In this document: positions 1 through 64,000 of the stretch, one piece after another
Numbering within the stretch: position 1 is the first letter of the stretch
Layout of the letters: each line of letters starts with the position of its first letter
Assembly (NCBI GenBank): GCA_043798715.1
Contig: JAZDOK010000100.1
Coordinates: 197,645 to 261,644 of the forward strand
Direction: 5' to 3'
DNA: 64,000 nt
Source of the DNA: a bacterium
GTDB taxonomy: Bacteria > Vulcanimicrobiota > JAZDOK01
Translations under genes and position numbers: made by a program
The notes under the pieces: model-generated
The model's database searches: none
The model's input: the letters and a program-made list of their open reading frames with translations, nothing else
What the model was told of the DNA's origin: nothing

Positions 1-714
1 GTCCAGGATCGCCCCGAACACGCCGCCGGCGCTCAAACCGCTGATGGTGTGCAACTGGCCGAGGAAGCCGAAGAGGACGATTGACTTGCTGCCGTTGTGC
101 AGGATCGCAACCGTCTGCAGGTAGGCCAGGTTCTGGAGGGTGACGTCGACCCATTCCAGGTTGCGGCCGAGGATCGTCTTCCCCCTCTCCGTCGCGTCGC
201 CGAAGGCGGCGGAGGCGGAACAGCTGCTCACGCGCAGGACGTCCGGTCCGAGCTCATAGACGAGGAGCTTGTTCCGGGAGAGCTTTCCGTTCCCCAGCGT
301 GTCGTCCGTATCGGAAAAGACCGACTGCATCCCCCGAATCTCGTCCTGGTACTCCGTCGGGATATTGGGGAGGATGGCTTGCGCTCGTTCTACAAGCTTC
401 TCGAAGGTGAGGTGCTCATCCCATATATGCAACTGGTCGAACATCGCCTTCAGCCCCGCATCGACCTGCGACTCGAAGCCGAGTACGCCGTTTTTGATCT
501 GCAGGGCGTATTGCCGCCCGATGTCGTAGTGGCCCGCGGCCTGCATGTTGATGTCGACCTTGTAATACAGGTCATTCACTCTATTCAGCGTCACGACTAC
601 AGGGCTTGGGGACGGGGACGGGCCGCTCTCATGGGACGTCGAGGAACTGCACCCCTGGAGCGCCGTGAAGGCCAGCAGGATGACTACGACAATGGCCATT
701 TTGAAATCTTTCAT
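1..714 (-). CDS. Peptidase C45 / Ntn-hydrolase family lipoprotein (acyl-CoA:6-APA acyltransferase-like); partial, runs off the window 5' edge
   Basis: I translated the reverse complement myself: MKDFKMAIVVVILLAFTALQGCSS... carries a lipoprotein signal, a candidate nucleophile in SSC|SASAAF and a GRNLEW motif resembling the C45 GQNWDF motif. There is a GGAGGA RBS 6 nt upstream of the ATG at 712-714. It lies antisense to track ORF 97..936. Confidence 0.55.
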   Translation of the reverse strand, partial: MKDFKMAIVVVILLAFTALQGCSSSTSHESGPSPSPSPVVVTLNRVNDLYYKVDINMQAAGHYDIGRQYALQIKNGVLGFESQVDAGLKAMFDQLHIWDEHLTFEKLVERAQAILPNIPTEYQDEIRGMQSVFSDTDDTLGNGKLSRNKLLVYELGPDVLRVSSCSASAAFGDATERGKTILGRNLEWVDVTLQNLAYLQTVAILHNGSKSIVLFGFLGQLHTISGLSAGGVFGAILD

Positions 715-728
715 GGGATCCTCCTTTT

Positions 729-750
729 AATGGGGACACAATACTATTTA
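729..750. repeat. REP-like sequence (left inverted copy)
   Basis: aatggggacacaatactattta; identical to the reverse complement of 1446-1467. Confidence 0.7.
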
Positions 751-1409
751 TTATTTAGCCTTGGCCTCCCTCGAGGAAGAAATCTCAAGATACGGCCGGT
801 GAGTTCCTCAGCTCTCTCAACGAAGTCATTATTTCCGCATATTCTACCGGTTTTTACCTTTTTTTGTAAACAATCCTTCATCTCTTTCTCAGTGTCCTTG
901 GTTAGAAATTCTCTCCAATCCATCTCCTCTAAATAGAGAGATTCCTTAACTAAGGGGTCTTTGTCTTTCAAGCCGACTCTCCAGGCAGCGCTTGACCATG
1001 TGTAATCCCAGGGTTCCTGCGCCAGTCCAGCCCGCACCGGATTGCGCTCAATGTATCGAACAGCAGCGTAAAGGTGTCTTTCATCAAGAGGACATGAGTA
1101 GAATCTTCCCTGAAATAAATATCCACGGACATCTTGGACGCTGTTGACATTAAATGTGTATCTGCGATGAGCCTCACCAATAGCCCTGGCCAGAGATTTT
1201 TCTTCGGAAGGGACGGCAATGAGATGGATATGGTTGCTCATAAGGCAATAAGCAAGGAATGTGACGCCATGGCGGGAGCCCTGGGATGAAAGCAAATGAA
1301 GATATTCAATACGATTTTGAGCGGAGAAAAAAACATCCTGCGATCTGACGCCGCGTTGTGTTACATGATGAGGATGACCCGGTATAACAATTCTTGCAAT
1401 TCTTGCCAT
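744..1409 (-). CDS. REP-associated tyrosine transposase (RAYT; IS200/IS605-like Y1 HUH transposase)
   Basis: 221 aa. It has a HUH motif (HIHLI) and a downstream Tyr-containing region (RYIERNP) typical of TnpA_REP / Y1 transposases, and it is flanked by inverted REPs. Confidence 0.8.
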   Translation of the reverse strand: MARIARIVIPGHPHHVTQRGVRSQDVFFSAQNRIEYLHLLSSQGSRHGVTFLAYCLMSNHIHLIAVPSEEKSLARAIGEAHRRYTFNVNSVQDVRGYLFQGRFYSCPLDERHLYAAVRYIERNPVRAGLAQEPWDYTWSSAAWRVGLKDKDPLVKESLYLEEMDWREFLTKDTEKEMKDCLQKKVKTGRICGNNDFVERAEELTGRILRFLPRGRPRLNNK

Positions 1410-1445
1410 AAGGATATTTTACCATTAATATAGAGAAGATGCAAT

Positions 1446-1467
1446 TAAATAGTATTGTGTCCCCATT
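1446..1467. repeat. REP-like sequence (right inverted copy)
   Basis: taaatagtattgtgtccccatt is the reverse complement of 729-750. Confidence 0.7.
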
Positions 1468-1475
1468 TTTCCCCA

Positions 1476-2954
1476 TTACATCCCCAATCCAGCTAAAAAG
1501 CTCTTGGCCACGGAGAAGGTCCAGGAGGTGAAGGCGGGGAGGAGGCCGAGGGCGGCGGCGGCCAGGGCGGAGACTATTATGACGACGGCGCAGGGGGCGG
1601 GGATGCGGATGGGTTCCTGGTTTTTCGGCTCCACCAGGTAGGCCTGGCGGAGGACGCCGAGGTAGTAATAGAGCGAGATGACGCTGGTCAGAATACCGAT
1701 TAAGGCCAGGAGGTAGAGTTTTTCCCCGCAGGCCGAGGCGAAGAGGTAGAACTTGCCGATGAAGCCCGAGAGAGGCGGAAGGCCCGCCGCGGAGAGAAGG
1801 GTAATCGCCAGGACGAAGGCCAGGGCCGGCGAGCGCCTTCCCAGCCCGGCGAAGTTTTCAATCCTGTCGGAACCGGTGGCCTCCTCTACTAAGAACACCA
1901 CGGCGAAGGCCCCCATCGCGGTGAGGGCATATATTACAATATAGAATAGCGCGGCCCCGAGCCCTTCGGCCGAACCTGCGGCCAGGGCGGTCAGAAGGTA
2001 GCCCATGTGGGCCACGCCCGAGTAGGCCAGCATCCTCTTGATGGAGGTCTGGGGCAGGGCGGCCAGGTTTCCCACCAGCATCGAGAGAAGCGAGAGCACC
2101 GCGAAAAGAAAGACCCACTCCGCCTTAAAAGGCGAGAGCGCCGTGAAGAAGAGACGCAGGAGAATGACAAGCCCCGCCGCCTTGGGCCCGGCGGCGATGA
2201 AGGCGGTGATGGGGGTGGGCGCGCCCTCGTAGACATCGGGGGCCCACATATGGAAGGGCGCTGCGATGATTTTAAAGCCGACCCCGGCCAGCAGAAATGC
2301 GATTCCCAGGAGCCAGACCGGTGAGAAATCGGCGCTGAAGGAAGGAGAAAGAAGAATCATGGAAAGGCGGGTGGAGCCGCTCAAGCCGTAGATCAGGCTC
2401 AGCCCGTAGAGGAAGAAGACCGAGGATAAAGCTCCCAGGATAAAATACTTAAGACCCGCCTCGCTGGAGCGGGACTCTTTCTTTTTAGAGGCTGCCAGCA
2501 CGTACATCGGGATGGACATGAGTTCGATCGAGAGAAAGAGCGTGACCAGCTCCCCGGCCGAGGCCGTGAGGAGCATCCCGCAGGCGATGAATAAAATTAG
2601 AATTAAGGGGACACAATACTTAATTCCTTGTGTTTTGCTAATTAAGTTTTGTGTCCCCTCAGTCATGCTGAGGAGAACGGCCAGGGCCGCAATCAGAAGG
2701 AAGGTGAGCTTGAAAAAGAGGGCCAGGTGGTCTAGGATGAAAAATCCCTTAAAGAGTGAGAGCTGGTCGTCCCAGAGAGTGGCCGCAGCCAGGCCTGCCA
2801 GGACGATCCCGAAGAGGGAAATATTGCCGAGCGCCTTTTTCCCTTTTACCCAGAAAGCATCCAAAAGAAGCACCAGGACGGCAGTCACCAGAACGATGAG
2901 TTCCGGGGAGAGAGGGCGCAGGGCCCTCCATATTTCAAGGTAATTGAAGGTCAA
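1476..2954 (-). CDS. nuoN: NADH-quinone oxidoreductase subunit N (antiporter-like), carrying an in-frame REP-like insertion
   Basis: 492 aa polytopic protein of the NuoN/ND2 family and the last gene of the nuo operon. Residues ~98-117 (EGTQNLISKTQGIKYCVPL) are encoded by the palindrome at 2604-2659. Confidence 0.85.
   Translation of the reverse strand: MTFNYLEIWRALRPLSPELIVLVTAVLVLLLDAFWVKGKKALGNISLFGIVLAGLAAATLWDDQLSLFKGFFILDHLALFFKLTFLLIAALAVLLSMTEGTQNLISKTQGIKYCVPLILILFIACGMLLTASAGELVTLFLSIELMSIPMYVLAASKKKESRSSEAGLKYFILGALSSVFFLYGLSLIYGLSGSTRLSMILLSPSFSADFSPVWLLGIAFLLAGVGFKIIAAPFHMWAPDVYEGAPTPITAFIAAGPKAAGLVILLRLFFTALSPFKAEWVFLFAVLSLLSMLVGNLAALPQTSIKRMLAYSGVAHMGYLLTALAAGSAEGLGAALFYIVIYALTAMGAFAVVFLVEEATGSDRIENFAGLGRRSPALAFVLAITLLSAAGLPPLSGFIGKFYLFASACGEKLYLLALIGILTSVISLYYYLGVLRQAYLVEPKNQEPIRIPAPCAVVIIVSALAAAALGLLPAFTSWTFSVAKSFLAGLGM
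2604..2659. repeat. REP-like imperfect palindrome inside the nuoN coding sequence
   Basis: The arm aattaaGGGGACACAAtACTTAATT, a 14-nt loop, and the arm AATTAAGTtTTGTGTCCCC match 18 of 19 positions. The shared GGGGACACAATACT core is also present in the RAYT-flanking REPs. Confidence 0.65.
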
Positions 2955-4468
2955 TGGAAACTACCCCCAAAAATCGTCAGGAATTGCATAACGGAGATCC
3001 TGGCCGTGTCTATGATGAATGATGGGTGGAGGCCGAAGAGGAGGATGGAAAGAAGGAGGAGCGCCAGGGGCCATTTTTCGATTCCGGCCAGATCCGATAG
3101 CGCCTCATATTCAGGTTTGAGAGGGCCGAAGAAGATTTTCTGGACGGCCCTGAGGATATAGATGGCGGCCAGAAGCAGGCTCAGGATGGAGAGGGCCGCC
3201 AGGATGGGAAAGCTCTCAAAAGCGCCCACAAAGACCAGAAATTCAGCCACGAAACCGCTCATCCCGGGAAGCCCCAGCGCCGCCAGTCCCCCCGCCGTCA
3301 TCAGGGCGGCCAGGAAGGGCAACCGGGTGGCCAGCCCCCCCAGGCTCTCAAGGTTCCGGGAGTGGGCTTTTTCATAGACCAATCCGGCTCCGCAGAAGAG
3401 GAGGGCGGTGATGACCCCGTGGGAGACCATCTGGAAAAGGGCGCCGCTGATGCCGGTCGGATTTAAGCAGGCCAGCCCCAGCAGGACGAAACCCATGTGG
3501 CTTATGCTCGAGTAGGCTATGAGATACTTGAGATCCTTCTGGGCCATGGAGCACAGCGCCCCGTAGAGAATGTTGACGACGGCCACCACCGCCAGGAACT
3601 TAAGCGCCCAGGCGGCCCCCTGTGGCAGGAGTCCCATGCCGACGCGCATGATCCCGTAGGCGCCCATCTTGAGGAGTAGTCCGGCCAGGAGCATGGAGAC
3701 GGCGGTGGGGGCGGCGGAGTGCCCGTCCGGAAGCCAGGTGTGGAACGGGAAGATCCCGGCCTCGATGCCGAAGCCGACGAAGAAGAGGAGGAAGAGAATC
3801 TTCTGCTGTAAGAGTGGCAGAGCCGCCCCCGCCTGCATGAGGGCCGCCAGATCAAAGGTGCGGGCGCCGGAAAGGACGTTTATAGCCAGGATTCCCAGGA
3901 GGATGAGCCCCCCTCCGAGCTGGAGGTAGAGCATGAGCTTCATGGCCGAATCTTCCTTCCGGACCGGATGAAGCGGGTCCTCCCTGTTGGAGCCCCAGAT
4001 GCCGATGAGGAAATACATGGGTACGGATGCCAGTTCGTAAAAAAGGAGGAAGAAGAAGAGGTCGAGGGAGAGGAAAAGGCCGAAGGAGCCCGCCAGCACC
4101 AGAAGGATCAGGACGAAATATTTTTTTTCATCCGTGCGGATATGGGAGGAGGCGAGGATGGCCGCCAAGGCCAGGATGCCCGAAAGAAGAATAAGCGGGG
4201 AATTTAAACCGTCCAATCCCAGGTGCCAGGAGATTCCCCAGGAGGGAAACCAGGGCAGGCGCTCTTCAAACCAGAAGGAGGCCGGGTTGGCTCCATTCAG
4301 GTACGGGTTGTAAAGCCAGAAGACGGCCGCCGAAAGCACAAAGGAAAAACTCGCGGCCAGAAGGGCGGTCAATTTAACGGCCCCGGCCCGGCCCTTCGGA
4401 AGAAGAAGCACGATGAGAGCGCCGCCCAGCGGAATGAGGATGAGAAGAAAGAGGAGCGGGATATTCAT
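2951..4468 (-). CDS. nuoM: NADH-quinone oxidoreductase subunit M
   Basis: 505 aa polytopic NuoM/ND4-family protein. It overlaps the nuoN start in an ATGA arrangement. Confidence 0.85.
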   Translation of the reverse strand: MNIPLLFLLILIPLGGALIVLLLPKGRAGAVKLTALLAASFSFVLSAAVFWLYNPYLNGANPASFWFEERLPWFPSWGISWHLGLDGLNSPLILLSGILALAAILASSHIRTDEKKYFVLILLVLAGSFGLFLSLDLFFFLLFYELASVPMYFLIGIWGSNREDPLHPVRKEDSAMKLMLYLQLGGGLILLGILAINVLSGARTFDLAALMQAGAALPLLQQKILFLLFFVGFGIEAGIFPFHTWLPDGHSAAPTAVSMLLAGLLLKMGAYGIMRVGMGLLPQGAAWALKFLAVVAVVNILYGALCSMAQKDLKYLIAYSSISHMGFVLLGLACLNPTGISGALFQMVSHGVITALLFCGAGLVYEKAHSRNLESLGGLATRLPFLAALMTAGGLAALGLPGMSGFVAEFLVFVGAFESFPILAALSILSLLLAAIYILRAVQKIFFGPLKPEYEALSDLAGIEKWPLALLLLSILLFGLHPSFIIDTARISVMQFLTIFGGSFH

Positions 4469-4474
4469 ATAGTG

Positions 4475-6448
4475 CTAGACGCCTCCCTTCAGCCATGAGA
4501 GGAAGCTGTCAAAGGGCCTTTGGAACAGGGGCCAGAGGGAGCCGTCCCAGAGGCCGGCCCCCAGAAGGAGGGCCAGTGCTCCAAGCAGGAAAACCAGGGC
4601 ATAAAACTGGACATAGCCGGTCTGCTCCCGGCGGATGGCCTCTCCGAAGGAGCGCATGCCGTCGCCGAACCTAAGCGTCAGGCGGTCCAGAATTTTACGG
4701 TCGAACAAAGAGGCCAGGCTGGCCGCCGAAAGAAGGCCCCTGGCGCTGAGCCATGAGAAGAGGTCGTCCATTCCGTACTTGTTTTCCAAAACGGCATACA
4801 AGGCGCGGTAGCGGTTCCTGAAAGATTCCTCCGGGATAACTTTCATCCGATAGATGAGAAAGGCCAGGAAAAGGCCCAGAATGGCCAGCCCCAGAGAAAG
4901 AGCCAGGGGAAAGTAGTTGACGCCGCTCTCCGCCGCGTTTATCTCGGCCAGGGGGGTGGCCCTCAGGAATTCTCCTAAGCCGTGAAACCAGGGCGTCTGG
5001 ACGAGGCCGGCCCCGGCGGCCAAAAGAGCCAGGACGAGCACGGGGAGGGACATGACGGGAGGCGCTTCGCGGGCTGTCGTATCTTCCCGGTGTTTCCCGG
5101 AGAAAACCAGGTAGTACATGCGGAAGATATAAAAAGCGGTGAGAAAGACCGTGGCAAAAGCCAGGATTTTTAAGACCGGATGACCGGGGAAGGCCCAGGC
5201 CGCCGAGAGAATTTCATCCTTGGACCAGAAGCCGGAGAAGGGCGGAATGCCCGCCAGGCAGAGACAGCCGACCAGGCAGGCAAGGCCCGTCAAGGGCATC
5301 TTTTTCCCCAGGCCGCCCATCTGCCTCATGTCGTTCGTGTGCAGGACGTGGATGACGCTCCCCGCGCAGAGGAAGAGAAGGGCCTTGAAAAAGGCGTGGG
5401 TCATCAGGTGGAAAGTTCCGGCCAGGTAGCCTCCCAGGCCGAGGGCCAGCATCATATATCCGAGCTGGCTCACGGTGGAGTAGGCCAGGACGCGCTTGAT
5501 ATCGTTTTGCACCACGGCCAGGGTGGCCGCCAGGGCCGCCGTGACCGCACCGATGTAGGCGATTACCAGGAGGGCCAGGGGGGCGCTCTGGAAGAGGATG
5601 TAGAGACGGGCCACCAGGAAGACCCCCGCGGCCACCATGGTTGCAGCATGGATAAGGGCGCTCACCGGGGTCGGGCCCTCCATGGCGTCCGGAAGCCAGA
5701 TGTGGAGCGGGAACTGGGCGGACTTGCCCGCCGCCCCGCAGAAGACGAGGAGGGCGCAGAGCGTAAGGAACGACCCGAGGGCCGGATCCTGCGCCCACCC
5801 GGAGATCATTCCGCCGAGCTTGATGAGGTCGAAGGTGCCGGCATTGGTGGCGAGGAGAATGATCCCGGCTAAAAGTCCCAGGTCGCCGAAACGGGTCACG
5901 ATAAAGGCCTTCTTGGCGGCGTCGGCCGCCGCCTTCTTCTGGTACCAGAAGCCTATAAGAAGGTATGAGCAGACCCCCACCAGCTCCCAGGCCATGTAGG
6001 CCTGCACCAGGTTGGGGCTTACGACCAGCGTCAGCATGGAGGCGGCAAATAGGGACATGAAGGCGTAATAGCGCGAGAATGAGGCCGCTCCCTCCTCCTT
6101 CATGTAGCCGGCCGAGTAAATCTGGATGAGAAGGGCCACCAGCGAAACCAGCGCCAGCATCAGGGCGGCCAGGTTGTCCACCAGAAGACCCAGGCCGACT
6201 TCAAGGTTGCCGATGTAAAGCCAGTTGAATCCTGATTCTAAAGGCGGCGCGTAGGGAGAATATAGACGGGCCATAAGGGTTCCCAAAGAGAAAACAAGGG
6301 CGAAAAAGATTCCCAGCAGGGAAAGAAAAACACTGAGGTTCCTCCTTTTGAGGGTGAAAAGGCAGATGAGGACAAAGGCCGCCGCCGGCAGGGCCGGGAT
6401 CAGCCAGGCGTTCGTCAGAAAAAATTCCAGGTCGAAACCGAAGACCAC
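4475..6448 (-). CDS. nuoL: NADH-quinone oxidoreductase subunit L
   Basis: 657 aa NuoL/ND5-family protein with a long C-terminal extension (amphipathic helix region). Confidence 0.85.
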   Translation of the reverse strand: MVFGFDLEFFLTNAWLIPALPAAAFVLICLFTLKRRNLSVFLSLLGIFFALVFSLGTLMARLYSPYAPPLESGFNWLYIGNLEVGLGLLVDNLAALMLALVSLVALLIQIYSAGYMKEEGAASFSRYYAFMSLFAASMLTLVVSPNLVQAYMAWELVGVCSYLLIGFWYQKKAAADAAKKAFIVTRFGDLGLLAGIILLATNAGTFDLIKLGGMISGWAQDPALGSFLTLCALLVFCGAAGKSAQFPLHIWLPDAMEGPTPVSALIHAATMVAAGVFLVARLYILFQSAPLALLVIAYIGAVTAALAATLAVVQNDIKRVLAYSTVSQLGYMMLALGLGGYLAGTFHLMTHAFFKALLFLCAGSVIHVLHTNDMRQMGGLGKKMPLTGLACLVGCLCLAGIPPFSGFWSKDEILSAAWAFPGHPVLKILAFATVFLTAFYIFRMYYLVFSGKHREDTTAREAPPVMSLPVLVLALLAAGAGLVQTPWFHGLGEFLRATPLAEINAAESGVNYFPLALSLGLAILGLFLAFLIYRMKVIPEESFRNRYRALYAVLENKYGMDDLFSWLSARGLLSAASLASLFDRKILDRLTLRFGDGMRSFGEAIRREQTGYVQFYALVFLLGALALLLGAGLWDGSLWPLFQRPFDSFLSWLKGGV

Positions 6449-6459
6449 TCCTGTCCTCC

Positions 6460-6777
6460 TTATCCCTTGAGTTTGTCGGCCTCATCCACCTGGATGGAGC
6501 CCGAGTTTCTGTACAGGCAGACGACGATGGCCAGCCCCACTGCCGCCTCGGCGGCCGCCACCGCCAGGATGAAGATGGCGAAGACCTGCCCGGCGGCCTG
6601 GGAGGCGGGCGAAAAGTTTGATGAACGCGAGAAGGCCACCAGGTTTATATTGACCGCGTTGAACATGAGTTCCAGGCCCATGAGCACTCCGATGGCGTTC
6701 CGGCGGGTGAGGACTCCGTAGAGCCCCACACAGAAAAGAAGAAAGGCCAGGACCAGGTAGTGCGTAAGACCCACCAT
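6460..6777 (-). CDS. nuoK: NADH-quinone oxidoreductase subunit K
   Basis: 105 aa with three TM helices. It resembles NuoK/ND4L and sits between nuoJ and nuoL. Confidence 0.85.
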   Translation of the reverse strand: MVGLTHYLVLAFLLFCVGLYGVLTRRNAIGVLMGLELMFNAVNINLVAFSRSSNFSPASQAAGQVFAIFILAVAAAEAAVGLAIVVCLYRNSGSIQVDEADKLKG

Positions 6778-7265
6778 CAGCGTTCCTCCTTCCGGGCCAG
6801 GAAGAGGGCCCCCACGCAGGCGGCGAGGAGCAGAACCGAGGTGAGCTCAAATGGCAGGGCAAAGTCCCTAAGAAGCGCCCCGGCCAGATCCAAAAGTGGA
6901 ATCCTCGCGCCCCAGGAGGCCGGCCAGGGGGCCGAGGCCAAAACCAGTAAGCTCAAAACGAGCATGACGGCTCCAAGGAAGGCGGCAGTCAATTCCTGGC
7001 CGTTGAAGGCGGCCCTGGAGGGGTCGTAGATGCGATGGGTCAGCATGATGGCAAAGAGGATGAGTACCGAGACGGCACCCACTGAGATCAGCACCTGGAG
7101 GCCCGCCAGGAGCTCGGCGTCCAGGGTGAGGTAGATGCCGGAGACGGCCACGAAGGCCGCGATGAGAAAGAGGGCGGCATGAAAGATGTTCCGCAGGCGC
7201 ACCGCCAGAAGCGCGGAGATGAGCAGGAGTGCCGAGAAAATATAGAACAGGATGGTCTGCTTCAT
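6777..7265 (-). CDS. nuoJ: NADH-quinone oxidoreductase subunit J
   Basis: Track ORF 6777..7313. The likely true start is MKQTILFYIF at 7265, 2 nt after the stop of the upstream nuoI-like gene. The protein has the NuoJ/ND6-like hydrophobic profile. Confidence 0.75.
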   Translation of the reverse strand: MKQTILFYIFSALLLISALLAVRLRNIFHAALFLIAAFVAVSGIYLTLDAELLAGLQVLISVGAVSVLILFAIMLTHRIYDPSRAAFNGQELTAAFLGAVMLVLSLLVLASAPWPASWGARIPLLDLAGALLRDFALPFELTSVLLLAACVGALFLARKEER

Positions 7266-7267
7266 TA

Positions 7268-9166
7268 TCAGACGCGCTCCTTCAGCGTTTTTGGAGGCTG
7301 GGTTTTGAGACACAGCCGGTCTTTGTCGTAGAGCATTTTCTCCTTTTGGTATTCGGCCAGTTCATACCGATCGCTCATGAAGAGGGCCCCCGTCGGGCAC
7401 TCCTCGGCGCAGAGGCCGCAGAACATGCAGGTTCGGATGTCGAGGTCATACTCCGAGACGATCTCGCGCCCGTCCTGGCTGATCTCGGTTTTAACCTTGA
7501 TTACCCGGTCGGGACAGACCTCCTCGCAGATGCCGCAGCCCACGCAGAGCCCCGCCTGGCAGGTGAGACAGCTTCTGGCCTCCGCCAGCATCTCATTCTC
7601 CCCGGGCTCCTCTTCCACCTCCCCGAAGTGGCCCCGGCGCTCATCAGGGGGAAGCAGGGAGCCCGTGCGGTGGATGCGCGAAGGATCCGCGAAGCGGGCC
7701 ATGAGGCCCGCCTCCTCGCGGAGGTAGCTGAAGCTTTCAATGGGCTCCTTCGTTTTTCGGAGGAAGCGATGGATGGCTTGGGCCGCCTTCTTGCCCTGGG
7801 CGATGGCCGAAATCACCGTGCCGGCGCCGCTGGCGGCGTCGCCCCCGGCAAAAACACCGGGGAGGGCGGTCGAGGCGTCCTCATCGTTGAAAATAATTTT
7901 GCTGTTGCCGTCTTTTAAGGCATCCGGAATCCCCTCGCCGTCCAGCTTCTGTCCCACGGCCAGGATGACGCTGTCGGCTTCCACCGTAAATTCCGAGCCG
8001 GGCAGCGGCTCGGGGCGGCGCCTTCCGGAGGCGTCCGGGAGGCCGAGGGCCATGCGGAGACACTCAATCTTTTCCAGGCGCCCCTGGCCGAGGAAGCGGA
8101 CGGGGGTGGCCTGGAACAGGAAACGAACCCCCTCTTCCTCCGCGCAGGCGACCTCCTCGGGATGGGCCGGCATCTCGGCGCGCGAGCGGCGGTAGATGAG
8201 CGTCACCTGCGAGCCCAGGCGCAGGGCGCTTCGGGCCGCGTCGAGGGCCGAGTTCCCCCCGCCGACCACGGATACATTTTTTCCGATGGAGGCTGGCTTT
8301 CCCATCGCCAGGTCCCGGAGAAAATCAATGGCGGAAAGAACTCCCGGAAGGGAGGCGCCCTCGGCTTTCATCCCCGACTCCTTCCAGAGGCCGGTCGCAA
8401 GGTAGACGGCACTGAAGCCCTCGTCCTTCAGGCTCTCCAGCGAGAAATCCCGCCCGAGGGCCTTTCCGGTCAAAATCTCGACACCCAGGTTTTTGAGGTC
8501 CTCTATCTCGCCGGCCAGAACCTCCCGGGGGAGGCGGTAGGCGGGGATGCCGTAGCGCATCATCCCGCCGGCCTCGGGGAGACGCTCAAAGACCGTCGTC
8601 TTGTAGCCCAGCCGGGCCAGGTCCTGGGCGGCGGCCAGGCCCGAGGGTCCCCCTCCGACCACGGCCACGCGCTCGGGGTGCCTGATGGGAGGCGGCTCAA
8701 TCTTTTCGGTGTTGGCGCGGCCCCAATCGGCCAGGAAGCGCTTTATGAGGCGGATGGGCACCGCCTGGTCCTTCGACCGTCCCCTCTTGCACAGGTGCTC
8801 GCAGGGTGCCGGACAGACCCGCCCCAGGGAGGCCGGGAAGGGGTAGTGGCCTTTGAGCAGGCGGTAGGCCTCGCGATATTTTCCATCGGCGGCCAGGGTC
8901 ACGTAGCCCCGCACGTCGGTTAAGGCCGGGCAGGTCTCCATGCAGGAGGCCGCCGGAATATTATTAAGGAACAGGCTTTTTTCGCTGGCGGTCTTTGCGT
9001 TGAAGAAATCCTTCACCATTGGCAGGCCGCGGAAGCGCGGGGCCAGCGTATCTTTTTCCCAAGGATACTGAAGGGTTATGGAGGGACGGAAGAAGTTGCG
9101 GAGCGTCACCCCGAGGCCCGCCAGGAGATACCAGATGCCCTTTGAAAAGCGAATGATCGTTTTCAT
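7268..9166 (-). CDS. nuoI: NuoI homologue with an inserted GltD-like NAD(P)H:FAD/FeS oxidoreductase module (chimeric NuoI)
   Basis: - N-terminus: MKTIIRFSKGIWYLLAGLGVTLRNFFRPSITLQYPWEK...RFRG has the NuoI N-terminal signature.
- Insert: a ~450-aa glutamate-synthase-small-subunit-like region with Cys-rich FeS motifs (ASCMETCP, RVCPAPCEHLC), an FAD-binding GGGPSGL motif and a second nucleotide-binding site (VVGGGNSALD).
- C-terminus: the canonical NuoI 2x[4Fe-4S] motifs (CLTCQAGLCVGCGICEEVCP and CMFCGLCAEECP).
- Start assignment: I assign the start to the ATG at 9166, which gives an ATGA overlap with the nuoH stop. The track ORF extends upstream to 9298. Confidence 0.8.
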   Translation of the reverse strand: MKTIIRFSKGIWYLLAGLGVTLRNFFRPSITLQYPWEKDTLAPRFRGLPMVKDFFNAKTASEKSLFLNNIPAASCMETCPALTDVRGYVTLAADGKYREAYRLLKGHYPFPASLGRVCPAPCEHLCKRGRSKDQAVPIRLIKRFLADWGRANTEKIEPPPIRHPERVAVVGGGPSGLAAAQDLARLGYKTTVFERLPEAGGMMRYGIPAYRLPREVLAGEIEDLKNLGVEILTGKALGRDFSLESLKDEGFSAVYLATGLWKESGMKAEGASLPGVLSAIDFLRDLAMGKPASIGKNVSVVGGGNSALDAARSALRLGSQVTLIYRRSRAEMPAHPEEVACAEEEGVRFLFQATPVRFLGQGRLEKIECLRMALGLPDASGRRRPEPLPGSEFTVEADSVILAVGQKLDGEGIPDALKDGNSKIIFNDEDASTALPGVFAGGDAASGAGTVISAIAQGKKAAQAIHRFLRKTKEPIESFSYLREEAGLMARFADPSRIHRTGSLLPPDERRGHFGEVEEEPGENEMLAEARSCLTCQAGLCVGCGICEEVCPDRVIKVKTEISQDGREIVSEYDLDIRTCMFCGLCAEECPTGALFMSDRYELAEYQKEKMLYDKDRLCLKTQPPKTLKERV

Positions 9167-10293
9167 GCAGGTGGCAACCTCCAGAGAACCTGTGAGCAGG
9201 CGATGATCAGGTTGAGAAAGGCAAACGGCAGGAGTACCTTCCAGCTGAATGACATGAGCTGATCGGGCCTGAGGCGCGGGAAGGTCCAGCGGATCCACAT
9301 GAAAAGCAGGATGAGAAGATAGACCTTGAGGAGGAAGACCACGATCCCGAGCGCCTGGAGGGCGTAGGGGAAGTGAAGGAATGAAACGATCTTATCGTCC
9401 AGTCCGAAGGGAAGCGTCCAGCCTCCCATAAAGAGCGTCACCGCGATGGATGAGGCGATGAACATGTTGGTGAATTCCGCCAGGAAAAACATGGCGAACT
9501 TCATCCCGCTGTACTCGGTGTTGAAGCCCTGCACCAGCTCCTGTTCCGCCTCCGGGATGTCGAAGGGCGGGCGGTTTATCTCGGCGGTGGAAGCGATGAG
9601 ATAAACCAGAAAACCGATGAACTGCGGGATTAGGAACCAACCCAGGCTGATCTGGGCCTCGACTATGCCGGCCATGCTGAGGGTGCCGGCCGCCAGGACC
9701 GGCCCCAGGAAGGCGAAGAAGAGAGGGACCTCGTAGCTTATTATCTGCGCCGCCGAACGCATGGCGCCCAGGAGGGAATACTTGTTGTTTGAAGCGTAGC
9801 CCCCCATCACGATGGCGATCACCGAGAAGGTGCCCACCGCCATGAGGTAGAGAACGCCGATGTTGAGGTCTTTCACGATGAGGCCCGGGCCGAAGGGCAG
9901 GACCACGAAGGCCATCATGCAGGCCGTGAATACGACGACCGGGGCGATTATGAAAACCCAGCGGTCGGCTTTGGTGGGAATGATGTCCTCCTTGAGGAGG
10001 AGCTTCAAGGTGTCGGCGGTGGTCTGAAGGAGCCCGCCGGTCCATATACAAATGCGTGCCAGGAAGCGCGGCCCGGTGAGCATGGGCCCCAGCCGCCGCT
10101 GGATGCGGCCGCAGACCTTGCGCTCAAGCCAGATGAGGAAGAGCGCGGTGAGGAGGATGAAGACCAGCACTATTATGGCCGAAAGGAGCATGTAGGCGAA
10201 ATCAAGTAGAGGCTGCCACGCCTGCCATCCCCGCCCGGCCAGCCAGGCGGTCAGGGGGCGGTAGAAAATGATATCTTTTAAATACTGCTCCAT
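9163..10293 (-). CDS. nuoH: NADH-quinone oxidoreductase subunit H
   Basis: 376 aa polytopic NuoH/ND1-family protein (LWERKV-like N-terminus, conserved quinone-site region). Confidence 0.85.
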   Translation of the reverse strand: MEQYLKDIIFYRPLTAWLAGRGWQAWQPLLDFAYMLLSAIIVLVFILLTALFLIWLERKVCGRIQRRLGPMLTGPRFLARICIWTGGLLQTTADTLKLLLKEDIIPTKADRWVFIIAPVVVFTACMMAFVVLPFGPGLIVKDLNIGVLYLMAVGTFSVIAIVMGGYASNNKYSLLGAMRSAAQIISYEVPLFFAFLGPVLAAGTLSMAGIVEAQISLGWFLIPQFIGFLVYLIASTAEINRPPFDIPEAEQELVQGFNTEYSGMKFAMFFLAEFTNMFIASSIAVTLFMGGWTLPFGLDDKIVSFLHFPYALQALGIVVFLLKVYLLILLFMWIRWTFPRLRPDQLMSFSWKVLLPFAFLNLIIACSQVLWRLPPA

Positions 10294-10298
10294 CGCCT

Positions 10299-11393
10299 CT
10301 ACCTGTCTATCTCGGGGAGGATGATGTCCAGGCTGCCGATGCAGGCCATGATATCGGAGATTCGCCCGCCGCGCACCAGGTGCGGGAGGACGCTCAGGTT
10401 TGAAAAAGAGGGTGCCCGGAATTTTAGCCGCCAGGGTTTTTCGCTGCCGTCTGAAACTATAAAGACGCCGGTATCGCCGCGGGGGGCCTCGATGCGGGAG
10501 AAAGCTTCCCCCTTGGGCGGCTTGATCCGCTGGGGAAGGATGGTGCGGTATCGGCCCTCCGGGACTTTGTCCAGCGCCTGCTCAAGGATCCTGACCGACT
10601 CCTCCATCTCCTTCATACGGACCAGGTAGCGGTCCCAGACATCGCCGTGCGCACCGGTTGGTATATTGAAGGAAAATTCCGGATATACCGAGTAGGGCTC
10701 GGCCTTCCGGATATCGAAGGCGATGCCGGAGCCGCGAAGAGAGGGCCCGCTCACGCCGCAGGCCACGGCCAGGTCGGGATTTAAGATTCCGATTCCGCGC
10801 GTCCGGGCCAGAAAGATGGGGTTTTCGGTCACCAGGGCGTGGTATTCAGGGAGGCCCGCTTTCATGGCCGCAAGAAAGAGCCTCATTTTTTCCAGAAAGC
10901 CGGGGGGCAGGTCCTGGGAGACTCCGCCGAAGCGGATGTAGTTATAGGTGAGGCGGGCGCCGCAGGTCATCTCGAATATGTCCATGATGCGCTCCCGCTC
11001 CCGGAAGGCGTAGATGAAGGGGGTGGTGGCCCCCAGGTCGAGAAGCATCGAGCTGAACCACATGAGGTGGCTGGCCAGGCGGTTGAGCTCGGCCATTAAC
11101 ACCCGGATGTATTCCGCCCGGGGCGGCACGGGGATTCGGGCCAGCTTTTCCATCGCCAGGCAGTAGGCCAGGTTATTGGACATGGAGGAGAGGTATTCGA
11201 AGCGGTCGGTTACGGGGATGAACTGCAGATAGGTGCGGTTCTCGGCGATCTTCTCGAGGGCGCGGTGCAGAAAGCCGATATGCGGCACCGCTTCGAGGAC
11301 CACTTCGCCGTCGAGCGTGAGGACGAGCTTCAGCACCCCGTGAGTGCTCGGGTGCTGGGGCCCCATGTTCAGGGTGTATTCCTCGGTTCTCAT
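10299..11393 (-). CDS. nuoD: NADH-quinone oxidoreductase subunit D (49 kDa)
   Basis: 364 aa. The N-terminus MGPQHPSTHGVL is typical of NuoD/Nqo4 and of [NiFe]-hydrogenase large-subunit-like folds. Confidence 0.9.
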   Translation of the reverse strand: MRTEEYTLNMGPQHPSTHGVLKLVLTLDGEVVLEAVPHIGFLHRALEKIAENRTYLQFIPVTDRFEYLSSMSNNLAYCLAMEKLARIPVPPRAEYIRVLMAELNRLASHLMWFSSMLLDLGATTPFIYAFRERERIMDIFEMTCGARLTYNYIRFGGVSQDLPPGFLEKMRLFLAAMKAGLPEYHALVTENPIFLARTRGIGILNPDLAVACGVSGPSLRGSGIAFDIRKAEPYSVYPEFSFNIPTGAHGDVWDRYLVRMKEMEESVRILEQALDKVPEGRYRTILPQRIKPPKGEAFSRIEAPRGDTGVFIVSDGSEKPWRLKFRAPSFSNLSVLPHLVRGGRISDIMACIGSLDIILPEIDR

Positions 11394-11989
11394 GGGGCTG
11401 GTACCCGCCTTCCGGACTCTTTGGGGGCGTCCTCTGAACTTACTTCAGCCGGGGAATCAGGGCGGCGGATGAGGTTGGGGTGGATGAAATCCCGGAGCAT
11501 GGGGTGGCCCTCCCAATCCTCCGGGAGGAGGATGCGCCGGAGATCCGGGTGCCCGTCGAAGCGCACACCGAAGAGGTCATAGACCTCCCGCTCATGCCAG
11601 TTGGCGGCGGGCCAGAGGGCGGTCACGGAATCGAGGACAGGATTTTTTCTGTCAAGTCTGGTCTTGATAATTATATGATGGCCTTTACCCATCGAGTAGA
11701 GATGGTAGAGCACTTCAAGTGCCTTCAGGCGATCCACGTCTTGCCCTTCGACTGCTCGACAGGCTCGCAGCTCAGGGCGAACGGATGTCTCTAGGAACTC
11801 CAGGCGGTCTATGGCCGAGATGAAAAAAAGGTAGTTGAAATCAAGGGAAGGCTCCGTCTTAAGGAAAGCGGCGACCTCCGGAAGTTCCGGAGACGGGATA
11901 CGGATGCCGTCGGAATTATCCGGATCGGCCTCCAGGGGCTTTCCCGGAAAGGCGTCCCGCAATTTTTCAAGTATTTCATTTCTGGTCAT
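11390..11989 (-). CDS. nuoC: NADH-quinone oxidoreductase subunit C (30 kDa)
   Basis: The likely start is MTRNEILEKL at 11989; the track ORF begins 17 codons upstream. The protein is NuoC-like. Confidence 0.8.
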   Translation of the reverse strand: MTRNEILEKLRDAFPGKPLEADPDNSDGIRIPSPELPEVAAFLKTEPSLDFNYLFFISAIDRLEFLETSVRPELRACRAVEGQDVDRLKALEVLYHLYSMGKGHHIIIKTRLDRKNPVLDSVTALWPAANWHEREVYDLFGVRFDGHPDLRRILLPEDWEGHPMLRDFIHPNLIRRPDSPAEVSSEDAPKESGRRVPAP

Positions 11990-11993
11990 CGTT

Positions 11994-12488
11994 TCATGCT
12001 TTGGTCCTCTTGATTTTTTCGCGCAGGGCCATGATGCCATGCATGAGGGCCTCGGGCCGCGGAGGGCAGCCGGGGATATAGACGTCCACCGGGATTATCT
12101 TGTCCACGCCCTTCAAGACGGAGTAGGAGTCGTAGTAGAAAGGACCGCCGTTTATGGCACAGCCGCCCATGGCCACGACGTAGCGGGGCTCGGCCATCTG
12201 CTCATAGAGGAGCTTGACCCGCGGGGCCATCTTGAGGGTGACCGTGCCGGAGACGATCATGATGTCCGACTGCCGCGGGGTGGCCCGAAAGATCATCCCC
12301 AGGCGATCCAGGTCGTAGCGGGCGGCCCCCGTGCTGATCATCTCGATGGCGCAGCAGGCCAGGCCGAAGAGCATGTACCAGAGGGAGGATTCCTTGGCCC
12401 ATTTAAAGAGAAAATCCAGCGGGGCCATCACTATGGCGCCCCCGGCGGTCTTCTCGCGATAGACGGAGATTTTTCCCGCTAGGTCCAT
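11994..12488 (-). CDS. nuoB: NADH-quinone oxidoreductase subunit B (20 kDa, N2 cluster)
   Basis: The conserved core is [15 protein letters not shown]...GCPP. The likely start is MDLAGK at 12488. The Gly/Arg/Pro-rich 73-aa upstream extension in the track ORF is probably not translated. Confidence 0.8.
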
Positions 12489-12835
12489 TCCATGGCCCCC
12501 GTTCTCCAGGCCCAGGCATAAGCCACCCCCAGCAGGCCGAGAAAGATGAGGACTTCGAGGAGACCGGCCCAGCCCAGGGTGCGGAAAAGAACCGCCCAGG
12601 GGATAAGGAAGGCCGCCTCCACGTCGAAGACGACGAAGAGGACGGCGAAGAGGTAATAGCGGACGTTGAACTGAAAGCGGGCCTCCCCGAAGGGCTTCTC
12701 CCCGCACTCATAGGTCGAGAGCTTCTCCTCGGAGGGCCTCCGGGGGCGGAGCAGCCACGAGGTGGCAAAGGCCGCCAGCACGAGAAAGACCCCCGTGAAG
12801 AGGAAGAGGCCGACATATCCGTATTCCAGAGTCAT
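12479..12835 (-). CDS. nuoA: NADH-quinone oxidoreductase subunit A
   Basis: 118 aa with three TM helices. It has a NuoA/ND3-like sequence (YECGE motif) and is the first gene of the operon. Confidence 0.85.
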
Positions 12836-12850
12836 AGTTTCTACTCCCGG

Positions 12851-13543
12851 CTAGTCCAGCATCCTGTCCACCAGGAGGCTGTTGTCCACGCTCTTTACCC
12901 CGGGGATGCTGGCGGCGATTTCGGCGGCCGCCTTCAGATCTTCCAGGCGGTCCACCTGTCCCTGGAGACGCACCATGCCGCCCCGCGTCGTGATCCGCAC
13001 GTTCATCAGGCTGAGGCCCAGGTTTTTTTTCAAGCCTTCGATTACGCGCCGGGTGATCTCATCGTCGGTTAAGGGCACCTCCTCCTCCGACTCCTCTTTT
13101 TCCTCATCGAGCGCGAGGATGCCCTTGAGAAGGTCGTGGCGGCTGACGAAGCCCACCACCTTGATTCCACGAACCACCGGCATCCGGCTGGCCTTGGTCT
13201 TTTCCATCAGGGCGACCAGTTCGAAGAGATCGATGTTCTCCGAGGCGGTGACGACATGATGGATCATTATATCTTTAGCCGTAGAGCCATATATCTGCTT
13301 CTGTTCCTTCACAAAGGCCTGAGGATTCAGGTGGAAGCCGGTTTTTTTCGCTATCCCCTCTCTCTGGGCCTTCCCCTGCGCTATCAGTATCTCGGCGGTC
13401 ACCAGTCCCTGGAGATTCATCTCCCGGTCCACCACGGGGACCGAGGAGATGGCCTTTTTTATGAGCAGGTGGACGATCTCCCGGATCGTCGTCTCCGGCC
13501 CGATAGTGACCAGTTTCTTCGACATGATGTCTTTTACTTTCAT
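12851..13543 (-). CDS. CBS-pair + BON domain protein
   Basis: 230 aa with two CBS motifs (MSKKLVTIGPETTIREIV...; MIHHVVTASENIDLFEL...) and a C-terminal BON-like segment. It ends 15 nt upstream of nuoA on the same strand. Confidence 0.7.
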   Translation of the reverse strand: MKVKDIMSKKLVTIGPETTIREIVHLLIKKAISSVPVVDREMNLQGLVTAEILIAQGKAQREGIAKKTGFHLNPQAFVKEQKQIYGSTAKDIMIHHVVTASENIDLFELVALMEKTKASRMPVVRGIKVVGFVSRHDLLKGILALDEEKEESEEEVPLTDDEITRRVIEGLKKNLGLSLMNVRITTRGGMVRLQGQVDRLEDLKAAAEIAASIPGVKSVDNSLLVDRMLD

Positions 13544-13612
13544 GGAGCCTCCCTGGGAAAGTTTAATCTCCCAGATACTTCTGCAAGGATGATATTTTAC
13601 CTTGCATGGGAT

Positions 13613-14365
13613 TTATCTCCGACTTCTCAGTTTTGAGAGAAGCCGGAGGATTTCTATATAGAGCCAGATCAGCGTCACCATCAGGCCGAAGGCGCCGTAC
13701 CACTCCATGTACTTCGGGGCGCCGTTCCGGGTGCCCTGTTCGATGAAATCAAAGTCCAGGACGAGGTTCAGAGCGGCGATGACCACCACGAAGAGGCTGA
13801 AAACGATCCCGATGGGGCCGCCCTCATGGATGAAGCCGATCCTGATCCCGAAGAAGCCGAGTATGAATGAAACCAGGTAGAGGAGCATGATGGCGCCGGT
13901 CGCCGCCACGACGCCCAGCTTGAAATTTTCAGTGGCCCGTATAAAACCGGAAGTATAGGCCATGAGCAGGCAGAAGAGCGTGCCGAAAGTCAGGGCCACC
14001 GCCTGGATGACGATCCCCGGATACATGGATTCGAACATCGAGGAAAGACCCCCGAGCAGGAGCCCCTCCAGAAGGGCGTAGATGGGCGCGGTCACCGGGG
14101 CCCACTCCTTCTTGAAGATGGTAACCATGGCTACCACGAACCCGCCGATGGCCCCAACAAAAATCCAGGACGAGACGGCCGCGGCGCTATGCCCGGAGTC
14201 AATGAAGAGTTTCCAGGTAAAGGAGGCTGTCAGCATTACACAGAGGAGGAGAAGACCCGTCTTGTTGACGGTGCCCTGCAGGGTCATGGCGGTCTCGGAG
14301 GCGGCATAGGAGCCGTAACCGGTGAAGGTTCCCGCGTTGAGCGCGGGATTTGAAGTTCTCATCAT
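13613..14365 (-). CDS. Bax-inhibitor-1/YccA family inner-membrane protein
   Basis: 250 aa, 7 TM, with a BI-1/YccA-like N-terminus MMRTSNPAL and the matching topology. Confidence 0.7.
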   Translation of the reverse strand: MMRTSNPALNAGTFTGYGSYAASETAMTLQGTVNKTGLLLLCVMLTASFTWKLFIDSGHSAAAVSSWIFVGAIGGFVVAMVTIFKKEWAPVTAPIYALLEGLLLGGLSSMFESMYPGIVIQAVALTFGTLFCLLMAYTSGFIRATENFKLGVVAATGAIMLLYLVSFILGFFGIRIGFIHEGGPIGIVFSLFVVVIAALNLVLDFDFIEQGTRNGAPKYMEWYGAFGLMVTLIWLYIEILRLLSKLRSRR

Positions 14366-14380
14366 GTCTTTATCTCCTCG

Positions 14381-14725
14381 TCAGTCGTGTTTAAGGCACA
14401 TATTAAGAAAGGCGCTGATGATGCTGAAGGCCAGGGCCGCCCAGAAGGCCTCCCAGAAACTGCTGATGGTGAAACCCGGCACGAAACGGGAGGCCAGTAA
14501 GAAGATGAGGCCGTTTATGACGAGAGTGAAAAGTCCCAGCGAGAGGAGATTTATAGGGAGAGTCAAAAGGACTATGATCGGGCGCAGAAAGGCGTTGAAG
14601 AGTCCCAGGACCAGGGCGGCGACGAGGAGCGTCTGCCAGTTGTTCACCTGGACGTGCGGAAAAATATGGACCACCGCAAAAAGCGCCGCCGCGTTGACAA
14701 ACCACTTGATCAACAGATATTGCAT
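14381..14725 (-). CDS. Phage-holin-4/DUF360-family small membrane protein
   Basis: 114 aa, 4 TM, YvlD/DUF360-like sequence. Confidence 0.55.
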   Translation of the reverse strand: MQYLLIKWFVNAAALFAVVHIFPHVQVNNWQTLLVAALVLGLFNAFLRPIIVLLTLPINLLSLGLFTLVINGLIFLLASRFVPGFTISSFWEAFWAALAFSIISAFLNMCLKHD

Positions 14726-14877
14726 CTTTTACCTCCTTAATCCGAAGTTTTACCTTAATACTTCTTTACCTCCCGGAATTCCTCTATCTGCGACTTTTGT
14801 AACAGGGGTATGACCCGGAGGGGGATGACAGTGAAATCAACTTTGTATATCTTCCGGAGCTGTTCGTTACGCGGGCC

Positions 14878-14906
14878 TTTACAAGTGAGACAGATGCAGA
14901 TATAAT
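14878..14906 (+). promoter_or_regulatory. Sigma70-type promoter (TTTACA-17-TATAAT)
   Basis: The -35 hexamer TTTACA at 14878-83 and the -10 hexamer TATAAT at 14901-06 are separated by a 17-nt spacer. An AAGGAG RBS precedes the ATG at 14940. Confidence 0.5.
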
Positions 14907-14939
14907 AAGGAAAATGCAGATTTTCAAGGAGTTTTAACC

Positions 14940-15209
14940 ATGGATAAGCTTAGCAACAGTCTCGGAATCATGAGCACCCATAATGTCATCATAGAAGATT
15001 TTCTGTCCACCCGCTTCCCCCGGGGGGAACATTCTCCCAACGGGTTCGACGAAGACGAATTCATGCGGGTTTCCGAGGAGGCCCGCCGGGGCCGCCTCAG
15101 GGAGCTTGAGATTTTCTGCCGGGTTGATTCCGGGCGCGAAAACCTCCTGACCTATGTCCGCCGGCAACTGGAGCAGGATCACGGGAAAAAGAAAAGGTGG
15201 CTGTTCTGA
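14940..15209 (+). CDS. Hypothetical small protein (89 aa)
   Basis: An ORF with a good promoter and RBS, and no recognisable domain. Confidence 0.4.
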   Translation: MDKLSNSLGIMSTHNVIIEDFLSTRFPRGEHSPNGFDEDEFMRVSEEARRGRLRELEIFCRVDSGRENLLTYVRRQLEQDHGKKKRWLF

Positions 15210-15262
15210 GAAAATTTTATCGCCCGTAAGAGGCGGATTTCCACGAGTGAAGGAGCGCATGA

Positions 15263-16000
15263 ATGGACAGGCTGGCCTACCTTAAAGAGTCGGCGGACAG
15301 AATAATCGAGGAGAAACTGCTGGGCCTTTTTCAGGGCCAGATCAGCGCGACAAGGCTGGCCCGGGAGATTCTCAAGGAACTGGTCGAGAGAAAAGAGCGG
15401 GGCGTCTCTCAAAGTTATGCCCCGAATTATTTCAAGGTCTATCTGCACCCGAAGGACTATTCACCTATTGTCCAGCTCGGCAAAGAGTTCATCTACGAGC
15501 TGGAGCGCTTTCTCAAAAGTGAAGTCGGCGCGCGCAAGTTGAACCTGATGGGACCTCTTAAGGTTGCTCTGGAACAGGAAGAGGAACTCAGCCAGGGAAT
15601 CGTGGTGGTGGAGTGGGATTTTCTTCCCGATGTGTCACGCCGGGAGGAGGATCTTAATAGCGAGCCCGATTCTGCCGCGGAGTCGCATGACGAGAATTTT
15701 CTGGATACCGAGCCGGCCTTCCTGATAGCCGTCGAAGGTTACGGACAGGGCAATGTCTACCGGCTTGAAAAAAAAGAGAATCTCATGGGCCAGGATGCGG
15801 CCTGCGATATTCTGCTGAAATCCGCCCTTGTCGCCCCCAGGCACGCCCGAATCCGCAGAGTGGGGAGAGATTACGTGGTGGAAGACCTTGGCAGCCCCTC
15901 CGGCGTCTATATAAACCTGCGCCGGGTCAAGGAGAAAAAACTACAGGAAGGCGATATGCTCGCCGTCGGAAGCTCCGTCCTCAAGTTCCATCTTTCATAA
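15263..16000 (+). CDS. FhaA-like protein (DUF3662-like N-terminus + C-terminal FHA domain)
   Basis: C-terminal FHA signature: NLMGQDAACDILL...ARIRRVGRDYVVEDLGSPSGVYIN. Confidence 0.6.
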   Translation: MDRLAYLKESADRIIEEKLLGLFQGQISATRLAREILKELVERKERGVSQSYAPNYFKVYLHPKDYSPIVQLGKEFIYELERFLKSEVGARKLNLMGPLKVALEQEEELSQGIVVVEWDFLPDVSRREEDLNSEPDSAAESHDENFLDTEPAFLIAVEGYGQGNVYRLEKKENLMGQDAACDILLKSALVAPRHARIRRVGRDYVVEDLGSPSGVYINLRRVKEKKLQEGDMLAVGSSVLKFHLS

Positions 16001-16042
16001 ATAATCCACGATCTGTGGTTCCCTTTTTCAAGGCAGGTTTTT

Positions 16043-18412
16043 GTGATAATCGAGTCAGGGAAAAATCAAACCAGGCTCAGGCTCAGAATCCGCGGAGTAG
16101 TTCAGGGAGTGGGCTTCAGGCCCTTCATCTATGGACTGGCCGGGCATCATCGCCTGCGGGGCTTTGTTTTAAATGACGCCGAGGGCGTTCTGCTGGAGGT
16201 GGAAGGCCCGCAGGAACAGGTGAGAGCTTTCCTGGAGGAACTCCCCCGACAGGCTCCGCTGCAGTCCGTCATCAGTCAAATGGAGCCTGATTGGCTCTCC
16301 CCGGCCGGATATGGGACCTTTGAGATCCGCGAAAGCGTGAGGGGTGCCTCCCATTCGACCCTGGTCTCTTATGACATCGCCGTCTGCGCCGACTGCCTGA
16401 GCGAGATGCGCGACCCGACCGACCGCCGTTACGGCTATCCCTTCATCAACTGCACTAACTGTGGCCCCCGCTTTACGATTATAAAGGACATCCCCTACGA
16501 TCGGAACAAGACCACGATGTCCCTCTTTCCCATGTGCCCCGACTGCCGGGAGGAGTACGAGGATCCGCGCTCCCGGCGTTTCCACGCCCAACCCAACGCC
16601 TGCTTTGCCTGCGGCCCCTCTCTTACTCTGATGGATAACCGCGGAAATCTGGTTGCTGGAAGCGGGCTGATGAGCGGGCCGGCCGGGGGAAAGGACGTCT
16701 CTGAGAAAAAAGAGCTGAACAGGGAGGCCATCGCCCGGACGGCCCTGCTTCTCGGGGAGGGAAAGATCGTAGCCATCAAGGGCCTGGGCGGCTTTCACCT
16801 GGCCTGCGACGCCGAAAATCAAGAGGCGGTCTTCGCCCTGCGGAGGAGAAAAGTGCGCGAGGGCAAACCCTTCGCCCTCATGGCGCCGGACATCCGGTGG
16901 ATAAAAAATATCTGCCGGGTCAGCTCCCTTGAAGAGAATCTCCTTGAATCCGCCAGGCGGCCCATCGTACTTCTCAGAAAAAAAACTCCCTCCACCGTCG
17001 CCCCCGAGGCCGCACCCTCCCAGAAATTTCTGGGAGTCATGCTGCCCTATACGCCGCTGCATTATCTCCTTATGGAATCCGCCGGCAAAATCCTGATCAT
17101 GACCAGCGGCAATCTAAGCGACGAGCCCATCGCCTGGGAAAACGCGGAAGCGCTCGAACGCCTGAGTGCCATCGCCGATTATTTTCTCCTGCACAACCGG
17201 GATATCCACATCCGCTGCGACGACTCGGTCACCAGAATCTTTTCCGGAGCGGAACTTCCCCTCAGGCGCTCCCGCGGCTATGTCCCCTTCCCGGTTGAAT
17301 TTCCTGGAGGTTTTAAGAAGCCCCTCTTGGCCTGCGGGGGTGAACTGAAGAACACTTTCTGCTTGGGGCGGGCGGGCTTTGCCTTCGTGGGACACCACAT
17401 CGGGGACCTGGAGAACGCCGAGACGCTTCTTTCTTTTGAGGAGGGGGTCGCCCACTTTCAGAGGCTCTTCTCCATACGACCAGAAGTCGTGGCCCATGAT
17501 CTCCACCCCGAGTACCTTTCCACCAAGTATGCCCTGGCCGTAGGCTCCGGGAAAAAGATCGGGGTGCAACACCACCACGCCCACATCGCCTCCGTTATGG
17601 CCGAGCACGGCCTGGACGGGCTCCGGGATAAGGTCCTCGGGGTCGCCCTCGACGGGGCCGGCCTCGGGGAGGATGGAACGCTCTGGGGAGGGGAGTTCCT
17701 GCTGGCGGACTTTATGGGCTATGAGCGGGTGGCTCACTTTCAATCTTTCCGCCTCCTTGGAGGGGAAAAAGCCGTGCGGGAGCCCTGGCGGATGGCCCTC
17801 TCCTGCCTGTACGCGGTTTACGGCGAAGACCTCTGGAATCTTAAAATTCCCTTCCTGGCCCGCCTTAAGGATCGGGCTCTTCCCCACTGGCCGCTTTTGC
17901 GGAAGATGCTGGATGAGGGCCTGGGAAGCCCCTGGGCCTGCGGGACGGGACGTCTTTTCGACGCGGTTTCGGCGCTGCTTGGAATCTGCGAGGAGGCGCG
18001 CTACGAGGGGGAAGGCGCCGTCGGCCTGGAGATGGCCTGCGGGAAACCGCACGGCAGGCTCTATCCGCTTGAATTCGAGGGCTCCGGCCCGTATTTGATC
18101 CGGGTGGAGGAATTAATCGGAGCGGTCGTGAAAGATATCGCGACGGGGAGACCTGTTTCGGAAATTTCTTCCAATTTTCACCGGGCGCTGGCGGCGGGGA
18201 GCGCCCGGATGCTGGTTCTTCTCCGGAAGGAGAGCGGAATTCGCCGGGTGGTTCTGGGCGGAGGGGTTTTTCAGAACACTACCCTTCTTTCCCTCCTGCT
18301 CCGGCGTCTTGAGAAAGAAGACTTTGAGGTTCTTCTCCCCCGCCTTCTCCCACCCAATGACGGCGGCCTCTCCCTGGGGCAGGCGGCCGTGGCGAATGCG
18401 AGGTGTTCCTGA
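16043..18412 (+). CDS. hypF: [NiFe]-hydrogenase maturation carbamoyltransferase HypF
   Basis: 789 aa comprising an acylphosphatase domain, two Zn-finger CxxC pairs, and YrdC and Kae1-like domains. Confidence 0.9.
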   Translation: MIIESGKNQTRLRLRIRGVVQGVGFRPFIYGLAGHHRLRGFVLNDAEGVLLEVEGPQEQVRAFLEELPRQAPLQSVISQMEPDWLSPAGYGTFEIRESVRGASHSTLVSYDIAVCADCLSEMRDPTDRRYGYPFINCTNCGPRFTIIKDIPYDRNKTTMSLFPMCPDCREEYEDPRSRRFHAQPNACFACGPSLTLMDNRGNLVAGSGLMSGPAGGKDVSEKKELNREAIARTALLLGEGKIVAIKGLGGFHLACDAENQEAVFALRRRKVREGKPFALMAPDIRWIKNICRVSSLEENLLESARRPIVLLRKKTPSTVAPEAAPSQKFLGVMLPYTPLHYLLMESAGKILIMTSGNLSDEPIAWENAEALERLSAIADYFLLHNRDIHIRCDDSVTRIFSGAELPLRRSRGYVPFPVEFPGGFKKPLLACGGELKNTFCLGRAGFAFVGHHIGDLENAETLLSFEEGVAHFQRLFSIRPEVVAHDLHPEYLSTKYALAVGSGKKIGVQHHHAHIASVMAEHGLDGLRDKVLGVALDGAGLGEDGTLWGGEFLLADFMGYERVAHFQSFRLLGGEKAVREPWRMALSCLYAVYGEDLWNLKIPFLARLKDRALPHWPLLRKMLDEGLGSPWACGTGRLFDAVSALLGICEEARYEGEGAVGLEMACGKPHGRLYPLEFEGSGPYLIRVEELIGAVVKDIATGRPVSEISSNFHRALAAGSARMLVLLRKESGIRRVVLGGGVFQNTTLLSLLLRRLEKEDFEVLLPRLLPPNDGGLSLGQAAVANARCS

Positions 18413-18633
18413 TGTGTCTGGCGATTCCGGTCCGGGTTCTCTCCATCGAGGAGAACGCGGCTCTCATAGAATTCGGGGGCGTGCGGCGCCCGGTGGATCT
18501 TCGGCTCCTGGAGAATGTTCAGGTGGGGGACTATGTGCTGGTCCACGCGGGCTTTGCCATCCAGCGGCTCGACGAGGAAGAAGCCAGGAAAACCCTTGAA
18601 CTTTTTAGAGAGATTTCAGGCGAACGGCCATGA
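18403..18633 (+). CDS. hypC: Hydrogenase maturation factor HypC
   Basis: 76 aa. The MCLAIP N-terminus is the HypC hallmark. It overlaps the hypF stop. Confidence 0.85.
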   Translation: MFLMCLAIPVRVLSIEENAALIEFGGVRRPVDLRLLENVQVGDYVLVHAGFAIQRLDEEEARKTLELFREISGERP

Positions 18634-19721
18634 AATACCGGGATGAGTTTCATGACGGCGCTCTCTGCAAGGAGCTTTCCGGGCGAATCATAAAGCTGGC
18701 CGGTAATCGGCCGCTCACCTTCATGGAGGTCTGCGGGACGCACACCGTCTCCATTCACCGCTTCGGCATCAGAAGCCTGCTCCCCGGGACGGTCCGGCTC
18801 CTTTCCGGCCCCGGCTGCCCCGTCTGCGTCACTTCCGCCTCAGACATCGATCGGGCCATTGCACTGGTAACACTCCCCGACGTGATTGTGGCCACTTTCG
18901 GCGACCTTTTCCGGGTGCCCGGCACCTTCTCCAGCCTGGCCGCCGAGAGGGCTTCCGGCAGGGATGTCCGCCTTCTCTACTCGCCCCTGGAGGCGCTCCA
19001 GACAGCCCGGGAGAATCCCGGAAAGACGGTTGTTTTGATCGGGGTAGGCTTTGAGACGACGACCCCTATCCTGGCCGCCACTGTCCTTGAGGCCAGAAAA
19101 CTCAAACTTGAAAATTTTACATTGATGTGCGCCATGAAGACCATCCCCGAGGCGCTTGAGACCATCATCCGGACGCCGGAACTTAAAGTGGACGGCTTTC
19201 TTCTGCCCGGGCACCTCTCGGCGGTCACGGGAACGGCCATCTACGATTTCATCCCCGAACGCTACCGCCTGGCCTGCGCCGTGACCGGCTTTGAGCCGCT
19301 CGACATCCTCATGGGCGTCCATTCGCTGGTCAGTCAGGTCGTTGAAGGGAAGTGCCTGATCGAAAATGCCTACGGCCGGGCGGTTCCGGCGGAGGGCAAC
19401 CCAAAAGCGGTTAAAGTCATGCAGGAGGTATTTGAGCCTTGCGACGCCGCCTGGCGCGGGATCGGCCTCATCCCCCGAAGCGGCCTCCGCCTTAGGCCTG
19501 AATTTGCGGACATGGATGCCCTGAGGCGTTTTCCGCTTGAGCTTCCTCCGGCCAAAGAGCATCCCGCCTGCCTCTGCGGGCAAATACTGCGGGGGCTTAA
19601 AAGCCCGGAGGATTGTCCCCTCTTCGGGCGGGAGTGCCTCCCTGAAAATCCGGTGGGCGCCTGCATGGTCTCTTCCGAGGGCACCTGCGCCGCCCATTTC
19701 CGTTATGGAGGCCGGGGATGA
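18630..19721 (+). CDS. hypD: Hydrogenase maturation factor HypD
   Basis: 363 aa with HypD motifs (CGTHT, GPGCPVC). It overlaps hypC in an ATGA arrangement. Confidence 0.9.
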   Translation: MKYRDEFHDGALCKELSGRIIKLAGNRPLTFMEVCGTHTVSIHRFGIRSLLPGTVRLLSGPGCPVCVTSASDIDRAIALVTLPDVIVATFGDLFRVPGTFSSLAAERASGRDVRLLYSPLEALQTARENPGKTVVLIGVGFETTTPILAATVLEARKLKLENFTLMCAMKTIPEALETIIRTPELKVDGFLLPGHLSAVTGTAIYDFIPERYRLACAVTGFEPLDILMGVHSLVSQVVEGKCLIENAYGRAVPAEGNPKAVKVMQEVFEPCDAAWRGIGLIPRSGLRLRPEFADMDALRRFPLELPPAKEHPACLCGQILRGLKSPEDCPLFGRECLPENPVGACMVSSEGTCAAHFRYGGRG

Positions 19722-20728
19722 CAAACGAAAAAATTCTGCTGGGGCACGGGAGCGGAGGACGGATGACCGGCCGCCTTATTCGCGAGCACATATTAAGGCA
19801 TCTTGGAAATCCTCTTCTTGATCTTCTGGATGATGCGGCCCTGGTGGACCTTTCGGGCTGCAAGGCGGCCTTCACGACCGACTCCTACGTCGTGCGCCCC
19901 CTCTTCTTTCCCGGCGGAAACATCGGGAAACTTTCCGTCTGCGGCACCGTAAACGATCTGGCGGTCATGGGCGCCACCCCGCGCGCGCTCTCCCTGGGCC
20001 TCATCATCGAGGAGGGATTTGCGATGGAAGACCTGGAGCTGATTTTAGCCTCCATCCGGTCGACTGCGGATGAGGCGGAGGTGACGGTCGTCACCGGGGA
20101 CACCAAGGTGGTCGAGAGGGGCGCCGCCGACGGCCTTTTTATATGCACCGCCGGCATTGGTACTTTTGAGGAGGGAGCGGATCTCTCCGGGAAAAAAATA
20201 GAGGAGGGCGACGTGCTCCTGCTGAGCGGAACCATCGGGGATCACGGCGTCGCCATCTTTTCCGCCAGGGAGGAGATGCATCTTTCCTCCTCGCTTACGA
20301 GCGATTGCACTCCATTAAATCACCTGATTCTTTCGGTTCTTTCGAAAACGGACGGGGTCAAGTTCATGCGGGACCCGACCCGGGGCGGCCTGGCGGCGGT
20401 CTTAAACGAGATCGCCGCGGACACCGGCCTGGGCGTCATCATTGAAGAAAACGCGATTCCCATCCGTGAGGAGGTCCGGGCGATCTGCGATCTGGTGGGC
20501 TTTGACCCTCTGCACCTGGCCAACGAGGGGAAGGTGCTCCTGGTGGTCTCGCCGGATGAGGCGGGAACCGCCCTCGCGGCCCTTCGGCTGCATTCCCTCG
20601 GAGCGCAGGCCTCCCTCATCGGGCGCCTCACCGCAACATCCCCGGGGAAAGTCATCCTCAAGACTTCCGTTGGTGGCAGGCGCATCGTGGATCTTCCAGA
20701 ATCAGACCCCCTCCCCCGCATCTGCTAG
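19718..20728 (+). CDS. hypE: Hydrogenase maturation factor HypE
   Basis: 336 aa, a PurM-like fold, with the HypE C-terminal PRIC motif. Confidence 0.9.
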   Translation: MTNEKILLGHGSGGRMTGRLIREHILRHLGNPLLDLLDDAALVDLSGCKAAFTTDSYVVRPLFFPGGNIGKLSVCGTVNDLAVMGATPRALSLGLIIEEGFAMEDLELILASIRSTADEAEVTVVTGDTKVVERGAADGLFICTAGIGTFEEGADLSGKKIEEGDVLLLSGTIGDHGVAIFSAREEMHLSSSLTSDCTPLNHLILSVLSKTDGVKFMRDPTRGGLAAVLNEIAADTGLGVIIEENAIPIREEVRAICDLVGFDPLHLANEGKVLLVVSPDEAGTALAALRLHSLGAQASLIGRLTATSPGKVILKTSVGGRRIVDLPESDPLPRIC

Positions 20729-20795
20729 CCCAAAAAGCTCGCCGGACTCTTCGCTCGCCGCATAATGAAATACTCTGCTTTGATTATGCCGGTTC

Positions 20796-20824
20796 TTGAA
20801 ATATTATTACATATATGTTATCAT
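20796..20824 (+). promoter_or_regulatory. Sigma70-type promoter for vapBC, with an embedded palindrome (putative antitoxin operator)
   Basis: TTGAAA-17-TATCAT. The self-complementary CATATATG lies in the spacer, with ATATAT reiterated over the -10 region. Confidence 0.5.
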
Positions 20825-20842
20825 ATATTTGGGTGAGGAAAG

Positions 20843-21082
20843 ATGTTAAGAACCACGATTCTTGCAGACGAGGAGATCCTGCTCCGGCTGAGGCTTCTCG
20901 CCAAGAGGCAGAAGAAGACCCTTTCGGAAGTTATCCGCAAGGCCCTTGATACCTATCTTGAGCAAAAGACAGGGCGGAAAAAACTCTCTTTTCTCGGGGC
21001 CGGGCACAGCGGCAAAAAGAATGTTTCGGCAGCGGCGGAAGAAATCATCAATAAAAATCTTCACACCGACGAGGGTTTATAA
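20843..21082 (+). CDS. vapB: Ribbon-helix-helix (CopG/VapB-like) antitoxin
   Basis: 79 aa. The RHH-like N-terminus is followed directly by the PIN toxin gene, with a 1-nt overlap. Confidence 0.65.
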   Translation: MLRTTILADEEILLRLRLLAKRQKKTLSEVIRKALDTYLEQKTGRKKLSFLGAGHSGKKNVSAAAEEIINKNLHTDEGL

Positions 21083-21495
21083 TGCCGATTCTGGCGGACA
21101 CCGGGCCTCTATATGCCCTGGCCGATATTTCAGACGCCCATCACAAAGCCGCACGCGCTGTCTGGGAGCGTGAAGAAGAAATTTTCATCGTGCCGGTCAC
21201 TATTTTGCCGGAAGTCTGTTATCTGCTAACCAAGTACCTCGGAGCGAAAGCCGAACTCCGCTTTCTGGGGTCTCTCGCCGGCGGGGAAATGAAATTAGAG
21301 TCCCTGACCGAGGAGGACCTCGAAAGAAGCATGGAAATCCTTGAAAAATACAGGGATGCCGACTTCGGTTTTGTGGATGCCAGTCTCATGGCCATATCAG
21401 AAAGGCTCAAGATTAAAAAAGTTTTCACCCTGGACAAAAAGCATTTCAGAACCTATAAGCCCTCCCACTGCGCCTCCCTGACCCTTCTTCCCTGA
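21082..21495 (+). CDS. vapC: PIN-domain toxin VapC
   Basis: 137 aa with the PIN acidic residues (D-T-G-P N-terminus, later FVDAS). Confidence 0.75.
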   Translation: MPILADTGPLYALADISDAHHKAARAVWEREEEIFIVPVTILPEVCYLLTKYLGAKAELRFLGSLAGGEMKLESLTEEDLERSMEILEKYRDADFGFVDASLMAISERLKIKKVFTLDKKHFRTYKPSHCASLTLLP

Positions 21496-21559
21496 AAACG
21501 GCAGGGTCATGAAGGGATCCTGGGGCCTGATGCTTAACTTTTCGCCTGGAGGAATTAGC

Positions 21560-22117
21560 ATGAGCGGGAACATGGAGCATCTATTTTTCCAGGACAGGAT
21601 TGGAATTCTAAAGTGCGACATCACCCGGGTGGCGGCTGATGCGATCGTGAACGCCGCCAATCAAAGCCTGCTGGGCGGCGGAGGGGTGGACGGCGCCATC
21701 CACCGGGCGGCCGGACCGCAACTCCTCCTTGAGTGCCTGAAGCTTGGCGGCTGTCATACCGGCGATGCGAAAATAACGAAGGGTTACAGGCTTCCGGCCG
21801 GCCATGTCATCCATACGGTCGGGCCCGTCTGGCACGGGGGGACCAAGGACGAGGCGAGCCTTCTTTCCTCCTGCTACCAAAGGTGCCTGGAGATCGCGCG
21901 GGAGCATCGTCTGAACAGCATCGCCTTCCCCTCCATTTCAACGGGGGTTTACAGGTATCCCAAGGAGGATGCCTGCGGGATTGCCCTCAACACAACGCTG
22001 GAATTTGTAAAAGAAAACACCGTCCCCGAACGCATTTTATTTGTGCTCTTTTCAGAAGGGGACTTCGAGATCTACCTGAAACGCCTGGAGATCCTTGAAT
22101 CCCCCAGTTCCCATTGA
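21560..22117 (+). CDS. Macro-domain protein (ADP-ribose / O-acetyl-ADP-ribose processing, YmdB-like)
   Basis: Motifs ADAIVNAAN, GGGVDGAIHRAAG and ISTGVY. The start is uncertain; the track ORF begins at 21509. Confidence 0.75.
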   Translation: MSGNMEHLFFQDRIGILKCDITRVAADAIVNAANQSLLGGGGVDGAIHRAAGPQLLLECLKLGGCHTGDAKITKGYRLPAGHVIHTVGPVWHGGTKDEASLLSSCYQRCLEIAREHRLNSIAFPSISTGVYRYPKEDACGIALNTTLEFVKENTVPERILFVLFSEGDFEIYLKRLEILESPSSH

Positions 22118-22168
22118 TTCCGAAGAGAGGTAAATAATACTCGGGTTTCAGAATTTTGGGATGCGGCC

Positions 22169-23134
22169 TCAGGCAAGGAGCTTGCGCAGCTCCAGGATGA
22201 CCAGGATTAAGAAGTGCATGGTGCACGAGGCGCCCAGGCCTCCTGTTTCGCGGGTGGCGCGCCCGAAGAACCAGCCCAGGAAAGTAAAGAGCAGGATCTT
22301 AATCCCTGACGCCGGCAACATTTGCGGCTGGAAGTGGATGAGACCGAAGAGCAGGGCCTGCAGCAGGTTTCCTCCCGCCTCTCCCCAGTAGGCTGAGAAA
22401 AGGGGGAGAAAGATGCCGCGGAAGATCGTCTCCTCAAAAAGGGCTACAAAGGCGGCATAGAGCAAAATGGCCAGACCCAGGAGCGGCAGGGCGCCGCCCT
22501 GAATGTTGAAGATGCGCTCCCGGCAGATGGAGAAAATAAGGAAGATTAAGAAGATGCCTCCCAGCCAGAAAATAAAGCGCCCGATCACCGCCTTCCAGGG
22601 GAGCGGGTGCGGATACTTCAAAATATCCGTCCGGGCCTGCCAGTCGCCGAAGCGCAGGCGGTTTGCGAGGCAGTCCCCGGACTGCCAGAAAAAGAAACCG
22701 ACCAGCGCGGCGAGCGGCACCACGCTGTAGAGCCTGTGCAGAAAAAAATAATCCAGGTGATCGAAGGCCGCCCGACAGGGGGATGCCTGGGGAAGAAGCG
22801 GTCCGAACTTGAAAGGGAAAGCTCTAAAGAGGAGCTCTGAGCCCAGATAGCCCAGAAAGAAGACCTGCACGAAGAGGAAAATCCTGGTATAGCGCTTAAG
22901 AGGCGGAATGGAAAAAAGAAAGAGCATCCAGAGAGCGTTTATCAGGATGGCTCGCCGAAAGGCCCCGAATACTTGAAAGTAAGTTAAACTTTTTAATTCC
23001 AGGATCTGCGCCCGGGGCGAGAACAGAAATATAAGGGCCACTCCCGAGAGGAGGAGCACGAGGAGGAGTCCCCAGGTTTCCCGGGAGATACCCTGGGCCT
23101 CAGTCCGGGATTTTTTGCTTTTTAAGGTAGTCAT
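22169..23134 (-). CDS. CPBP-family intramembrane glutamic protease (CAAX protease/Abi family)
   Basis: 321 aa polytopic protein with EETIFRG and FGLIHF motifs. Confidence 0.7.
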   Translation of the reverse strand: MTTLKSKKSRTEAQGISRETWGLLLVLLLSGVALIFLFSPRAQILELKSLTYFQVFGAFRRAILINALWMLFLFSIPPLKRYTRIFLFVQVFFLGYLGSELLFRAFPFKFGPLLPQASPCRAAFDHLDYFFLHRLYSVVPLAALVGFFFWQSGDCLANRLRFGDWQARTDILKYPHPLPWKAVIGRFIFWLGGIFLIFLIFSICRERIFNIQGGALPLLGLAILLYAAFVALFEETIFRGIFLPLFSAYWGEAGGNLLQALLFGLIHFQPQMLPASGIKILLFTFLGWFFGRATRETGGLGASCTMHFLILVILELRKLLA

Positions 23135-24407
23135 AAGCTTTCATTAGAGGCCGATCTTCTCCGGGGGAGATGGAATCGGGGACCGAAATGTCGGGGGCCA
23201 GGCCCACACCGTTTAAGTTTTTTCCCAGGGGCGTGAGGTATTCCGCGGTGGTAATCTTGATAGCGGCTCCTCCCGTTAGCGAGAAGACGGTCTGCACCAG
23301 GCCCTTGCCGAAAGTTCGGCTCCCAACGAGGATCCCGGCCTTGTTCTCCGAAATGGCGGCGGCTATTACCTCGGCGGCGCTGGCGCTGCCGCCGTTCACA
23401 AGAACGACCAGGGGAAGGCCGAAGCGGAAGGGCCGCCGGGCATAGACCGGCTTTACCTGGCCGCCCTTGCGGACCTTAATGAGAGTGCCGTCCGGAACGA
23501 AAAGACTGGCCACCCGCATCCCGCCCTCAAAATCTCCCCCCGGATTGTTCCTTAAGTCCAGGATGAACTTCCCGGCTCCCCGGCCTTTCAGCGAATCAAG
23601 CCCCTCCTGCACGCGCTCTTCGGTGCTGCGGTCCACCAGGGGAATGGAGATATAGCCGATTCCTCCCCGCATCATCCGGAAGGCCGGAGGAGGAAAACAA
23701 AGATTCTCCCTGGTGAGGCGGACGGCCTGCACACTATCCCCACGTCTTAATGTCAGAGACAGGGGCGTCCCGGCTGCGCCATCCAGGAGGCTCATAGCCT
23801 TTGAAAAATTCAGGCTCCTGACGTTCTTCCCATCGATGGCGACCATCTCATCGCCGGGGCGCAGGCCGGCTTTAAAAGCCGGGGTTCCCTGAATGGCCGC
23901 CACGATGAGGAGGCGCCCGTCCTTTATGGCCAGCTCCACTCCGATTCCGGGAAAGGAGCCCCCCGTGGTCTCATTCTCGAAATTTTTTCTCGAACGGGCG
24001 TCCAGAAAGACGGAGTAGGGATCCCCGAGCCCCTCGATAATTCCCCGGATGGCCGCCTCCCCCAGGCCTCCGGCCTCCTCGGGATATCTTTCGGCGAGAG
24101 CCGAAAAGCGAAAGGTGAAATTCTCCCAGGTGAGAGACCCTTCGCCCGGTGAGAGCAGGGTGTCCTTCCCCAGGCGAGGGTATGAGGCGGCCATCTCCCG
24201 GACAGCCCCCTTGAGGAGACTTTCCTCTTCGACGGGGCGATAATAATTTTTTTGCACGAGCAGAAGGACCCTTCTGATATAGCCTGTAATGAGAAATGTG
24301 GACTCCCTCTCGCTGGAGAAGGAGGAAGATGGAAGAATCACCGCCAAAATAATACTAAGTAAGAGAAGGAGGAACCTGGATGGCTTTCTCGTAGTATAAT
24401 ATTTCAT
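23100..24407 (-). CDS. ctp: Carboxy-terminal processing (tail-specific) protease, S41 family, with PDZ domain
   Basis: 435 aa with a signal peptide, a PDZ domain and the S41 GGSASAAE active-site region. Confidence 0.8.
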   Translation of the reverse strand: MKYYTTRKPSRFLLLLLSIILAVILPSSSFSSERESTFLITGYIRRVLLLVQKNYYRPVEEESLLKGAVREMAASYPRLGKDTLLSPGEGSLTWENFTFRFSALAERYPEEAGGLGEAAIRGIIEGLGDPYSVFLDARSRKNFENETTGGSFPGIGVELAIKDGRLLIVAAIQGTPAFKAGLRPGDEMVAIDGKNVRSLNFSKAMSLLDGAAGTPLSLTLRRGDSVQAVRLTRENLCFPPPAFRMMRGGIGYISIPLVDRSTEERVQEGLDSLKGRGAGKFILDLRNNPGGDFEGGMRVASLFVPDGTLIKVRKGGQVKPVYARRPFRFGLPLVVLVNGGSASAAEVIAAAISENKAGILVGSRTFGKGLVQTVFSLTGGAAIKITTAEYLTPLGKNLNGVGLAPDISVPDSISPGEDRPLMKAYDYLKKQKIPD

Positions 24408-24427
24408 GGTATGTCTCGCACTCTAAA

Positions 24428-26308
24428 TTGAAGGAGGTCGCTTTCTTGGCCGTCAAACGGATAAAATTCGTTTTCCCGCTGCTCCTGCTAACTCTTCTAA
24501 TTGGTTTGTTTGTTTTCCTGCATCATCCTCCTCTCGGGGCTCAGAACCAGGTCCAGCCGGTTCCCGCGCCGCAGGGAAGTGTTCCCGCCCAGGCTAAGCC
24601 GGCCGCTCCGGCGCCGGTCCAACCAAAGAATCCGCCTCAGCCGCCGCCTGCTCTTCCGGGCCAGTCGGCTCCCCCGGCCCTTTCTCCCTCTCCGGCCAAA
24701 AGTCCCGGCGCCGGAGCGGTCAAGGCAGGCCCCACTCCAAAGATCAATTACGCTCCGGACATCATGAAAGAGTTTATGCTCATGGGGGCCAAGACCTTAA
24801 GTTACAAGGCTAATCTTATCATCAATGCCCCGGACGCCTCTTTTTTATCCTCGATTATTCCCGAGAGCCGTTTCAGCGAGGTCCAGTTTCCCGTCACCGG
24901 GGAAGTCTCCTATAAAGGAGAGCGATTCAGTATCACTCTTCTCCTGGCCAAGGGCCAGAAGGTCGTCGTCACCAGCAATGACGGAACAAACCTGAACGTG
25001 GTTCATGTAGATCCGACGACCAAGACGGAGTCCTCAAGTCAGGTCTACCGGACCCCGCTTTCCGCTGTTCTTCCCTTCGTTCTTCGTCTCGCGGGCGCCG
25101 GAGAGACCTACAATCTCGGCCCTGCAGATAAGGCGGACGGCGCCCCCTGCAACATAATCCTGGCCAAGAGCGCCCAGCGAGGGGATTACCGCCTATGGAT
25201 GGATATCGACCGCAAGGTGCTTCGAAAGATGGAATACGTGAGTTCCAGCACCTTCAGGAAACTCACCGCAAAATACAGGGGGATCTCTTCCGAGGAGAAC
25301 AAGGGATGGTTTTATTCCGGCGTGTCTGTCGAGGGCGAGGACGGGAAGGTCATATATGATAGTGAAATCAGCGGACTTCAGTGGAATCCGGAAGCAGTCT
25401 CCGCGACGGGGGCTGTTTCAGAAAGCCAGGCTTCCGGCGGACGCCGTGTAAAAAAGCCGACTGGGCCTGTCCTGCCGCCACCACCTCCTCCTCCGCCCCG
25501 CGGAGCTGTTATTCTTCTTAAGCTCTTCATCTTTGTGATTGTCTGCGGCCTGGCTGTGCAGGGATACTTATTGTGGAAACAGCGAAGAGGTTCCAAACTC
25601 TCCGTTTCACCTCCCCGCTCCTCTTCCTCTTCGCCGGGCACCACGTCCTTTTTTGCGAAGGAGATCATGGTGGTGGAGCAGCCGGATTCAGCTTCCGTCA
25701 GCAGGGCACTCTCCAGCCTGGGCCAGGCGGCCGAGCATTATAACTCCGATGATTTTTCCCGGAACCTGGAATCAATCCGGACCGGTTCCGGTCAGGTGAT
25801 TGACGCCAAGGGGGTCCTGTACAAGCCGCGCATCATCGTTGTCGGCCCCAATGCCTTCCCGCTGCTCAAGAGCCAGTTGACCCGCCTTCAGCTCTACATC
25901 AAGGAGGGGGGCAAGGTCATACTGCTCAACCACTCGCCCCAGGTGGCGGAGCAAATGCCCTTCAAAGTCAAGTTCTACACCTTCAGCACCTGGGAGAAAA
26001 ATCTCAGCTATACATCCCGGATAAATATCTGGCGCTCTCTCTCCGAGAAGGAAGTGGAGAGCGGAAGTTCCTTCATCACCCCGGCCTGCGTCTATCTTTC
26101 GGTTGACGGGAAAAAGGTGACGCAGGAGATTGTGTCCGTACGTCACGGCTCCACACAGGTAGAGGGGACTGTCGTCGGCATTATCCCGGAGGGCAAGGGC
26201 GAGTGGATCCTGTGTCAGTACCGCCTGATCGAGGCAATGGAGAAGGGAGTAGGAGCCGCTGTCGCCAGGAACATCCTGAGGGATATTCTCGACTATGCCC
26301 GGATGTAG
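24428..26308 (+). CDS. Hypothetical bitopic membrane protein with Pro-rich linkers (626 aa)
   Basis: It has an N-terminal signal-anchor, a PAPQ/PPQPPP-rich segment, an extracytoplasmic beta-rich domain, PPPPPPPP, a second TM, and a ~240-aa C-terminal domain of unknown function. Confidence 0.5.
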   Translation: MKEVAFLAVKRIKFVFPLLLLTLLIGLFVFLHHPPLGAQNQVQPVPAPQGSVPAQAKPAAPAPVQPKNPPQPPPALPGQSAPPALSPSPAKSPGAGAVKAGPTPKINYAPDIMKEFMLMGAKTLSYKANLIINAPDASFLSSIIPESRFSEVQFPVTGEVSYKGERFSITLLLAKGQKVVVTSNDGTNLNVVHVDPTTKTESSSQVYRTPLSAVLPFVLRLAGAGETYNLGPADKADGAPCNIILAKSAQRGDYRLWMDIDRKVLRKMEYVSSSTFRKLTAKYRGISSEENKGWFYSGVSVEGEDGKVIYDSEISGLQWNPEAVSATGAVSESQASGGRRVKKPTGPVLPPPPPPPPRGAVILLKLFIFVIVCGLAVQGYLLWKQRRGSKLSVSPPRSSSSSPGTTSFFAKEIMVVEQPDSASVSRALSSLGQAAEHYNSDDFSRNLESIRTGSGQVIDAKGVLYKPRIIVVGPNAFPLLKSQLTRLQLYIKEGGKVILLNHSPQVAEQMPFKVKFYTFSTWEKNLSYTSRINIWRSLSEKEVESGSSFITPACVYLSVDGKKVTQEIVSVRHGSTQVEGTVVGIIPEGKGEWILCQYRLIEAMEKGVGAAVARNILRDILDYARM

Positions 26309-28070
26309 GCCGGGAAGGGCCAAAATCCAGGTTTTAGTTCTGTTTGTTGTTTTATTCGCTGCCCTCTTCGCTGTCCGCCTCCGCCCGGAGCAGAAGGAGG
26401 CAAATCCCTTATTCATCCTGGACGATCCGGCCCGATATTTTCTCGCCGAGAGGATCTCTCTGAAAAACACGGGAACTTCGCCTCTTTTGCTTGAGGCGAG
26501 CCTCTTCCTTCCTCCCGTCAGGACGCCATCTCAGGAGGCGGGCGTTACCGGCTTTTTTCCGCCACCTTCCCGCATCCTTCAGGATGAATGGGGAAACAGG
26601 GTAGCCGTCTGCTCCCTGCGCATCCCTCCGGGTGAAAGAAGGGAAATTGGGGCGAATCTTTCCATCCGCACCTGGCGTCAGTGTCTCCGTCTCAGCTCGC
26701 CCCGGGAACTCCGGATGATGAAACTTCAGGCTTTGCCGGATTCTGAAAAAAAATATCTGGGCGCTTTCCCCGGAATAGAGTCGGAGGCACCCGAGATTCG
26801 AAAAGCGGCCGCCGCCGCAACGGCGGTGGAAGAGGAGCCGACGCTTCAGGCGCTCCTTCTTTATGGATACATAGTGAAGAACTTTCGCTTCAATCTTCAC
26901 CTTGCGCCCAAGACCGCTCTTTCAGCCTTAAGGAGCGGGGTGGTTCAGTGCGCCGATGCGGCCCTTCTTTATGCGGCCCTCTGCCGTTCGAAGAAAATTC
27001 CGGCCCGGTATGTCGGCGGAATCCTCTACGAAAAAGACGAAAAGCGCCTGAGGCAGACGCACGCCTGGAACATGGTCTGGACGACGGCGGGCGGCTGGTT
27101 TCCCGTTGATCCCACTACCGGGCGCCTCGACCGGAAGAATTATTTTCACTCCTTTGCCGAGCTCTCCAACCGATACATCCAGCTCTGGAGTACCTGGCTC
27201 GTCCCCCTTCGCCTCAATCTGGCCAGGGGGCAAGACCAAAAAAATATCAGGGTCTCGGCGAATTTTTCCATCACAAAGCTCACCGCAGCAGCAGAGTCCC
27301 GGGCGGCTCTGTCTTCCGACGCGGAGGCCCGGAATCTGGCACGACTTCTGCCGGCTTCGGGACACCCTCCCACATCCGTGCGCGCTCAGAAAGTTTTTGA
27401 TTCCGTCCGCGTAAGGGTTCTGGAGGCCCGAAAGCTTAAGAAACTGGAAGCAATCGTTCCCATCCTGGAGAATCAATATAAAAACAATCCGGACCCTCTC
27501 AATACTTATGCCCTGGCCCTGGCCCGCATCCTTCTTAACCAGTATTCCCGCGGAGCCGCTCTCATTCAGGAACTCCTCGACAGGGGCCTGGATGCTCCTC
27601 CTGTCTTAAACACCCTGGGAAGCCTTTACCTGGAGACGAAGGCCTGGGGGGAAGCTGAAAAAGTCCTCATCTGTGCTCTTCAAAAGGATCCCTCCCGGAA
27701 CCATACCTGGAAGAACCTGATTGATCTTTACATGCTTGAAGAATCGTGGGCGAAGCTGGAAGCGGCCGCCGGCCGGGCCTCGCAGTATTTCCCCCGGGAG
27801 GCTTTTTTCCCCGGAACGGAGGGCTATGCCATGATCCGCCTGGGGAATTGGCCCCAGGCGCGTGAAGCGCTCAAAAGGGCCGTAGAGCTCGATCCGAAGA
27901 TGGGCTGGTATCACGCACTTTTAGGCTGGGCGCTTCTTAAGAGCGGCAATCAAACTGGCGGGCGGACGGAAATCATGATTGGACTCAGGTTGAAAACCGG
28001 TATTTCCCATCCGAAATTTTATCAGAAGATGCTTTTAGAAATGGATAAAACCCGCCCGTCCGTCCGGTGA
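26295..28070 (+). CDS. Transglutaminase-like cysteine protease domain + TPR repeat protein
   Basis: Core triad context: GVVQCADAALLYAALCRSKKIPARYVGG, THAWNMVW and WFPVDPT. There are C-terminal TPR-like repeats. It overlaps the upstream gene by 14 nt. Confidence 0.7.
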   Translation: MPGCRPGRAKIQVLVLFVVLFAALFAVRLRPEQKEANPLFILDDPARYFLAERISLKNTGTSPLLLEASLFLPPVRTPSQEAGVTGFFPPPSRILQDEWGNRVAVCSLRIPPGERREIGANLSIRTWRQCLRLSSPRELRMMKLQALPDSEKKYLGAFPGIESEAPEIRKAAAAATAVEEEPTLQALLLYGYIVKNFRFNLHLAPKTALSALRSGVVQCADAALLYAALCRSKKIPARYVGGILYEKDEKRLRQTHAWNMVWTTAGGWFPVDPTTGRLDRKNYFHSFAELSNRYIQLWSTWLVPLRLNLARGQDQKNIRVSANFSITKLTAAAESRAALSSDAEARNLARLLPASGHPPTSVRAQKVFDSVRVRVLEARKLKKLEAIVPILENQYKNNPDPLNTYALALARILLNQYSRGAALIQELLDRGLDAPPVLNTLGSLYLETKAWGEAEKVLICALQKDPSRNHTWKNLIDLYMLEESWAKLEAAAGRASQYFPREAFFPGTEGYAMIRLGNWPQAREALKRAVELDPKMGWYHALLGWALLKSGNQTGGRTEIMIGLRLKTGISHPKFYQKMLLEMDKTRPSVR

Positions 28071-28247
28071 GAGACGATTTTAAGGCCTTACCAGAATGTT
28101 CAGAGACGACAAAACACTAAAGCAGCTGTGATATATAAAATCAAATAAAAGTTAAGCAATTTTCGACAATTAGCAGGAGAGGCGGAGGGAGAGGCGAAGG
28201 TAGTATTGGTGGATTTTCGGGTTTTTCACTTCTTCTGGAGGTGCCGC

Positions 28248-28802
28248 ATGCTGAGACGAAGTATGTCCACGCTTTCCCTGCTTCTGACTTTAGGTTTTCT
28301 CATTGTTCTTTTTTCCGGCTGCGGAGGGGAAGCGGCAAAACAGACGCCACAATCCTCCTCCAGCCCCGGCCCGATCGGAAATCAGGTTGGAGATACGGCT
28401 CCCGATTTCAGCCTGAAAGATACCAACGGAAATACCATCTCGCTCTCTTCCCTGCGAGGGAAGGTGGTCTTTCTCAATATGTGGGATTCTTTCTGCGCGG
28501 CGTGCCAATATGAGATGCCGCAGTTACAGACAATAAATAACACGTATGGCGGTCAGGCTTTTAAGCTTCTTGCCATTAATCTTTCTGACGATCTGAGTAC
28601 CATCCAGAATTATTTTTCTTTAAACAACTTCACTTTTACTACGCTCATCGGTCAGGGAACCGATATTTATTCCAAGTTCGGTATTGGATATGTTCCAACA
28701 AACTTCATTCTCGATAAGATCGGTGTCATCCGCTTACGAGAGGACGGAAGCAGCGGCGTGTCTTCCTGGAGCGCCATTATCAACCAGCTTCTTTCACAAT
28801 AA
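28248..28802 (+). CDS. TlpA/redoxin-family thiol:disulfide oxidoreductase lipoprotein
   Basis: Lipoprotein signal LFSGC and a thioredoxin-fold CxxC (WDSFCAACQ). I place the start at 28248 (MLRRSMS), preceded by a GGAGGTG RBS. Confidence 0.7.
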   Translation: MLRRSMSTLSLLLTLGFLIVLFSGCGGEAAKQTPQSSSSPGPIGNQVGDTAPDFSLKDTNGNTISLSSLRGKVVFLNMWDSFCAACQYEMPQLQTINNTYGGQAFKLLAINLSDDLSTIQNYFSLNNFTFTTLIGQGTDIYSKFGIGYVPTNFILDKIGVIRLREDGSSGVSSWSAIINQLLSQ

Positions 28803-28844
28803 TGGCAAAGAGATTATTTGATAGAGCCTGTCTTGTTGTTATTT

Positions 28845-28872
28845 TCAGGGGCGGGTTTGAAACCCGCCCCTG
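28845..28872. terminator. GC-rich hairpin between convergent genes
   Basis: caggggcgggtttgaaacccgcccctg has a perfect 10-13 bp stem and sits between the convergent tlpA-like (+) and DJ-1 (-) genes. Confidence 0.5.
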
Positions 28873-28903
28873 CTACGGAAATTCATCGCGAACGGGCCGA
28901 ATC

Positions 28904-29440
28904 TCAGGCTGCGGGGGGCGGTTTTAAGGCCTTTGCCAGCGCCAGGCCGTACTGATCGGCCATGGCCGCCTCCTTGGCGGTGAGGATGTTTCCGTCCTGA
29001 TGGACGGAGGCGGCTATGTATTCGCCCCCGTTATCTTTGATGTCCTTTGATTCATAGAAGAGCCCCGTAGCCTTTTTGCCCTTTAGTATCCCGGAGCGGG
29101 CCAGGAGCATGGGAGTGTTGGCGATGGCCGCAATAAGGAGGCCCAGACGGTGCGCCTCCCGGATAAATTCCTGGACCGGCTCGAATTCCCAGTAATCCCG
29201 ATAGCCGATGCCCGAGGCCAGGACGAGGGCGTCATAGTCTGAAATTTTGATCTCCTCCAGAGTGATATTTGGAATAACCTGGCCCCGGTTGAGACCGAAG
29301 ATGGGAGTTTTCTTGGGGGCGGCCACGGTCACGGCGTGGCCGTTGCGCTCCAGGATGGCTTTTGTCTTCTGGTATACCGCGTCATCAAAGCGTGCGGCCG
29401 GTAAGAGAAGCAACACTTTACTGCCATTATTTTTCGTCAA
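28904..29440 (-). CDS. DJ-1/PfpI family protein
   Basis: 178 aa with a class-I glutamine-amidotransferase-like fold. The nucleophile-elbow position reads AAIANTP, so it has no Cys. Confidence 0.65.
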   Translation of the reverse strand: MTKNNGSKVLLLLPAARFDDAVYQKTKAILERNGHAVTVAAPKKTPIFGLNRGQVIPNITLEEIKISDYDALVLASGIGYRDYWEFEPVQEFIREAHRLGLLIAAIANTPMLLARSGILKGKKATGLFYESKDIKDNGGEYIAASVHQDGNILTAKEAAMADQYGLALAKALKPPPAA

Positions 29441-29456
29441 AGTCAGGCCTCCTATT

Positions 29457-30809
29457 TCAAGCTTTCAGGGCCTTTTCGATCGCCCGGCTCAGGATGTCCA
29501 GCCCTAAATCCACTTCCTCCTTCGTTATTATGAAGGCCGGAGTGATGCGGATGGTGGACTCCCCGCAGGGAATCATGAGGAGGCCCATCTGGTAGCATTC
29601 CTCGATAATCCGGTTGCGCAAATCCGCTGCGGGTTCCCGCGAATTCTTGTCCTTCACGAACTCCACCCCGATAAGCACTCCCAGGGTCCGCACGTCCCCG
29701 ATGCACTCGTACTTATCCTTCATCTCCAGGAGCCTGTTCCGGAAATGCTCCCCGATCTTGCGGACGTTTTCCAGAAGCTTCTGCTCCCGGATTATTTTCA
29801 GTGTGGCCAGAGAGGAAGCGCAGGAGAGAAGCTGGCCGCCGAAAGTATTGCTGTGCATCCCCTGCCGCGGGAAATCGTATTCGGCCGGGAAAATGGTCGC
29901 CCCCATGGGCGCTCCGTTAGCCAGGCCCTTGGCCATGGCGATGATGTGCGGAATGATGCCGAAATGTTCCGAGGCAAACCAATAGCCTGATTTGCCGAAG
30001 CAGTTCTGCACTTCGTCGGCGATGAGGAGAATGCCGTATTTCTCTGAGATCTCCCGGACAACCTGGTAAAATTCCTTCGGAGGAACGACGTAGCCTCCCT
30101 CGCCCTGCATCGGCTCAAAGATGATTCCGGCCACGTTCTCCGGGGGAACCTGGGTCTTGAAGTAGCGCTCCATGATCCTGGCGCAGTGAAGGTCGCAGGA
30201 GGGATATTCCATCTTGTACCAGCAGCGGTAGCAGTAGGCATAGGGAAGGCCGTAGGTGTTGCCCAGGGCGAAGGTGTAGTCGCGGCGGTGCACCGATTTG
30301 GAGGCGGTCGTCGCAAGAGAGCCGGCGGTGCGCCCGTGGAAGTCCCCCAGCCAGTGAATGATGATATTTTTTCCGGTGCCGACGCGGGCCACTTTGAGAG
30401 CGGCCTCAACAGCCTCGGTGCCGCTTGAGGAGAAGAAGACCTTTTTAGGGAAATCGCCCGGGGCCAGCTTCGTCAATTCTTCCGCAAGTTCCGCCTGGAG
30501 TGGATTGGGGAAGTCGGGGCTGTTGAAATAGAAGAGCTTCTGGAGCTGCTGCGTCGTCGCTTCGAGCCACTTCGGGTGGGAGTGGCCCAGAACGGCCACC
30601 ATCCCGTTCGTCCAGTCCATCAGGGTGTTCCCGTCCACGTCTTTAAACCAGACCCCTTTTCCCTCGGCGGGAACCGCCGGAGTTTCCCAGCACTTGGTGC
30701 CGGTGGCCAGGAATTTCTTCTCCTTTTCGATGATCTTTGCCGCCTCGGGACCCGGGAGCGGGGTCTTTATTTCAATTTGTGGTTTTACGGCCGACTCAAC
30801 ATGAATCAT
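29457..30809 (-). CDS. Class-III PLP-dependent aminotransferase (GabT-like)
   Basis: 450 aa. A PLP-lysine is expected in IIAMAKGLANG, and the protein resembles 4-aminobutyrate/omega-aminotransferases. Confidence 0.8.
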   Translation of the reverse strand: MIHVESAVKPQIEIKTPLPGPEAAKIIEKEKKFLATGTKCWETPAVPAEGKGVWFKDVDGNTLMDWTNGMVAVLGHSHPKWLEATTQQLQKLFYFNSPDFPNPLQAELAEELTKLAPGDFPKKVFFSSSGTEAVEAALKVARVGTGKNIIIHWLGDFHGRTAGSLATTASKSVHRRDYTFALGNTYGLPYAYCYRCWYKMEYPSCDLHCARIMERYFKTQVPPENVAGIIFEPMQGEGGYVVPPKEFYQVVREISEKYGILLIADEVQNCFGKSGYWFASEHFGIIPHIIAMAKGLANGAPMGATIFPAEYDFPRQGMHSNTFGGQLLSCASSLATLKIIREQKLLENVRKIGEHFRNRLLEMKDKYECIGDVRTLGVLIGVEFVKDKNSREPAADLRNRIIEECYQMGLLMIPCGESTIRITPAFIITKEEVDLGLDILSRAIEKALKA

Positions 30810-30873
30810 GCGTCACGTCCTTTCTGTGAATTCCATCTCTAATCTGAAGGGCCGATGGAACACTCTTCTAATT

Positions 30874-31821
30874 CTAAAGAAGGGGAATGCATTCCTGCTC
30901 CGGCTGAGAGGCCAGGATTTTCCGCGCGGACAGAACGTCCCGCCCAATCTGAAGGGAGAGTTCCTCCGGGTCCTTGAATTTCTTCTGGGAACGAATTTTC
31001 TCCATGAAAAACAGAGCGAGTTCCTCTCCGTAGATATCGCCCGTAAAATCGAGCAGGTGCGCCTCAAGGGTTGAAGACGTCCCTCTGAAAGTAGGGTGAC
31101 TTCCGATGCTCACCGCCGCAGGAAACCTTGATGAGCGGAGGGCGGCCCAGGCCGCATAGACTCCCTCGGAGGGGCTGACCTTCTCATCCGGAAAAGCAAG
31201 ATTTGCGGTAGGGAAGCCGAGTGTCCGCCCCCGTCCGTCGCCTTTTATGACCGGCCCGCGGATGGAGAAGGGGCGGCCCATGAGGCTCAGGGCCGTTTTG
31301 ACTTCGCCTGCCGCAATTAATTTCCGAATGGAAGTGCTGCTGATCCTGTGCTTTCCGAAGAAGATCGGCTCCACGGCGAAGACCTTGAAACTCAGGTCCA
31401 GCCCGAGGGCGGCCAGCATCCGGATGTCGCCGGCAGCCGCCGCGCCGAAGCGGTAATCCAGGCCCGCCGCGACCGCAACAGTTCTCAGTTTTCCCGATAA
31501 AATTTCCTCTGCGAACTCGCGGGGAGTCAGGCCGGCGAAGGCCCCGTCGAAATCGGTCCAGACTACCTGGTCCACCCCTGTAGAACAAAGAAGCTCCAGT
31601 CTCTCTTCGAAGGTATTGATGAGGGCCGGGGGGGATTTCTTAAGGAGACTCATGGGATGGTTCTTCATGGTGAAGGCAAGACTTGAAAAGCCGTAGTCCC
31701 GGGCGATCTGTACGGCTTTGCCGATCACGGCCTGGTGGCCCAGATGGACCCCGTCAAAAAAACCGAGGGCCACCGCAGAAGATTTATGACTCTTAAATTC
31801 CCTGAGATTAAGGATGTTCAT
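30874..31821 (-). CDS. ribF: Bifunctional riboflavin kinase / FMN adenylyltransferase
   Basis: GFFDGVHLGHQ motif. The track ORF extends to 31878; I trimmed the start to MNILNL to reduce the overlap with the upstream gene. Confidence 0.8.
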   Translation of the reverse strand: MNILNLREFKSHKSSAVALGFFDGVHLGHQAVIGKAVQIARDYGFSSLAFTMKNHPMSLLKKSPPALINTFEERLELLCSTGVDQVVWTDFDGAFAGLTPREFAEEILSGKLRTVAVAAGLDYRFGAAAAGDIRMLAALGLDLSFKVFAVEPIFFGKHRISSTSIRKLIAAGEVKTALSLMGRPFSIRGPVIKGDGRGRTLGFPTANLAFPDEKVSPSEGVYAAWAALRSSRFPAAVSIGSHPTFRGTSSTLEAHLLDFTGDIYGEELALFFMEKIRSQKKFKDPEELSLQIGRDVLSARKILASQPEQECIPLL

Positions 31822-32785
31822 GGGTTGGAGCGGGTATTTTAGGCGCCAGGTCGTCATCAGTTCTTCTATCCACCACAAAGGAGCTCTCCCGGCGTGTTTT
31901 GGCGAAGTTTTTCAATTCCGCCGCGATCTCGGAAACCTGGAGCGGATTCAAGAAAGTGCGTTTTTCATTCGTCGCTACGCCTATGGCCAGGGTCATGAAG
32001 GGATAAATCTGTTTTTCCCCTTTACGGTTGATCAACTCCAGATGTCCCTTTTCCCGCTCTTCAGGATCGTAAAATCCTGGGATCAGCTCGTCAAACCAGG
32101 TGATAATCCTGGAACAGAGGCGTTCAATAAGGCTGGGGTGGGTGATGAAGATGAAGTCGTCTCCCCCGATGTGCCCTACGAAATCATCGACGTTTCCTCC
32201 CTCTTCCACTGCCTGGATTATGAGGCGCGCCAGCATCTTTATGATTTCATCGCCGCGCTCGAAGCCGTGCCGGTCGTTAAAAGACTTGAAATTGCTGAGG
32301 TCGGCATAGCAGACGCAGAAGGTTTCCTCGCGCTTAATCCTCTTGGAGATTTCATGCTGGATGGAAAGGTTCCCGGGCAGACCGGTCAGGGGATTGGAGG
32401 AACGGCTCTGGTGGATCCTCCGCAGGAGGCTCTGAAGGCGGGCTTCCACCTCAATTATGTCGAAAGGCTTGATGATGAAATCGTCGGCCCCGACCCTCAT
32501 GGCGTCCAGCTTGGAGGTTTTGCTGGAGTCGGCCGTAAGGATCACGATGGGGATGAGATAGGTCGTCCGGTCATCCCGGAGTTTTCTGCAGACGTCAATA
32601 CCGCTCATTCCGGGCATGAAAATATCGAGGAGGATGACGTCGGGAACGTCTTTCCTGGCCTTTTCATAGGCCTCGTCGCCATTCCTGGCGGTGATCACCT
32701 CATAGCCGGATTCCTTCATAAAGACGCTTATGATGCTCAGAATGGCGGCATCGTCGTCCGCGACGAGAAGTTTCAATTTCGGCAT
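31808..32785 (-). CDS. Response regulator receiver + GGDEF domain protein (variant GGDDF motif)
   Basis: REC domain (LLVADDD ... DVILLD), then a GGDEF-family domain with the active-site pentapeptide reading GGDDF. Confidence 0.75.
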   Translation of the reverse strand: MPKLKLLVADDDAAILSIISVFMKESGYEVITARNGDEAYEKARKDVPDVILLDIFMPGMSGIDVCRKLRDDRTTYLIPIVILTADSSKTSKLDAMRVGADDFIIKPFDIIEVEARLQSLLRRIHQSRSSNPLTGLPGNLSIQHEISKRIKREETFCVCYADLSNFKSFNDRHGFERGDEIIKMLARLIIQAVEEGGNVDDFVGHIGGDDFIFITHPSLIERLCSRIITWFDELIPGFYDPEEREKGHLELINRKGEKQIYPFMTLAIGVATNEKRTFLNPLQVSEIAAELKNFAKTRRESSFVVDRRTDDDLAPKIPAPTHEHP

Positions 32786-32823
32786 GAATACCCACCCATC
32801 TTAATAAGTAAAGTGCTCCGGGA

Positions 32824-33600
32824 TTACCTGGAGACAATCCTTGGCTTAAATCCTTTTTCCTCCAACTTCCGGGCTTCTTCCTCGGCGGATGACCGGCTTG
32901 TATATTCTCCCAGCTCGACCCGGCTGTATGTCTGATTTTCCACTTCAACTTTTTTAACCACGGGGTTGTAACCCAGGTCCCGGAGTTGCTGGATGAGTTT
33001 ATTTAAGTTTTCCTCTTCCATGAAGGAGCCCAGGTGAAGGGTAAAACTTCCAGTGGGAGATTCCGGTTTAGGGGAGGCCGTGGCCGGCAGTGCCGGGGAA
33101 GGGGTTGGACGGACAGCTTTGGTTGGAGCCGGTGTCGGTGCGGTTGTTGGCGTGGGCCTGGGTTTGGAGGTCGGCTTGGGAGAGGCTGAAGGCCTGGGGG
33201 TCGGCGAGGGAGATACTGAAGGTTTTGGGGTCGGCGAGGGAGATGGTTTGGCGGAGGCTTTTGGGCTGGGGGAAGGCGATGCGGTGGGTTTTACGCTCGG
33301 GCTGGGTGAGGAGGATGGGGAAACCGTGGGCGAGGAGGAGGGGCTCGGGGATGGCGTTTCCAGCAAGAGCTCCGCGGTGGCGGTCGGCGAAGCGGTGGCC
33401 TCGACGGGAACTTCGATTGGTTCCGGCACCGCTTTCCCGACCAGCCCTTTACCTACCAGGTAGCGTCCGAGCCAGTTTCCGGCAAAAACCGAGACTAATA
33501 TCACCAGAAGTCCAATCAGGGAAATTTTCACCCAGAAGAGATCCGTCTCTTCCTTTGAATGCTTGAGGGGTTTGCGTTGCTGTGTCATGTTAAATCTCAA
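32824..33600 (-). CDS. SPOR-domain protein with Pro/Ser/Thr-rich linker
   Basis: It has an N-terminal TM, a long PSPSP/PTPKP low-complexity region and a C-terminal SPOR domain. Confidence 0.7.
   Translation of the reverse strand: MRFNMTQQRKPLKHSKEETDLFWVKISLIGLLVILVSVFAGNWLGRYLVGKGLVGKAVPEPIEVPVEATASPTATAELLLETPSPSPSSSPTVSPSSSPSPSVKPTASPSPSPKASAKPSPSPTPKPSVSPSPTPRPSASPKPTSKPRPTPTTAPTPAPTKAVRPTPSPALPATASPKPESPTGSFTLHLGSFMEEENLNKLIQQLRDLGYNPVVKKVEVENQTYSRVELGEYTSRSSAEEEARKLEEKGFKPRIVSR
33090..33370. repeat. Imperfect ~30-nt tandem repeats encoding the PS-rich linker
   Basis: Reiterated gggtcggcgagggagat... units are visible on the + strand. They lie inside the SPOR gene's coding sequence. Confidence 0.5.
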
Positions 33601-34594
33601 TCTCCCTTAAACTCTGCGCCGCTGCTTCCGGCGCCATGGGGTTGATGTACATTCCTGTTCCCCACTCAAAACCCGCCGGATTGGTCAGCCTGGGAATGAT
33701 CTCCATGTGCCAGTGATAATGGTTCCGGCAGTCGTTGTTGAGGGGAGCGGTGTGCAGAACGTAGTTGAATGGAGGATCCTTCAGCGCATGGTGCATCCTT
33801 AAAAGAACCTCCTTGAGTACCTGGGCCAGCTCCATGACCTGGTTCTTGTTGACGTCGCTGTAGGAGGAGTCGTGGCGTTTGGGCAGGATCCAGGTCTCGA
33901 AGGGAAAGCGGGAGGCATATACCTGAAAGGCGATGAAGTGAGTGTTTTCCACGACGACCCGCTGAACGTCGGCCTTTTCCTGGCGGATGATGTCGCAGAA
34001 AATACAGCGTTCTTTGAATCCAAAATATTGGCGGCTCCCCTCGAGTTCCTCCATGACCCGCTTGGGGAGAACGGGCGTGGCGATCAACTGGGAGTGGGGA
34101 TGCTCCAGGGAAGCTCCCGCGGCCCGGCCGTGGTTTTTAAAAATGAGGATATAGCGGATGCGGGGATCCCGCTTTAGATCCTGGAAGCGGTCCCGGTATA
34201 TCCAGAGCACTTCTTCCAGTTGCTTTTCCTTCATGAGGGCCATTCCTTCGCCGTGATTGGGGGTTTCAATGATGACTTCGTGGGCGCCGACGCCGTTCAT
34301 CATATCGTACATTCCGAGGCCGGCCCGTCCCAGATCTCCAACGGCCCCGAGGGCGGGAAACTTGTTGGGTACGACCCGGCACCACCACCCCGTGGAATTA
34401 GGAGGCGTCCCGGCCTCCCGGTAGACGGCGATCTCGTCCGGGGTCATAGTCTCGTTGCCGGGGCACAACTGGCAGATGGGGACTTTCTGTTTAGGCTCCT
34501 CTTCCTTGCGGATGAAATCGTGCGGACGCTGGCCCCGTTCAGTGGCTATAATCACCCAGCGATTGGTCACCGGGTCCTTTCTCAGTTCTGGCAT
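33590..34594 (-). CDS. Galactose-1-phosphate uridylyltransferase family (HIT-like, GalT-type) protein
   Basis: 334 aa with a CQLCPGNE Zn motif and a HPHSQ histidine-triad-like active site. Confidence 0.65.
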   Translation of the reverse strand: MPELRKDPVTNRWVIIATERGQRPHDFIRKEEEPKQKVPICQLCPGNETMTPDEIAVYREAGTPPNSTGWWCRVVPNKFPALGAVGDLGRAGLGMYDMMNGVGAHEVIIETPNHGEGMALMKEKQLEEVLWIYRDRFQDLKRDPRIRYILIFKNHGRAAGASLEHPHSQLIATPVLPKRVMEELEGSRQYFGFKERCIFCDIIRQEKADVQRVVVENTHFIAFQVYASRFPFETWILPKRHDSSYSDVNKNQVMELAQVLKEVLLRMHHALKDPPFNYVLHTAPLNNDCRNHYHWHMEIIPRLTNPAGFEWGTGMYINPMAPEAAAQSLREIEI

Positions 34595-34648
34595 GGTCCT
34601 GGCCTCCCCAAAAACTCCATCCTCGCAAAGAATCCTGAGACGCCGATG

Positions 34649-36076
34649 TCAGGGCCGTCCGGCGAGGGCCTTCCGGTACAGTTCCATATATTTTCTGGCC
34701 GAGACTTCCCACGAGAGTTCCGCGGTCATAGCCCTCCGCATCAGATTAAGCCAGGCCGGACCCCTGCTGTAGCAGAAAAGAGCCCGCCGGACGGCGTCCA
34801 CCAGGTTCTCTCCGGTATAATCCTTAAACGAAATACCGTTGCCCACGATGGAATTTCGGGTGACGTCCACGATGGTATCCGCCAGGCCTCCGGTCTCATG
34901 GACAATGGGGATCGTCCCGTATTTCAGGCTGTATTGCTGATTCAGGCCGCAGGGTTCAAAACGGGAGGGCATGAGCAGAAAATCGGCTCCAGCTTCGATT
35001 TTGTGCGCCAGTTCCTCGTCGAAGGCGAAAGAGACTGCAATCTTGTCGGGGTACTTCTGCGCCAGAGCGGTCAACATCTCCTGATACCTGGCCTCTCCCT
35101 GGCCCAGGACAACCATCTGAAGGTCCAGCGCCATGATTTCGTCCTTTTTCTCCATCAGGAGATCGAAGCCTTTCTGCCCGGTCAGCTTTGAGATCATGCC
35201 GATCAGGGGGAGGCCCTTCCGATAGCGGAGAGGCGTACGCTTGAGGAGGTCCTTCTTGTTCTCCTCCTTGTCCTCCAGGGTGAGGAGGGAGTATCTTTTG
35301 GCGATGAACTCATCCTCTTCGGGACTCCAGACCTTTGAATCAATGCCGTTCAGCACCCCGTAGAGGTCCCGGCTGCGGCTCCTGAAGACGCCGTCGAGGC
35401 CCTCCCCATATTCCGGAGTCTGGATTTCCCGGGCGTAGCGCTCGCTCACCGTGGTGATGATGTCCGCAAAGGTGACGGCAGCCTTCAGGAAATTGACTCT
35501 GCCGAAAAACTCGAGGGGAGCCGTGGAGTTGAACAGATGCCGGGGAACGTCCAGAATTTCCAGGCTGTCGGCCTTGAAGAGGCCCTGGGAATTGATATTG
35601 TGAATGGTGTGAACAATCCCGGCCTTGATCTCCCCCTCGAGCCTGATGTAAAGCGGGATCAGAGCGCTCTCCCAGTCGTTGCAGTGTATTATATCGAAGG
35701 GAGTCCGGGAAGTTCTGATAAATTCATAGACGGCTTTGGAAAAAAGAGTGAAGCGCATGCAGTCGTCTTCATAGCCATAGAGGTTGTCTCTTCCGAAGTA
35801 AACGGGATAATCCACGAAATAGACCGGGATCCGGTTCCCCGGAAGATATGCTTTTTTAAATCTGACCGTCACTTCCCCGGCGAGATCGGAGACCGTTGTC
35901 TCCCCACAGGCCTTGAGATCGTGTGACGCCTTGTCCACCCTGCGATATCGGGGCATGATGATAGAGATATCCGCCCCCAGTTCCTTCAAGGCTGGAGGGA
36001 GGGCTCCGGCGACATCGGCCAGGCTTCCCGTTTTGGCAAAGGGCACAACTTCCGATGAGACATAAAGCACTTTCAT
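34649..36076 (-). CDS. glgA: Glycogen synthase (GT5)
   Basis: MKVLYVSSEVVPFAKTGSLADV N-terminus. I place the start at 36076; the track ORF runs upstream to 36265. Confidence 0.85.
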   Translation of the reverse strand: MKVLYVSSEVVPFAKTGSLADVAGALPPALKELGADISIIMPRYRRVDKASHDLKACGETTVSDLAGEVTVRFKKAYLPGNRIPVYFVDYPVYFGRDNLYGYEDDCMRFTLFSKAVYEFIRTSRTPFDIIHCNDWESALIPLYIRLEGEIKAGIVHTIHNINSQGLFKADSLEILDVPRHLFNSTAPLEFFGRVNFLKAAVTFADIITTVSERYAREIQTPEYGEGLDGVFRSRSRDLYGVLNGIDSKVWSPEEDEFIAKRYSLLTLEDKEENKKDLLKRTPLRYRKGLPLIGMISKLTGQKGFDLLMEKKDEIMALDLQMVVLGQGEARYQEMLTALAQKYPDKIAVSFAFDEELAHKIEAGADFLLMPSRFEPCGLNQQYSLKYGTIPIVHETGGLADTIVDVTRNSIVGNGISFKDYTGENLVDAVRRALFCYSRGPAWLNLMRRAMTAELSWEVSARKYMELYRKALAGRP

Positions 36077-36209
36077 CGAGGATTCTCCCTTGTGAAAAAA
36101 AAGCTCCGGATTTATTCCCTGCCCCTGAACCCTATTCCTGCCGGAGGAGGATTCGACGGAAAAAGAGACGAAGTTTAAAACACCTTTCTTAAGGAGTGTG
36201 GCCCCTGCC

Positions 36210-37541
36210 ATGAGTTCGAAAGAAGAGCTTTTAGCCAAGGCCCAGAAACCCGCCCGGGATGCCATGATCCTGCACCCTTTTTACAAGGGTAAAATCGAAT
36301 TGGCACCCAGGTGCTGTATCAGAAATTTCGACGACTTCGCCATCTGGTACACTCCCGGAGTGGCTGAGCCCTGCCGGGCGATTCAGCGGGAAAAAAATCT
36401 GGTCTACGAATACACCAACAAGTGGAACTCGGTGGCCGTGGTAAGCGACGGCACCCGGGTGCTGGGCCTGGGAGACATCGGCCCGGAGGCGGCCCTCCCG
36501 GTTATGGAGGGGAAGGCCCTGCTGTTTAAGTATCTCGGCGGCGTGGATGCCTTTCCCATCTGCCTTGCCGCGACTGGTGCAGACGACCTCATTCACGTGA
36601 CGAAGGCCCTGGAGCCCTCTTTCGGTGGAATAAACCTGGAAGACATCTCCCAACCCAAGTGTTTCCGGGTTCTCAAGACCCTCCGGGAGGAAATGCAGAT
36701 TCCCGTCTGGCACGACGATCAGCAGGGGACGGCGGCGGTCACCCTGGCGGGATTGGTCAACGCCCTGAAAGTCGTCGGAAAGAAATTAAGCGATGTCCGG
36801 ATCGCCATGATAGGCGCCGGCGCCGCCAACATCTGCATCGCCCGGATCCTCATGGCCGCGGGAGCGGACCCGGAGAAAATCATCATGGTTGACATCGGCG
36901 GCATTCTCCACCGGGGGAGGTCCGAGCTTCGGGAATCCCACCAGGAGCAGTGGGAGATGTGTCTTGCGACCAACGGGGGCAATGTGACCGGCGGCATCCC
37001 TGAGGCCATGAGGGGGGCCGAGGCGCTCATCTCTCTTGCGGCCCCCGGCCCCGATATCATAAAACCCGAGTGGATACATACCATGGCCAAAGATCCCATA
37101 GTCTTTGCCTGCGCCAATCCCATCCCCGAAATCTGGCCCTGGGATGCCAAAGAGGCGGGCGCAGCCGTGGTCGCTACCGGGCGCTCCGATTTCCCGAATC
37201 AGGTCAATAACTCCCTGGGCTTCCCGGGCATCTTCCGGGGAACTCTTGATGTCCGCGCCAGGGCGATCTCCGATGAAATGTGCATCGCCGCCGCCATGGA
37301 GCTGGCCCGCTGCGCCGAGGACGGGGGGCTCAGCGAGGATCGGATCGTCCCGGCGATGAACGAGTGGGAAGTCTATCCGCGGGAGGCCGCCGCCGTCGCC
37401 GTCAAGGCCGTCGAACAGGGCCTGGCCGCGATTCCCCTCACCTGGGAGGAAGCTTATGTAAAAGCCTCCGCCATTATCCGGAGGGCCAGGGAAGAAGCCG
37501 CGGCCCTCATGAAAGGTGGATTCATCCCCCCTCCGCCTTGA
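36210..37541 (+). CDS. NAD(P)-dependent malic enzyme (short form)
   Basis: Malic-enzyme NAD-binding region and a conserved N-terminal domain. The start is the ATG at 36210 or the GTG at 36198. Confidence 0.8.
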
Positions 37542-37602
37542 CTTTTATCTGAAAAGTTTTGACATACGAAACAGCGGATGAATCATTACTATGAGGTGAG
37601 CG

Positions 37603-38064
37603 ATGAAAAAGTGTGGCCTTGTTATTTTCATAATTCTCGTTGTGGGATGTGTCGTTCTTTTTTTTGGGACCAAGAACCGGATAAGCCGGAACACGAATTC
37701 TGTGATTCACACTTACGCCGGTATTGCTCTTGAAAAGATTGCCCTCTGGGACCCGGCCGAGTTGCAGTATCGGGCAGCCCTTAAATCGGATCCCGGGAAC
37801 GCGTCGGCTCTTAAAGGCCTGGCCATGGTCTATTTCGGTAAAAAGCGGTATGATTCAGCGGTCACCTTCATCAACCGGGCCCTGTCTAAGGACAAGCACT
37901 GGGTGAAGGGCTACCTGCACCGGGCCAAGGTTTTCGAGGCGAAAAAGGACTTCCCATACGCCATTGCCAGCTACAAGAAATACCTGGCCGAATCCCCAGA
38001 TCTTTCCTCGGCGTCCCGGTACATAATCGAGCAGAAGATTTCGAAGCTGTCTACTGGAATATAG
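37603..38064 (+). CDS. TPR-repeat lipoprotein
   Basis: Signal peptide with LVVGC and TPR-like helices. Confidence 0.55.
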   Translation: MKKCGLVIFIILVVGCVVLFFGTKNRISRNTNSVIHTYAGIALEKIALWDPAELQYRAALKSDPGNASALKGLAMVYFGKKRYDSAVTFINRALSKDKHWVKGYLHRAKVFEAKKDFPYAIASYKKYLAESPDLSSASRYIIEQKISKLSTGI

Positions 38065-38078
38065 GCGATTCTCCGGCG

Positions 38079-39458
38079 TCAGGAGGCCGTCCCGCTTTCT
38101 TCTTCCTCCCGGGCGCGAATTTTCTGGTTCAGGATCCGCACCTCCCTGCAGAGGCAGACGGCGGTGAGGACCGAAGAGATTAAATCGGAGAGCGGGCTGG
38201 TCATGAAGACTCCCGTCAATCCGAAGAAGCGGGGGAGGATGAGGATAGCCGGGATGAGGACCACCACCTGCCTCAGTAGGCTCAGAATCATGGCCTCCCT
38301 CGGTTTTCCCACCGCCTGAAAGTAACTGGAACTTACGATCTGAAATCCGACGATCGGAAGAAGAAGAAGATAGATCCTCATCGCCTGGGTCCCCAGGCGA
38401 AGCAGCTCTTTATCGCTGGAGTTGAACATCCGGATCAACTGTTCCGGGAAAAACATGGCGACGGTAAAGCCGCAGAAGACAACCGCGCTTGCGGCCAGAA
38501 TGGCCAATTTGAGGGTCTTTTTGACCCGGTCGAATTTTTTTGCGCCATAGTTGTAACCTATAATGGGTTGAGCGCCATGATTGATGCCGAAGATCGGCAT
38601 CAGGATCATCATGGTGACGCTGTAGATTATGCCCATGGCGGACACCGCCACATCTCCGCCGTAAGTGACCAGACTTTTATTTAAAATGACCGTCACGGCG
38701 GCTGCCGCTATCTGCATGAAAAAGGGGGCCGAACCCAGGATAATAATCCTGGATACAAGCCGGCCCTTCAGGCGCAGATTCTTGCGGCGCAGCTTCATGG
38801 TGCTTTTCCCGCGGGTGAAATAGAGAAGAACCCAGACGGTTGTGACCGCCTGGGCGATGACGGTGGCCCATGCGGCCCCGCGCATCCCCCAGTGGAAGGC
38901 GAAGATGAAGAGGGACGCCAGGGCCGCATTGGTGAGAGCGCTGATGAACATGGAGACCATGGCGGTCCGTGGGCTTCCGTCGGCGCGGATGAAGTTGTTG
39001 GCGCCGAATCCGACTCCGGCGAAGACGCTTCCTATCAGGATGATCCCTATATACTGGGCCGCATAAGGAAGAACCGTCTCGCTGGCTCCGAAAAAACTAA
39101 GAAGGGGTTTAAGAAAGATGAGGCCTCCTGCTGTAAGAAAAAGAGAAACCAGGACCAGCAGAGTCAGGGCGTTGCCCATGACCATTTCAGCTTCTTCTTT
39201 TTTTCCCTCACCCAGCCGAATTGAGATCAGGGTCGTAGCTCCAATCCCGATCAACATGCCGAAGGCCATGATGAGGAGCATGACCGAAAATCCGATGGTG
39301 ACGCCCGCTATGCCGAGAGAGCCGACGGCCTGCCCGATGAAGATGCGGTCCACCACGCTGTAGGAGGCGCTGACAATCATGCCGACGATCGCCGGTATGG
39401 AAAAACGAAAAAGCAGGCGGGGAATGCCCTCTTCACCCAGTTGTCTGGTGCGGTCCAA
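38079..39458 (-). CDS. MATE-family efflux transporter
   Basis: 459 aa, 12 TM, NorM/MATE-like. Confidence 0.8.
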   Translation of the reverse strand: MDRTRQLGEEGIPRLLFRFSIPAIVGMIVSASYSVVDRIFIGQAVGSLGIAGVTIGFSVMLLIMAFGMLIGIGATTLISIRLGEGKKEEAEMVMGNALTLLVLVSLFLTAGGLIFLKPLLSFFGASETVLPYAAQYIGIILIGSVFAGVGFGANNFIRADGSPRTAMVSMFISALTNAALASLFIFAFHWGMRGAAWATVIAQAVTTVWVLLYFTRGKSTMKLRRKNLRLKGRLVSRIIILGSAPFFMQIAAAAVTVILNKSLVTYGGDVAVSAMGIIYSVTMMILMPIFGINHGAQPIIGYNYGAKKFDRVKKTLKLAILAASAVVFCGFTVAMFFPEQLIRMFNSSDKELLRLGTQAMRIYLLLLPIVGFQIVSSSYFQAVGKPREAMILSLLRQVVVLIPAILILPRFFGLTGVFMTSPLSDLISSVLTAVCLCREVRILNQKIRAREEEESGTAS

Positions 39459-39515
39459 ACTTAAACTCCTTCAAATCCGGTTTCGGCGGGAAATACCGGC
39501 GGCGTCAACGCATTG

Positions 39516-40127
39516 TTACTTCCTGGCCAGAATTTTTTTCGCCATGGACTCCGACAGGTCCGGGTCATAGCTCGTAATGAAAAAGATGCAGTTGTCTATG
39601 CAAAATACCAGAGAATAACCGCCGTATCTGCCTGAGATGCTGAAGCCCAGATCTCCAAAGGGAACTTTGCGGCACAGGAAATAGTCCTGGTAGACGTAAG
39701 GCTGTGTGGAATTCCAGTCAGGCCGGCTCAGGCTCTTAGTGTAGGTGATGTACAGAACGCCGTTTTCAGCTTGTTCCGGCTTGTCGTAGCAGCCGTATTC
39801 AACAGTGGCCCGGAAGTTGAGATTGGCGTCGGTCCAGGTCTGGCGGATGCCATCAACCGTGGAAGAGATCGAAGGCTCTCCCAGCAGGGTCGAATCAAAA
39901 GTTCCGGCGGAGTATCCGGTCTCCGGGTGAGAAAAGCGCTCCGGGAGGGAATCGAAGACAGGCCATAGATGATCAATTCGCTCTTCGTTGTTCAGGGAGA
40001 GGGTCGGCACATCGGCTGCTCGAAGCTGGTATTTCTGGCTCTCAAAAAAGGCCCAGCCGGCCCGGAAAAGAGCCAGAACGAGCAGAGCCGGGATCAGGGT
40101 GATGGCCAGGAGGCGAATCTTGTTCAT
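39516..40127 (-). CDS. Hypothetical exported protein (203 aa)
   Basis: It has a signal-anchor. Its start overlaps the stop of the upstream Mo-enzyme gene in an ATGA arrangement. Confidence 0.45.
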   Translation of the reverse strand: MNKIRLLAITLIPALLVLALFRAGWAFFESQKYQLRAADVPTLSLNNEERIDHLWPVFDSLPERFSHPETGYSAGTFDSTLLGEPSISSTVDGIRQTWTDANLNFRATVEYGCYDKPEQAENGVLYITYTKSLSRPDWNSTQPYVYQDYFLCRKVPFGDLGFSISGRYGGYSLVFCIDNCIFFITSYDPDLSESMAKKILARK

Positions 40128-42411
40128 CGGGCATCAACCTCCGCGATGTCCTCAGGCAGGATGGGCAGGCGCCTGGCCCGGTAACCCACCGCGTTGAAAA
40201 TGGCGTTGGCCACGGCCGGAGCACTCGGGATGAGGGGAGTCTCGGCGAATCCCTTGGCTCCGAAGGGACCTCCGGAGTATGGTTTTTCAATCAGGATGAC
40301 CTTGAATTCCGGGGCATCAAGGACGGTAGGGATGGTGTAAGTGGCCAGAGAGGAACTCAGGAGCCGCCCTTCCTTCATGACCATGTTTTCGTAGAGGGCG
40401 TAGCCTATTCCCTGGAGGGCGCCGCCTTCGATCTGGCCTTCGAGAGACTGCGGGTTTATCGCCCGTCCCACGTCATGGGCCGCCGTAAGCTTAAGAACCT
40501 GCACCGCTCCGCTCAGAAGATCCACTTCGACTTCGGCTATGTGAGTGGCGTAGGAGTAAATAAAATAGGCCTCGCCCTGGGACACTTCCTCATCCCAGGC
40601 GAGGGGCGGAGCGGTAAAATATCCCATGGTGGACAGGCAGACGTTTCTCAGGTAGCACTCCCTGGTCACCTTTTCAAAAGAGATCTCCCGGCCGCGGGCG
40701 GAATATCCATTCGGAAAGCCGTTCACCTCTTCCGGGGAGGCGCCCAGAAGGGAGGCGGCCACGGCGACAAGTTTTTCCCTGATCTCGCGGGCGGCGGCGA
40801 TGACGGCATTGCCGGCCAAAAGCGTCGTCCTGGAGGCGACCGAGGGACCGCTGTCCGGAACAAATCCGGTGCTGGTCTCCAGCATCCGCACCCGGTCAGT
40901 CGTTACGCCGAGCGCCTCGGCGGCGATCTGGGTGAGGACGGTCAAGGCCCCCTGGCCCATGTCCACGTTGCCCACGGCCACATTGATGGTGCCGTCCTGC
41001 CAGACTTGCAGGTGCGCCCCGGCCTTGTCCAGAGCCCATCCTTTGGATCCCAGGCTGACCCCGTAGAAACTGGTGGCCACGCCTATTCCCCGCCGGACTC
41101 CTCCGGACTGCCGCGAAAACTCCTCCCGCTTTTTATCCCATCCGGAGGCCTCGCGGGCCTCCTCCAGGGTTTCCACCAGTCCCACGCTCTCGGTGAGCTT
41201 ATGGCTGGTGGCGGTGAGGGAGCCCTCCCGAAGAGCGTTCTTGAGGCGCAATTCCATGGGATCCATCGAAAGCTCCGAGGCCAGCTCATCCATTAAGGAC
41301 TCGGAGGCGAAGGCGACCTGGGGCTGGCCGAATCCCCGCATGGCGCCGGTTGGAAACTGGTTGGTATAGACGCCGATGGTATCAACACGGACGTGGGGAA
41401 CGACGTAGGGGCCGGCCGCATGGACGTTCGTGCGGAACAGGACGACGGGGGACAGTGAGTCATAGGCCCCGCAGTCGGCGTATATCGTGACCTCGATGGC
41501 GGTCAGGCGGCCGTCTTTTTTGGCTCCGATTTTATAGTCCATGATCATGGGGTGCCGCTTGCTGGTGGTGACGAGGTCCTCTTCCCTTGTCAGGACCATC
41601 TTTACCGGCCTGCCGGAGGCCACGGCGAGAAGGGCCGCCCTGGCGCAGACTTCCGAGGGAACGTCCTCCTTCCCTCCGAAGCCGCCCCCCATCACAACCT
41701 GAATGACCCGCACCTTGTTGTAGCCGATTCCAAGGCAGCGGGCCACGGCTTTCTGGACATAGAAGGGGCACTGTATGGAGCCATAGAGAGTCACCTCTCC
41801 ATCGGGGCCGGGAACGGCGACAGCCCCCTGGGTCTCCAGGTAGACGTGTTCCTGGTGCTTCACCTCATAGCGCCGTTTAAGAACGACGTCGGCCTCGCGG
41901 AATCCCTCCTCCGTGTTGCCCTTGCGGAGCTTGAGGTGAAGGGCCTTGTTGCCTCCGGGGTGAATGGCCGGAACCCCTGCCTTTAAAGCGTCTTCCGGGT
42001 GGAAGACGCCGGGGAGAGCCTCATAATCAACTTTGATAAGCCTGGACGCCTTCTCGGCGGCCTCTCTGGACTCAGCCGCCACGAGGGCGATGCAGTCTCC
42101 GGCGTAACGCACTTTCTCATAAGCCAGAAGCGGCTGGCCTTCCTTTACGACTCCGATTTCATTTTTGCCGGGGATATCCCCGGCGGTGAGCACGCTGATG
42201 ACGCCCGGCTGCCTCTGGGCCTCGCGCACGTCAACCGAGCGGATGAGGCCGTGGGGAGAGGAGCTGTAAAAGCCCTTGCCATAGAGCATTCCCGGGAAGA
42301 CGAGATCGTCCGTATAGGCCGCTTTGCCCTCGGCCTTCAGGAGCCCGTCAACGCGCTCCAAGGGCTTTCCGATGCAGCTTTCCACGGACGGAGAGATGAG
42401 TATCGTCATAA
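40124..42411 (-). CDS. Xanthine dehydrogenase / aldehyde oxidoreductase family molybdopterin-binding subunit
   Basis: A ~760-aa MoCo-binding large subunit. The likely start is MTILIS at 42411, preceded by a GGAGGA RBS. The track ORF starts at 42556. Confidence 0.8.
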
Positions 42412-42549
42412 GAAATCCTCCTGTTCTTTCCCCTTTTCGTTCGAGATTCGGAGCGTCTCTTCCTCCAGCATATTCTGTCTTGAATAACACCTCGAAAAAG
42501 ACTGAGGTATGTGACGTCAGGCGATCATGCGATGGGCGTTCACCTCGCC

Positions 42550-42577
42550 TTGACATCTCAAAGTGATATGCTATAAT
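42550..42577 (+). promoter_or_regulatory. Sigma70 promoter with extended -10 (TTGACA-16-TGcTATAAT)
   Basis: TTGACA at 42550-55 and TGCTATAAT at 42569-77. The tRNA 5' end lies 11 nt downstream. Confidence 0.6.
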
Positions 42578-42588
42578 CTAACGTACGG

Positions 42589-42665
<77 letters not shown>

Positions 42666-42690
42666 AAGCTGATAATTGACTTAATATAAA

Positions 42691-42728
42691 ACACAGGCGC
42701 CCTTTCGAGGGCGCCTGTGTCGCTTTTA
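42691..42728 (+). terminator. Rho-independent terminator after tRNA-fMet
   Basis: acacaggcgccc-tttcga-gggcgcctgtgt followed by cgcttttat. Confidence 0.6.
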
Positions 42729-42763
42729 TCCCGCATCTTTCCGCCGGCCAGAGGTGTAAGTAT

Positions 42764-43543
42764 TCAGGCCTCGGTGTCCCTGGGGACGACCTCCATCGAG
42801 GAGATGGTGAGGCAGGAGAGGAGCAGGAAGATGGCTCCGTAGCCAAGGAGGAAGGCGAAGGCCGCCCACTGGTACTCCGCCTGATAGAAAAGATCCTGAG
42901 GCCCGCCCCTCATAGGCGGATAGGGCAGGAGCTCGTGCAGGTGATAGAGTATTGTCAGGCGTTTGAAAAAGCCGGGGAGCCACCCGGCCATGTTCTCCCA
43001 CCCGAAACCTATTAAAAATCCGGCCAGGTAAGGATTTTTTAAAGCCAGCCCGAGGAGGGAGAAGAGAGCCCCATACACCAGGATTCCCAGAACCGAGACC
43101 CCGGCGGCCGCCAGGAAATCCAGGATGCTTTGGCCTGAAAAATATGTCATGCGCAGACTCAAAGCATAGGTTCCGGCCTGTGAAAGGATAACCAGAACCG
43201 ACAGAGCCGAAAAAGCGCCGGCGAACTTGGCCAGGAAGAGAAGCGACCGGGGCACGGGACGCGTGAAGAGGTAGGGCAGCGTGCCGGAGTCCATCTCCGA
43301 AGAAATCAGGCTCACCCCCAGGTAGAGAGAGCTGAGAGGAATGAAAAATCCCAGGTAGTATCCCATCAGCACAAATTGATAGGGGTTGTAGGCGGCAAAT
43401 CCGGTAACTCTGCCTTTTACAAATAAGGAGTAAAAAATCAGCATCGCCAGCCAGGGGAAGACGGCCAGGAAGATCAGGCCGCTTCGTGACGCGGCGTGGC
43501 GGGCCGTCCGCATGAAGATGGATCTCAGAGCCTCCTGATTCAC
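42764..43543 (-). CDS. ABC-2 type transporter permease
   Basis: 259 aa, 6 TM. Confidence 0.7.
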   Translation of the reverse strand: MNQEALRSIFMRTARHAASRSGLIFLAVFPWLAMLIFYSLFVKGRVTGFAAYNPYQFVLMGYYLGFFIPLSSLYLGVSLISSEMDSGTLPYLFTRPVPRSLLFLAKFAGAFSALSVLVILSQAGTYALSLRMTYFSGQSILDFLAAAGVSVLGILVYGALFSLLGLALKNPYLAGFLIGFGWENMAGWLPGFFKRLTILYHLHELLPYPPMRGGPQDLFYQAEYQWAAFAFLLGYGAIFLLLSCLTISSMEVVPRDTEA

Positions 43544-43559
43544 TTTCCCCTCCTCCGCC

Positions 43560-44474
43560 TCATTTTACCAGGTACTCAAAGACGGCCGCAAGATTGTCGT
43601 CAAGCGGATTTATGATTTCAATTCCCAGGTTCCGCTTCGAGAGAAGGGCCGTCAGGTCACGGTAGAAGCGCCCGGCCTCGCTGACCTCCAGGGTGAGACC
43701 CCGCCCGTCCGGGCTGAAAGAGACGGAAAAGACGCAGGGCCAGGCGCTCAACTCCGCGCCCATGAGACGCGCATCGGCGCAGCGGAGAAAAATGCGCAGG
43801 GGGCGGCTGTGGATGGCCTCGCGTACTTCGAGAACTTCACCGGAGGCCAGGATACGCCCCTTGTCCAGGAGCAGAATCCGGGAGGTCATGGCCTCCACCT
43901 CGTGCAGGACGTGGGAGGAGACCAGGATATACTTCCCCGCTTCCCCCAGTTTCCTGATCAATTCAATCGTCTGGACCCGGCTCTTGGGATCCATCCCGTT
44001 CAAGGGCTCATCGAGCAGAATGACATCCGGATCATGCACCAGGGCCTGAGCGATCTTGACCTTCTGGCGCATCCCCTTGCTCATGCGGCAAATCCTGTAA
44101 TTAGCTTCCTCCAGCAGGGCGACTTCACGGCAGGTTTTCACGGCCCGCTCCATGGCCTCAGCCGGGGAATAGCCCGAGAGCCGGGCCAGGTAGGCGACAA
44201 AGTCAAGGCCGGTCATCTCCTCGTAGAAATGATCGACGGAGGGGCAGTAGCCCAGAAGCCTTAACGCTTCCGGATTGGCAAATATAGATTTCCCTCCCAG
44301 AGTGATCGAGCCGGTGGAGGGGAGGAGCAGACCCGCGCAGATATTTAGGAGGGTGCTCTTCCCGGCTCCGTTCACCCCCAGAAGGCCGGTGACGCCGCTC
44401 TCAAGGTCGAGACTGACCCTGTTTAAACCCAGAACCAGGCCATACCAGCGCGAAACTTCCATGAGACTGATCAT
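43560..44474 (-). CDS. ABC transporter ATP-binding protein
   Basis: Walker A GVNGAGKST, signature region and Walker B ILLDEP. I place the start at MISLMEV, which gives an ATGA overlap with the upstream permease. Confidence 0.8.
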   Translation of the reverse strand: MISLMEVSRWYGLVLGLNRVSLDLESGVTGLLGVNGAGKSTLLNICAGLLLPSTGSITLGGKSIFANPEALRLLGYCPSVDHFYEEMTGLDFVAYLARLSGYSPAEAMERAVKTCREVALLEEANYRICRMSKGMRQKVKIAQALVHDPDVILLDEPLNGMDPKSRVQTIELIRKLGEAGKYILVSSHVLHEVEAMTSRILLLDKGRILASGEVLEVREAIHSRPLRIFLRCADARLMGAELSAWPCVFSVSFSPDGRGLTLEVSEAGRFYRDLTALLSKRNLGIEIINPLDDNLAAVFEYLVK

Positions 44475-45316
44475 CGAAGCAGCCTCTTCCGCGAAAAATT
44501 CCACCAGAGAAGGCCCAGACTCGCTGCCGTTAAAACGGCGAAATAAATCATGCTGTGACTGAAAGAGACCTTTAACATCTCATCCGCTCCCAGGCAATGT
44601 GAGGCCAGAGCGGACATCTCCAGAAGAATGCCGAAAATGGATACCCAGGGATTATTCCCCAACGCCCCGAGAAGCGCCCCGGCAGTCGTCCCGAAAAATA
44701 GAATTCCGATGAGGAGAAGCCCGGTGAGCCTGGGAGAAGAACTGAGCGATGAGAGGGCCAGAACAAAGAGGACCAGGCTTCCGACGCCGACGACGGTGTA
44801 GAGAAGCGAGCCCCAAAGGACGCGAAAATGCTGGATGAAAAAGGAAAAATCTCCCGTGATTCCCACGTGAAGGAGCACCATGAGCCAGACCGGAAGAAGA
44901 GTGAAAAGAAGAAAAAATCCCGCCAGCGAGAAACCCTTGGCCCAGAGATACTGGACGGGGCTGAGCGCCCGCCCCAGAAAAACCTCGATGGTCCTGTCCC
45001 TCCGATCCCGCGCCACCAGGCCGGAGCCGACCCAGATTGAAAGAAAGGCCATCATGAAGTCCTGCCACGGATTGGCCAGGAGAAAGGCGGCCACTTTCTC
45101 ATCAAATACGGGCACATTGCCCATGACCTTGAAATGAAGCAGCACCTGCGAAATTGCGGCCAGAGCCCAGGGAAGGATTGCCAGTGCCATGAAGAAGAAA
45201 AAAAGCCGACTGTTCAGGAAGGGTGCGATCTCCTCCCGCCAGAGCGGCACCCAGCGCCACCAGAGCGGGAGGCGCTCCCCCTGGTAGGTCTCATATCCCT
45301 GATGGTAAACAGGCAT
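44471..45316 (-). CDS. ABC-2 type transporter permease
   Basis: 281 aa polytopic. Confidence 0.7.
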   Translation of the reverse strand: MPVYHQGYETYQGERLPLWWRWVPLWREEIAPFLNSRLFFFFMALAILPWALAAISQVLLHFKVMGNVPVFDEKVAAFLLANPWQDFMMAFLSIWVGSGLVARDRRDRTIEVFLGRALSPVQYLWAKGFSLAGFFLLFTLLPVWLMVLLHVGITGDFSFFIQHFRVLWGSLLYTVVGVGSLVLFVLALSSLSSSPRLTGLLLIGILFFGTTAGALLGALGNNPWVSIFGILLEMSALASHCLGADEMLKVSFSHSMIYFAVLTAASLGLLWWNFSRKRLLR

Positions 45317-45321
45317 TTTCC

Positions 45322-46247
45322 CTAGTTCCCCCTGGCGATCATACCGAGATAGGCATCTTCGAGAGAGGATTCCTCACGGACCAGCCGGTGAATGGAGCCA
45401 TCCAGTGCTGCGGCCAGGCTGAAGAGTTCCCGGGCTCCCGCGTCCGGCGGAAGTACGAGGTGCACCAGGCTCTCATGTCCCGGTTTGGCCTCCCACCCGG
45501 CTCCGGCGCAGGCGGCCAGAAAATTTTCCCGCTCACCCTGCCACTGGACGATGAAGTGGCGCTCTTCCGCCACCTTCAGATTTTCGATGGGTTCGGACGC
45601 AAGCACCTGCCCCCGGTTCAGGATAACGACCGTGGAACAGATCGCTTCGACATCTTTGAGAATGTGAGTCGAAAAGAGGATGGTTTTACCTGCTCTAACC
45701 AGGTCCCGGCAAAGCTCCAGGACCTCCTCGCGTCCCGCCGGATCCATCCCGGCCGTGGGTTCGTCCAGAAAGACGATGGCCGGATCATGAACCAGCGCGA
45801 CTGCGAATTTGAGCCGCTGCTGCATACCGGTGGAATAGGTCTGGGCATCCCGGTAGCGACTCTCCCCGAGCCCCACATAATTGAGCATTTCGTGAGCCCG
45901 TTCGATGGCGCGCCTTCGGGGAAGTCCCGACATCTCCCCCAGGAAGGAGACCCAGCCGATGCCGGAGATGCCGGCCCTGAGCCCCTCCCGCTCGGGGACG
46001 TAGCCGATCCGATCCCGTATACCCTCCCCCAGAAGGCGGGAATCCTCTCCCATGAAGCGGAAACTCCCGGAGGAAGGGGGCATCAGGTTAAGGAGTACCT
46101 TTATCAGTGTGGATTTACCCGCTCCGTTGGGCCCCAGAAGCCCCACCGCCCCACCCATGACTTCAAAGGTGACGCCCCTGAGCGCCTGCAACTTCCCGTA
46201 GTCGGCGCACAAATCCTTAACCGAGAGAACGGCCTGTTTATCCATTG
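45322..46247 (-). CDS. ABC transporter ATP-binding protein
   Basis: GPNGAGKST Walker A. The likely start is MDKQAVLSVKDL at 46247; the track ORF has a 99-codon upstream extension that is probably untranslated. Confidence 0.8.
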
Positions 46248-46336
46248 CGCCTATTTTATCACATCGTGAAAACATAAGGCAAGGGCGGCAGGGAAGGGAG
46301 GCTGAGTGGGAGAAGATAAGCAAGAGGAGATCAACC

Positions 46337-47464
46337 ATGCAGAGTAATATTCTTGCGAGCCTCAGGGGGCTCTTTTTCCCGGTGGTCTTTCTGCTCCTTA
46401 CCTCTTCTTTATGCTCCGCCAGGGATGAGGCGCTCCCCCTCCACCCGGCCCGCTTCTTTAAAAGCATTCCCGGGGGACGCGTACAATGCCGGCTCTGCCC
46501 CCGCCGGTGCCTTCTGGAGGAAGGACAGCGGGGCGCCTGCACCGTGCGAAAAAACGTCGGGGGGAGCCTCTACTCGCTGGTCTGGGGCCTGCCCTGCGCC
46601 GTCAACGTGGACCCGATAGAAAAAAAGCCCTTCTTTCACTTCCTTCCGGGCACACTGACCTTCTCCATCTCCACCGCCGGCTGCAATATGCGCTGTATCT
46701 TCTGCCAGAACTGGCAGATCTCCCAGAAGAGCCCGGAGGAGACTAAGAACTGCTCCTTGCCCCCGGTCGAGGTCGTGAAAGCCGCAAAAAAATCAGGCTG
46801 CCGATCCATCGCCTACACTTACACCGAGCCCGCAGTCTATTACGAGTACATGCTGGATACCGCCCGCGAAGCCAGGAAAGCCGGAATCTTAAACGTGATG
46901 CACTCCTGCGGCTACATCAACCCGGAGCCGCTCAGGGAATTGTGCCGCTACCTCGACGCCGCCGATATCGATCTTAAGTCCATAGATCAGCAATTCTACT
47001 CCACCCTCACCATGGGAGACGTGGCCCCGGTTCTTGAGTGCCTGAAAATCCTCAAAAAGGAAGGCGTCTGGACCGAGATCACCAACCTCGTTATTCCGGG
47101 TCAGAACGACGACCCCGTCACGATAAAAAAAATGTGCCGCTGGATCCGGGAGAACCTGGGCCCGGACGTGCCGCTCCATTTTTCCCGCTTCCACCCGATG
47201 TACCGGCTGAATAATCTGCCTCCGACCTCTTTCGATACGCTTGAATTGGCCCGCCGGATCGCCCTCCGGGAGGGACTTCACTTCGTCTACATCGGGAATG
47301 TGCCGGGCAATACCGCCGAAAATACCCTCTGCCCCGAATGCGGCAAACTACTCATAGAGCGGAAGGGCTTTGAGATCCTTAAGAATGAAATCTCCGGGGG
47401 AAAATGCAAATACTGCGGCCGGAAGATCCCCGGAATTTTTCGGGAGGAGGACTTGAGAAAATGA
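46337..47464 (+). CDS. AmmeMemoRadiSam-system radical SAM enzyme
   Basis: VQCRLCPRRC...GACTVRKN...DPIEKKP...CNMRCIFCQNW matches the family core. A ~35-aa hydrophobic N-terminal extension (LFFPVVFLLLTSSLCSA) precedes it. Confidence 0.8.
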   Translation: MQSNILASLRGLFFPVVFLLLTSSLCSARDEALPLHPARFFKSIPGGRVQCRLCPRRCLLEEGQRGACTVRKNVGGSLYSLVWGLPCAVNVDPIEKKPFFHFLPGTLTFSISTAGCNMRCIFCQNWQISQKSPEETKNCSLPPVEVVKAAKKSGCRSIAYTYTEPAVYYEYMLDTAREARKAGILNVMHSCGYINPEPLRELCRYLDAADIDLKSIDQQFYSTLTMGDVAPVLECLKILKKEGVWTEITNLVIPGQNDDPVTIKKMCRWIRENLGPDVPLHFSRFHPMYRLNNLPPTSFDTLELARRIALREGLHFVYIGNVPGNTAENTLCPECGKLLIERKGFEILKNEISGGKCKYCGRKIPGIFREEDLRK

Positions 47465-49020
47465 GACGCACCACATTTTGCACACTGGCGATCATCCTGA
47501 TCCTGCTTACCTGTTCCTGCTCAAGCCGGGCCGGGGACAGGAAGGCGAACGAGACAAAGGAGGCAAAAAAGATGAAGGCCGAAAATAAAGTTAGAAAACC
47601 GGCGGTCAACGGAATGTTCTACCCGGGAAGTCCCAAGGAGCTCTCCTCCCAGGTGGATAAGTACCTCAGGAACGCCGAGGGGGAGAAAAGATCGGAGGTG
47701 CCACGGATCCTCATCGTTCCCCATGCGGGATACCCCTACTCGGCCCAGGTGGCCGCCTACAGCTTCATCCAACTGAAGGGAAGTGCGATCAGTACAGTCT
47801 TTCTGCTCGGCCCCTCGCACCGCGCCTATTTTTCGGGCGTGGCCGCGGACGACTCCGACGCCTGGGAGACCCCTCTGGGAAATGTCTCTCTCGACCGTGA
47901 AAAACTCGCGCTCCTGATGAAAAAAGATCCTGATATCGCCATCATTCCCGAAGCCCATGCGGCCGAACATTCGCTGGAGGTGCAGGTGCCTTTCCTTCAG
48001 AAAGTCCTCCCGGGCGCTTCCATAATCCCCCTGGAAATGCTGGATCCGGATCCCAAAACCTGCGGCAATCTGGCCTCCGCCATCGCCCCGATATTGAAAG
48101 AAAATCCCCGCGCGGTTCTTATCGCCAGCTCGGATCTCTCCCACTACTACCCCTACGATCAGGCCGTAAGGAAGGACAATCTGTTCCTTTCGGCAGTCGA
48201 AAAAATGGCGGTAAAAGACTTCCCTGGAAAAATCCAGAATAAGGAGTTCGAGGCCTGCGGCTCGGCCCCCGTCTTAACCGCGCTTATGACGGCCGAAAAG
48301 CTGGGAGCGAATGAGGTGAGGGTCCTCAAATACGCCAATTCCGGTGATGTCACCGGCGACAAGTCCCGGGTGGTCGGATACGCCGCTGTCGCCTTCTATG
48401 GCCGCGAAGAGGCCAAAGTTCCCGGGGCTGAAAAAGAAGAAGCTTCGCCGGCCCACCACGTGGTTCCCGAGGGGGTGGAACTTCTCTCGAAGGAGGAGCA
48501 GGCCTTCCTGCTCAAGGTAGCCCGGGAGACCCTGGAGGCGCACGTTCGGGGGAACAAAATTCCCGCCTTTTCCCCTCAGACTCCCAGGCTCTCTAAAAAA
48601 ATGGGGGTCTTCGTGACCCTCACCAAAAATGGCGACCTGCGCGGCTGCATCGGCTACATCCAGGGCATAGCGCCCCTCTTCGAGGCCGTCTCCCAGATGG
48701 CCGTCCAGGCTGCCAGCCACGATCCCCGCTTCAGTCCGGTGCGGCCGGAGGAACTGAAAGACATCCACATAGAGATCTCCGCCCTCTCGGAGCTCAAGGA
48801 GATCAAGGACGTCAACCTGATCAAGGTCGGCACCCATGGCATCATCATCAAGAGAGGTTTTTCACAGGGTCTGCTTCTTCCTCAAGTAGCGACGGAATAC
48901 GGATGGGGCCGGGATGAGTTTCTTAAGCACACCTGCCTGAAGGCGGGCCTCCCGCCTGAGACCTGGAAGGAGCCCGGGACCCAGATCGTCATCTTCTCGG
49001 CGCTGGTCTTCGGAGAATAG
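47461..49020 (+). CDS. Fused Memo-like (AmmeMemoRadiSam protein B) + AMMECR1 (protein A) protein with N-terminal lipoprotein-like leader
   Basis: Memo region ILIVPHAGYPYS...; AMMECR1 region with LRGCIGY...; N-terminus MRRTTFCTLAIILILLTCSCSS. Its ATG overlaps the radical SAM stop in an ATGA arrangement and is preceded by a GGAGGAGGA RBS. Confidence 0.75.
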   Translation: MRRTTFCTLAIILILLTCSCSSRAGDRKANETKEAKKMKAENKVRKPAVNGMFYPGSPKELSSQVDKYLRNAEGEKRSEVPRILIVPHAGYPYSAQVAAYSFIQLKGSAISTVFLLGPSHRAYFSGVAADDSDAWETPLGNVSLDREKLALLMKKDPDIAIIPEAHAAEHSLEVQVPFLQKVLPGASIIPLEMLDPDPKTCGNLASAIAPILKENPRAVLIASSDLSHYYPYDQAVRKDNLFLSAVEKMAVKDFPGKIQNKEFEACGSAPVLTALMTAEKLGANEVRVLKYANSGDVTGDKSRVVGYAAVAFYGREEAKVPGAEKEEASPAHHVVPEGVELLSKEEQAFLLKVARETLEAHVRGNKIPAFSPQTPRLSKKMGVFVTLTKNGDLRGCIGYIQGIAPLFEAVSQMAVQAASHDPRFSPVRPEELKDIHIEISALSELKEIKDVNLIKVGTHGIIIKRGFSQGLLLPQVATEYGWGRDEFLKHTCLKAGLPPETWKEPGTQIVIFSALVFGE

Positions 49021-51217
49021 CCCACGGCAGGGCCACCGCCAGGAGCAGCGACCCTACCAGCCCAACGCCGGCCGGGAGGCCCCAGAGGGGGATCATAATC
49101 GTGGAGACGAAAAAGGCCCCAAAACTGCTCCCGAAGAGGTCCCACCCGTAAACCCTGCCCAGATGAGCTTCCTCATCCGCTCTCTTCTCCAGCGACAGGC
49201 AATTGGCCGCCGGAAAGAAGAGCCCGATGCAAAGGCCGTCGAGGAACATGGCCAGAGCGAATAGAATCTGGATGGCCGCCTCCGGGATATTAAGGCCGGT
49301 AAACAAGGCATTTGAAGCCGGGAAGATAACCAGAGCCAGGGAAGCCATCCCCAACACGCTTAAAAAGGCCGTCCTCTGAGCGTTGCGAACTGAGGAGACC
49401 GCTCGCGCAGATCCCAGGGCTGAGCCGATCATGAACATGGCGCTCAGGATGCCGGCCTGAAGGTAGATGTATCCATAGGCCGCCTGAAAAGCGGTGAAGA
49501 TGAAAATTTCAAGGGCCATGGCGGAAAAACCCATAATCCAGGTCGTCATGAGAACGACCGGGGAGCGTTTTCTGAAAATCCCCAGGGCCGCCAACAGGAC
49601 CACGAAGCAGTAAAGCGGAATCAATCCAATCCTCTCCTGTCCGAACTTAAGGACCCACTCAAGGCGGATCCCCTGCCGCGAAAGCCAGAAAAGGAGCTCG
49701 AAGAAAAAACAGAGGGGGCGGGCGTCCGTGTTGACAGTTTTATTCTCTCTGCCGCGCAGGCTCCTGAAAAACGCTTCCTTCTGGAAGGGAGAGAGACGGT
49801 GGCGGATGAGGCCCGGGCTCAGAAAATGAAGGGCAATCTTTCTTTCCTCAGCCCTCCCGATGAGGGTTTCAGGGTTAAGCGGGAGGGAAGTCGGCGAGGC
49901 CAGGAGCAGGGCGCGCCACCCGGGAATCACCTGAATCGAGGAAAAAACGCCGGAGATCGTATCCAGGATACAGCCGTTTCTGGCCGCAAGTTCCGGGCTG
50001 ATGTAGCCCTCGGCCGACTCGACGGTGACCGCCAGAATCCCTCCGGGAGTCAGTCTTCCCCGAAGATCCCGATAGAACTCCTCCGTATAGAAGCGGTTGA
50101 GAAGAAGGTTGGAAGGAGGGGGCAGGGCGCAGAATATGAGGTCGAAAGCCTCCCGGCTCCGGCGGACAAAAAGTCTCGCATCCCCGGAAACCTGCCTTAT
50201 TCTGGATGAAGAAAAAGAATCTTTAAGCGGCTGGGGCAGAAATTTTTCCTCTGTCCTCAGCAGGAAGGGATCAGCTTCGAGATAGACCGCTTCTTCAACC
50301 GGGTGCTTCAGGACTTCGGCCAGAAGCCCGCCGCCGCCTCCCAGTACCAGCACTTTTTCGGGAGCCGGGTGAGCCAGAAGAGCTAGATGAGCCGTCTCTT
50401 CGTTTGAAGGGGCCTCTCCGCTTCCGGAAAGGTAAATGCCATTCTGAAAAAAATTGACTTCTCCCTTGTTTCTGGTAACCGCGATTCTTCCGTAGGGAGA
50501 CTCCAATGTGGATACAAGATTAAAACCCCTCCATTGGAGGCGATCGGCCTTTCCCTGAAGGGTCTGTGTCACTCCGCCTCCCGCCACGGTCAGAATAACG
50601 AGTGCCGCCGAAATGAAGAACCGGAGGCGTCCTTCACGGATTTTAAGAGCGACGAAAAGTGCGTTAAAGCCCGTCCAATAAAAGAGAATAGGAATGGGTT
50701 GCACGCACCGCAGGCCTAGAAAAGTGAACAAAAAACCCCCCAGGGCAAATCCCAGGGACTCCCAGAGATAGATGCGGCGCACGGCCTCCGGGGAAGAGAG
50801 GGCCGCTTCATCCTCACGGGCCGCCCGCCCCAGAAAAGCAAACTGGAGCCCCAGAAGGAAACAGGGAAAAAACAGGATGAGGAGCGCCGGGAGGAAGAGC
50901 AAGAGGCCTGGGTTCTCCCCTGGAATTCTCCCCAGAATCCCGACCCAGCGGAGAAGGAAGAGGGCGGGGAGAGGCGACAGGATCAGGAAGATCCAGGTGC
51001 CCAGGGAGGACGCCCTGGAGGAAATTTTCTGAAACGGCGGGAAGGAAGAGCAGAGGCTTCCAAGGCCGGTAAAGAGCATCCAAGCCCCCAGGTAGATCCC
51101 GAGAACCAGCTCGTTTCCCATGAACAGGCAGAGCCACTCCCGAAGGAAAACCAGCTGCAGGAAGACGGCGTTGAATCCCAGGACAAAAGCAGGTCCGTTT
51201 TTCTTCATCGCATCCAT
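48989..51217 (-). CDS. Membrane-fused spermidine-synthase-like (polyamine aminopropyltransferase fold) protein
   Basis: 742 aa with an N-terminal polytopic domain, a central SAM-MTase/spermidine-synthase-like domain (VLVLGGGGGLLAEV...LEADP) and C-terminal TM helices. Confidence 0.65.
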   Translation of the reverse strand: MDAMKKNGPAFVLGFNAVFLQLVFLREWLCLFMGNELVLGIYLGAWMLFTGLGSLCSSFPPFQKISSRASSLGTWIFLILSPLPALFLLRWVGILGRIPGENPGLLLFLPALLILFFPCFLLGLQFAFLGRAAREDEAALSSPEAVRRIYLWESLGFALGGFLFTFLGLRCVQPIPILFYWTGFNALFVALKIREGRLRFFISAALVILTVAGGGVTQTLQGKADRLQWRGFNLVSTLESPYGRIAVTRNKGEVNFFQNGIYLSGSGEAPSNEETAHLALLAHPAPEKVLVLGGGGGLLAEVLKHPVEEAVYLEADPFLLRTEEKFLPQPLKDSFSSSRIRQVSGDARLFVRRSREAFDLIFCALPPPSNLLLNRFYTEEFYRDLRGRLTPGGILAVTVESAEGYISPELAARNGCILDTISGVFSSIQVIPGWRALLLASPTSLPLNPETLIGRAEERKIALHFLSPGLIRHRLSPFQKEAFFRSLRGRENKTVNTDARPLCFFFELLFWLSRQGIRLEWVLKFGQERIGLIPLYCFVVLLAALGIFRKRSPVVLMTTWIMGFSAMALEIFIFTAFQAAYGYIYLQAGILSAMFMIGSALGSARAVSSVRNAQRTAFLSVLGMASLALVIFPASNALFTGLNIPEAAIQILFALAMFLDGLCIGLFFPAANCLSLEKRADEEAHLGRVYGWDLFGSSFGAFFVSTIMIPLWGLPAGVGLVGSLLLAVALPWAILRRPAPRR

Positions 51218-51473
51218 ATTCTCTTAAGAATAGACAGAACCTGCATGCCTATCGGTAGTCCTTATCCCCGACGTGCGAAGACCGAAGGGCTGAGACCCAT
51301 CACCTTTGGCGGAACAAAAAATACCTCATGCTATAGCGTGGAATTTTTACTTTATTTTTACTCTTCCGCCCGTTTTTTTGATAGCATTTTGACTAGCCTG
51401 CGGAGTATACTACTCCCTGAAGCGAAGAACTCTTAGTTGTAACTTCCGGGGCAAAAAGGAGGAGGTAACGGGG

Positions 51474-51560
51474 ATGTTGGACATGGTGCTGGGGGGCGCG
51501 GCGGCTCTCTTCCTCCTCATATATCTTGGGTATGCTTTGATGAAAACGGAGAAATTCTGA
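51474..51560 (+). CDS. kdpF: K+-transporting ATPase subunit F
   Basis: A 28-aa hydrophobic peptide, MLDMVLGGAAALFLLIYLGYALMKTEKF, not in the ORF track. It has an AAGGAGGAGG RBS, and its stop overlaps the kdpA ATG. Confidence 0.7.
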   Translation: MLDMVLGGAAALFLLIYLGYALMKTEKF

Positions 51561-53272
51561 TGTTTCAAGTGGAGAGGGATCTCTTTCAAATTATCCTCTA
51601 CCTGGCGGTCCTGATTCTTCTTGCAGTCCCACTAGGCCGTTACATGGCACGGGTTTTCAAGTTCGAAAAAACTTTTCTGGATCCCCTGGTGGAGCCTCTC
51701 GAACGCTTTATCTACCGCTTGGCTGGCGTGCACCGGGAGCGTGAGATGAACTGGAAGGAGTATGCCTTTTCCCTCCTTCTCTTTAATGGCCTCGGGATGG
51801 TACTTGTCTATCTCTTTCAGCGCTGCCAGGGCGCTCTTCCCTTTAATCCCCAACACTTCGGCCCGGTTCCTCACTTCCTCGCCTTAAGCACGGCGGTAAG
51901 CTTCATGACCAATACGAACTGGCAGGCCTATGCCGGTGAAACCACTATGAGCCACCTGACCCAGATGGCGGCCCTGGCGGTGCAGAATTTTCTCTCCGCA
52001 GCCACCGGCATCGCCGTCGCCGTAGCCATTACGCGGGGACTGGCCCGCCGCACGGCCCGGACCATCGGGAGCTTCTGGGTGGATCTGACGAGATCCGTTC
52101 TCTGGGTGCTTCTCCCAGGTTCCCTTCTTCTGGCGCTTCTTCTGGTTTCCCAGGGGGTGATCCAGAACCTCAGACCAGACCTTGTTCTTCAGACGCTCGA
52201 AGGAGGCCGACAAACTCTGGCGATGGGACCGGTGGCCTCCCAGGAGGCCATAAAGGAGCTCGGTACCAACGGGGGAGGTTTCTTTAACGTCAACTCCGCC
52301 CATCCCTTCGAAAACCCGACGCCCCTCGCCAACTTCCTGGAGATGCTGGCCATCTTCCTTATTCCATGCGCCCTCACCCTCACTTACGGAGAGATGGTCG
52401 GAGACCGCCGCCAGGGATGGATCATCCTTCTTTCCATGACGCTCCTCTTCCTTATCTTTCTGGGGACATGCTATGCGAGCGAACTCTACGGAAACCCCCT
52501 GATCCGCTCCCTGGGAGTCAGCGGACCGACGGCCATGGAAGGGAAAGAGGTGCGCTTCGGCATCGTGAATTCCTCCCTTTTTGCGACCATCACGACCGCG
52601 GCCTCCTGCGGAGCCGTGAATTCCATGCACGATAGTTTCACGCCCCTGGGAGGGCTGGTGCCCATGCTCCAGATCATGCTCGGGGAGGTCGTCTTCGGCG
52701 GGGTCGGCGCCGGGCTATACGGGATGCTGGTCTTTGTAATTCTCACGGTCTTCATCGCCGGGCTCATGGTGGGCAGGACCCCCGAATACCTGGGGAAGAA
52801 GATTGAAAGCGCCGAGATCCGGATGGCGGCCATCGCCGTCCTAATCCAGGCGGCGGCCATTCTTCTGGGGAGCGCCCTGGCCGTCTCGACGAAGGCCGGC
52901 ACTTCCTCTATTTTAAATGGAGGCCCCCATGGACTGAGCGAGGTTCTCTATGCCTTCACCTCCTGCGTCGGAAACAATGGAAGCGCCTTCGCCGGCCTCA
53001 ATGCGAACACTGTTTTTTATAATATTCTGCTCGCCCTGGCCATGCTGATCGGGCGCTTCGGCGTCATAATTCCGGTACTCTCCATCGCCGGCAGCATGGT
53101 GGCCAAAAAATCCGTGACGCCCGGCCCCGGAACCTTCAAAACGGACAGCCTGCTTTTCGCCGTCCTCCTGGCGGGGGTCGTCATCATCGTGGGCGCCCTC
53201 ACCTTCTTCCCGGCCCTGGCCCTGGGCCCCCTGGCGGAACAACTCCTCATGGTCTCGGGAAAAACTTTTTAA
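51560..53272 (+). CDS. kdpA: K+-transporting ATPase subunit A
   Basis: 570 aa KdpA. Confidence 0.9.
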   Translation: MFQVERDLFQIILYLAVLILLAVPLGRYMARVFKFEKTFLDPLVEPLERFIYRLAGVHREREMNWKEYAFSLLLFNGLGMVLVYLFQRCQGALPFNPQHFGPVPHFLALSTAVSFMTNTNWQAYAGETTMSHLTQMAALAVQNFLSAATGIAVAVAITRGLARRTARTIGSFWVDLTRSVLWVLLPGSLLLALLLVSQGVIQNLRPDLVLQTLEGGRQTLAMGPVASQEAIKELGTNGGGFFNVNSAHPFENPTPLANFLEMLAIFLIPCALTLTYGEMVGDRRQGWIILLSMTLLFLIFLGTCYASELYGNPLIRSLGVSGPTAMEGKEVRFGIVNSSLFATITTAASCGAVNSMHDSFTPLGGLVPMLQIMLGEVVFGGVGAGLYGMLVFVILTVFIAGLMVGRTPEYLGKKIESAEIRMAAIAVLIQAAAILLGSALAVSTKAGTSSILNGGPHGLSEVLYAFTSCVGNNGSAFAGLNANTVFYNILLALAMLIGRFGVIIPVLSIAGSMVAKKSVTPGPGTFKTDSLLFAVLLAGVVIIVGALTFFPALALGPLAEQLLMVSGKTF

Positions 53273-53284
53273 CCGGAGTCGAAG

Positions 53285-55369
53285 ATGTCTAAAAAATTAT
53301 CCGATTCAGCAAAAGGAACGGCCCGTTTCAAGGTCCATTTCGACTCCCGGCTTATGCTTCGAGCGATCCGGGATGCCTTCCTTAAGCTGGATCCCAGGGT
53401 CCAGTACCGGAACCCGGTGATGTTCGTCGTAGAAATAGGTGCCGGTCTCATAACTTTCTTCATTGCACGCGATCTCATTATTGGAGAACGTTCCGCGCTC
53501 TCGCTGAACACCCAGCTTGCTGTGTGGCTCTGGGCGACCGTTCTCTTCGCCAATTTCGCGGAGGCCCTGGCCGAAGGCCGGGGGAAAGCCCAGGCGGAAG
53601 GCTTAAGACGCACGCGCTACGAAACCCAGGCCAAAAAAATCATCAACGGATCGGGAAAAATCGAGATCATCCCCGCATCCTGCCTCAAAAAGAACGACAT
53701 CGTCCTGGTGGAGACGGGCGATGTCATCCCCGGGGACGGCGAAATCATCGAGGGGATCGCCTCGGTGGACGAGAGCGTGGTCACCGGGGAGTCCGCCCCC
53801 GTCATCAGGGAGTCCGGAGGAGACCGAAGCGCCGTGACCGGCGGGACCCGTGTCCTCTCGGACTTCCTCAAGGTCCGCATCACGGCCGACCCCGGCGAGA
53901 CTTTTTTAGATCGCATGATCCGCCTGGTTGAAGGCGCCCAACGGCAGAAGACCCCGAACGAGATCGCTCTTAACATCCTGCTGGTCGGCCTGACATTAAT
54001 TTTTCTCCTGGCTGTCGCCACCCTGGAGAATTTTGCGCTCTACTCGGGGACCAGCGTTTCCATACCCATCCTCATCGCCCTCCTGGTCTGCCTGATACCG
54101 ACAACCATCGGGGGACTGCTGAGCGCCATCGGGATCGCCGGAATGGACCGTGTCTTCAAGCGAAACATCCTGGCCATGTCCGGGCGGGCGGTGGAGGCGG
54201 CCGGGGACGTAGACGTCCTTCTTCTCGACAAGACCGGGACCATCACCTTGGGCAACCGCATGGCCACCCGTTTTATCCCGGCTCCCGGCGTACCCGAGGC
54301 CAAGTTGGCCGAAAATGCCCAACTGGCTTCTTTTGCCGATGAGACCCCGGAGGGGCGGAGCATCGTCATCCTGGCCAAGGAGCGATTCAACCTGCGGGAG
54401 CAGGAATTAAAATCTCTTGGAGCCGTCTTCGTTCCTTTCAGCGCCTATACCCGGATGAGCGGGGTGAATCTCAGAGATCGCGAAATAAGGAAGGGCTCCG
54501 CCGACGCCGTCGAAGCCTTTGTCGGGGAAAGGGGCGGCTATGTTCCCCCGGAGGTCAAAGCCGCGGTCGAAGAAGTCGCGAAGAAGGGCAGTACTCCCCT
54601 GGTGGTGGTCATGGTGGTCCCCGAAGGGGTCAAGGTGCTGGGGGTCATCGAGCTCAAGGACATCGTCAAGGGCGGCATCCGCCAACGCTTTGCCGAGCTG
54701 AGCCGCATGGGCATCCGGACGGTCATGATCACGGGAGACAACCCGCTCACGGCGGCGGCTATCGCGGCCGAGGCGGGGGTTGATGATTTCCTGGCGGAGG
54801 CCACGCCGGAGGTCAAACTGCAATTCATTCGGGATGAGCAGGCCAAAGGCCACCTGGTGGCCATGACCGGGGACGGGACCAACGACGCCCCGGCGCTGGC
54901 ACAGGCGGACGTCGGGGTGGCCATGCACAGCGGAACCCAGGCGGCCAAGGAGGCCGGCAACATGGTGGATCTCGACAGCAACCCCACCAAGCTCCTGGAG
55001 GTGGTGGAAATAGGAAAGCAGCTCCTCATGACCCGGGGGGCTCTCACCACTTTCAGCATCGCAAACGACGTGGCCAAGTATTTCGCCATCATTCCCGCCC
55101 TCTTTTCCGCCACCTACGCGCCGCTCGCTCTCCTCAACATCATGCACCTGGCCTCTCCCCAAAGCGCCATCCTCTCGGCCATCATCTTCAACGCTCTCAT
55201 CATCATCGCCCTCGTGCCCCTGGCTCTCAAGGGGGTGGCCTACCGCCCGCTCGGGGCCGCCGTCATCCTGCGCCGCAACCTTCTCATCTACGGAGTGGGC
55301 GGCGTGATCGCACCCTTCATCGGTATTAAACTCATCGATCTTCTCCTGGTTGCTCTGGGACTGAGCTGA
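53285..55369 (+). CDS. kdpB: K+-transporting ATPase subunit B (P-type ATPase)
   Basis: DKTGT phosphorylation motif, TGDGTNDAP. Confidence 0.9.
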
Positions 55370-55386
55370 AAGGAAACCGCCAAGCC

Positions 55387-55998
55387 ATGAAAAAAAATAT
55401 TTTAACAGCAGGATCCCTGCTACTCTTGATGACTCTCCTGACGGGCCTCCTTTATCCCCTGGCTGTTACGGGTCTGGCCGCGCTCCTTTTTCCCCGGCAG
55501 GCCGCGGGGTGCCTGCTCTCCTTCAAGGGACAGCCGGTCGGCTCCGCCCTCATCGGCCAGAACTTTAAAAATCCCGCCTTCTTCCACGGCCGCCCCTCGG
55601 CGGCCGGAAGAGAGGGCTATGACGGCACTTCCTCCTCCGGCTCCAACCTCGGCCCGACAAATCGGAATTTGATCGATACTATCCGGAAGGCGGCGGAGGC
55701 GCTGCGGGTGGAGAACGCCCTTTCCGCAGATGCTCCGGTCCCGTCCGATCTCGTGACGGCATCCGGAAGCGGCCTCGACCCGGACATCACCCCCGAGAGC
55801 GCTTTCCTTCAGGTCAGCCGCGTGGCCCGTAGCCGGCAGCTTCCGGAGGAGCAGGTAAGGGAGTTCGTTCTGAAGGCCATTCGAAGGCCTCAACTTGGTA
55901 TCCTGGGAGAGAGGCGGGTGAACGTCCTTGAGCTGAACCTGGAATTGGAAAAATATTCCATAATCCATATAAGGGGGACTTTGAATGAATCTCAATAA
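55387..55998 (+). CDS. kdpC: K+-transporting ATPase subunit C
   Basis: 203 aa KdpC with an N-terminal TM. Confidence 0.85.
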   Translation: MKKNILTAGSLLLLMTLLTGLLYPLAVTGLAALLFPRQAAGCLLSFKGQPVGSALIGQNFKNPAFFHGRPSAAGREGYDGTSSSGSNLGPTNRNLIDTIRKAAEALRVENALSADAPVPSDLVTASGSGLDPDITPESAFLQVSRVARSRQLPEEQVREFVLKAIRRPQLGILGERRVNVLELNLELEKYSIIHIRGTLNESQ

Positions 55999-56099
55999 AT
56001 TTTTTCTTAGCTTTGAAGGGAAAAACCCTCATGCGGCAAAGTAAGTGCGAAGAGAAATAGCCAATCGGCCTGACAGACGGCAATAAAGGAGGAACTCAC

Positions 56100-57308
56100 A
56101 TGACTTTCGATTCCGGCAATACTGGTTTTATGCTCGTGGCCACCAGTCTCGTCATGTTGATGACACCGGGGCTGGCCTTCTTCTACGGGGGGCTCGTGGG
56201 CAGGAAAAACGTTTTGACCATTATGCTCCAGAGCTTTGTTTCCATGGGCTGGACCTCGGTTATATGGTTCGTCTGCGGTTATTCCCTGTGTTTTTCAGGT
56301 GGAGAAGGGGGGATAATCGGAAACCTGGATAAAGCCTTCCTTCACGGCATCACGCCGATGGACGTCCTTGCTGGCAACAACATCCCTCTCCTGGTCTTTG
56401 TCGCTTACCAGATGATGTTCGCCATCATCACACCGGCCCTGATAACGGGTGCTTTTGCAAACAGGGTCAGGTTTAACGCCTATATGATATTTCTCACGGT
56501 GTGGCTGCTCTTTGTCTATTTCCCCTTTGTTCACATGATCTGGGGAGGCGGGCTTCTGCAGAAATGGGGAGTTCTTGACTTCGCAGGCGGAATCGTGGTG
56601 CACGCCATTGCAGGTATGGCGGCTCTGGCATCGGTATTCTTCGTGGGAAAACGAAAAGTGCTGGAGCGGGGGGCCCACAGCATTCCGCTGGTTGCCCTCG
56701 GAACGGGTCTTCTCTGGTTCGGCTGGTACGGGTTCAATGCGGGAAGCGAACTTCGAGTGGACCATATAACCTCCCTCGCATTCCTCAACACGGATACCGC
56801 AGCTTCTTTTGCGGCCATCGCCTGGTTGATCATGGCCTGGATCTTCGAAAAGAAGCCCAAGTTCCTCGGCCTTCTCACCGGTTCCATCGCCGGCCTGGCC
56901 ACCATCACACCCGCGGCGGGCTACGTATCCGTCCAGGTAGCGGTGCTGATAGGGATTGTCTCCGGAGTGGTCTGTTATGGTGCGATTACCTTGAAGAACA
57001 AACTGGGCTGGGACGACGCGCTCGACGTGTGGGGAGTTCACGGCGTGGGTGGAATCCTCGGCGTTATCATGCTGGGCCTCTTCGCCAGCACTCAAATCAA
57101 TCCGGCGGGGGCAAACGGCCTTGTTTTCGGAGGCACCTCCTTTTTCTTCAAGCAGCTTGTCTCGGTCATCGGCGCCTCTATTTATGCTTTCCTGTTCTCC
57201 TACATCGCTCTTGCCCTCATCGACAAGATAACCCCGGTGAGGGTGACCAAAGAGGAAGAGGCCATGGGTCTTGATGAAGCGCTTCACGGAGAAGAGGCCT
57301 ATATTTAA
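56100..57308 (+). CDS. amt: Ammonium transporter (Amt family)
   Basis: 402 aa, 11 TM, with the Amt N-terminal consensus MLMTPGLAFFYGG. Confidence 0.85.
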   Translation: MTFDSGNTGFMLVATSLVMLMTPGLAFFYGGLVGRKNVLTIMLQSFVSMGWTSVIWFVCGYSLCFSGGEGGIIGNLDKAFLHGITPMDVLAGNNIPLLVFVAYQMMFAIITPALITGAFANRVRFNAYMIFLTVWLLFVYFPFVHMIWGGGLLQKWGVLDFAGGIVVHAIAGMAALASVFFVGKRKVLERGAHSIPLVALGTGLLWFGWYGFNAGSELRVDHITSLAFLNTDTAASFAAIAWLIMAWIFEKKPKFLGLLTGSIAGLATITPAAGYVSVQVAVLIGIVSGVVCYGAITLKNKLGWDDALDVWGVHGVGGILGVIMLGLFASTQINPAGANGLVFGGTSFFFKQLVSVIGASIYAFLFSYIALALIDKITPVRVTKEEEAMGLDEALHGEEAYI

Positions 57309-57400
57309 GATTAATTTTTGTATTACGGGTAAGCCGGATGGTTTGATTGGCTGTTTGCTGAAAATCACCGGGCTTATCCCCATTTAATGGAGGGGACTCG

Positions 57401-58492
57401 ATGAATTTCAGAAGGATGGTCTTACTGGCGCTCCTTAGCTTCCTTCTTCTCGGCGATTGCGCCAGGGCCCAGGAGGATCCCGAGAAGTGCTCCCAGAGAG
57501 GGCAGGTGGAATTCAAGTATTATCTTCAGGGGAGCTACGAGGCAAACTCAAATAACCCCCAGTCAGGGAGAAACGATTTCAGGGCCTTTGACATGAAAGC
57601 GAATTTCCTCAGCTTCGACTTGGCGCAAATTGTTCTCTCCCATGAAGCCCAGCCGAGCAGTTTCGGCTTCAGACTCAAACTGTCAGGCGGGGAGTATGCA
57701 AAGCTGATCCACGCCAGGAGCCTGGGAAATCCTGATGAATCTTTCGATCTGACGGAAGCTTTCGTGGTTTACGCATTTCAGGGGAAGAAAGGCCCGAAGA
57801 TGGCCGCCGGCAAGATGCTGACCTTTGTAGGCGCCGAAGTTCTCGAGGCCGTTGATGACCCAAATTTCTCCAGATCCCTTCTCTATACTTACGCCGAACC
57901 CCTCACCCAGACGGGTGTGAGATTGGGATATGACTTTTCAGACAAGCTCTCCGGAACCGCCTACATCATAAACGGATGGGACAATTTCGCCGATAACAAT
58001 TCCGCGAAAACTCTTGGTTTATGCATCGGGTACAACCCGAGCGAAAAAGCCGGAATGTGCTTCAATTTCCTGAGCGGCCCTGAAAGGGACAACAATGAGA
58101 TCGACAACCGTTTCCTTTTTGATTGGGTGGGAACTTTTAAACCGGCGAAGAACCTGACTTTTCTTCTCAACTACGACATCGGCACCGAAAAAAATGCCAC
58201 CACCACCGGGAGCGATGCGAAATGGGAGGGCTATTCGATCATCGGGAAATATGATTTCTCCGACCGTTTCAACCTTGCCATAAGAGGTGAAGATTTCCAC
58301 GATTATGACGGTTTCAGGAGCGGAACCCCCCAGACTTTGAGGGAGCTTACCTTTTCGGCGACGATGAAGATGGGAAAGCACGTCTATCTGAGACCGGAAT
58401 ACAGATATGACTGGTCCGACGCAAAAGCTTTCAATAACGGCGCGGCCAATAATCAGAGCACCGTCGGGCTCGGATTAATGCTGGCCTGGTGA
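57401..58492 (+). CDS. Putative outer-membrane beta-barrel porin
   Basis: Signal peptide, alternating amphipathic beta strands, and a C-terminal aromatic residue (…MLAW). Confidence 0.55.
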   Translation: MNFRRMVLLALLSFLLLGDCARAQEDPEKCSQRGQVEFKYYLQGSYEANSNNPQSGRNDFRAFDMKANFLSFDLAQIVLSHEAQPSSFGFRLKLSGGEYAKLIHARSLGNPDESFDLTEAFVVYAFQGKKGPKMAAGKMLTFVGAEVLEAVDDPNFSRSLLYTYAEPLTQTGVRLGYDFSDKLSGTAYIINGWDNFADNNSAKTLGLCIGYNPSEKAGMCFNFLSGPERDNNEIDNRFLFDWVGTFKPAKNLTFLLNYDIGTEKNATTTGSDAKWEGYSIIGKYDFSDRFNLAIRGEDFHDYDGFRSGTPQTLRELTFSATMKMGKHVYLRPEYRYDWSDAKAFNNGAANNQSTVGLGLMLAW

Positions 58493-58498
58493 GGCGAT

Positions 58499-61207
58499 AT
58501 GGACCGAAACGGAACAGGTGAAAACAGGCGGCCGAATCCGGACGACCTGCTCGCCCAGACGAAAAAGGAAACCCGGGGACGCCTCACGATATTCCTCGGG
58601 GCCGCGGCCGGCGTGGGAAAGACCTTCGCCATGCTGGAGGCCGCCCACGAGCGTATAAACGAGGGGGTGGACCTGGTCGTCGGCTGGGTCGAGACCCATG
58701 GAAGGCCGGAGACCGGGGCACTTCTAGAGGGACTGCCTGCCGTCCCTCTGAAAAGCCTGGAATACCGCGATCATACTTATCATGAAATGGATTTGGACGC
58801 TCTGCTGACGCGCCGACCCGCCCTCGCCCTGGTGGACGAACTGGCCCACACCAACATCACGGGCTCCCGCCACGTGCGGCGTTTTCAGGATGTCGAAGAA
58901 CTTCTGGAACAGGGCATCAGCGTCTATACTACCGTCAATATCCAGCATATCGAGAGCCTCAACGACATCGTCGCGCAGATCACAGGAGTCAGGGTGCGGG
59001 AGACCGTTCCCGACCGCTTCATTGAGGAAGCCGATCAGATTCACCTCATTGACGTTCCACCCGAAGATCTGATCCAGCGCCTGAATGAGGGAAAGGTCTA
59101 TGTCCCCGAGCAGGCGCAGCAGGCTCTCCGGAAATTCTTCCGTCCCGGCAACATAAACGCTCTTCGGGAGCTGGCTCTTCGTTTTACGGCCCAGCGCGTG
59201 GATCATGAAATGGATCAGTACATGCGGGTTCATGCCATCGAGGGCCCCTGGCCGGCGGGGGAACGGATCATGGCCTGCATAAGCTCCAGCCCCTTTTCCG
59301 CTCACGTCATTCGAACCGCCCGGCGCATGGCCGCCGGACTCAAAGCGGAATGGCTGGTGGCCTACGTAGAAACACCGGACTTATTGAGGGATGACGAAGT
59401 CCGCCGGGAGCAACTCACTCAGAATCTTCGCCTGGCCGAGGAGCTGGGAGCCGAGATCGTGCGGCTTTCGGGAGAGGACGTCGCGGAGGAACTCCTGGCC
59501 CTCTCCCGCCACCGGAACGTCACCCAGATCGTCATCGGGAAGCCTCTTCACTCCAATCTTTGGGAAATCTGGAACCGCTCACCGGTGGACAAGATCATTC
59601 GCGGCAGCCACGGGATAAGCGTTCACGTCATCTCAGGCAAACCGAAAATTAAAAACGGCCGAAGTCCGGCTCCGGCGGCGCGCTCCCGGCGCTCTCCCAT
59701 TAAATCCTATATCTGGACCATCGCCATGGTCTTCCTGGCGACCCTGATCAATCACCTTCACTCCGACCCCGTCAACATCGTTCTCCTCTATCTTTTGCCC
59801 GTCATCCTAAGCGCCACGTTTCTTGGACGCGGGCCCTCCCTCCTGGCTTCCGTCCTGGGACTCCTCTTCTTTGATTTCTTTTTCATCCCCCCGTTCCTGA
59901 GTTTTTCCGTTGCCGACCTCCGTTACTTCGTCAGCCTCGCTGTTTTCCTTGTTGTTTCTCTGACGACGAGCAGTTTGGCCGCAAAGTTGAGAGACCAGGT
60001 GGAGATGGCCCGGCAGCGGGAATTGCGGATCTCCGCTCTCTACGGCCTTAGTCGCAAGATCGCAGTGGAAACGGATCTGGAAGGCGTTCTAAAAAAAGCA
60101 GCCGAATCCGTTGCTGAAACGATTGACGGGAAAGCCCTGATCTTCGCCCCGGATGAAACGGGAAAACTCAAGACCTACACCGCGGATCCGGCCCTGGAAT
60201 CGGTTTTTAACGAGAACGAATGGGCCGTGGCCCGGTGGGTCTTCGAGCACGGTCAACTGGCCGGCCGGGGAACCGACACCTTCCGGGGGGTGGAATGGCT
60301 ATACCTTCCCCTCATGGCGGACGAGAAGTGCGTGGGCGTGCTTGGAGTCCGCCCGAAATACTTCGAACAGCACTTGTCCCCGGAACAACACCGCCTGCTG
60401 GAAGCCTTTGCGAATCTCACGGCTCTGGCCCTGGTCCGCCTGACACTCTCCCAGGAGGCCCAGCACAGCCGCAACCTGGAGCAGTCGGAAAAACTCCGCA
60501 CGGCCCTCTTTAACTCAATCTCCCACGAATTGCGAACCCCCCTGGCTTTCATCCAGGGCGCCGTCACCAGCCTGCTGGACGACAGGACTTCCTACAGCCG
60601 GGAAGATTCTCAGGCTTTTCTCCAGACCATCAAGGAGGGTACTCTTCGGATGAACCGGCTGGTGGAAAATCTTCTGGACATGGCCCGCCTGGAGAGCGGC
60701 GCGCTTCGCCTCAAGTGGGAGTGGTGCGACATCGAAGAGCTCGTGGGCGTGGCTCTTAGAAGACTCCGGGATTCTCTGAAAGATCGTCCCCTTAAGATCC
60801 AGATTGAGCAGGGCCTGCCTCTTGTCAAGGCGGACTTGACTCTGATCGAGCAGGTTCTGGTCAATATTTTGGATAATGCCGCCAAACATTCGCCGCCCGG
60901 GAGCAAAATTTCAATCTACTCACGCCGGGAAGGTGATTCTCTCAGAGTCGCTATCGCCGATCAGGGTCCCGGTATCCCTGAGGCCGATCGGGAAAGAATT
61001 TTCGATAAGTTTTACCGGGTCTATTCTCCGCACCAGGTGAGTGGAACCGGGCTTGGACTCTCCATCTGCAAGGGGATCGTCGAGGCCCACGGAGGGAGAA
61101 TCTGGGTGGAAACACGCCCGGGGGGAGGAAGCGTCTTCGTCTTCACCCTCCCTTTAAATGAGAGCCCCCCTCCCGGAGTCCCGAACGGAAAGGAGTCCGG
61201 CCTATGA
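58499..61207 (+). CDS. kdpD: Sensor histidine kinase KdpD
   Basis: 902 aa with an N-terminal KdpD/Usp domain (GAAAGVGKT), 4 TM, GAF-like, HisKA and HATPase domains. Confidence 0.9.
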   Translation: MDRNGTGENRRPNPDDLLAQTKKETRGRLTIFLGAAAGVGKTFAMLEAAHERINEGVDLVVGWVETHGRPETGALLEGLPAVPLKSLEYRDHTYHEMDLDALLTRRPALALVDELAHTNITGSRHVRRFQDVEELLEQGISVYTTVNIQHIESLNDIVAQITGVRVRETVPDRFIEEADQIHLIDVPPEDLIQRLNEGKVYVPEQAQQALRKFFRPGNINALRELALRFTAQRVDHEMDQYMRVHAIEGPWPAGERIMACISSSPFSAHVIRTARRMAAGLKAEWLVAYVETPDLLRDDEVRREQLTQNLRLAEELGAEIVRLSGEDVAEELLALSRHRNVTQIVIGKPLHSNLWEIWNRSPVDKIIRGSHGISVHVISGKPKIKNGRSPAPAARSRRSPIKSYIWTIAMVFLATLINHLHSDPVNIVLLYLLPVILSATFLGRGPSLLASVLGLLFFDFFFIPPFLSFSVADLRYFVSLAVFLVVSLTTSSLAAKLRDQVEMARQRELRISALYGLSRKIAVETDLEGVLKKAAESVAETIDGKALIFAPDETGKLKTYTADPALESVFNENEWAVARWVFEHGQLAGRGTDTFRGVEWLYLPLMADEKCVGVLGVRPKYFEQHLSPEQHRLLEAFANLTALALVRLTLSQEAQHSRNLEQSEKLRTALFNSISHELRTPLAFIQGAVTSLLDDRTSYSREDSQAFLQTIKEGTLRMNRLVENLLDMARLESGALRLKWEWCDIEELVGVALRRLRDSLKDRPLKIQIEQGLPLVKADLTLIEQVLVNILDNAAKHSPPGSKISIYSRREGDSLRVAIADQGPGIPEADRERIFDKFYRVYSPHQVSGTGLGLSICKGIVEAHGGRIWVETRPGGGSVFVFTLPLNESPPPGVPNGKESGL

Positions 61208-61929
61208 TACCTAAAGGAGCGCGAGTCCTGGTTATCGACGACGAACTTCCGATACGGCGCCTTTTGAAAGTGGCTCTATCAGCCCACGGCCTGGAAGTTG
61301 CGGACGCCGCCAACGGACAGGAGGGCCTGGAGCAGGCCATCCTTTTTCAACCCGATCTCGTTCTTCTGGACATGGGCCTGCCGGATCTTGATGGGCAGGA
61401 GGTCATCCGCCGCCTCCGGGAATGGACGAGCGTCCCGATTATCATTCTCTCCGTCCGCGAGGGCGAGAACGACAAGATCCAGGCGCTGGATTCAGGAGCG
61501 GATGACTATGTGACCAAGCCCTTCAGTATGGGGGAGGTGCTGGCCCGCCTGAGAGTCGCCCTCAGGCACGCGGCAAAAACCGAGGAAGAGCCCGTCCTGG
61601 TGGCGGGCGACCTTTCGATTGATCTGGCGCGCCGCCATGTCGAAGTTGGCGGGAGAGAAGTCCGTCTGACCCCTACCGAATACGGAATTTTGAAAAATCT
61701 GGCTCTCAACGCCGGGAAAATTTTGACCCACCGTCATCTCCTGGAGCTCATATGGGGGAAGGAATACGCTGAAGAGACACATTACCTGAGAGTTTACGTC
61801 CGCCAGTTGCGACGGAAAATCGAACCAGATCCGGCTCAGCCACGCTATATCCTGACCGAGCCCGGAGTCGGCTACCGTCTGGCGCTCAAGGATGAAGCGA
61901 ACACGGATCTGCCGTTTCCCAATCAATGA
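61204..61929 (+). CDS. kdpE: Response regulator KdpE (OmpR family)
   Basis: REC domain plus a winged-helix domain. It overlaps the kdpD stop. Confidence 0.85.
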   Translation: MIPKGARVLVIDDELPIRRLLKVALSAHGLEVADAANGQEGLEQAILFQPDLVLLDMGLPDLDGQEVIRRLREWTSVPIIILSVREGENDKIQALDSGADDYVTKPFSMGEVLARLRVALRHAAKTEEEPVLVAGDLSIDLARRHVEVGGREVRLTPTEYGILKNLALNAGKILTHRHLLELIWGKEYAEETHYLRVYVRQLRRKIEPDPAQPRYILTEPGVGYRLALKDEANTDLPFPNQ

Positions 61930-62075
61930 TTCCCATGAAAAAGGGCGGCAAGGTGCATATAGGTCAGAATAACCGAAATTATGAACAGAATGTTAACATT
62001 TTGAAATTATTTGCTACTCCGGCTTTTATTATGCTACAATAGGGCCAGAGTTCATACAGAGAAGGGAGACTGATA

Positions 62076-63449
62076 ATGGATATTAAGGCAACGAATGGAT
62101 ATCCGGAACCGATTGGTTCGAAAGTTGGAGCGTCCAGCGCTCCCGTAAAGAAGGAAACCCCAGCCGCAGAAGTCAAAGACAGCGTGGTGCTCGGCGGGAA
62201 AGTGGACGACGTCCAGGCAAAACCGCACAAGAAGTGGCTCTTCTTAAATTACGTCGCCGCCGACTGCAATCTGACCGAGTACCAGATGGGCAACCTCGAC
62301 CAGCAGGAGATGGTGGGCTCGGATAAAAACACCCATATCGCCGCCTTCATAGACATAGGGGATAAGAACAATTCCTTTGGAGAAAAATGGCAGGACTGCC
62401 GCCAGTACTACATCACCAAGGACAGCGAGCAGGGCAAGCTCAACTCGGAAGTGGTAAAGGAATACGGCCCCACCGACATGGCCAGCCCCAAGACCCTGAA
62501 AGATTTTCTGGTGGACGCAGTAAAACGCTATCCGGCGGACCATGTCGCTCTTATTCTCAACGATCACGGCGGCGGATTCACCGGCGCCATGTACGACGAC
62601 GGCTCCGGCGGCTTCATGACCGTGCCCAAGATCCGCCAGGCCATCGAGGATGCAGAAAAAATCACGGGCAAAAAGCTCGACATCATCGGGATGGACGCCT
62701 GCCTGATGGGCGAAACAGAGGTGGCCTACGAACTGAAAGACTCCGCAAAGTACCTTCTGGCCTCGGAGGAGAGCGAGGGCGGAGCCGGCTGGTCCTACGA
62801 TTCCATGCTGGGCGGCAAGACCCTGAGCACCTCCATCCAAAAACTCCAGAAGGCTTTAAAGAGCCGGATCGAAGTGGGCCCGGAGGAATTCTCCAAGATC
62901 GTCGTTGATGTAAACAGAAAGCACAGTGAAGATATTCCTACTTTCTCCGCCACCGATCTTTCCAAGATGAACATCCTTAAAGACTCGGTCAACACTCTGG
63001 CCGAAGCCATGCTGGCTTCCAAGGACAAGGCCAACATCCGCACCGCCATCTCCAAATCCGAAAATTACGGAAGCGGCTACACGCCGTACAAGGATCTCAG
63101 GGACGTGGTGGACATGGCCAACAAGATGATCGAAACGAGCAAGGACAAGGCAGTTAAAGAGGCCGCCAAGGCACTGATTGAATCATTAGGGACGGTTGTC
63201 CTGGCCAACGAAAACGATCCGAGCGCTCACCCCGAATCTCACGGCCTGAGTATCTATGCTCCCACCCGGGCCTCCGGTCAGCTTGGCTACGGATACAACG
63301 AGCTCAGCTTCCCCAAGGACACCAAGTGGGACGAGGCCATTCTCAGTCTCTCCAAGCCCTCTTCCGAGGGAGACGGCTCTCAGCCGGCCAAGCCGGTTGC
63401 GGATCGTCCGGACACCTGGCCGGATGGCACCCCGTTCCCGAAGAAATAA
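62076..63449 (+). CDS. Clostripain-like cysteine peptidase (C11 family)
   Basis: His-Cys dyad contexts LNDHGGGF and GMDACLMG. Confidence 0.7.
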   Translation: MDIKATNGYPEPIGSKVGASSAPVKKETPAAEVKDSVVLGGKVDDVQAKPHKKWLFLNYVAADCNLTEYQMGNLDQQEMVGSDKNTHIAAFIDIGDKNNSFGEKWQDCRQYYITKDSEQGKLNSEVVKEYGPTDMASPKTLKDFLVDAVKRYPADHVALILNDHGGGFTGAMYDDGSGGFMTVPKIRQAIEDAEKITGKKLDIIGMDACLMGETEVAYELKDSAKYLLASEESEGGAGWSYDSMLGGKTLSTSIQKLQKALKSRIEVGPEEFSKIVVDVNRKHSEDIPTFSATDLSKMNILKDSVNTLAEAMLASKDKANIRTAISKSENYGSGYTPYKDLRDVVDMANKMIETSKDKAVKEAAKALIESLGTVVLANENDPSAHPESHGLSIYAPTRASGQLGYGYNELSFPKDTKWDEAILSLSKPSSEGDGSQPAKPVADRPDTWPDGTPFPKK

Positions 63450-63472
63450 TAATTCAGAGCTTTTTCGATTTA

Positions 63473-63513
63473 AAAGCCAGCCCCGCCATCGGCGGGGCTG
63501 GCTTTGTGTTTTG
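63473..63513 (+). terminator. Rho-independent terminator
   Basis: aaagccagccccgcc-atcg-gcggggctggcttt followed by gtgttttggg. Confidence 0.65.
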
Positions 63514-63691
63514 GGCGTAGCAGTAGAGGCAGGCGTGGAGACACTCCTGCCGGTAAGAGCCGATATTCCGGGCCAAGATAGCAGGATATTGGCATCTGTC
63601 AAAAGAAAAAACGAAGCAGCGGTATAGCAGCAGTCTATTATGGTACACAATGTAAGCAAGCCGGGAAGAATTTGCGTGGAGGGAATTCAGG

Positions 63692-64000
63692 GTGCGTTCG
63701 AGGAAAGCGAAGTTCACGTTTCTTATTCTGATTCTGGCGATTCTTCTGGGGCTCGGCGCCTGGGCGGTAAGAGCGGCTCCGGCAAGCGACCGGAAGATCA
63801 TCACGAATTCAAAGGATGGCTCAGAGTTGATCTTGATTCCGGCAGGGGAATTTATCATGGGGGCTCCGGATGAAGAGGGATACGACAATGAGCACCCCCG
63901 GCACCGGGTAAATCTTTCCGCCTATTACATCGGGAAGTACGAAGTAACGAATAAGCAGTTTGCGAAATTTGTACAAGAGACGGGTTTCAATGCGCAAGGT
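63692..64000 (+). CDS. FGE-sulfatase (SUMF1/formylglycine-generating enzyme-like) domain protein, partial at window end
   Basis: GTG start after a GGAGGG RBS, a signal peptide, then ELILIPAGEFIMGAP...HPRHRVNLSAYYIGKYEVT, characteristic of the FGE-sulfatase domain. Confidence 0.6.
   Translation, partial: MRSRKAKFTFLILILAILLGLGAWAVRAAPASDRKIITNSKDGSELILIPAGEFIMGAPDEEGYDNEHPRHRVNLSAYYIGKYEVTNKQFAKFVQETGFNAQG

Follow-up and report, generated by a model that had tools for sequence, protein, structure and literature searches.

The loop connecting transmembrane helices TM3 and TM4 of the NuoN protein encoded in the 64,000-nucleotide stretch of bacterial DNA analysed here (the window) has probably been taken over by an old miniature doublet of a Y1 transposable element, which has since been inherited vertically and is tolerated at this position. 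It appears that one can trace here how a miniature mobile element of bacteria came to encode part of a membrane protein central to energy metabolism: foreign DNA took over a loop, native codons were trimmed and the length of the loop was kept.

The nuoN gene occupies positions 1476-2954 of the minus strand and forms an intact open reading frame of 492 amino acids. Within it lie two inverted-repeat arms of 20 nt each (2606-2625 and 2640-2659), which are 95% complementary and separated by a spacer of 14 nt, and when the flanks are included the palindrome extends over 2601-2664 of the minus strand as a 25-bp stem with the 14-nt spacer, encoding approximately T98-I118 of NuoN. The reading frame passes through the hairpin as ...SMTEGTQNLISKTQGIKYCVPLILILF..., or over a longer stretch as ...LLSMTEGTQNLISKTQGIKYCVPLILILF..., and the loop peptide supplied by the hairpin region is GTQNLISKTQGIKYCVP. 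A preliminary description of this DNA had reported a palindrome in frame inside nuoN, and both its existence and its translation are confirmed. The structure is furthermore stable beyond what composition would give, since it folds at -16.8 kcal/mol as single-stranded DNA (z = -6.0) and at -27.8 kcal/mol as sense-strand RNA (z = -5.7), and in neither case did any of 200 shuffled sequences fold as well.

The hairpin, of some 56 nt, is made up of two copies of a transposase terminal repeat that face each other with their GGGG/CCCC ends outward. Repeat unit 1 (2640-2658, minus strand) reads GGGGACACAAAACTTAATT in gene orientation, agrees with the cross-phylum consensus of the repeat at 18 of 19 positions and is translated as GTQNLI; the spacer (2626-2639, minus strand) is AGCAAAACACAAGG in gene orientation and is translated within SKTQG; and repeat unit 2 (2607-2625) reads GGGGACACAATACTTAATT on the plus strand, which is the consensus itself (19/19), its minus-strand reading being IKYCVP. 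The distance between the two cores of the doublet is 24 nt. Allowing up to two mismatches, the core GGGGACACAAWACT occurs four times in the 64 kb of the window as against 0.49 copies expected, one pair forming the nuoN arms and one pair flanking a transposase gene. An Rfam search over positions 600-3000 with E values up to 10 returned only chance microRNA-like matches for the hairpin, and a full-text literature search with the core sequence returned unrelated primers only.

The transposase gene (744-1409, minus strand) encodes a Y1 (HUH) protein of 221 amino acids that is IS200-like and RAYT-like. It matches the Pfam Y1_Tnp family (PF01797) with 33.5 bits at a cut-off of 23, as expected of an IS200/IS605-type Y1 transposase, and its translation contains the HUH motif in the form HIH within SNHIHLI and the tyrosine within VRYIERNP. 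The NCBIfam model for REP-associated tyrosine transposases (NF047646, REP_Tyr_transpos) gives 63.1 bits, which is below the equivalog cut-off of 80, and judging from these scores the protein is best termed RAYT-like rather than a certified RAYT equivalog. The gene is bracketed by perfect 22-nt inverted repeats in the layout of a RAYT or REPtron: one copy, AATGGGGACACAATACTATTTA, lies at 729-750 of the plus strand on the 3' side of the gene, where it overlaps the stop codon, and its perfect inverted copy lies at 1446-1467 of the minus strand, about 40 nt upstream of the start codon. The earlier statement that the palindrome shares its core with the transposase flanks holds for the 14-nt core, but the 3' extension after it is ATTTA in the flanking repeats and TAATT in the nuoN arms, and since the copies diverge past the core the nuoN doublet is no fresh copy of its neighbour's ends. 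In plasmids, a tblastn search with the transposase recovered only relatives of at most 35% identity.

The repeat is by no means private to this genome. A scan for GGGGACACAATACTWWWT in one genome per GTDB species found the exact 18-mer in at least 120 stretches, and the hosts among the matches listed include Omnitrophota, Elusimicrobia, Planctomycetota, Alpha-, Gamma- and Deltaproteobacteria, Clostridia and cultured Sphingomonas. Among these same matches, the conserved stretch is longer than the pattern searched for and reads approximately AATTCC-GGGGACACAATACT-TAATT, inverted doublets account for 45 of 157 copies with 14-93 nt between the cores, and a transposase homologue is present in 17 of 120 stretches, the full-length homologues being 41-55% identical to that of the window. 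Where the homologue is full-length, the matches listed have the repeat some 40 nt before the ATG and in many cases a second, inverted one directly after the stop codon, as at 729-1467; the unit is therefore the terminal repeat cognate to a widespread family of Y1 transposases. The nuoN doublet accordingly corresponds to the transposase element minus its gene, which is a MITE- or REPIN-like architecture, and the earlier view of it as a transposase-associated repeat doublet within a conserved gene is upheld. A 19-nt transposase-associated repeat conserved over many phyla is in itself a lead on a repeat family.

Such repeats had been said to be normally intergenic, and this agrees with the present survey, since none of the 181 copies from other genomes among the matches listed lies within a convincing conserved gene; the 21 long open frames that do run over these copies are mostly GC-rich artefacts. 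When a set of 5.8 billion proteins was searched for the peptides that such doublets would encode, two candidates emerged, neither of them scoring, though the sensitivity of this search is poor owing to the shortness of the motif. Taken together, the absence from conserved genes among the 181 copies and the empty peptide search indicate that intragenic copies of this repeat family are rare. When JGI metagenome contigs were scanned for the doublet together with its spacer, the sole match was a contig identical to L002 (see below) and was again in nuoN, so that dispersed copies of the nuoN doublet were found neither in these contigs nor in the 64-kb window.

The gene that harbours the doublet appears to have stayed functional, as judged from its sequence and from its predicted fold. 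Its product scores 417 bits against the NuoN family model TIGR01770 (cut-off 333) and 250 bits against Pfam Proton_antipo_M (PF00361), and every residue that is invariant across an alignment of 50 sequences is present, including the conserved charged residues of TM5, TM7, TM8 and TM12 (E144, K228, K258 and K401), all of which fall in invariant columns. In clade comparisons with dS up to 0.76 the dN/dS ratio of nuoN is 0.11-0.20, indicative of purifying selection. An AlphaFold2 (AF2) model built with the 50 sequences reaches a pLDDT of 90.4 and a pTM of 0.92, and superimposes on solved NdhB/NuoN chains with a TM-score of 0.87. Confidence in this model falls only at residues 101-120 (pLDDT 54 for residues 101-110 and 74 for 111-120), and with TM3 modelled at 76-96, a short helix at 99-109 and TM4 at 115-131, the residues encoded by the hairpin are thereby placed in the loop between TM3 and TM4.

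It is this loop that the hairpin replaces, rather than adding some 19 residues to it as the preliminary description had it. The segment from K82 to G126 measures 38 amino acids in 38 of the 50 aligned homologues, and in the window protein it measures 44, so that the net change relative to the family mode is +6 residues; in three relatives described below it measures 40, 37 and 38 amino acids, which for the two of these that carry the hairpin is +2 and -1. Homologues at 51% identity or less all have the native loop, and the hairpin-encoded residues are therefore specific to this small clade and foreign to NuoN. The replacement also removed a glutamate at the start of TM4 that is present in 47 of the 50 aligned sequences (94%) and is a tyrosine in the three hairpin bearers, and its loss has had no visible cost. 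As for the orientation of the loop, residues 65-74 of the model, which lie between TM2 and TM3, form a beta-hairpin, and since such elements are periplasmic and helix HL is cytoplasmic in both complex I and Mrp (PMC7419157), the TM3-TM4 loop would by this precedent be on the cytoplasmic face. The alignments of metazoan ND2 chains furthermore start at query residue 116-121, that is at TM4, which fits with the TM3-TM4 region being dispensable in some lineages and agrees with the marking of this loop of NuoN as a permissive site.

The history of the doublet can be followed in relatives of the window gene. A search of 5.8 billion clustered proteins yielded three other NuoN sequences that are close, all remaining homologues being at most 51% identical: P0002 (93% identity to the window NuoN, 488 amino acids, on JGI contig L002), P0003 (82%, 485 amino acids, from two Logan runs, L003 and L004) and P0004 (75%, 484 amino acids, on the 79-kb JGI contig L001). 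The contig returned by the JGI metagenome scan, L125, is 100% identical to L002. In the DNA encoding P0002 and P0003 the hairpin is found at the same codons as in the window and both junctions are homologous, while the spacer is identical in the P0003 lineage and carries one substitution in P0002. Three lineages, each assembled independently, thus show the hairpin, which rules out misassembly to the extent that assemblies are able to do so. The dS values are 0.60 between the window and P0003 and 0.74 between the window and P0004, and a hairpin common to lineages at a dS of about 0.6, in a gene under purifying selection, points to an insertion that is old and fixed and not recent.

P0004 on the other hand has one repeat unit only, TTAATTAAGGGGACACCATACTTAATT, with the same left junction, followed by ARGEVLS with the native Gly-Glu motif. 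In a distance-based tree the four sequences group as ((window, P0002), (P0003, P0004)), and P0003 and P0004, which share 88% nucleotide identity, are thus sisters that differ in the second half of the element, the one having the doublet and the other a single unit followed by a native-like RGEVLS. Past the first unit the two show no relationship over 30-39 nt (0/10 and then 9/11 matches), and this implies at least one abrupt, element-sized replacement later than the first insertion. Recombination over an ordinary long tract does not account for this, since the P0003 flanks resemble those of P0004 as far as the edges of the element.

Our preferred reading of these observations is that the palindrome derives from a Y1 (HUH) tyrosine-transposase element as a miniature form that is not autonomous. 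In it two terminal repeats of about 19 nt face each other across the 14-nt spacer, and the transposase gene that normally separates them is absent. In the ancestor of a small uncultured clade such repeat-derived DNA would have lodged in the codons of the TM3-TM4 loop of nuoN, presumably mobilised by a Y1 transposase by way of a single-stranded hairpin. As two of the three frames through the hairpin are free of stop codons in each orientation, the element could be translated through, and because native loop codons were lost the loop came to be near the family norm in length. Thereafter nuoN would have been inherited vertically under purifying selection, with the encoded peptide forming a surface segment, modelled at low confidence, on the presumed cytoplasmic side, where it is tolerated and presumably near-neutral. 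The notion of a domesticated loop insertion, which had been raised earlier as one of two possibilities, comes closer to the data than the other, a recent insertion, in so far as tolerance is evident; a gained function, however, was not shown.

Among the alternatives the one that survives best, although we hold it to be unlikely, is that the hairpin is under selection as nucleic acid, either because the Y1 transposase binds or cleaves it or because it forms an mRNA stem-loop that influences how the 3' end of the nuo transcript is translated or how stable it is, with the peptide then being a by-product. The hairpins of the window and P0003 are identical at 50 of 51 nt, compared with 82% for the rest of the gene, and all 16 third codon positions in the hairpin match, compared with 70% elsewhere, and the differences among the three hairpins are all non-synonymous. 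A binomial test of this conservation gives P = 5e-4, but 49 of 1305 windows of 51 nt along the gene (3.8%) are as conserved as the hairpin, and its conservation was therefore not counted as significant. As to pairing, the pair just outside the GGGG/CCCC ends is A-U in the window and also in P0002 but U-A in P0003, both sides having changed; two further changes in the window yield G-U pairs on the sense strand, and the RNA stem is strong. However, at two positions of the stem some lineages have a mismatch, and the covariation, which can be counted over three hairpin sequences only, was equalled or beaten in 161 of 500 shuffles. That the flanks have suffered in-frame indels beside an intact element also speaks for such selection, whereas the single unit with which P0004 manages and the lack of an Rfam match speak against it. 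The conservation and the pairing together weakly suggest, at the level of sequence, that there may be room for a nucleotide-level constraint, a younger age or a rewriting of the site by transposase. The more specific idea that the hairpin is maintained at the nucleotide level within an indispensable gene, whether because the cross-phylum GGGGACACAATACTTAATT transposase system has a protected master copy there or a site that it recognises, or because a structure in the mRNA tunes how the last nuo gene is expressed, is if anything slightly more doubtful; were it true, the near-identity across lineages and the pair-preserving changes would reflect function or a repeated, transposase-driven rewriting of the site.

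Still less credence is due to parallel insertions at a hot spot, in which an ancestral single unit, such as that of P0004, would have drawn the same doublet independently in the lineage of the window and P0002 and in that of P0003, making the hairpin younger than the lineages. This would account for the fact that P0003 carries the doublet though it is by distance the sister of the single-unit P0004, and likewise for a hairpin that is near-identical between lineages within P0003 flanks that remain P0004-like up to the element; moreover nested and truncated copies are stacked beside full units in many genomes, suggesting that events have recurred at copies already in place. Both junctions and the 14-nt spacer are however the same in all three doublet bearers, so that an identical donor and an identical replacement of about 30 native nt would be needed twice, and a donor doublet with this spacer was found neither in the JGI metagenome contigs nor in the 64-kb window. 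Finally, a recent insertion by the neighbouring transposase, as had been proposed under the name of a RAYT-mediated event, or an assembly artefact is very improbable, for although the transposase unit is only 1.1 kb from the hairpin and may, given its perfect 22-nt repeats, be young or active, the same hairpin with the same spacer and junctions is found at the same codons on five other contigs (JGI and Logan) from two other lineages, the 5.85-kb contig L002 has neither a transposase homologue nor a second repeat copy, and the nuoN arms and the transposase flanks are of different repeat subtypes. Against an old, vertically inherited doublet, which we continue to prefer, were counted the mismatch between P0003 and P0004, the high nucleotide identity of the hairpins, the lack of dispersed doublets and the ATTTA/TAATT difference in subtype.

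The preliminary description regarded a copy inside an essential respiratory gene as unusual, but this does not stand, since in-frame intragenic REPs and RPEs are known, also in antiporter-like and NADH dehydrogenase subunits, according to the text of Di Nocera, De Gregorio and Rocco 2013 (PMC3733652). As described there, genes of several species contain REPs, more than half of which are dimers or grouped repeats encoding 20-30 amino acids; the examples include an antiporter-like subunit C and a NADH:ubiquinone oxidoreductase subunit of O. terrae, and the in-frame RPEs of Rickettsia are cited from Ogata et al. 2000. Going by that text, RPEs and intragenic REPs are, like the nuoN hairpin, short palindromic mobile repeats in frame in functional genes, with dimers of about 20-30 amino acids, and the hairpin indeed has the features of an in-frame palindromic insert of the RPE type, being in frame in a constrained gene and located in a low-pLDDT TM3-TM4 loop that is predicted to be at the surface. 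No new principle is therefore involved. The element does differ from GTAG- and CGTC-tagged REPs and from RPEs in its core motif, which sets it apart as an GGGGACAC-type terminal repeat of the transposase-linked TIR family, its host not being a Rickettsia, and unlike RPEs it replaces a native loop almost length-neutrally, removes a conserved Glu and can be traced over four lineages, with a single-unit form among them. The interest of the case lies mainly in this length-neutral takeover of a loop, in the lost Glu, in the history of single and double units and in the cross-phylum repeat family.

The closest likeness for the transposase unit is found in the TIRYTs or TIRtrons, which the same paper describes as RAYT-like genes flanked by TIRs, a subset of them with the motif GGGGWSAS, and whose TIR copies occur as singles, dimers and clusters (Di Nocera 2013, PMC3733652). 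Here too a Y1 gene is flanked by non-palindromic TIRs, GGGGACAC conforms to GGGGWSAS, and singles, dimers and clusters are seen, and by motif and layout, as these are given in the text of the paper, the unit of the window thus fits the TIRYT/TIRtron class. The description of TIRtrons in that text includes no intragenic TIR copies (PMC3733652), whereas the nuoN doublet is intragenic. A likeness to the REPIN-RAYT system is also apparent, in that an inverted doublet folding into a hairpin accompanies a Y1 transposase whose gene has this repeat on both sides (PMC3116915, PMC5581495). Classical REP units are however palindromic and species-specific, with populations of tens to hundreds outside genes (Bertels and Rainey 2011, PMC3116915; Bertels et al. 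2017, PMC5581495), while the unit found here, GGGGACACAATACT in its 14-nt core, is not self-complementary, lacks a GTAG or CGTC tag and is conserved across phyla; with only four units in 64 kb it does not conform to the definition of a REP, and although the doublet forms a hairpin as a REPIN does, one doublet in 64 kb is no REPIN population, and the transposase is below the NCBIfam cut-off for a RAYT. With bacterial MITEs the element shares a short non-coding core framed by a pair of terminal inverted repeats from an autonomous element, but it differs from them in that the parent transposase is of the HUH/Y1 class, which normally has subterminal hairpins rather than TIRs, and in that no target-site duplication is visible at the nuoN hairpin.

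With regard to the present site of the transposase unit, the homology between L002 and the window ends exactly at the nuoN stop codon, and an empty-site comparison shows each of the four lineages to have a different sequence beyond the end of nuoN. Read from the sequence, three TGGGGA motifs follow one another at 1460-1486 of the minus strand, in the repeat end, in the intergenic stretch and in the last nuoN codons (GLGM-stop), and the transposase unit thus abuts native sequence from the end of nuoN that resembles its own terminus.

Where the terminal repeat has entered NuoN as an in-frame hairpin, a conserved residue is replaced. Of 50 homologues, 47 carry a glutamate at the start of TM4, within the motif G-E-[FY]-[YF] (column 130 of the NuoN alignment A2), and alignments to NuoN show the same residue in the subunits of known structure from Thermosynechococcus, Paracoccus and Mycobacterium. 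All three hairpin-bearing NuoN proteins have tyrosine at this position (Y113 in the window).

The surrounding operon is ordered nuoA-B-C-D-H, a 632-residue protein in the position of NuoI, and nuoJ-K-L-M-N in this clade. On L001, the contig of the 75% identical NuoN relative P0004, the 632-residue protein (3778-5676) combines Fer4 and Pyr_redox_2 domains and is GltD-like, its syntenic counterpart in the window being an ORF of 676 residues (7268-9298, minus strand). No nuoEFG was seen in 13.8 kb of L001. The electron-input module may be unusual.

When window positions 1-1476 are compared with L002:4180-5850, L001:11456-13789 and L003:1752-2033, all from contigs encoding NuoN relatives, the nuoN stop codon proves to be the exact point at which synteny breaks in all four related lineages, among them L002, whose nuoL-M-N are 94% identical to those of the window. 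At this stop codon the transposase unit is joined to nuoN by a three-fold TGGGGA run (1460-1486), made up of the repeat end, an intergenic stretch and the native nuoN codons GLGM*. The native Gly-Glu codons of the P0004 loop likewise read GGGGAG, and the two observations together may, speculatively, reflect a target preference for GGGGA-like sequence.

The repeat itself was compared over at least 120 stretches from GTDB species genomes (L005-L124). Among the matches listed, the 19-nt repeat GGGGACACAATACTTAATT, usually with AATTCC or AATTAA as its 5' neighbour, is nearly invariant over many bacterial phyla, and in this it differs from classical REPs, which are species-specific. The associated Y1 transposases are only 41-55% identical among the matches listed. 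This pattern suggests either that the recognised DNA is strongly constrained or that horizontal transfer is frequent. Upstream of many full units lie "stutter" arrays of nested 3'-truncated copies (GGGGA, GGGGACAC, GGGGACACAATAC and so on), every truncated copy being preceded by the same 6-nt flank, for example at L024:1-120, L028:4180-4340, L094:2660-3680, L026:2700-2800 and L107:7620-7660. By their appearance, these arrays arose from events at the element's outer end that happened repeatedly and were abortive or iterative. Recurrence of flank plus GGGG within 120 nt was found upstream of 22 of 157 units versus downstream of 7 of 157, again among the matches listed.

Follow-up and report, generated by a model that had tools for sequence, protein, structure and literature searches.

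A NuoI–flavoprotein fusion in a complex I operon without nuoEFG as a candidate replacement for the N-module

The nuo operon and its fusion gene

The stretch of bacterial DNA analysed here (the window, 64,000 nucleotides) carries on its minus strand the complete gene set of Nuo11, the 11-subunit complex I-like enzyme, with nuoA, B, C, D, H, I, J, K, L, M, and N in one operon. The nuoI gene is fused to a flavoprotein and lies between nuoH and nuoJ, and nuoD is followed directly by nuoH. The main features of the locus are as follows.

1476 to 12835, minus strand: operon nuoA-B-C-D-H-I::flavoprotein-J-K-L-M-N, without nuoE, nuoF, or nuoG (NCBIfam match for each subunit and ORF map)
11994 to 12488, minus strand: nuoB, likely start MDLAGK, with the cluster N2 ligands CC...GGC...GCPP (NF005012, 238 bits)
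10299 to 11393, minus strand: nuoD, with NiFe Cys absent and the His (GPQHPSTHG) and Tyr (FEY) of the quinone site present (NF008974, 521 bits)
7268 to 9166, minus strand: NuoI::flavoprotein fusion ORF, 632 aa plus stop, no internal stop in the translation

NCBIfam confirmed the ten other nuo genes (A, B, C, D, H, J, K, L, M, and N), several of them above the curated cut-offs (for example, NuoL with 643 versus 556 and NuoN with 417 versus 333). A scan of the large ORFs of the 64-kb window (nearly all of those of at least 150 aa) revealed no NuoE-, NuoF-, or NuoG-like product, and the absence of these three genes from the operon, noted in the first-pass annotation, was confirmed by NCBIfam and the ORF map. 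NuoD, scoring 521 bits against the NF008974 cut-off of 522, is equivalog-type and has the Q-site residues. These residues and the N2 ligands of NuoB, identified by comparison with Thermus thermophilus motifs, appear to be intact; the nuoB orthologue in L001 encodes 163 aa. Hydrogenase-maturation (hyp) genes adjoin the operon.

The fusion gene starts at an ATG at 9166, with a 4-nt overlap with the nuoH stop. This start agrees with that of the NCBI protein P0001 (100% identity) and of an orthologue, P0002 (76% identical), whereas starting at the GTG at 9298 (676 aa) would contradict the orthologues and give a 135-nt overlap with nuoH, and this start was therefore rejected. The product length of 633 aa given earlier included the stop codon. 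Compared with the 76%-identical orthologue, the fusion had a dN/dS of 0.2, with values of 0.14–0.21 for the insert and 0.13 for the NuoI N-terminal part (residues 1–52), and the gene, its full set of NAD(P)H, FAD, and cluster motifs included, is under purifying selection.

Domain architecture of the fusion product

The fusion product comprises two NuoI parts that enclose a flavoprotein module, with one linker ahead of its Fe-S part b and another after its flavin domains. Its segments, all on the minus strand, are listed from the N-terminus.

9011 to 9166, minus strand: NuoI N-terminal part, residues 1–52, with an amphipathic helix, QYPWEK, and the APRFRG strand; aligns with the Nqo9 and Escherichia coli NuoI N-termini
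8954 to 9010, minus strand: linker 1, residues 53–71, joining the NuoI strand to the insert; pLDDT <50 at 55–69, variable in alignments A1 and A2
8711 to 8953, minus strand: Fe-S part b, residues 72–152, with C75, C79, C118, C122, C126, and K142; covers Fer4_20 profile positions 29–111 only
7757 to 8671, minus strand: FAD domain (GGGPSGL, 171–177) and NAD(P)H domain (GGGNSALD, 302–309; YRR, 325–327); Pyr_redox_2 5e-30, Pyr_redox 8.8e-17
7652 to 7750, minus strand: linker 2, residues 473–505; pLDDT <50 at 474–494, the point at which the gene is split in related genomes
7553 to 7651, minus strand: Fe-S part a, residues 506–538 (ERRGHFGEVEE...EARSCLTC), corresponding to the first ~30 residues of Fer4_20 in permuted position; contains C533 and C536
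7268 to 7552, minus strand: NuoI ferredoxin core and C-terminal tail, residues 539–632, with C541/544/547/551, C580/583/586/590, and YELAEY...LYDKDRL; stop codon at 7268–7270

The hallmarks of NuoI are present, namely the N-terminal helix, YP.E, RFRG, two CxxCxxCxxxCP motifs, the YE.AEY tail, and the position between nuoH and nuoJ. Y34, P35, R46, and G47 were invariant across 22 family members, as were all of the NuoI-core Cys residues in the family alignment. Residues 540–619 matched the TYKY/NuoI chains of complex I at 1e-23 to 1e-13, and Pfam Fer4_7 was found at residues 541–594. The NCBIfam NuoI model TIGR01971 matched in two stretches broken by the insert (best, residues 540–618), with a whole-protein score of 97.6 bits, below the curated cut-off of 113.05. 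When residues 53–527 were deleted, the remainder could be aligned over its full length with Nqo9 and E. coli NuoI. Judged by its sequence, the product is a real NuoI in which the loop ahead of the first Cys motif has been replaced by a module of ~475 aa of the GltD/NfnB kind. The bona fide NuoI N-terminus and the two NuoI [4Fe-4S] motifs recognized in the first-pass annotation were thus upheld by the alignment, the NCBIfam NuoI models, and the TYKY/NuoI matches.

HMM annotation of the fusion product recovered the combination of Fer4_20, Pyr_redox_2, and NuoI-type Fer4 that had been anticipated, with Fer4_20 at residues 72–152 (1.2e-18, 67.4 bits against a Pfam gathering score of 25.8) and Pyr_redox_2 at residues 166–458 (105.4 bits against a gathering score of 26.1). 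A construct that joins parts a and b fitted Fer4_20 positions 3–111 in one stretch (80.7 bits, versus 64.0 bits for b alone) and was collinear with NfnB (4ylf_B 12–130), 5jca_L, 6s6s_G, and dihydropyrimidine dehydrogenase. The insert is therefore a circular permutant in the order Fe-S b, flavin domains, Fe-S a, and not as a collinear GltD unit. The earlier description of a complete GltD/NfnB-like unit held for the FAD, NAD(P)H, and Fe-S motifs, all found by Pfam, but not for the collinear order, and the N-terminal part has only five of the Cys ligands. From the alignments, K142 appears to be the eighth cluster ligand beside C75, C79, C118, C122, C126, C533, and C536. C533 and C536 end four residues ahead of C541, which opens the first NuoI cluster motif.

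All of the ligands and nucleotide motifs were conserved without change in the 22 relatives, which are about 40% identical; in alignment A2, K142 and the motifs of the flavin and NAD(P)H domains were invariant, the latter domains having a pLDDT of about 85–93. The AlphaFold2 model of the whole fusion was of moderate quality (pLDDT 74.3, pTM 0.71). The insert was rejected as a glutamate synthase small subunit proper, missing the cut-offs of TIGR01317 (195 versus 448 bits) and TIGR01318 (265 versus 483 bits), and the NfnB-type equivalog cut-offs of NCBIfam were likewise missed. gltB is not present in the 64-kb window.

Relatives, variants, and distribution

Among solved structures, the best match was NfnA (9bov_A; E=1.7e-122, 39% identity over residues 74–538; Foldseek E about 1e-49), and 9n5u_A and StnC (8oh5_C) were further close homologues. 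The a/b split was also seen in these three chains (b 103–177, a 537–567). In NfnA and StnC, this b-c-a domain, with bound NADPH and FAD, serves as a non-bifurcating input with an electron relay A7-A6-..., and the proximal cluster is ligated by three Cys and Lys170 (PMC11829005, PMC10482914), a Lys ligand that is functionally important (PMC10482914). In the alignment, C79, C118, C122, and K142 mapped onto Cys108, Cys147, Cys151, and Lys170 of NfnA cluster A7 (PMC11829005, PMC10482914). The YRRxxxEMPA motif is common to the window fusion and these NADPH enzymes, and because of this analogy, the coenzyme of the fusion is likely NADPH and not ferredoxin. Of the two donors left open by the first-pass annotation, pyridine nucleotide or a ferredoxin-linked source, the former is the one that these comparisons favour.

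NfnABC and StnABC therefore share with the window fusion the permuted order, the 3Cys+Lys proximal cluster, the YRR motif, and the fusion of the input domain to a complex I-type Fe-S subunit. However, in those enzymes, which are soluble, the domain is attached to a NuoG/Fdh-like chain and supplies electrons to a NuoEF-like bifurcating core, whereas in the window it is inserted into the NuoI of a membrane-bound nuo complex that has no neighbouring NuoE/F/G-like genes; Pfam and the ORF scan detected neither a NuoG/Fdh-like domain in the fusion protein nor BfuBC (NuoEF-like) core genes in the window. The NfnB subunit of NfnSL, GltD, and the N-terminal module of dihydropyrimidine dehydrogenase have the same fold with FAD, NADPH, and two [4Fe-4S], but are collinear (a-b-c) and use Glu or Gln as the fourth ligand of the proximal cluster.

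A motif scan of species-representative genomes returned 120 matches, at least 111 of them nuo-embedded and mostly in Actinomycetota MAGs, which bears out the survey of distribution proposed earlier by revealing a large family. In these at least 111 independent genomes, the gene lies between nuoH and nuoJ in an operon without nuoEFG; the window's nuo gene order is shared by L001–L006, and no nuoEFG was found in the related operons examined. In a protein search, all 120 of the listed matches to an Anaerosomatales-MAG copy were full-length fusions, all MAG-derived. The architecture is not limited to the window contig and recurs in independent assemblies from NCBI, JGI, ENA, and Logan. Many of the carriers belong to anaerobic Actinomycetota and have Wood-Ljungdahl genes in the neighbourhood.

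Several variants were observed. In five related genomes (L026, L089, L120, L122, and L077), the gene is split at linker 2 into two adjacent intact ORFs, and the scan also contained alternative-insertion forms and predicted NADH-type forms. On the basis of their motifs, we predict two coenzyme types, an NADPH-type with YRR/Lys (the window) and an NADH-type with LE/His (most Actinomycetota). When the flavin module was analysed by neighbour joining, the tree, which had no support values and was deeply saturated, placed the window and L001 near non-Nuo homologues and not in the main clade of NuoI inserts. A separate origin of the window's insert is not claimed from this tree; a common origin is favoured because the insertion point is identical.

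Predicted electron path and alternative readings

The electron donor of many NuoEFG-less complex I-like enzymes is an open question. By default, "probably ferredoxin" is the answer given in papers on organisms with such enzymes, the first OPB41 isolates among them (PMC9686372, PMC11238625). The other 11-subunit enzymes have the same 11-gene core without nuoEFG, and their donors dock on the NuoI side, these being ferredoxin for cyanobacterial NDH-1, FpoF/F420H2 for Fpo, and unknown for Desulfitobacterium, Dehalococcoides, and OPB41 (PMC11238625, PMC9686372, PMC3144371). In contrast to these separate or unknown donors, the donor-oxidising domain in the window would be covalently within NuoI. In Mbx-like operons of Thermotoga and some proteobacteria, a GltD-related flavoprotein at the NuoI position was briefly remarked upon and proposed to reduce NAD(P)+ (Degli Esposti 2015, PMC4758237). 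An example (protein P0154, L127) likewise joins a GltD-type flavoprotein to the NuoI-like subunit of a complex I-family membrane complex, but L127 has a hydrogenase/Mbx-type NuoD homologue (NiFeSe_Hases match) and the order H-B-C-D-fusion, and its fusion is built otherwise, the first ferredoxin motif merging with the GltD motif. By comparison, the operon in the window is a true nuo operon, its NuoD has the quinone site, and neither a hydrogenase/Mbx-type NuoD nor an Mrp-type layout is present. Full-text literature searches turned up no account of NuoI fused to GltD in a nuo operon, and two complex I surveys (PMC4453560; bioRxiv 2025.03.13.643058) do not mention one. The earlier remark that this architecture was not recognised as a described complex I variant is sustained by these searches for nuo operons, with a partial precedent in the Mbx-like ones (PMC4758237).

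We propose, with a probability of roughly two in three (0.66), that the fused subunit is the self-contained electron-entry module of an 11-subunit complex I and replaces the NuoEFG N-module. In this proposal, NAD(P)H would pass a hydride to FAD bound in the inserted two-Rossmann-domain flavoprotein; for the window, NADPH is the predicted coenzyme. Single electrons would then move from FAD to the putative Lys-ligated proximal [4Fe-4S] (C79, C118, C122, K142) and to the distal [4Fe-4S] (C75, C126, C533, C536). From there, they could enter the NuoI clusters directly via the first motif (C541...), because C533 and C536 lie only four residues ahead of C541; the short inter-cluster distance presumed here follows from chain connectivity only. 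The NuoI clusters would pass the electrons to N2 in NuoB and on to (mena)quinone, the probable acceptor, at the NuoD/NuoH site, and quinone reduction would drive proton pumping by NuoL, NuoM, and NuoN. The predicted job is that of the canonical N-module, from pyridine nucleotide through flavin and Fe-S to the NuoI clusters, N2, and quinone. However, the folds are non-homologous (two-Rossmann GltD type with FAD in the insert, NuoF type with FMN in the N-module), one polypeptide of ~475 residues with two clusters stands against three subunits with six to seven clusters, and the predicted NADPH stands against NADH. The conserved motifs, the NfnA/StnC homologues, and the intact Q-site and N2 residues make an entry domain on the N2-feeding subunit, as the first-pass annotation had suggested, the best-supported reading.

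Complex I is reversible, and the enzyme might instead run backward in reverse electron transport, with the pmf pushing quinol electrons to NADP+ to supply biosynthetic NADPH, as in lithotrophs. The NADPH-type YRR motif fits an anabolic coenzyme, and the neighbouring hyp genes make H2-derived quinol conceivable; nevertheless, the sequence holds nothing that sets direction, and the Wood-Ljungdahl genes near many anaerobic Actinomycetota carriers make an oxidised low-potential donor equally plausible, so that we regard this direction as unlikely. We hold it to be rather less probable still that the complex is driven by ferredoxin and that the insert has a side function as a ferredoxin:NADP+ shunt, a redox sensor, or a structural cap. 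Ferredoxin is the usual assumption for EFG-less complexes (PMC9686372, PMC11238625), and the GltD-related subunit of Mbx-like complexes was proposed as a site of NAD(P)+ reduction (PMC4758237). However, the insert occupies a NuoI surface loop beside the first cluster motif, is wired by contiguous Cys ligands, and has its full set of NAD(P)H, FAD, and cluster motifs under purifying selection. Pumping by complex I also needs electrons to go through N2 and the Q-site.

Homology of the insert to NfnB of the bifurcating NfnSL (4ylf_B, 5e-93; 5jca_L) raises the question of whether its flavin bifurcates, sending electrons from NADPH both to quinone via the NuoI chain and to a low-potential acceptor such as ferredoxin. 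We rejected this highly improbable scheme, since the proximal ligand is Lys, as in the non-bifurcating StnC/NfnA, and not the Glu of NfnB, a single Fe-S chain leads out of FAD, and no NfnA/NfnS-like partner is found in the operon or window. The window comes from a MAG contig, and in five related genomes the gene consists of two genuine ORFs, as might be expected if an assembly chimera or a frameshift had joined two genes or if the insert were a decaying pseudo-domain. A chimera or frameshift is nonetheless excluded because independent NCBI, JGI, ENA, and Logan assemblies share the architecture and dN/dS is 0.2; given also the uninterrupted ORF, the invariant ligands, and split forms whose halves stay adjacent and intact, the chance of an artefact or decay is negligible.

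More broadly, we consider it slightly better than an even bet that these genes define a widespread, undescribed class of respiratory complex I, in which the N-module was convergently replaced by a single circularly permuted FAD/2x[4Fe-4S] domain in NuoI, with NADPH- and NADH-type versions and, in some lineages, a split form in which one Fe-S cluster is shared by two polypeptides. The donor site would then be written into the gene, as a complete input domain connected to the NuoI clusters through contiguous Cys ligands. If true, the question of what feeds EFG-less complex I would be settled for these organisms, at least 111 species-level genomes would be predicted to have NAD(P)H:quinone activity without NuoEFG, and the complex I family would gain its first proton-pumping NADPH:quinone oxidoreductase. 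The fusion would also be a natural case of non-homologous N-module replacement in modular evolution, and a one-polypeptide substitute could serve as a minimal model for structural and engineering work, with YRR/Lys versus LE/His as a built-in comparison of coenzyme specificity. Such genes are currently annotated as "FAD-dependent oxidoreductase" or "glutamate synthase beta-like", a systematic error that the present finding flags.

Domain architecture of the NuoI fusion and its operon

In the window, eleven consecutive genes form a nuo operon, ten of which were identified by NCBIfam as NuoA, B, C, D, H, J, K, L, M, and N. The remaining ORF encodes NuoI with an inserted flavoprotein module; its start codon (ATG) and the nuoH stop overlap by 4 nt, and the identical 632-aa product is recorded in an NCBI MAG (P0001).

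12835 to 1476, minus strand: eleven nuo-operon genes
9163-10293, minus strand: nuoH, directly before the fusion ORF
7268-9166, minus strand: fusion ORF between nuoH and nuoJ; 632 codons plus stop, uninterrupted
Residues 72-152 of the product: Fer4_20 (Pfam)
Residues 166-458: Pyr_redox_2 (Pfam)
Residues 541-594: 2x[4Fe-4S] ferredoxin domain (Pfam)

The NCBIfam NuoI models matched the product in two separate stretches, the N-terminus and residues 540-618, and residues 540-619 matched complex I TYKY/NuoI PDB chains (1e-23 to 1e-13). When residues 53-527 were deleted, the remainder aligned over its full length with Nqo9 and E. coli NuoI, and the insert was found to replace the short loop leading from the RFRG strand to the first CxxCxxCxxxCP motif. 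Elsewhere in the window, a scan of large ORFs that took in nearly all those of at least 150 aa gave none resembling NuoE, NuoF, or NuoG. The Q-module is intact: the quinone-site motifs GPQHPSTHG and FEY are retained in NuoD, which lacks NiFe cysteines, and NuoB keeps the N2 ligands. The ORF, its domains, the NuoI alignment, the absence of NuoE/F/G-like ORFs, and the NuoD and NuoB residues together confirm the first-pass annotation, which had described a three-part NuoI fusion in an operon without nuoEFG and had anticipated the domain set recovered here by Pfam and NCBIfam.

Two mechanically called ORFs, nuoB (11994-12707, minus strand) and nuoJ (6777-7313, minus strand), have GTG starts too far upstream and overlap neighboring genes. 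Judged from the lengths of the orthologues on contig L001, which carries an orthologous operon, the real starts are likely MDLAGK at about 12488 and MKQTILF at about 7265, respectively. An IS200-like (Y1_Tnp) transposase ORF (744-1409, minus strand) lies directly downstream of nuoN. The NiFe-hydrogenase maturation genes hypF, hypD, and hypE (16043-20728, plus strand), with a likely hypC between them, lie ~3 kb upstream of the nuo operon, and hypF, hypC, and hypD also adjoin the nuo operon of L001.

Circular permutation and relationship to NfnA/StnC

The Fer4_20 match of the fusion protein begins only at profile position 29. An artificial construct in which residues 497-540 precede residues 74-162 matched Fer4_20 in a single stretch (positions 3-111; 80.7 bits, versus 64.0 bits when the N-terminal piece was used on its own) and was collinear with T. 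maritima NfnB (4ylf_B, 12-130), P. furiosus NfnI-L (5jca_L), A. brasilense GltD (6s6s_G), and pig DPD. The segment ERRGHFGEVEE...EARSC533LTC536, with which the domain starts in canonical GltD, NfnB, and DPD, is thus found after the flavin domains, and the insert is circularly permuted (Fe-S part b, flavin domains, Fe-S part a). The seven Cys ligands of the insert are C75, C79, C118, C122, C126, C533, and C536. Homology with DPD and NfnB predicts C75, C126, C533, and C536 as the ligands of the distal cluster. Only four residues separate C536 from C541, where the ligands of the NuoI ferredoxin core begin. In NuoI, the entry cluster N6a is bound by the first three Cys of motif 1.

NfnA (9bov_A, 9n5u_A) and StnC (8oh5_C) chains were the best matches in both sequence (E=1.7e-122, 39% identity over residues 74-538) and fold (Foldseek E about 1e-49). 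The construct was likewise split in these chains (part b at 103-177, part a at about 537-567), indicating that the permuted order is common to them and the window protein. Cryo-EM and mutagenesis papers on this domain in Csac NfnABC and S. ovata StnABC define it as an NADPH input wire: it binds NADPH and FAD, the FAD terminates a linear chain and is non-bifurcating, and electrons exit via two [4Fe-4S] clusters, A7/C7 and then A6/C6 (PMC11829005, PMC10482914). The FAD-proximal cluster is ligated by three Cys and one Lys (K170), which is essential and sets these enzymes apart from bifurcating NfnB, with Glu (PMC11829005, PMC10482914).

In the window protein, K142 aligned with K170, and C79, C118, and C122 aligned with Cys108, Cys147, and Cys151; all 22 members of the family alignment have this Lys. 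The strand that follows the second GGG motif has YRR at its end (VTLIYRRSRAEMPA), like the NADPH-dependent homologues. In Rossmann folds, an Arg at this position binds the 2'-phosphate, whereas an acidic residue favors NAD; by this rule, the window enzyme should prefer NADPH.

Proposed electron path and alternative readings

The insert most likely provides an NADPH-to-quinone path. NADPH would reduce the FAD of the insert, from which electrons would pass to the proximal [4Fe-4S] cluster (three Cys plus Lys), the distal [4Fe-4S] cluster, the NuoI clusters, and N2 to (mena)quinone, with the unchanged membrane arm serving as the proton pump. This path supposes that the cofactors are loaded, that NADPH is the coenzyme, and that quinone is the acceptor, and we infer its electron-transfer distances from the C536-C541 spacer only. 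The same machine could run in reverse, with quinol and pmf driving NADPH formation; the sequence fits both directions, and we consider reverse operation unlikely.

Ferredoxin was guessed as the donor for the first OPB41 isolates, for which nuoNMLKJIHDCBA was listed and the lack of NuoEFG was noted (PMC9686372). A ferredoxin-driven complex in which the insert is a side device is disfavored, however, by the wiring and conservation of the insert. Bifurcation at the insert flavin is likewise disfavored, given the Lys ligand, the presence of only one Fe-S chain, and the absence of an NfnS-like partner in the window.

Known alternative inputs of complex-I-family enzymes are FpoF, ferredoxin with NdhS, and an Mbx-like GltD subunit, and the GltD-like NADPH input domain has already been structurally characterized in Nfn/StnABC. 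Full-text searches and complex I surveys gave no account of this domain being inserted into NuoI in true nuo operons, nor of permutation-based wiring, split or alternative-insertion forms, or two coenzyme types, although further literature may exist. The view that this is not a described variant thus holds for true nuo operons as far as we found, but must be narrowed by the sole precedent found for GltD-type substitution of NuoI: for Mbx-like operons in Thermotoga and in proteobacteria, Degli Esposti described NuoI as 'substituted by a flavoprotein related to gltD' (PMC4758237). The fusion in nuo operons, as predicted from sequence, is of high interest for complex I and anaerobe bioenergetics.

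Distribution, selection, and variant forms

A protein search returned a 76%-identical orthologue (P0002) and ~25 full-length relatives (38-42% identity), all of which combine the insert with a NuoI N-terminus and both NuoI Cys motifs. Synteny is conserved: the contigs of P0002 and four other relatives (P0003, P0005, P0012, and P0062) share the order nuoA-B-C-D-H-[fusion]-J-K-L-M-N and lack nuoEFG. Expressed as a DNA pattern, the invariant motif C-L-x-C-x4-C-x-G-C-x2-C-x3-C-P occurred once in the window (0 expected by chance) and at no fewer than 120 loci in one-genome-per-species contigs, which were classed by local phmmer with the window Nuo proteins.

Classes among the 120 motif-scan loci listed
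Fusion present, nuoD/H and/or nuoJ/K flanking wherever the flank lies within the locus: 111
Fused: 73 (79 scored when the earlier loci L001-L006 are included)
Cut by the 8-kb locus edge: 31
Split into two ORFs: 5
Internal deletion: 2
Unrelated: 9

The survey suggested in the first-pass annotation therefore shows the architecture recurring in at least 111 nuo-context loci across several phyla. By record titles, most are Actinomycetota MAGs (Coriobacteriia including Anaerosomatales/OPB41, Aquicultor, Geothermocultor), together with Chloroflexota/Anaerolineae, Planctomycetota/Brocadiia, Bipolaricaulota, Elusimicrobia, Armatimonadota, and Vulcanimicrobiota. Anaerosomatales-labeled MAGs carry the fusion at L022 and L103, and with an Anaerosomatales-MAG copy as query, all 120 matches listed were full-length fusions (65-97% identity). 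Clustering at 50% gave about ten full-length-fusion clusters in the best 150 of 27,242 GltD-like matches. The genes are labeled 'FAD-dependent oxidoreductase' or 'glutamate synthase beta-like' in databases.

Against the L001 orthologue, the insert gave dN/dS values of 0.14-0.21 and the NuoI parts gave 0.13-0.15, indicating purifying selection. An assembly chimera or decaying pseudo-domain is excluded by the recurrent architecture among relatives and the overall dN/dS of 0.20.

In five loci, the fusion is encoded by two neighboring ORFs, with the break in the linker that follows the flavin domain:

L026, 2600-4678, minus strand: Chloroflexota
L089, 4287-6219, plus strand: Planctomycetota
L120: Planctomycetota
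L122: Brocadiia
L077: Armatimonadota

The split point corresponds to a low-confidence linker in the predicted structure (window residues about 474-494, pLDDT <50). ORF1 (~490 aa) runs from the NuoI N-terminus through Fe-S part b to the flavin domains, and ORF2 (~147 aa) comprises Fe-S part a and the NuoI core, so the two polypeptides would jointly ligate the distal [4Fe-4S] cluster. Window NuoD and NuoH were most similar to those of L026 (3.8e-143 and 3.5e-129), and the window insert shared 44-47% identity with the ORF1 proteins P0011, P0014, and P0021.

In a second insertion type (P0062 and P0070), found in a nuoABCDH-I-JKLMN operon, the permuted module is placed between the first and second NuoI Cys motifs, not ahead of both; because its ends are adjacent, the module can apparently be spliced into different loops. 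A differently built GltD-fused NuoI-like subunit (P0154; L127, 3234-5099) is encoded last in an Mbx/hydrogenase-like operon, H-B-C-D(NiFeSe_Hases)-fusion, and is probably the 'mbx-like' case of PMC4758237.

YRR was accompanied by Lys at the proximal ligand in 13/13 scored copies, including L001, and the window protein itself has both YRR and K142. LE was accompanied by His in 32/33, a type comprising most Actinomycetota copies, Coriobacteriia included (e.g. L103 and L013, versus the YRR-type L001 and L026). This division suggests NADPH-type and NADH-type sub-families.

Two Actinomycetota MAGs encode a shorter fusion of about 516-531 aa (L063, 3893-5441, minus strand; L108, 5526-7119, plus strand) without the equivalent of window residues about 275-430, the NAD(P)H-binding domain, and with gene order D-I-H versus D-H-I. 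Other carriers have 4-5 antiporter-like (Proton_antipo_M) subunits versus three (L002, 12550-20834; L005/L006, 12874-18888), which hints at enlarged pumping modules. In the P0012 lineage (L005/L006, 1-1778), Wood-Ljungdahl-type genes encoding MTHFR, a CooC-like ATPase, and a pterin-binding CdhD-like protein lie a few kb from the nuo operon.

Follow-up and report, generated by a model that had tools for sequence, protein, structure and literature searches.

A candidate extracytoplasmic AmmeMemoRadiSam system: a radical SAM enzyme and a Memo-AMMECR1 fusion with signal-like leaders next to a SpeE-like membrane protein

Gene pair and family relationships

In the window, i.e., the whole 64-kb stretch of DNA that was analyzed, the gene encoding an AmmeMemoRadiSam radical SAM enzyme (RS) is followed by a gene encoding a Memo-AMMECR1 fusion protein, and the pair is flanked by a divergent ABC-2 exporter cluster on one side and by a convergent gene for a SpeE-like membrane protein on the other. 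The genes, domains and motifs are the following:

42764-46245, minus strand: cluster of two (ATPase + ABC-2 permease) units, divergent from the RS gene, with 91 nt between start codons
46324..46329, plus strand: Shine-Dalgarno (SD) sequence GAGGAG of the RS gene, 7 nt 5' of its start codon (anti-SD duplex -9.1 kcal/mol)
46337..47464, plus strand: AmmeMemoRadiSam RS gene, 375 aa (TIGR04337 396.3 bits, cutoff 220)
46682..46714, plus strand: CNMRCIFCQNW, the CxxxCxxC radical SAM cluster motif, RS residues 116-126 (C116/C120/C123)
47461..49020, plus strand: gene for the Memo-AMMECR1 fusion, 519 aa; NCBI protein P0121 has the identical sequence and is called from the same start
47593..48396, plus strand: Memo (AmmeMemoRadiSam protein B) domain, residues 45-312 (TIGR04336 290.7 bits, cutoff 26; PF01875 226 bits)
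47722-47742, plus strand: HAGYPYS motif, within the Memo domain
48505..49011, plus strand: AMMECR1 (AmmeMemoRadiSam protein A) domain, residues 349-517 (TIGR04335 187.5 bits, cutoff 99; PF01871 193 bits)
48637-48657, plus strand: LRGCIGY motif, within the AMMECR1 domain
48989..51217, minus strand: SpeE-like partner gene, 742 aa, with 7 TM helices, a spermidine-synthase-fold domain and 7 further TM helices; it converges on the fusion gene with a 32-nt overlap

The two genes form a genuine AmmeMemoRadiSam pair. RS also matches PF04055 (77.5 bits for a cutoff of 29.5), a homologue 95% identical to it (P0001) was found, and the three cysteines of the CxxxCxxC motif do not vary in alignments A1 and A2, across leader-bearing and leaderless classes. 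All three components of the system (TIGR04335, TIGR04336 and TIGR04337) score far above the cutoffs and are encoded together: the RS stop codon (TGA, 47462-47464) overlaps the fusion start codon (ATG 47461) as ATGA, and proteins A and B form a single polypeptide. The fusion start is served by a strong SD (duplex -12.1), and the related loci L001 (91% identity), L084 (87%) and L082 (74%) retain this SD as well as the ATGA overlap. The nearest solved structures were the MEMO1 entries 3bcz and 7kq8 for the Memo domain, and PH0010 (entry 1vaj) for the AMMECR1 domain. The original prediction had assigned RS to this family from its CNMRCIFCQNW signature, which is borne out by a TIGR04337 score of 396 bits for a cutoff of 220, and the ATGA-coupled fusion with its HAGYPYS and LRGCIGY motifs was found as it had been described. 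It had also called the function of the system unknown, in line with the literature searched, which uses the system name only in passing. Searches for this name and for AMMECR1 together with radical SAM returned passing mentions only or nothing relevant, Burroughs et al. (2019; cited in PMC7159879), who discussed Memo-AMMECR1-radical SAM systems, lying outside their reach.

Memo-AMMECR1 fusions are common in the AmmeMemoRadiSam family, and are listed by JGI as ‘protein B/protein A’. In the distant family members sampled, proteobacterial and archaeal ones included, RS is leaderless, and Memo and AMMECR1, where they occur in the locus, are separate and leaderless, whereas the window and a large clade have predicted export signals on both proteins, and A and B fused. 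This clade also differs from the distant members in that polytopic SpeE-like and electron-conduit genes travel along with the system. The nearest characterized relatives of RS are the glycyl-radical-enzyme activases (PflA, NrdG; PDB 3c8f/3cb8), with which it has the CxxxCxxC core in common. However, the window RS falls far below the cutoffs of these families (59 vs 232 bits) and carries extra N- and C-terminal cysteine clusters in addition to its predicted export leader. No glycyl-radical partner for the window RS is present.

N-terminal leaders and the internal start of the fusion

Both proteins begin with a hydrophobic segment, LFFPVVFLLLTSSLCSA at residues 12-28 of RS and LAIILILLTCSCSS at residues 9-22 of the fusion, and a putative second start lies just before the Memo domain. 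The corresponding features are:

46337..46420, plus strand: N-terminal leader of RS, MQSNILASLRGLFFPVVFLLLTSSLCSA, of hydrophobic, Sec/SRP-like character; it lacks both a twin-arginine motif and a lipobox
47461..47520, plus strand: signal peptide of the fusion, MRRTTFCTLAIILILLTCSC, with a lipobox-type ending; lipidation is predicted at Cys20 (47518-47520)
47557..47574, plus strand: internal AAGGAGG-N8-ATG of the fusion (SD 47557-47563; ATG 47572, Met38; duplex -11.6 kcal/mol)

Signal type and orientation were called with our own simple hydropathy and charge rules, together with a reading of the upstream frames. Position 1 of the TIGR04337 model aligns only from RS residue 38. An N-terminal hydrophobic leader was found in 115 of the 120 closest RS homologues, a full leader in 88 of the 120 closest fusion homologues, and a leader in all 21 fusions of the sampled loci whose N-terminus is present. 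Because the leaders of RS and of the fusion recur in most of the closest homologues, although the leader sequences themselves are not conserved, they are beyond chance. Hence, the hydrophobic leaders that the original prediction had singled out as unexpected are real, and the comparison of N-termini found them to be common among homologues and not absent from close orthologues. Besides, the RS leader is not removable by re-annotation, because the sole other in-frame start before residue 50, the GTG at codon 16, lies within the hydrophobic core and is not usable. The fusion differs in this respect. Only 6.7% of 75 internal in-frame ATGs reached a duplex energy of -9 or lower, and the internal SD with ATG 47572 is conserved in L001, L084 and L082. 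This ATG could act as a second start yielding a leaderless, cytoplasmic isoform of the fusion, while the conservation of the leader argues against its being the sole start. Thus, a downstream start with its own ribosome-binding site, which the original prediction had named as a sign against the leaders, was found for the fusion only, RS having none.

The leader of the window RS, which reads ASLRGLFF, has no twin-arginine motif and matches neither TIGR01409 nor the PROSITE PS51257-type lipobox rule, and L001 is without the Arg at this place. By contrast, sister RS share canonical Tat signals with periplasmic Fe-S enzymes: TIGR01409 (cutoff 16.7) was matched by P0065 (26.0 bits), P0098 (24.7 bits) and the L008 enzyme (16.8 bits), in a run on bare N-termini where short queries were filtered and only some of the obvious Tat cases matched. 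These Tat-bearing sister enzymes are true TIGR04337 members (362-395 bits). RRxFL-type or KR-variant motifs occur in the RS of 25 of the 80 species-level loci; the leaders of L003, L020 and L028 are of a KR-containing Sec type, not Tat. A truly leaderless RS was found beside a leader-bearing fusion in five loci (L010, L029, L038, L041 and L042). The RS of L032 and L033 were rejected as leaderless, the apparent absence resulting from frameshifts. Across homologues, the net charge is +3.2 in the N-flank of the RS leader and +0.24 in its C-flank, for a median hydrophobic run of 18 aa, and the N-flank is the more positive one in 109 of the 115 leader-bearing RS homologues, which favours an N-in/C-out orientation. 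The flanks of the window RS leader are nearly balanced, with one Arg before it and a net charge of zero after it. Kept as a feature across phyla while varying in type (Tat, SPI, SPII or anchor), the leaders display a pattern typical of exported proteins.

For the fusion, the lipobox rule applied (PROSITE PS51257-type) calls for a Cys at positions 15-35 and for K or R among the first 7 residues. Like bacterial lipoproteins, the window fusion fits this rule, with AIILILLTCSC as the predicted match at Cys20 and R2/R3 within the first 7 residues. Its signal codons are open and free of indels, and show only synonymous changes relative to L001 and L084 (87-91% identical). In the fusion of L082 (74%), Cys20 and hydrophobicity are kept, but Asn stands at position -3. 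Many fusion homologues end their leader in an AXA-type site or in a classic LAC lipobox.

Neighboring genes and electron-transfer modules

According to the original prediction, the 2x(ATPase+permease) ABC-2 cluster divergent from the locus could handle the product of the system. The cluster is indeed present (42764-46245, minus strand), and its arrangement is conserved in L001. However, both permeases recur only in this 91%-identical locus among 81 related loci and in none of the 80 species-level loci, so that neighborhood conservation is absent beyond L001, and the ABC ATPase matches at other loci are generic. In spite of the divergent position, with 91 nt between the starts, it is thus highly improbable that this exporter belongs functionally to the system as the carrier of its product. 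This comparison shows that the neighbor worth pursuing is not the ABC-2 exporter but the convergent polytopic SpeE-like protein (48989-51217), a conserved partner that the original prediction had missed.

The partner matches PF01564 at 67.9 bits and stays below all SpeE equivalog cutoffs (NF002956, 130 vs 472; NF002010, 90 vs 260; TIGR00417, 75 vs 249.55). The model for fused MFS/spermidine synthase (NF037959) reached 36.2 bits for a cutoff of 40, over residues 592-735 only, and homologues of the partner at 30-34% identity are named ‘fused MFS/spermidine synthase’ by NCBI. With an AlphaFold2 model of pLDDT 90.5, Foldseek retrieved SpeE structures at a TM-score of about 0.75 (1uir, E = 2.7e-13); the matches were confined to the SpeE domain, with none for the two 7-TM bundles. 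The soluble domain has the full SpeE fold (PDB 1uir, 1inl, 2o06), but differs from SpeE in being inserted between the two 7-TM bundles and in its predicted outward-facing position. This orientation is suggested by the K+R counts of the loops (230 vs 60 in the N-terminal bundle, 26 vs 185 in the C-terminal one), the bias of both bundles placing the soluble domain outside. The GGGxGG AdoMet motif is kept, as is the acidic residue that follows strand 2. The motif of the catalytic Asp, which we take to be the D-x-x-D-P region of SpeE, is not: it reads ALPPP in the window and varies among homologues (PDP, GDP, PMP, PAP).

The partner adjoins 26 of the 48 leader-bearing (exported-class) systems vs none of the 34 leaderless ones (Fisher 2e-8, phylogeny ignored), the count of 26 being that of direct matches spanning the SpeE domain. 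Where it is present in exported-class loci, it is always immediately adjacent. The convergent arrangement was also found in the cultured Occallatibacter riparius. As a side observation, Pirellulales proteins fuse SpeE-like and NosR-like parts, which inflated a cluster-based partner count to 30.

Relatives of the window RS are also associated with electron-transfer modules. Among representatives, RS domains are fused to FMN_bind (5 cases), Fer4_5/NapH-like (3) and DsbD_2 (3) domains, and in each of the fusions examined the RS domain is directly preceded by a K/R-rich stretch together with a TM helix. Electron-transfer modules or Tat-DUF362 genes adjoin 20 of the 48 exported-class loci vs none of the 34 leaderless ones, phylogeny again being ignored. 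Meheust et al. (2021, PMC8238504) describe NapH-like and DsbD modules as conduits that pass electrons across the membrane to redox enzymes of the extracytosolic side; the main text of that study mentions neither radical SAM, Memo, AMMECR1 nor DUF362. As in such flavinylation-associated systems, FMN_bind with PF12801 NapH-like domains, or DsbD_2, are found in the neighborhood of the related RS or in fusion with them, whereas the window is without any of these modules: no FMN_bind, NapH-like (PF12801) or DsbD-type gene was found within its 64 kb.

Where the radical SAM chemistry may take place

To our knowledge, radical SAM chemistry is regarded as cytoplasmic because of its dependence on SAM, on a low-potential reductant and on oxygen-sensitive Fe-S clusters. 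No radical SAM enzyme is known to us to have been documented as exported, such enzymes being known to us only from the cytoplasm. A literature search for Tat-dependent or periplasmic radical SAM enzymes found none, the one mention in a Tat paper concerning an unrelated neighbor gene. The original prediction had suggested that both proteins are anchored to the membrane. This wording is too weak, because the Tat signals of sister RS, the Cys20 lipobox, the charge bias of 109/115 RS homologues and the FMN_bind, NapH-like and DsbD_2 fusions favour export or an outward location. On balance, we lean toward reading the locus as an AmmeMemoRadiSam variant that is extracytoplasmic and tethered to the membrane, with RS probably working outside the cytoplasm.

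From these comparisons, we infer export, lipidation, an electron path, a role for the SpeE-like protein and a type of substrate as follows. The fusion would be exported by Sec and probably lipid-anchored at Cys20, while RS would sit on the outer side of the cytoplasmic membrane, retained there by a signal or anchor of N-in/C-out orientation, and would be a Tat substrate in related organisms. The ATGA coupling could fix the proportion of RS to fusion. Both proteins would work with the 14-TM SpeE-like protein, the AdoMet-fold domain of which would also face outward. In relatives, a NapH/NosR-like polyferredoxin with an extracytosolic FMN domain, a DsbD_2/CcdA-like protein or a Tat-exported DUF362 protein could feed electrons to RS. 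The substrate would most likely be an envelope-located molecule, and the SpeE-like protein appears as the best candidate to supply or use an adenosyl-methionine-derived group, or to present the substrate. It is possible, although we propose it only tentatively, that this is the first known radical SAM system outside the cytoplasm, combining a Tat- or Sec-targeted RS, a secreted or lipidated Memo-AMMECR1, NapH/NosR-FMN or DsbD-type conduits carrying electrons across the membrane (with the covalently flavinylated FMN domain in the role of flavodoxin), a 14-TM AdoMet-fold partner supplying or using a SAM-derived group, and an envelope or extracellular substrate.

Several observations speak against an extracytoplasmic location. 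The window RS is non-Tat, and a Sec-type leader fits poorly with an Fe-S enzyme; besides, we know of no source of SAM outside the cytoplasm. The charges flanking the window RS leader are near-balanced, five loci have a leaderless RS, the electron-transfer module is absent from the 64-kb window, and the conserved internal SD and ATG could yield a cytoplasmic isoform of the fusion. SAM and the cytoplasmic assembly of Fe-S clusters, on which radical SAM enzymes depend, would both be at hand, together with reductant, if the N-terminal helices tethered the two proteins to the inner face of the membrane and all chemistry stayed cytoplasmic, a view close to that of the original prediction. The leaderless RS of the five loci, the near-balanced charges and the lack of both RR and a TIGR01409 match in the window RS would fit such an arrangement. 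It is nevertheless unlikely in view of the fusion lipobox at Cys20, the AXA-type or LAC lipobox endings of many fusion homologues, the canonical Tat signals of sister RS and the N-in/C-out bias in 109 of 115 RS homologues, as well as of the RS domains fused to extracytosolic FMN_bind modules and the predicted outside position of the partner soluble domain.

The loci in which a leaderless RS stands beside a leader-bearing fusion (L010, L029, L038, L041 and L042) would also be expected if Memo-AMMECR1 alone were exported, RS acting as some maturases do, on the substrate or its partner protein, from within the cytoplasm or at a step that precedes export. The SAM and Fe-S problems would then vanish, and the nearest characterized relatives of RS are protein-activating enzymes (PFL-AE, E = 7e-8). 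We regard this division between compartments as improbable, since most RS of the clade have their own Tat or Sec-type signals and electron conduits directed outward are fused to RS domains, with a TM helix in between, while two apparent leaderless cases (L032, L033) are frameshift artefacts. As for the leaders being untranslated and the pair being an ordinary cytoplasmic one, the strong internal AAGGAGG-N8-ATG (47557-47574) just before the Memo domain would point in this direction, as would the several database homologues that start at internal Met codons. Such an annotation artefact is very unlikely: RS has no usable downstream start before its conserved domain, the leader codons of relatives are open and indel-free with synonymous changes, leaders are shared by over 100 homologues of many phyla, and the fusion start is identical in the NCBI call.

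If the extracytoplasmic, membrane-tethered reading is true, a widespread clade with export signals, electron conduits and an outward AdoMet-fold partner challenges the cytoplasm-only view of radical SAM chemistry, and raises the question of the route by which SAM and Fe-S clusters get to the periplasm. Both families, Memo and AMMECR1, have human homologues, MEMO1 being reviewed in PMC7694686. New handles on the function of these families are provided by the predicted localization, by the partners, and by the cultured host Occallatibacter riparius, which has the same gene arrangement.

The radical SAM and Memo-AMMECR1 genes and their starts

The locus is made up of two coupled genes and a convergent partner, as follows.

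46337-47464, + strand, gene of the AmmeMemoRadiSam radical SAM enzyme (RS), 375 aa; TIGR04337 match of 396 bits (cutoff 220) and PF04055 match
RS residues 116-126, cluster motif CNMRCIFCQNW
47461-49020, + strand, Memo-AMMECR1 fusion gene, starting at ATG 47461, 519 aa; TIGR04336 at residues 45-312 and TIGR04335 at residues 349-517
48989-51217, - strand, gene of a SpeE-like membrane protein

The original prediction of a single polypeptide carrying Memo and AMMECR1 domains, coupled to RS through ATGA, was confirmed by the TIGR04336 and TIGR04335 matches and by the overlap of the RS stop codon (TGA, 47462-47464) with the fusion ATG at 47461. The fusion is identical to an NCBI protein (P0121), for which NCBI called the same start, and the protein encoded downstream of it is identical to “hypothetical protein V2A78_13050” (P0241) from the same NCBI contig. 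Both domains were present in all 120 fusion homologues listed, and such fusions are evidently common. The two domains of the fusion match PH0010-type AMMECR1 and MEMO1 structures; no solved structure was found for the RS family, the nearest being PFL activase (E = 7e-8). Besides, two extra four-cysteine groups flank the radical SAM core (RS residues 51-68 and 332-360; window 46487-46540 and 47330-47416). The N-terminal group reads CxxCxxxC...C and the C-terminal one CPxC...CxxC; both are invariant or nearly so in loci with and without leaders, and may be ligands of auxiliary clusters or zinc.

Because the TIGR04337 match starts at residue 38, GAGGAG lies 7 nt upstream of the ATG and no usable start follows before the conserved domain, the hydrophobic export-type leader of RS is confidently predicted to be translated. 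The fusion start at ATG 47461 is well supported: its Shine-Dalgarno pairing (-12.1 kcal/mol) and the ATGA overlap are both kept in the related loci L001, L084 and L082 (91, 87 and 74% identity). Compared with L001 and L084, the 22 signal codons differ by synonymous changes alone; compared with L082, they differ by five synonymous and ten conservative changes, with no indels and with Cys20 retained. In addition, AAGGAGG stands 8 nt before an in-frame ATG at 47572 (47557-47574; -11.6), which encodes Met38 directly before the Memo domain. This internal site equals the first in strength, is conserved in the same three loci, even where neighboring codons differ, and may give rise to a second, leaderless fusion isoform. 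The objection that a downstream start with a ribosome-binding site removes the leaders applies formally to the fusion (ATG 47572), where conservation of the leader speaks against this being the single start. It fails for RS, in which the one alternative in-frame start ahead of residue 50, a GTG, falls within the hydrophobic core.

Leaders in homologues and across species

The N-termini of homologues bear out the predicted leaders on both proteins. Among the 120 nearest RS homologues, which show 55-95% identity, 115 have an uncharged hydrophobic run (median 18 residues) upstream of the domain; a small number of the 120 bear a source name, and these are labelled Omnitrophota, WOR-3, Stahlbacteria, Margulisiibacteriota, Ratteibacteria, Chloroflexota or Deltaproteobacteria. 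The N-flank is more positive than the C-flank in 109 of these 115 leaders, which fits an N-in/C-out orientation. Among the 120 closest fusion homologues, 88 bear a full leader, 25 have their annotated start at a Met within or beyond the signal, and only 7 start at the Memo domain. The window fusion has a PROSITE-type lipobox match at Cys20; its homologues mostly show AXA-like ends, and some a classic LAC or GGC lipobox.

A scan covering a single genome for each species yielded 80 loci, which were then analysed with our own HMMs and by inspection of the upstream frames. The class taken to be exported holds about 48 loci, the window and L001 included. Tat-type motifs stand in 25 of its RS genes (e.g., LSRRDFLK, LTRREFLK and ISRREFLL; Bacteroidales show KR variants) and Sec-like leaders in about 17, the window RS among them; 5 RS genes are truly leaderless, each beside a leader-bearing fusion. 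Three of these RS enzymes, P0065, P0098 and that of L008, exceed the TIGR01409 cutoff, and scores of 362-395 bits confirm Tat-bearing and module-fused proteins as TIGR04337 members. Two metagenome bins have the RS leader in one frame and the catalytic domain in another (L032, about 5100-5430; L033, about 2100-2434); these breaks are probably assembly frameshifts, because of which both loci had seemed leaderless.

The leaderless class comprises 34 more distant loci, including Terriglobia, proteobacteria and archaea, whose RS lacks a leader and whose Memo and AMMECR1 proteins, where in the locus, are encoded by separate leaderless genes, except in L037 (OY763407.1, 7949-10400), a leaderless RS-Memo-AMMECR1 triple fusion. 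Leaderless triple fusions occur in several domain orders (L037 and representatives P0372, P0393, P0399 and P0411), and inteins with LAGLIDADG domains in five other RS-family representatives. A neighbor-joining tree groups 30 of the 34 leaderless loci on one side, opposite the exported class, and calls for at least six events of leader gain or loss. Within it, the window falls into a Sec-like subclade adjoining Tat-type groups.

The SpeE-like partner and electron-transfer modules

In the partner, a soluble domain stands between two bundles of seven TM helices each (AlphaFold2 model, pLDDT 90.5, pTM 0.91). Polyamine aminopropyltransferases were the Foldseek match for this soluble domain (1uir, E = 3e-13, TM-score 0.75); the protein falls below all SpeE equivalog cutoffs and narrowly below “fused MFS/spermidine synthase”. 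Its Gly-rich AdoMet motif is conserved together with the acidic residue after it, but its catalytic Asp region is not. Where the N-terminal bundle has seven helices, its loops hold 230 K+R residues on the N-terminal side and 60 on the side of the domain; for the C-terminal bundle, the counts were 26 facing the domain and 185 on the opposite side. Since this bias arises in both halves independently, the predicted topology places the SpeE-like domain outside. Polar residues in or near the TM bundles (protein residues 26-36, 150-153, 496-498, 578 and 690-693) are invariant (R26, E36, Y150, N496, D498, Q578, Y690) or nearly so (E27, N35, E153, D693), which suggests that the membrane region holds a site for catalysis or transport.

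The gene of this partner is the neighbor that is conserved. Of the 48 exported-class loci, 26 gave direct matches across the SpeE-like domain; of the 34 leaderless loci, none did (Fisher 2e-8, not corrected for phylogeny). Where found, the gene is always immediately adjacent, co-directional or convergent. In the window it is convergent with the fusion gene, with a tail-to-tail overlap of 32 nt (48989-49020). The 3' overlap also occurs in L001 (6393-6424) and in Occallatibacter riparius (L085, 10246-10340; 95 nt), and immediately adjacent convergent pairs in about a dozen distant loci. This cultured acidobacterium shares the convergent arrangement of the window. Its annotated RS start (CP093313.1; L085 12946-13090) omits an in-frame upstream Tat motif, SDRRTFLQ (SDRRTFLQCALWAGAA), and the gene is probably annotated too late in the public record. 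Its neighbors include two Tat-DUF362 proteins, a Tat aldo-keto-reductase/ferredoxin and a NapH-like polyferredoxin.

DsbD_2, NosR-like or Tat-DUF362 genes adjoin 20 of 48 exported-class loci and no leaderless locus. The 150 best representatives of RS clusters at 50% identity comprise 99 short proteins, with 27 Tat and 4 Sec-like leaders, and 51 long ones, including 20-22 RS-Memo-AMMECR1 triple fusions, 5 fusions to FMN_bind, 3 to NapH-like Fer4_5 and 3 to DsbD_2. In the NapH-like fusions (P0362, P0363 and P0367), the RS domain is directly preceded by a stretch rich in K/R and by a TM helix. In P0362 these come after a CX3CP motif that we take, from NapH topology, to be cytoplasmic, which would place the RS domain outside. 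Pirellulales have the SpeE-like protein and a NosR-like module in one polypeptide of about 1300 aa (L038, 7184-11125; L042, 10756-14634), in which 7TM-SpeE-like-7TM is joined to FMN_bind and NapH-like parts; the adjoining RS has no leader. NapH-like and DsbD modules have been described as conduits to extracytosolic redox enzymes, mostly of unknown function, in a study whose main text is silent on radical SAM, Memo and AMMECR1 (Meheust et al., 2021; PMC8238504).

The extracytoplasmic reading and the gene neighborhood

Four independent lines, i.e., the RS and fusion signal types, the leader charge bias, the partner topology and the electron-module fusions, converge on an outward-facing system, and the window locus is read as a member of an extracytoplasmic AmmeMemoRadiSam variant. 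Its conserved core would be RS, the Memo-AMMECR1 fusion and the SpeE-like membrane protein, and a substrate located in the envelope would be the most economical guess. AmmeMemoRadiSam is already known as a bioinformatic entity; the exported variant with its partners was not found in the reachable literature, one key paper lying outside that scope.

Some observations sit less easily with this reading. The leader of the window RS is of non-Tat type, an awkward feature in an Fe-S enzyme; we know of no extracytoplasmic SAM source, and no electron-transfer module lies within the window. Anchoring of the proteins at the inner face of the membrane is less well supported than the outward-facing system, given the convergence of signal types, charge bias and partner topology. 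The five loci pairing a leaderless RS with an exported fusion do not fit the extracytoplasmic reading; a system split between compartments is likewise the weaker explanation, as most RS enzymes of this clade bear Tat or Sec-type signals of their own and RS domains are fused, behind a TM helix, to electron modules. An annotation artefact, with leaders arising from wrongly called starts, is also less well supported: the internal fusion start at ATG 47572 could be set on its side, and the conserved fusion start and signal codons and the translated RS leader on the other.

The ABC-2 exporter suggested to handle the product is not conserved beside the system, as both permeases recur only in L001. 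Other window genes (1476-6448, 7268-9298, 16043-18412, 34649-36265, 38079-39458 and 40124-42556) include at least one complex I / Mrp-type antiporter-like subunit (within 1476-6448; scanned ORF 4475-6448 of three), a ferredoxin-linked pyridine-nucleotide oxidoreductase, HypF, glycogen synthase, a MATE transporter and a xanthine-dehydrogenase-family molybdoenzyme; none of these recurred beside the system in other loci. After the SpeE-like gene come kdpABC, an ammonium transporter and kdpD/kdpE (51560-61929). In L001, a clostripain-like peptidase gene directly follows the SpeE-like gene and a similar gene lies at window 62076-63449; hence the kdp/amt block looks inserted between the two genes in the window.
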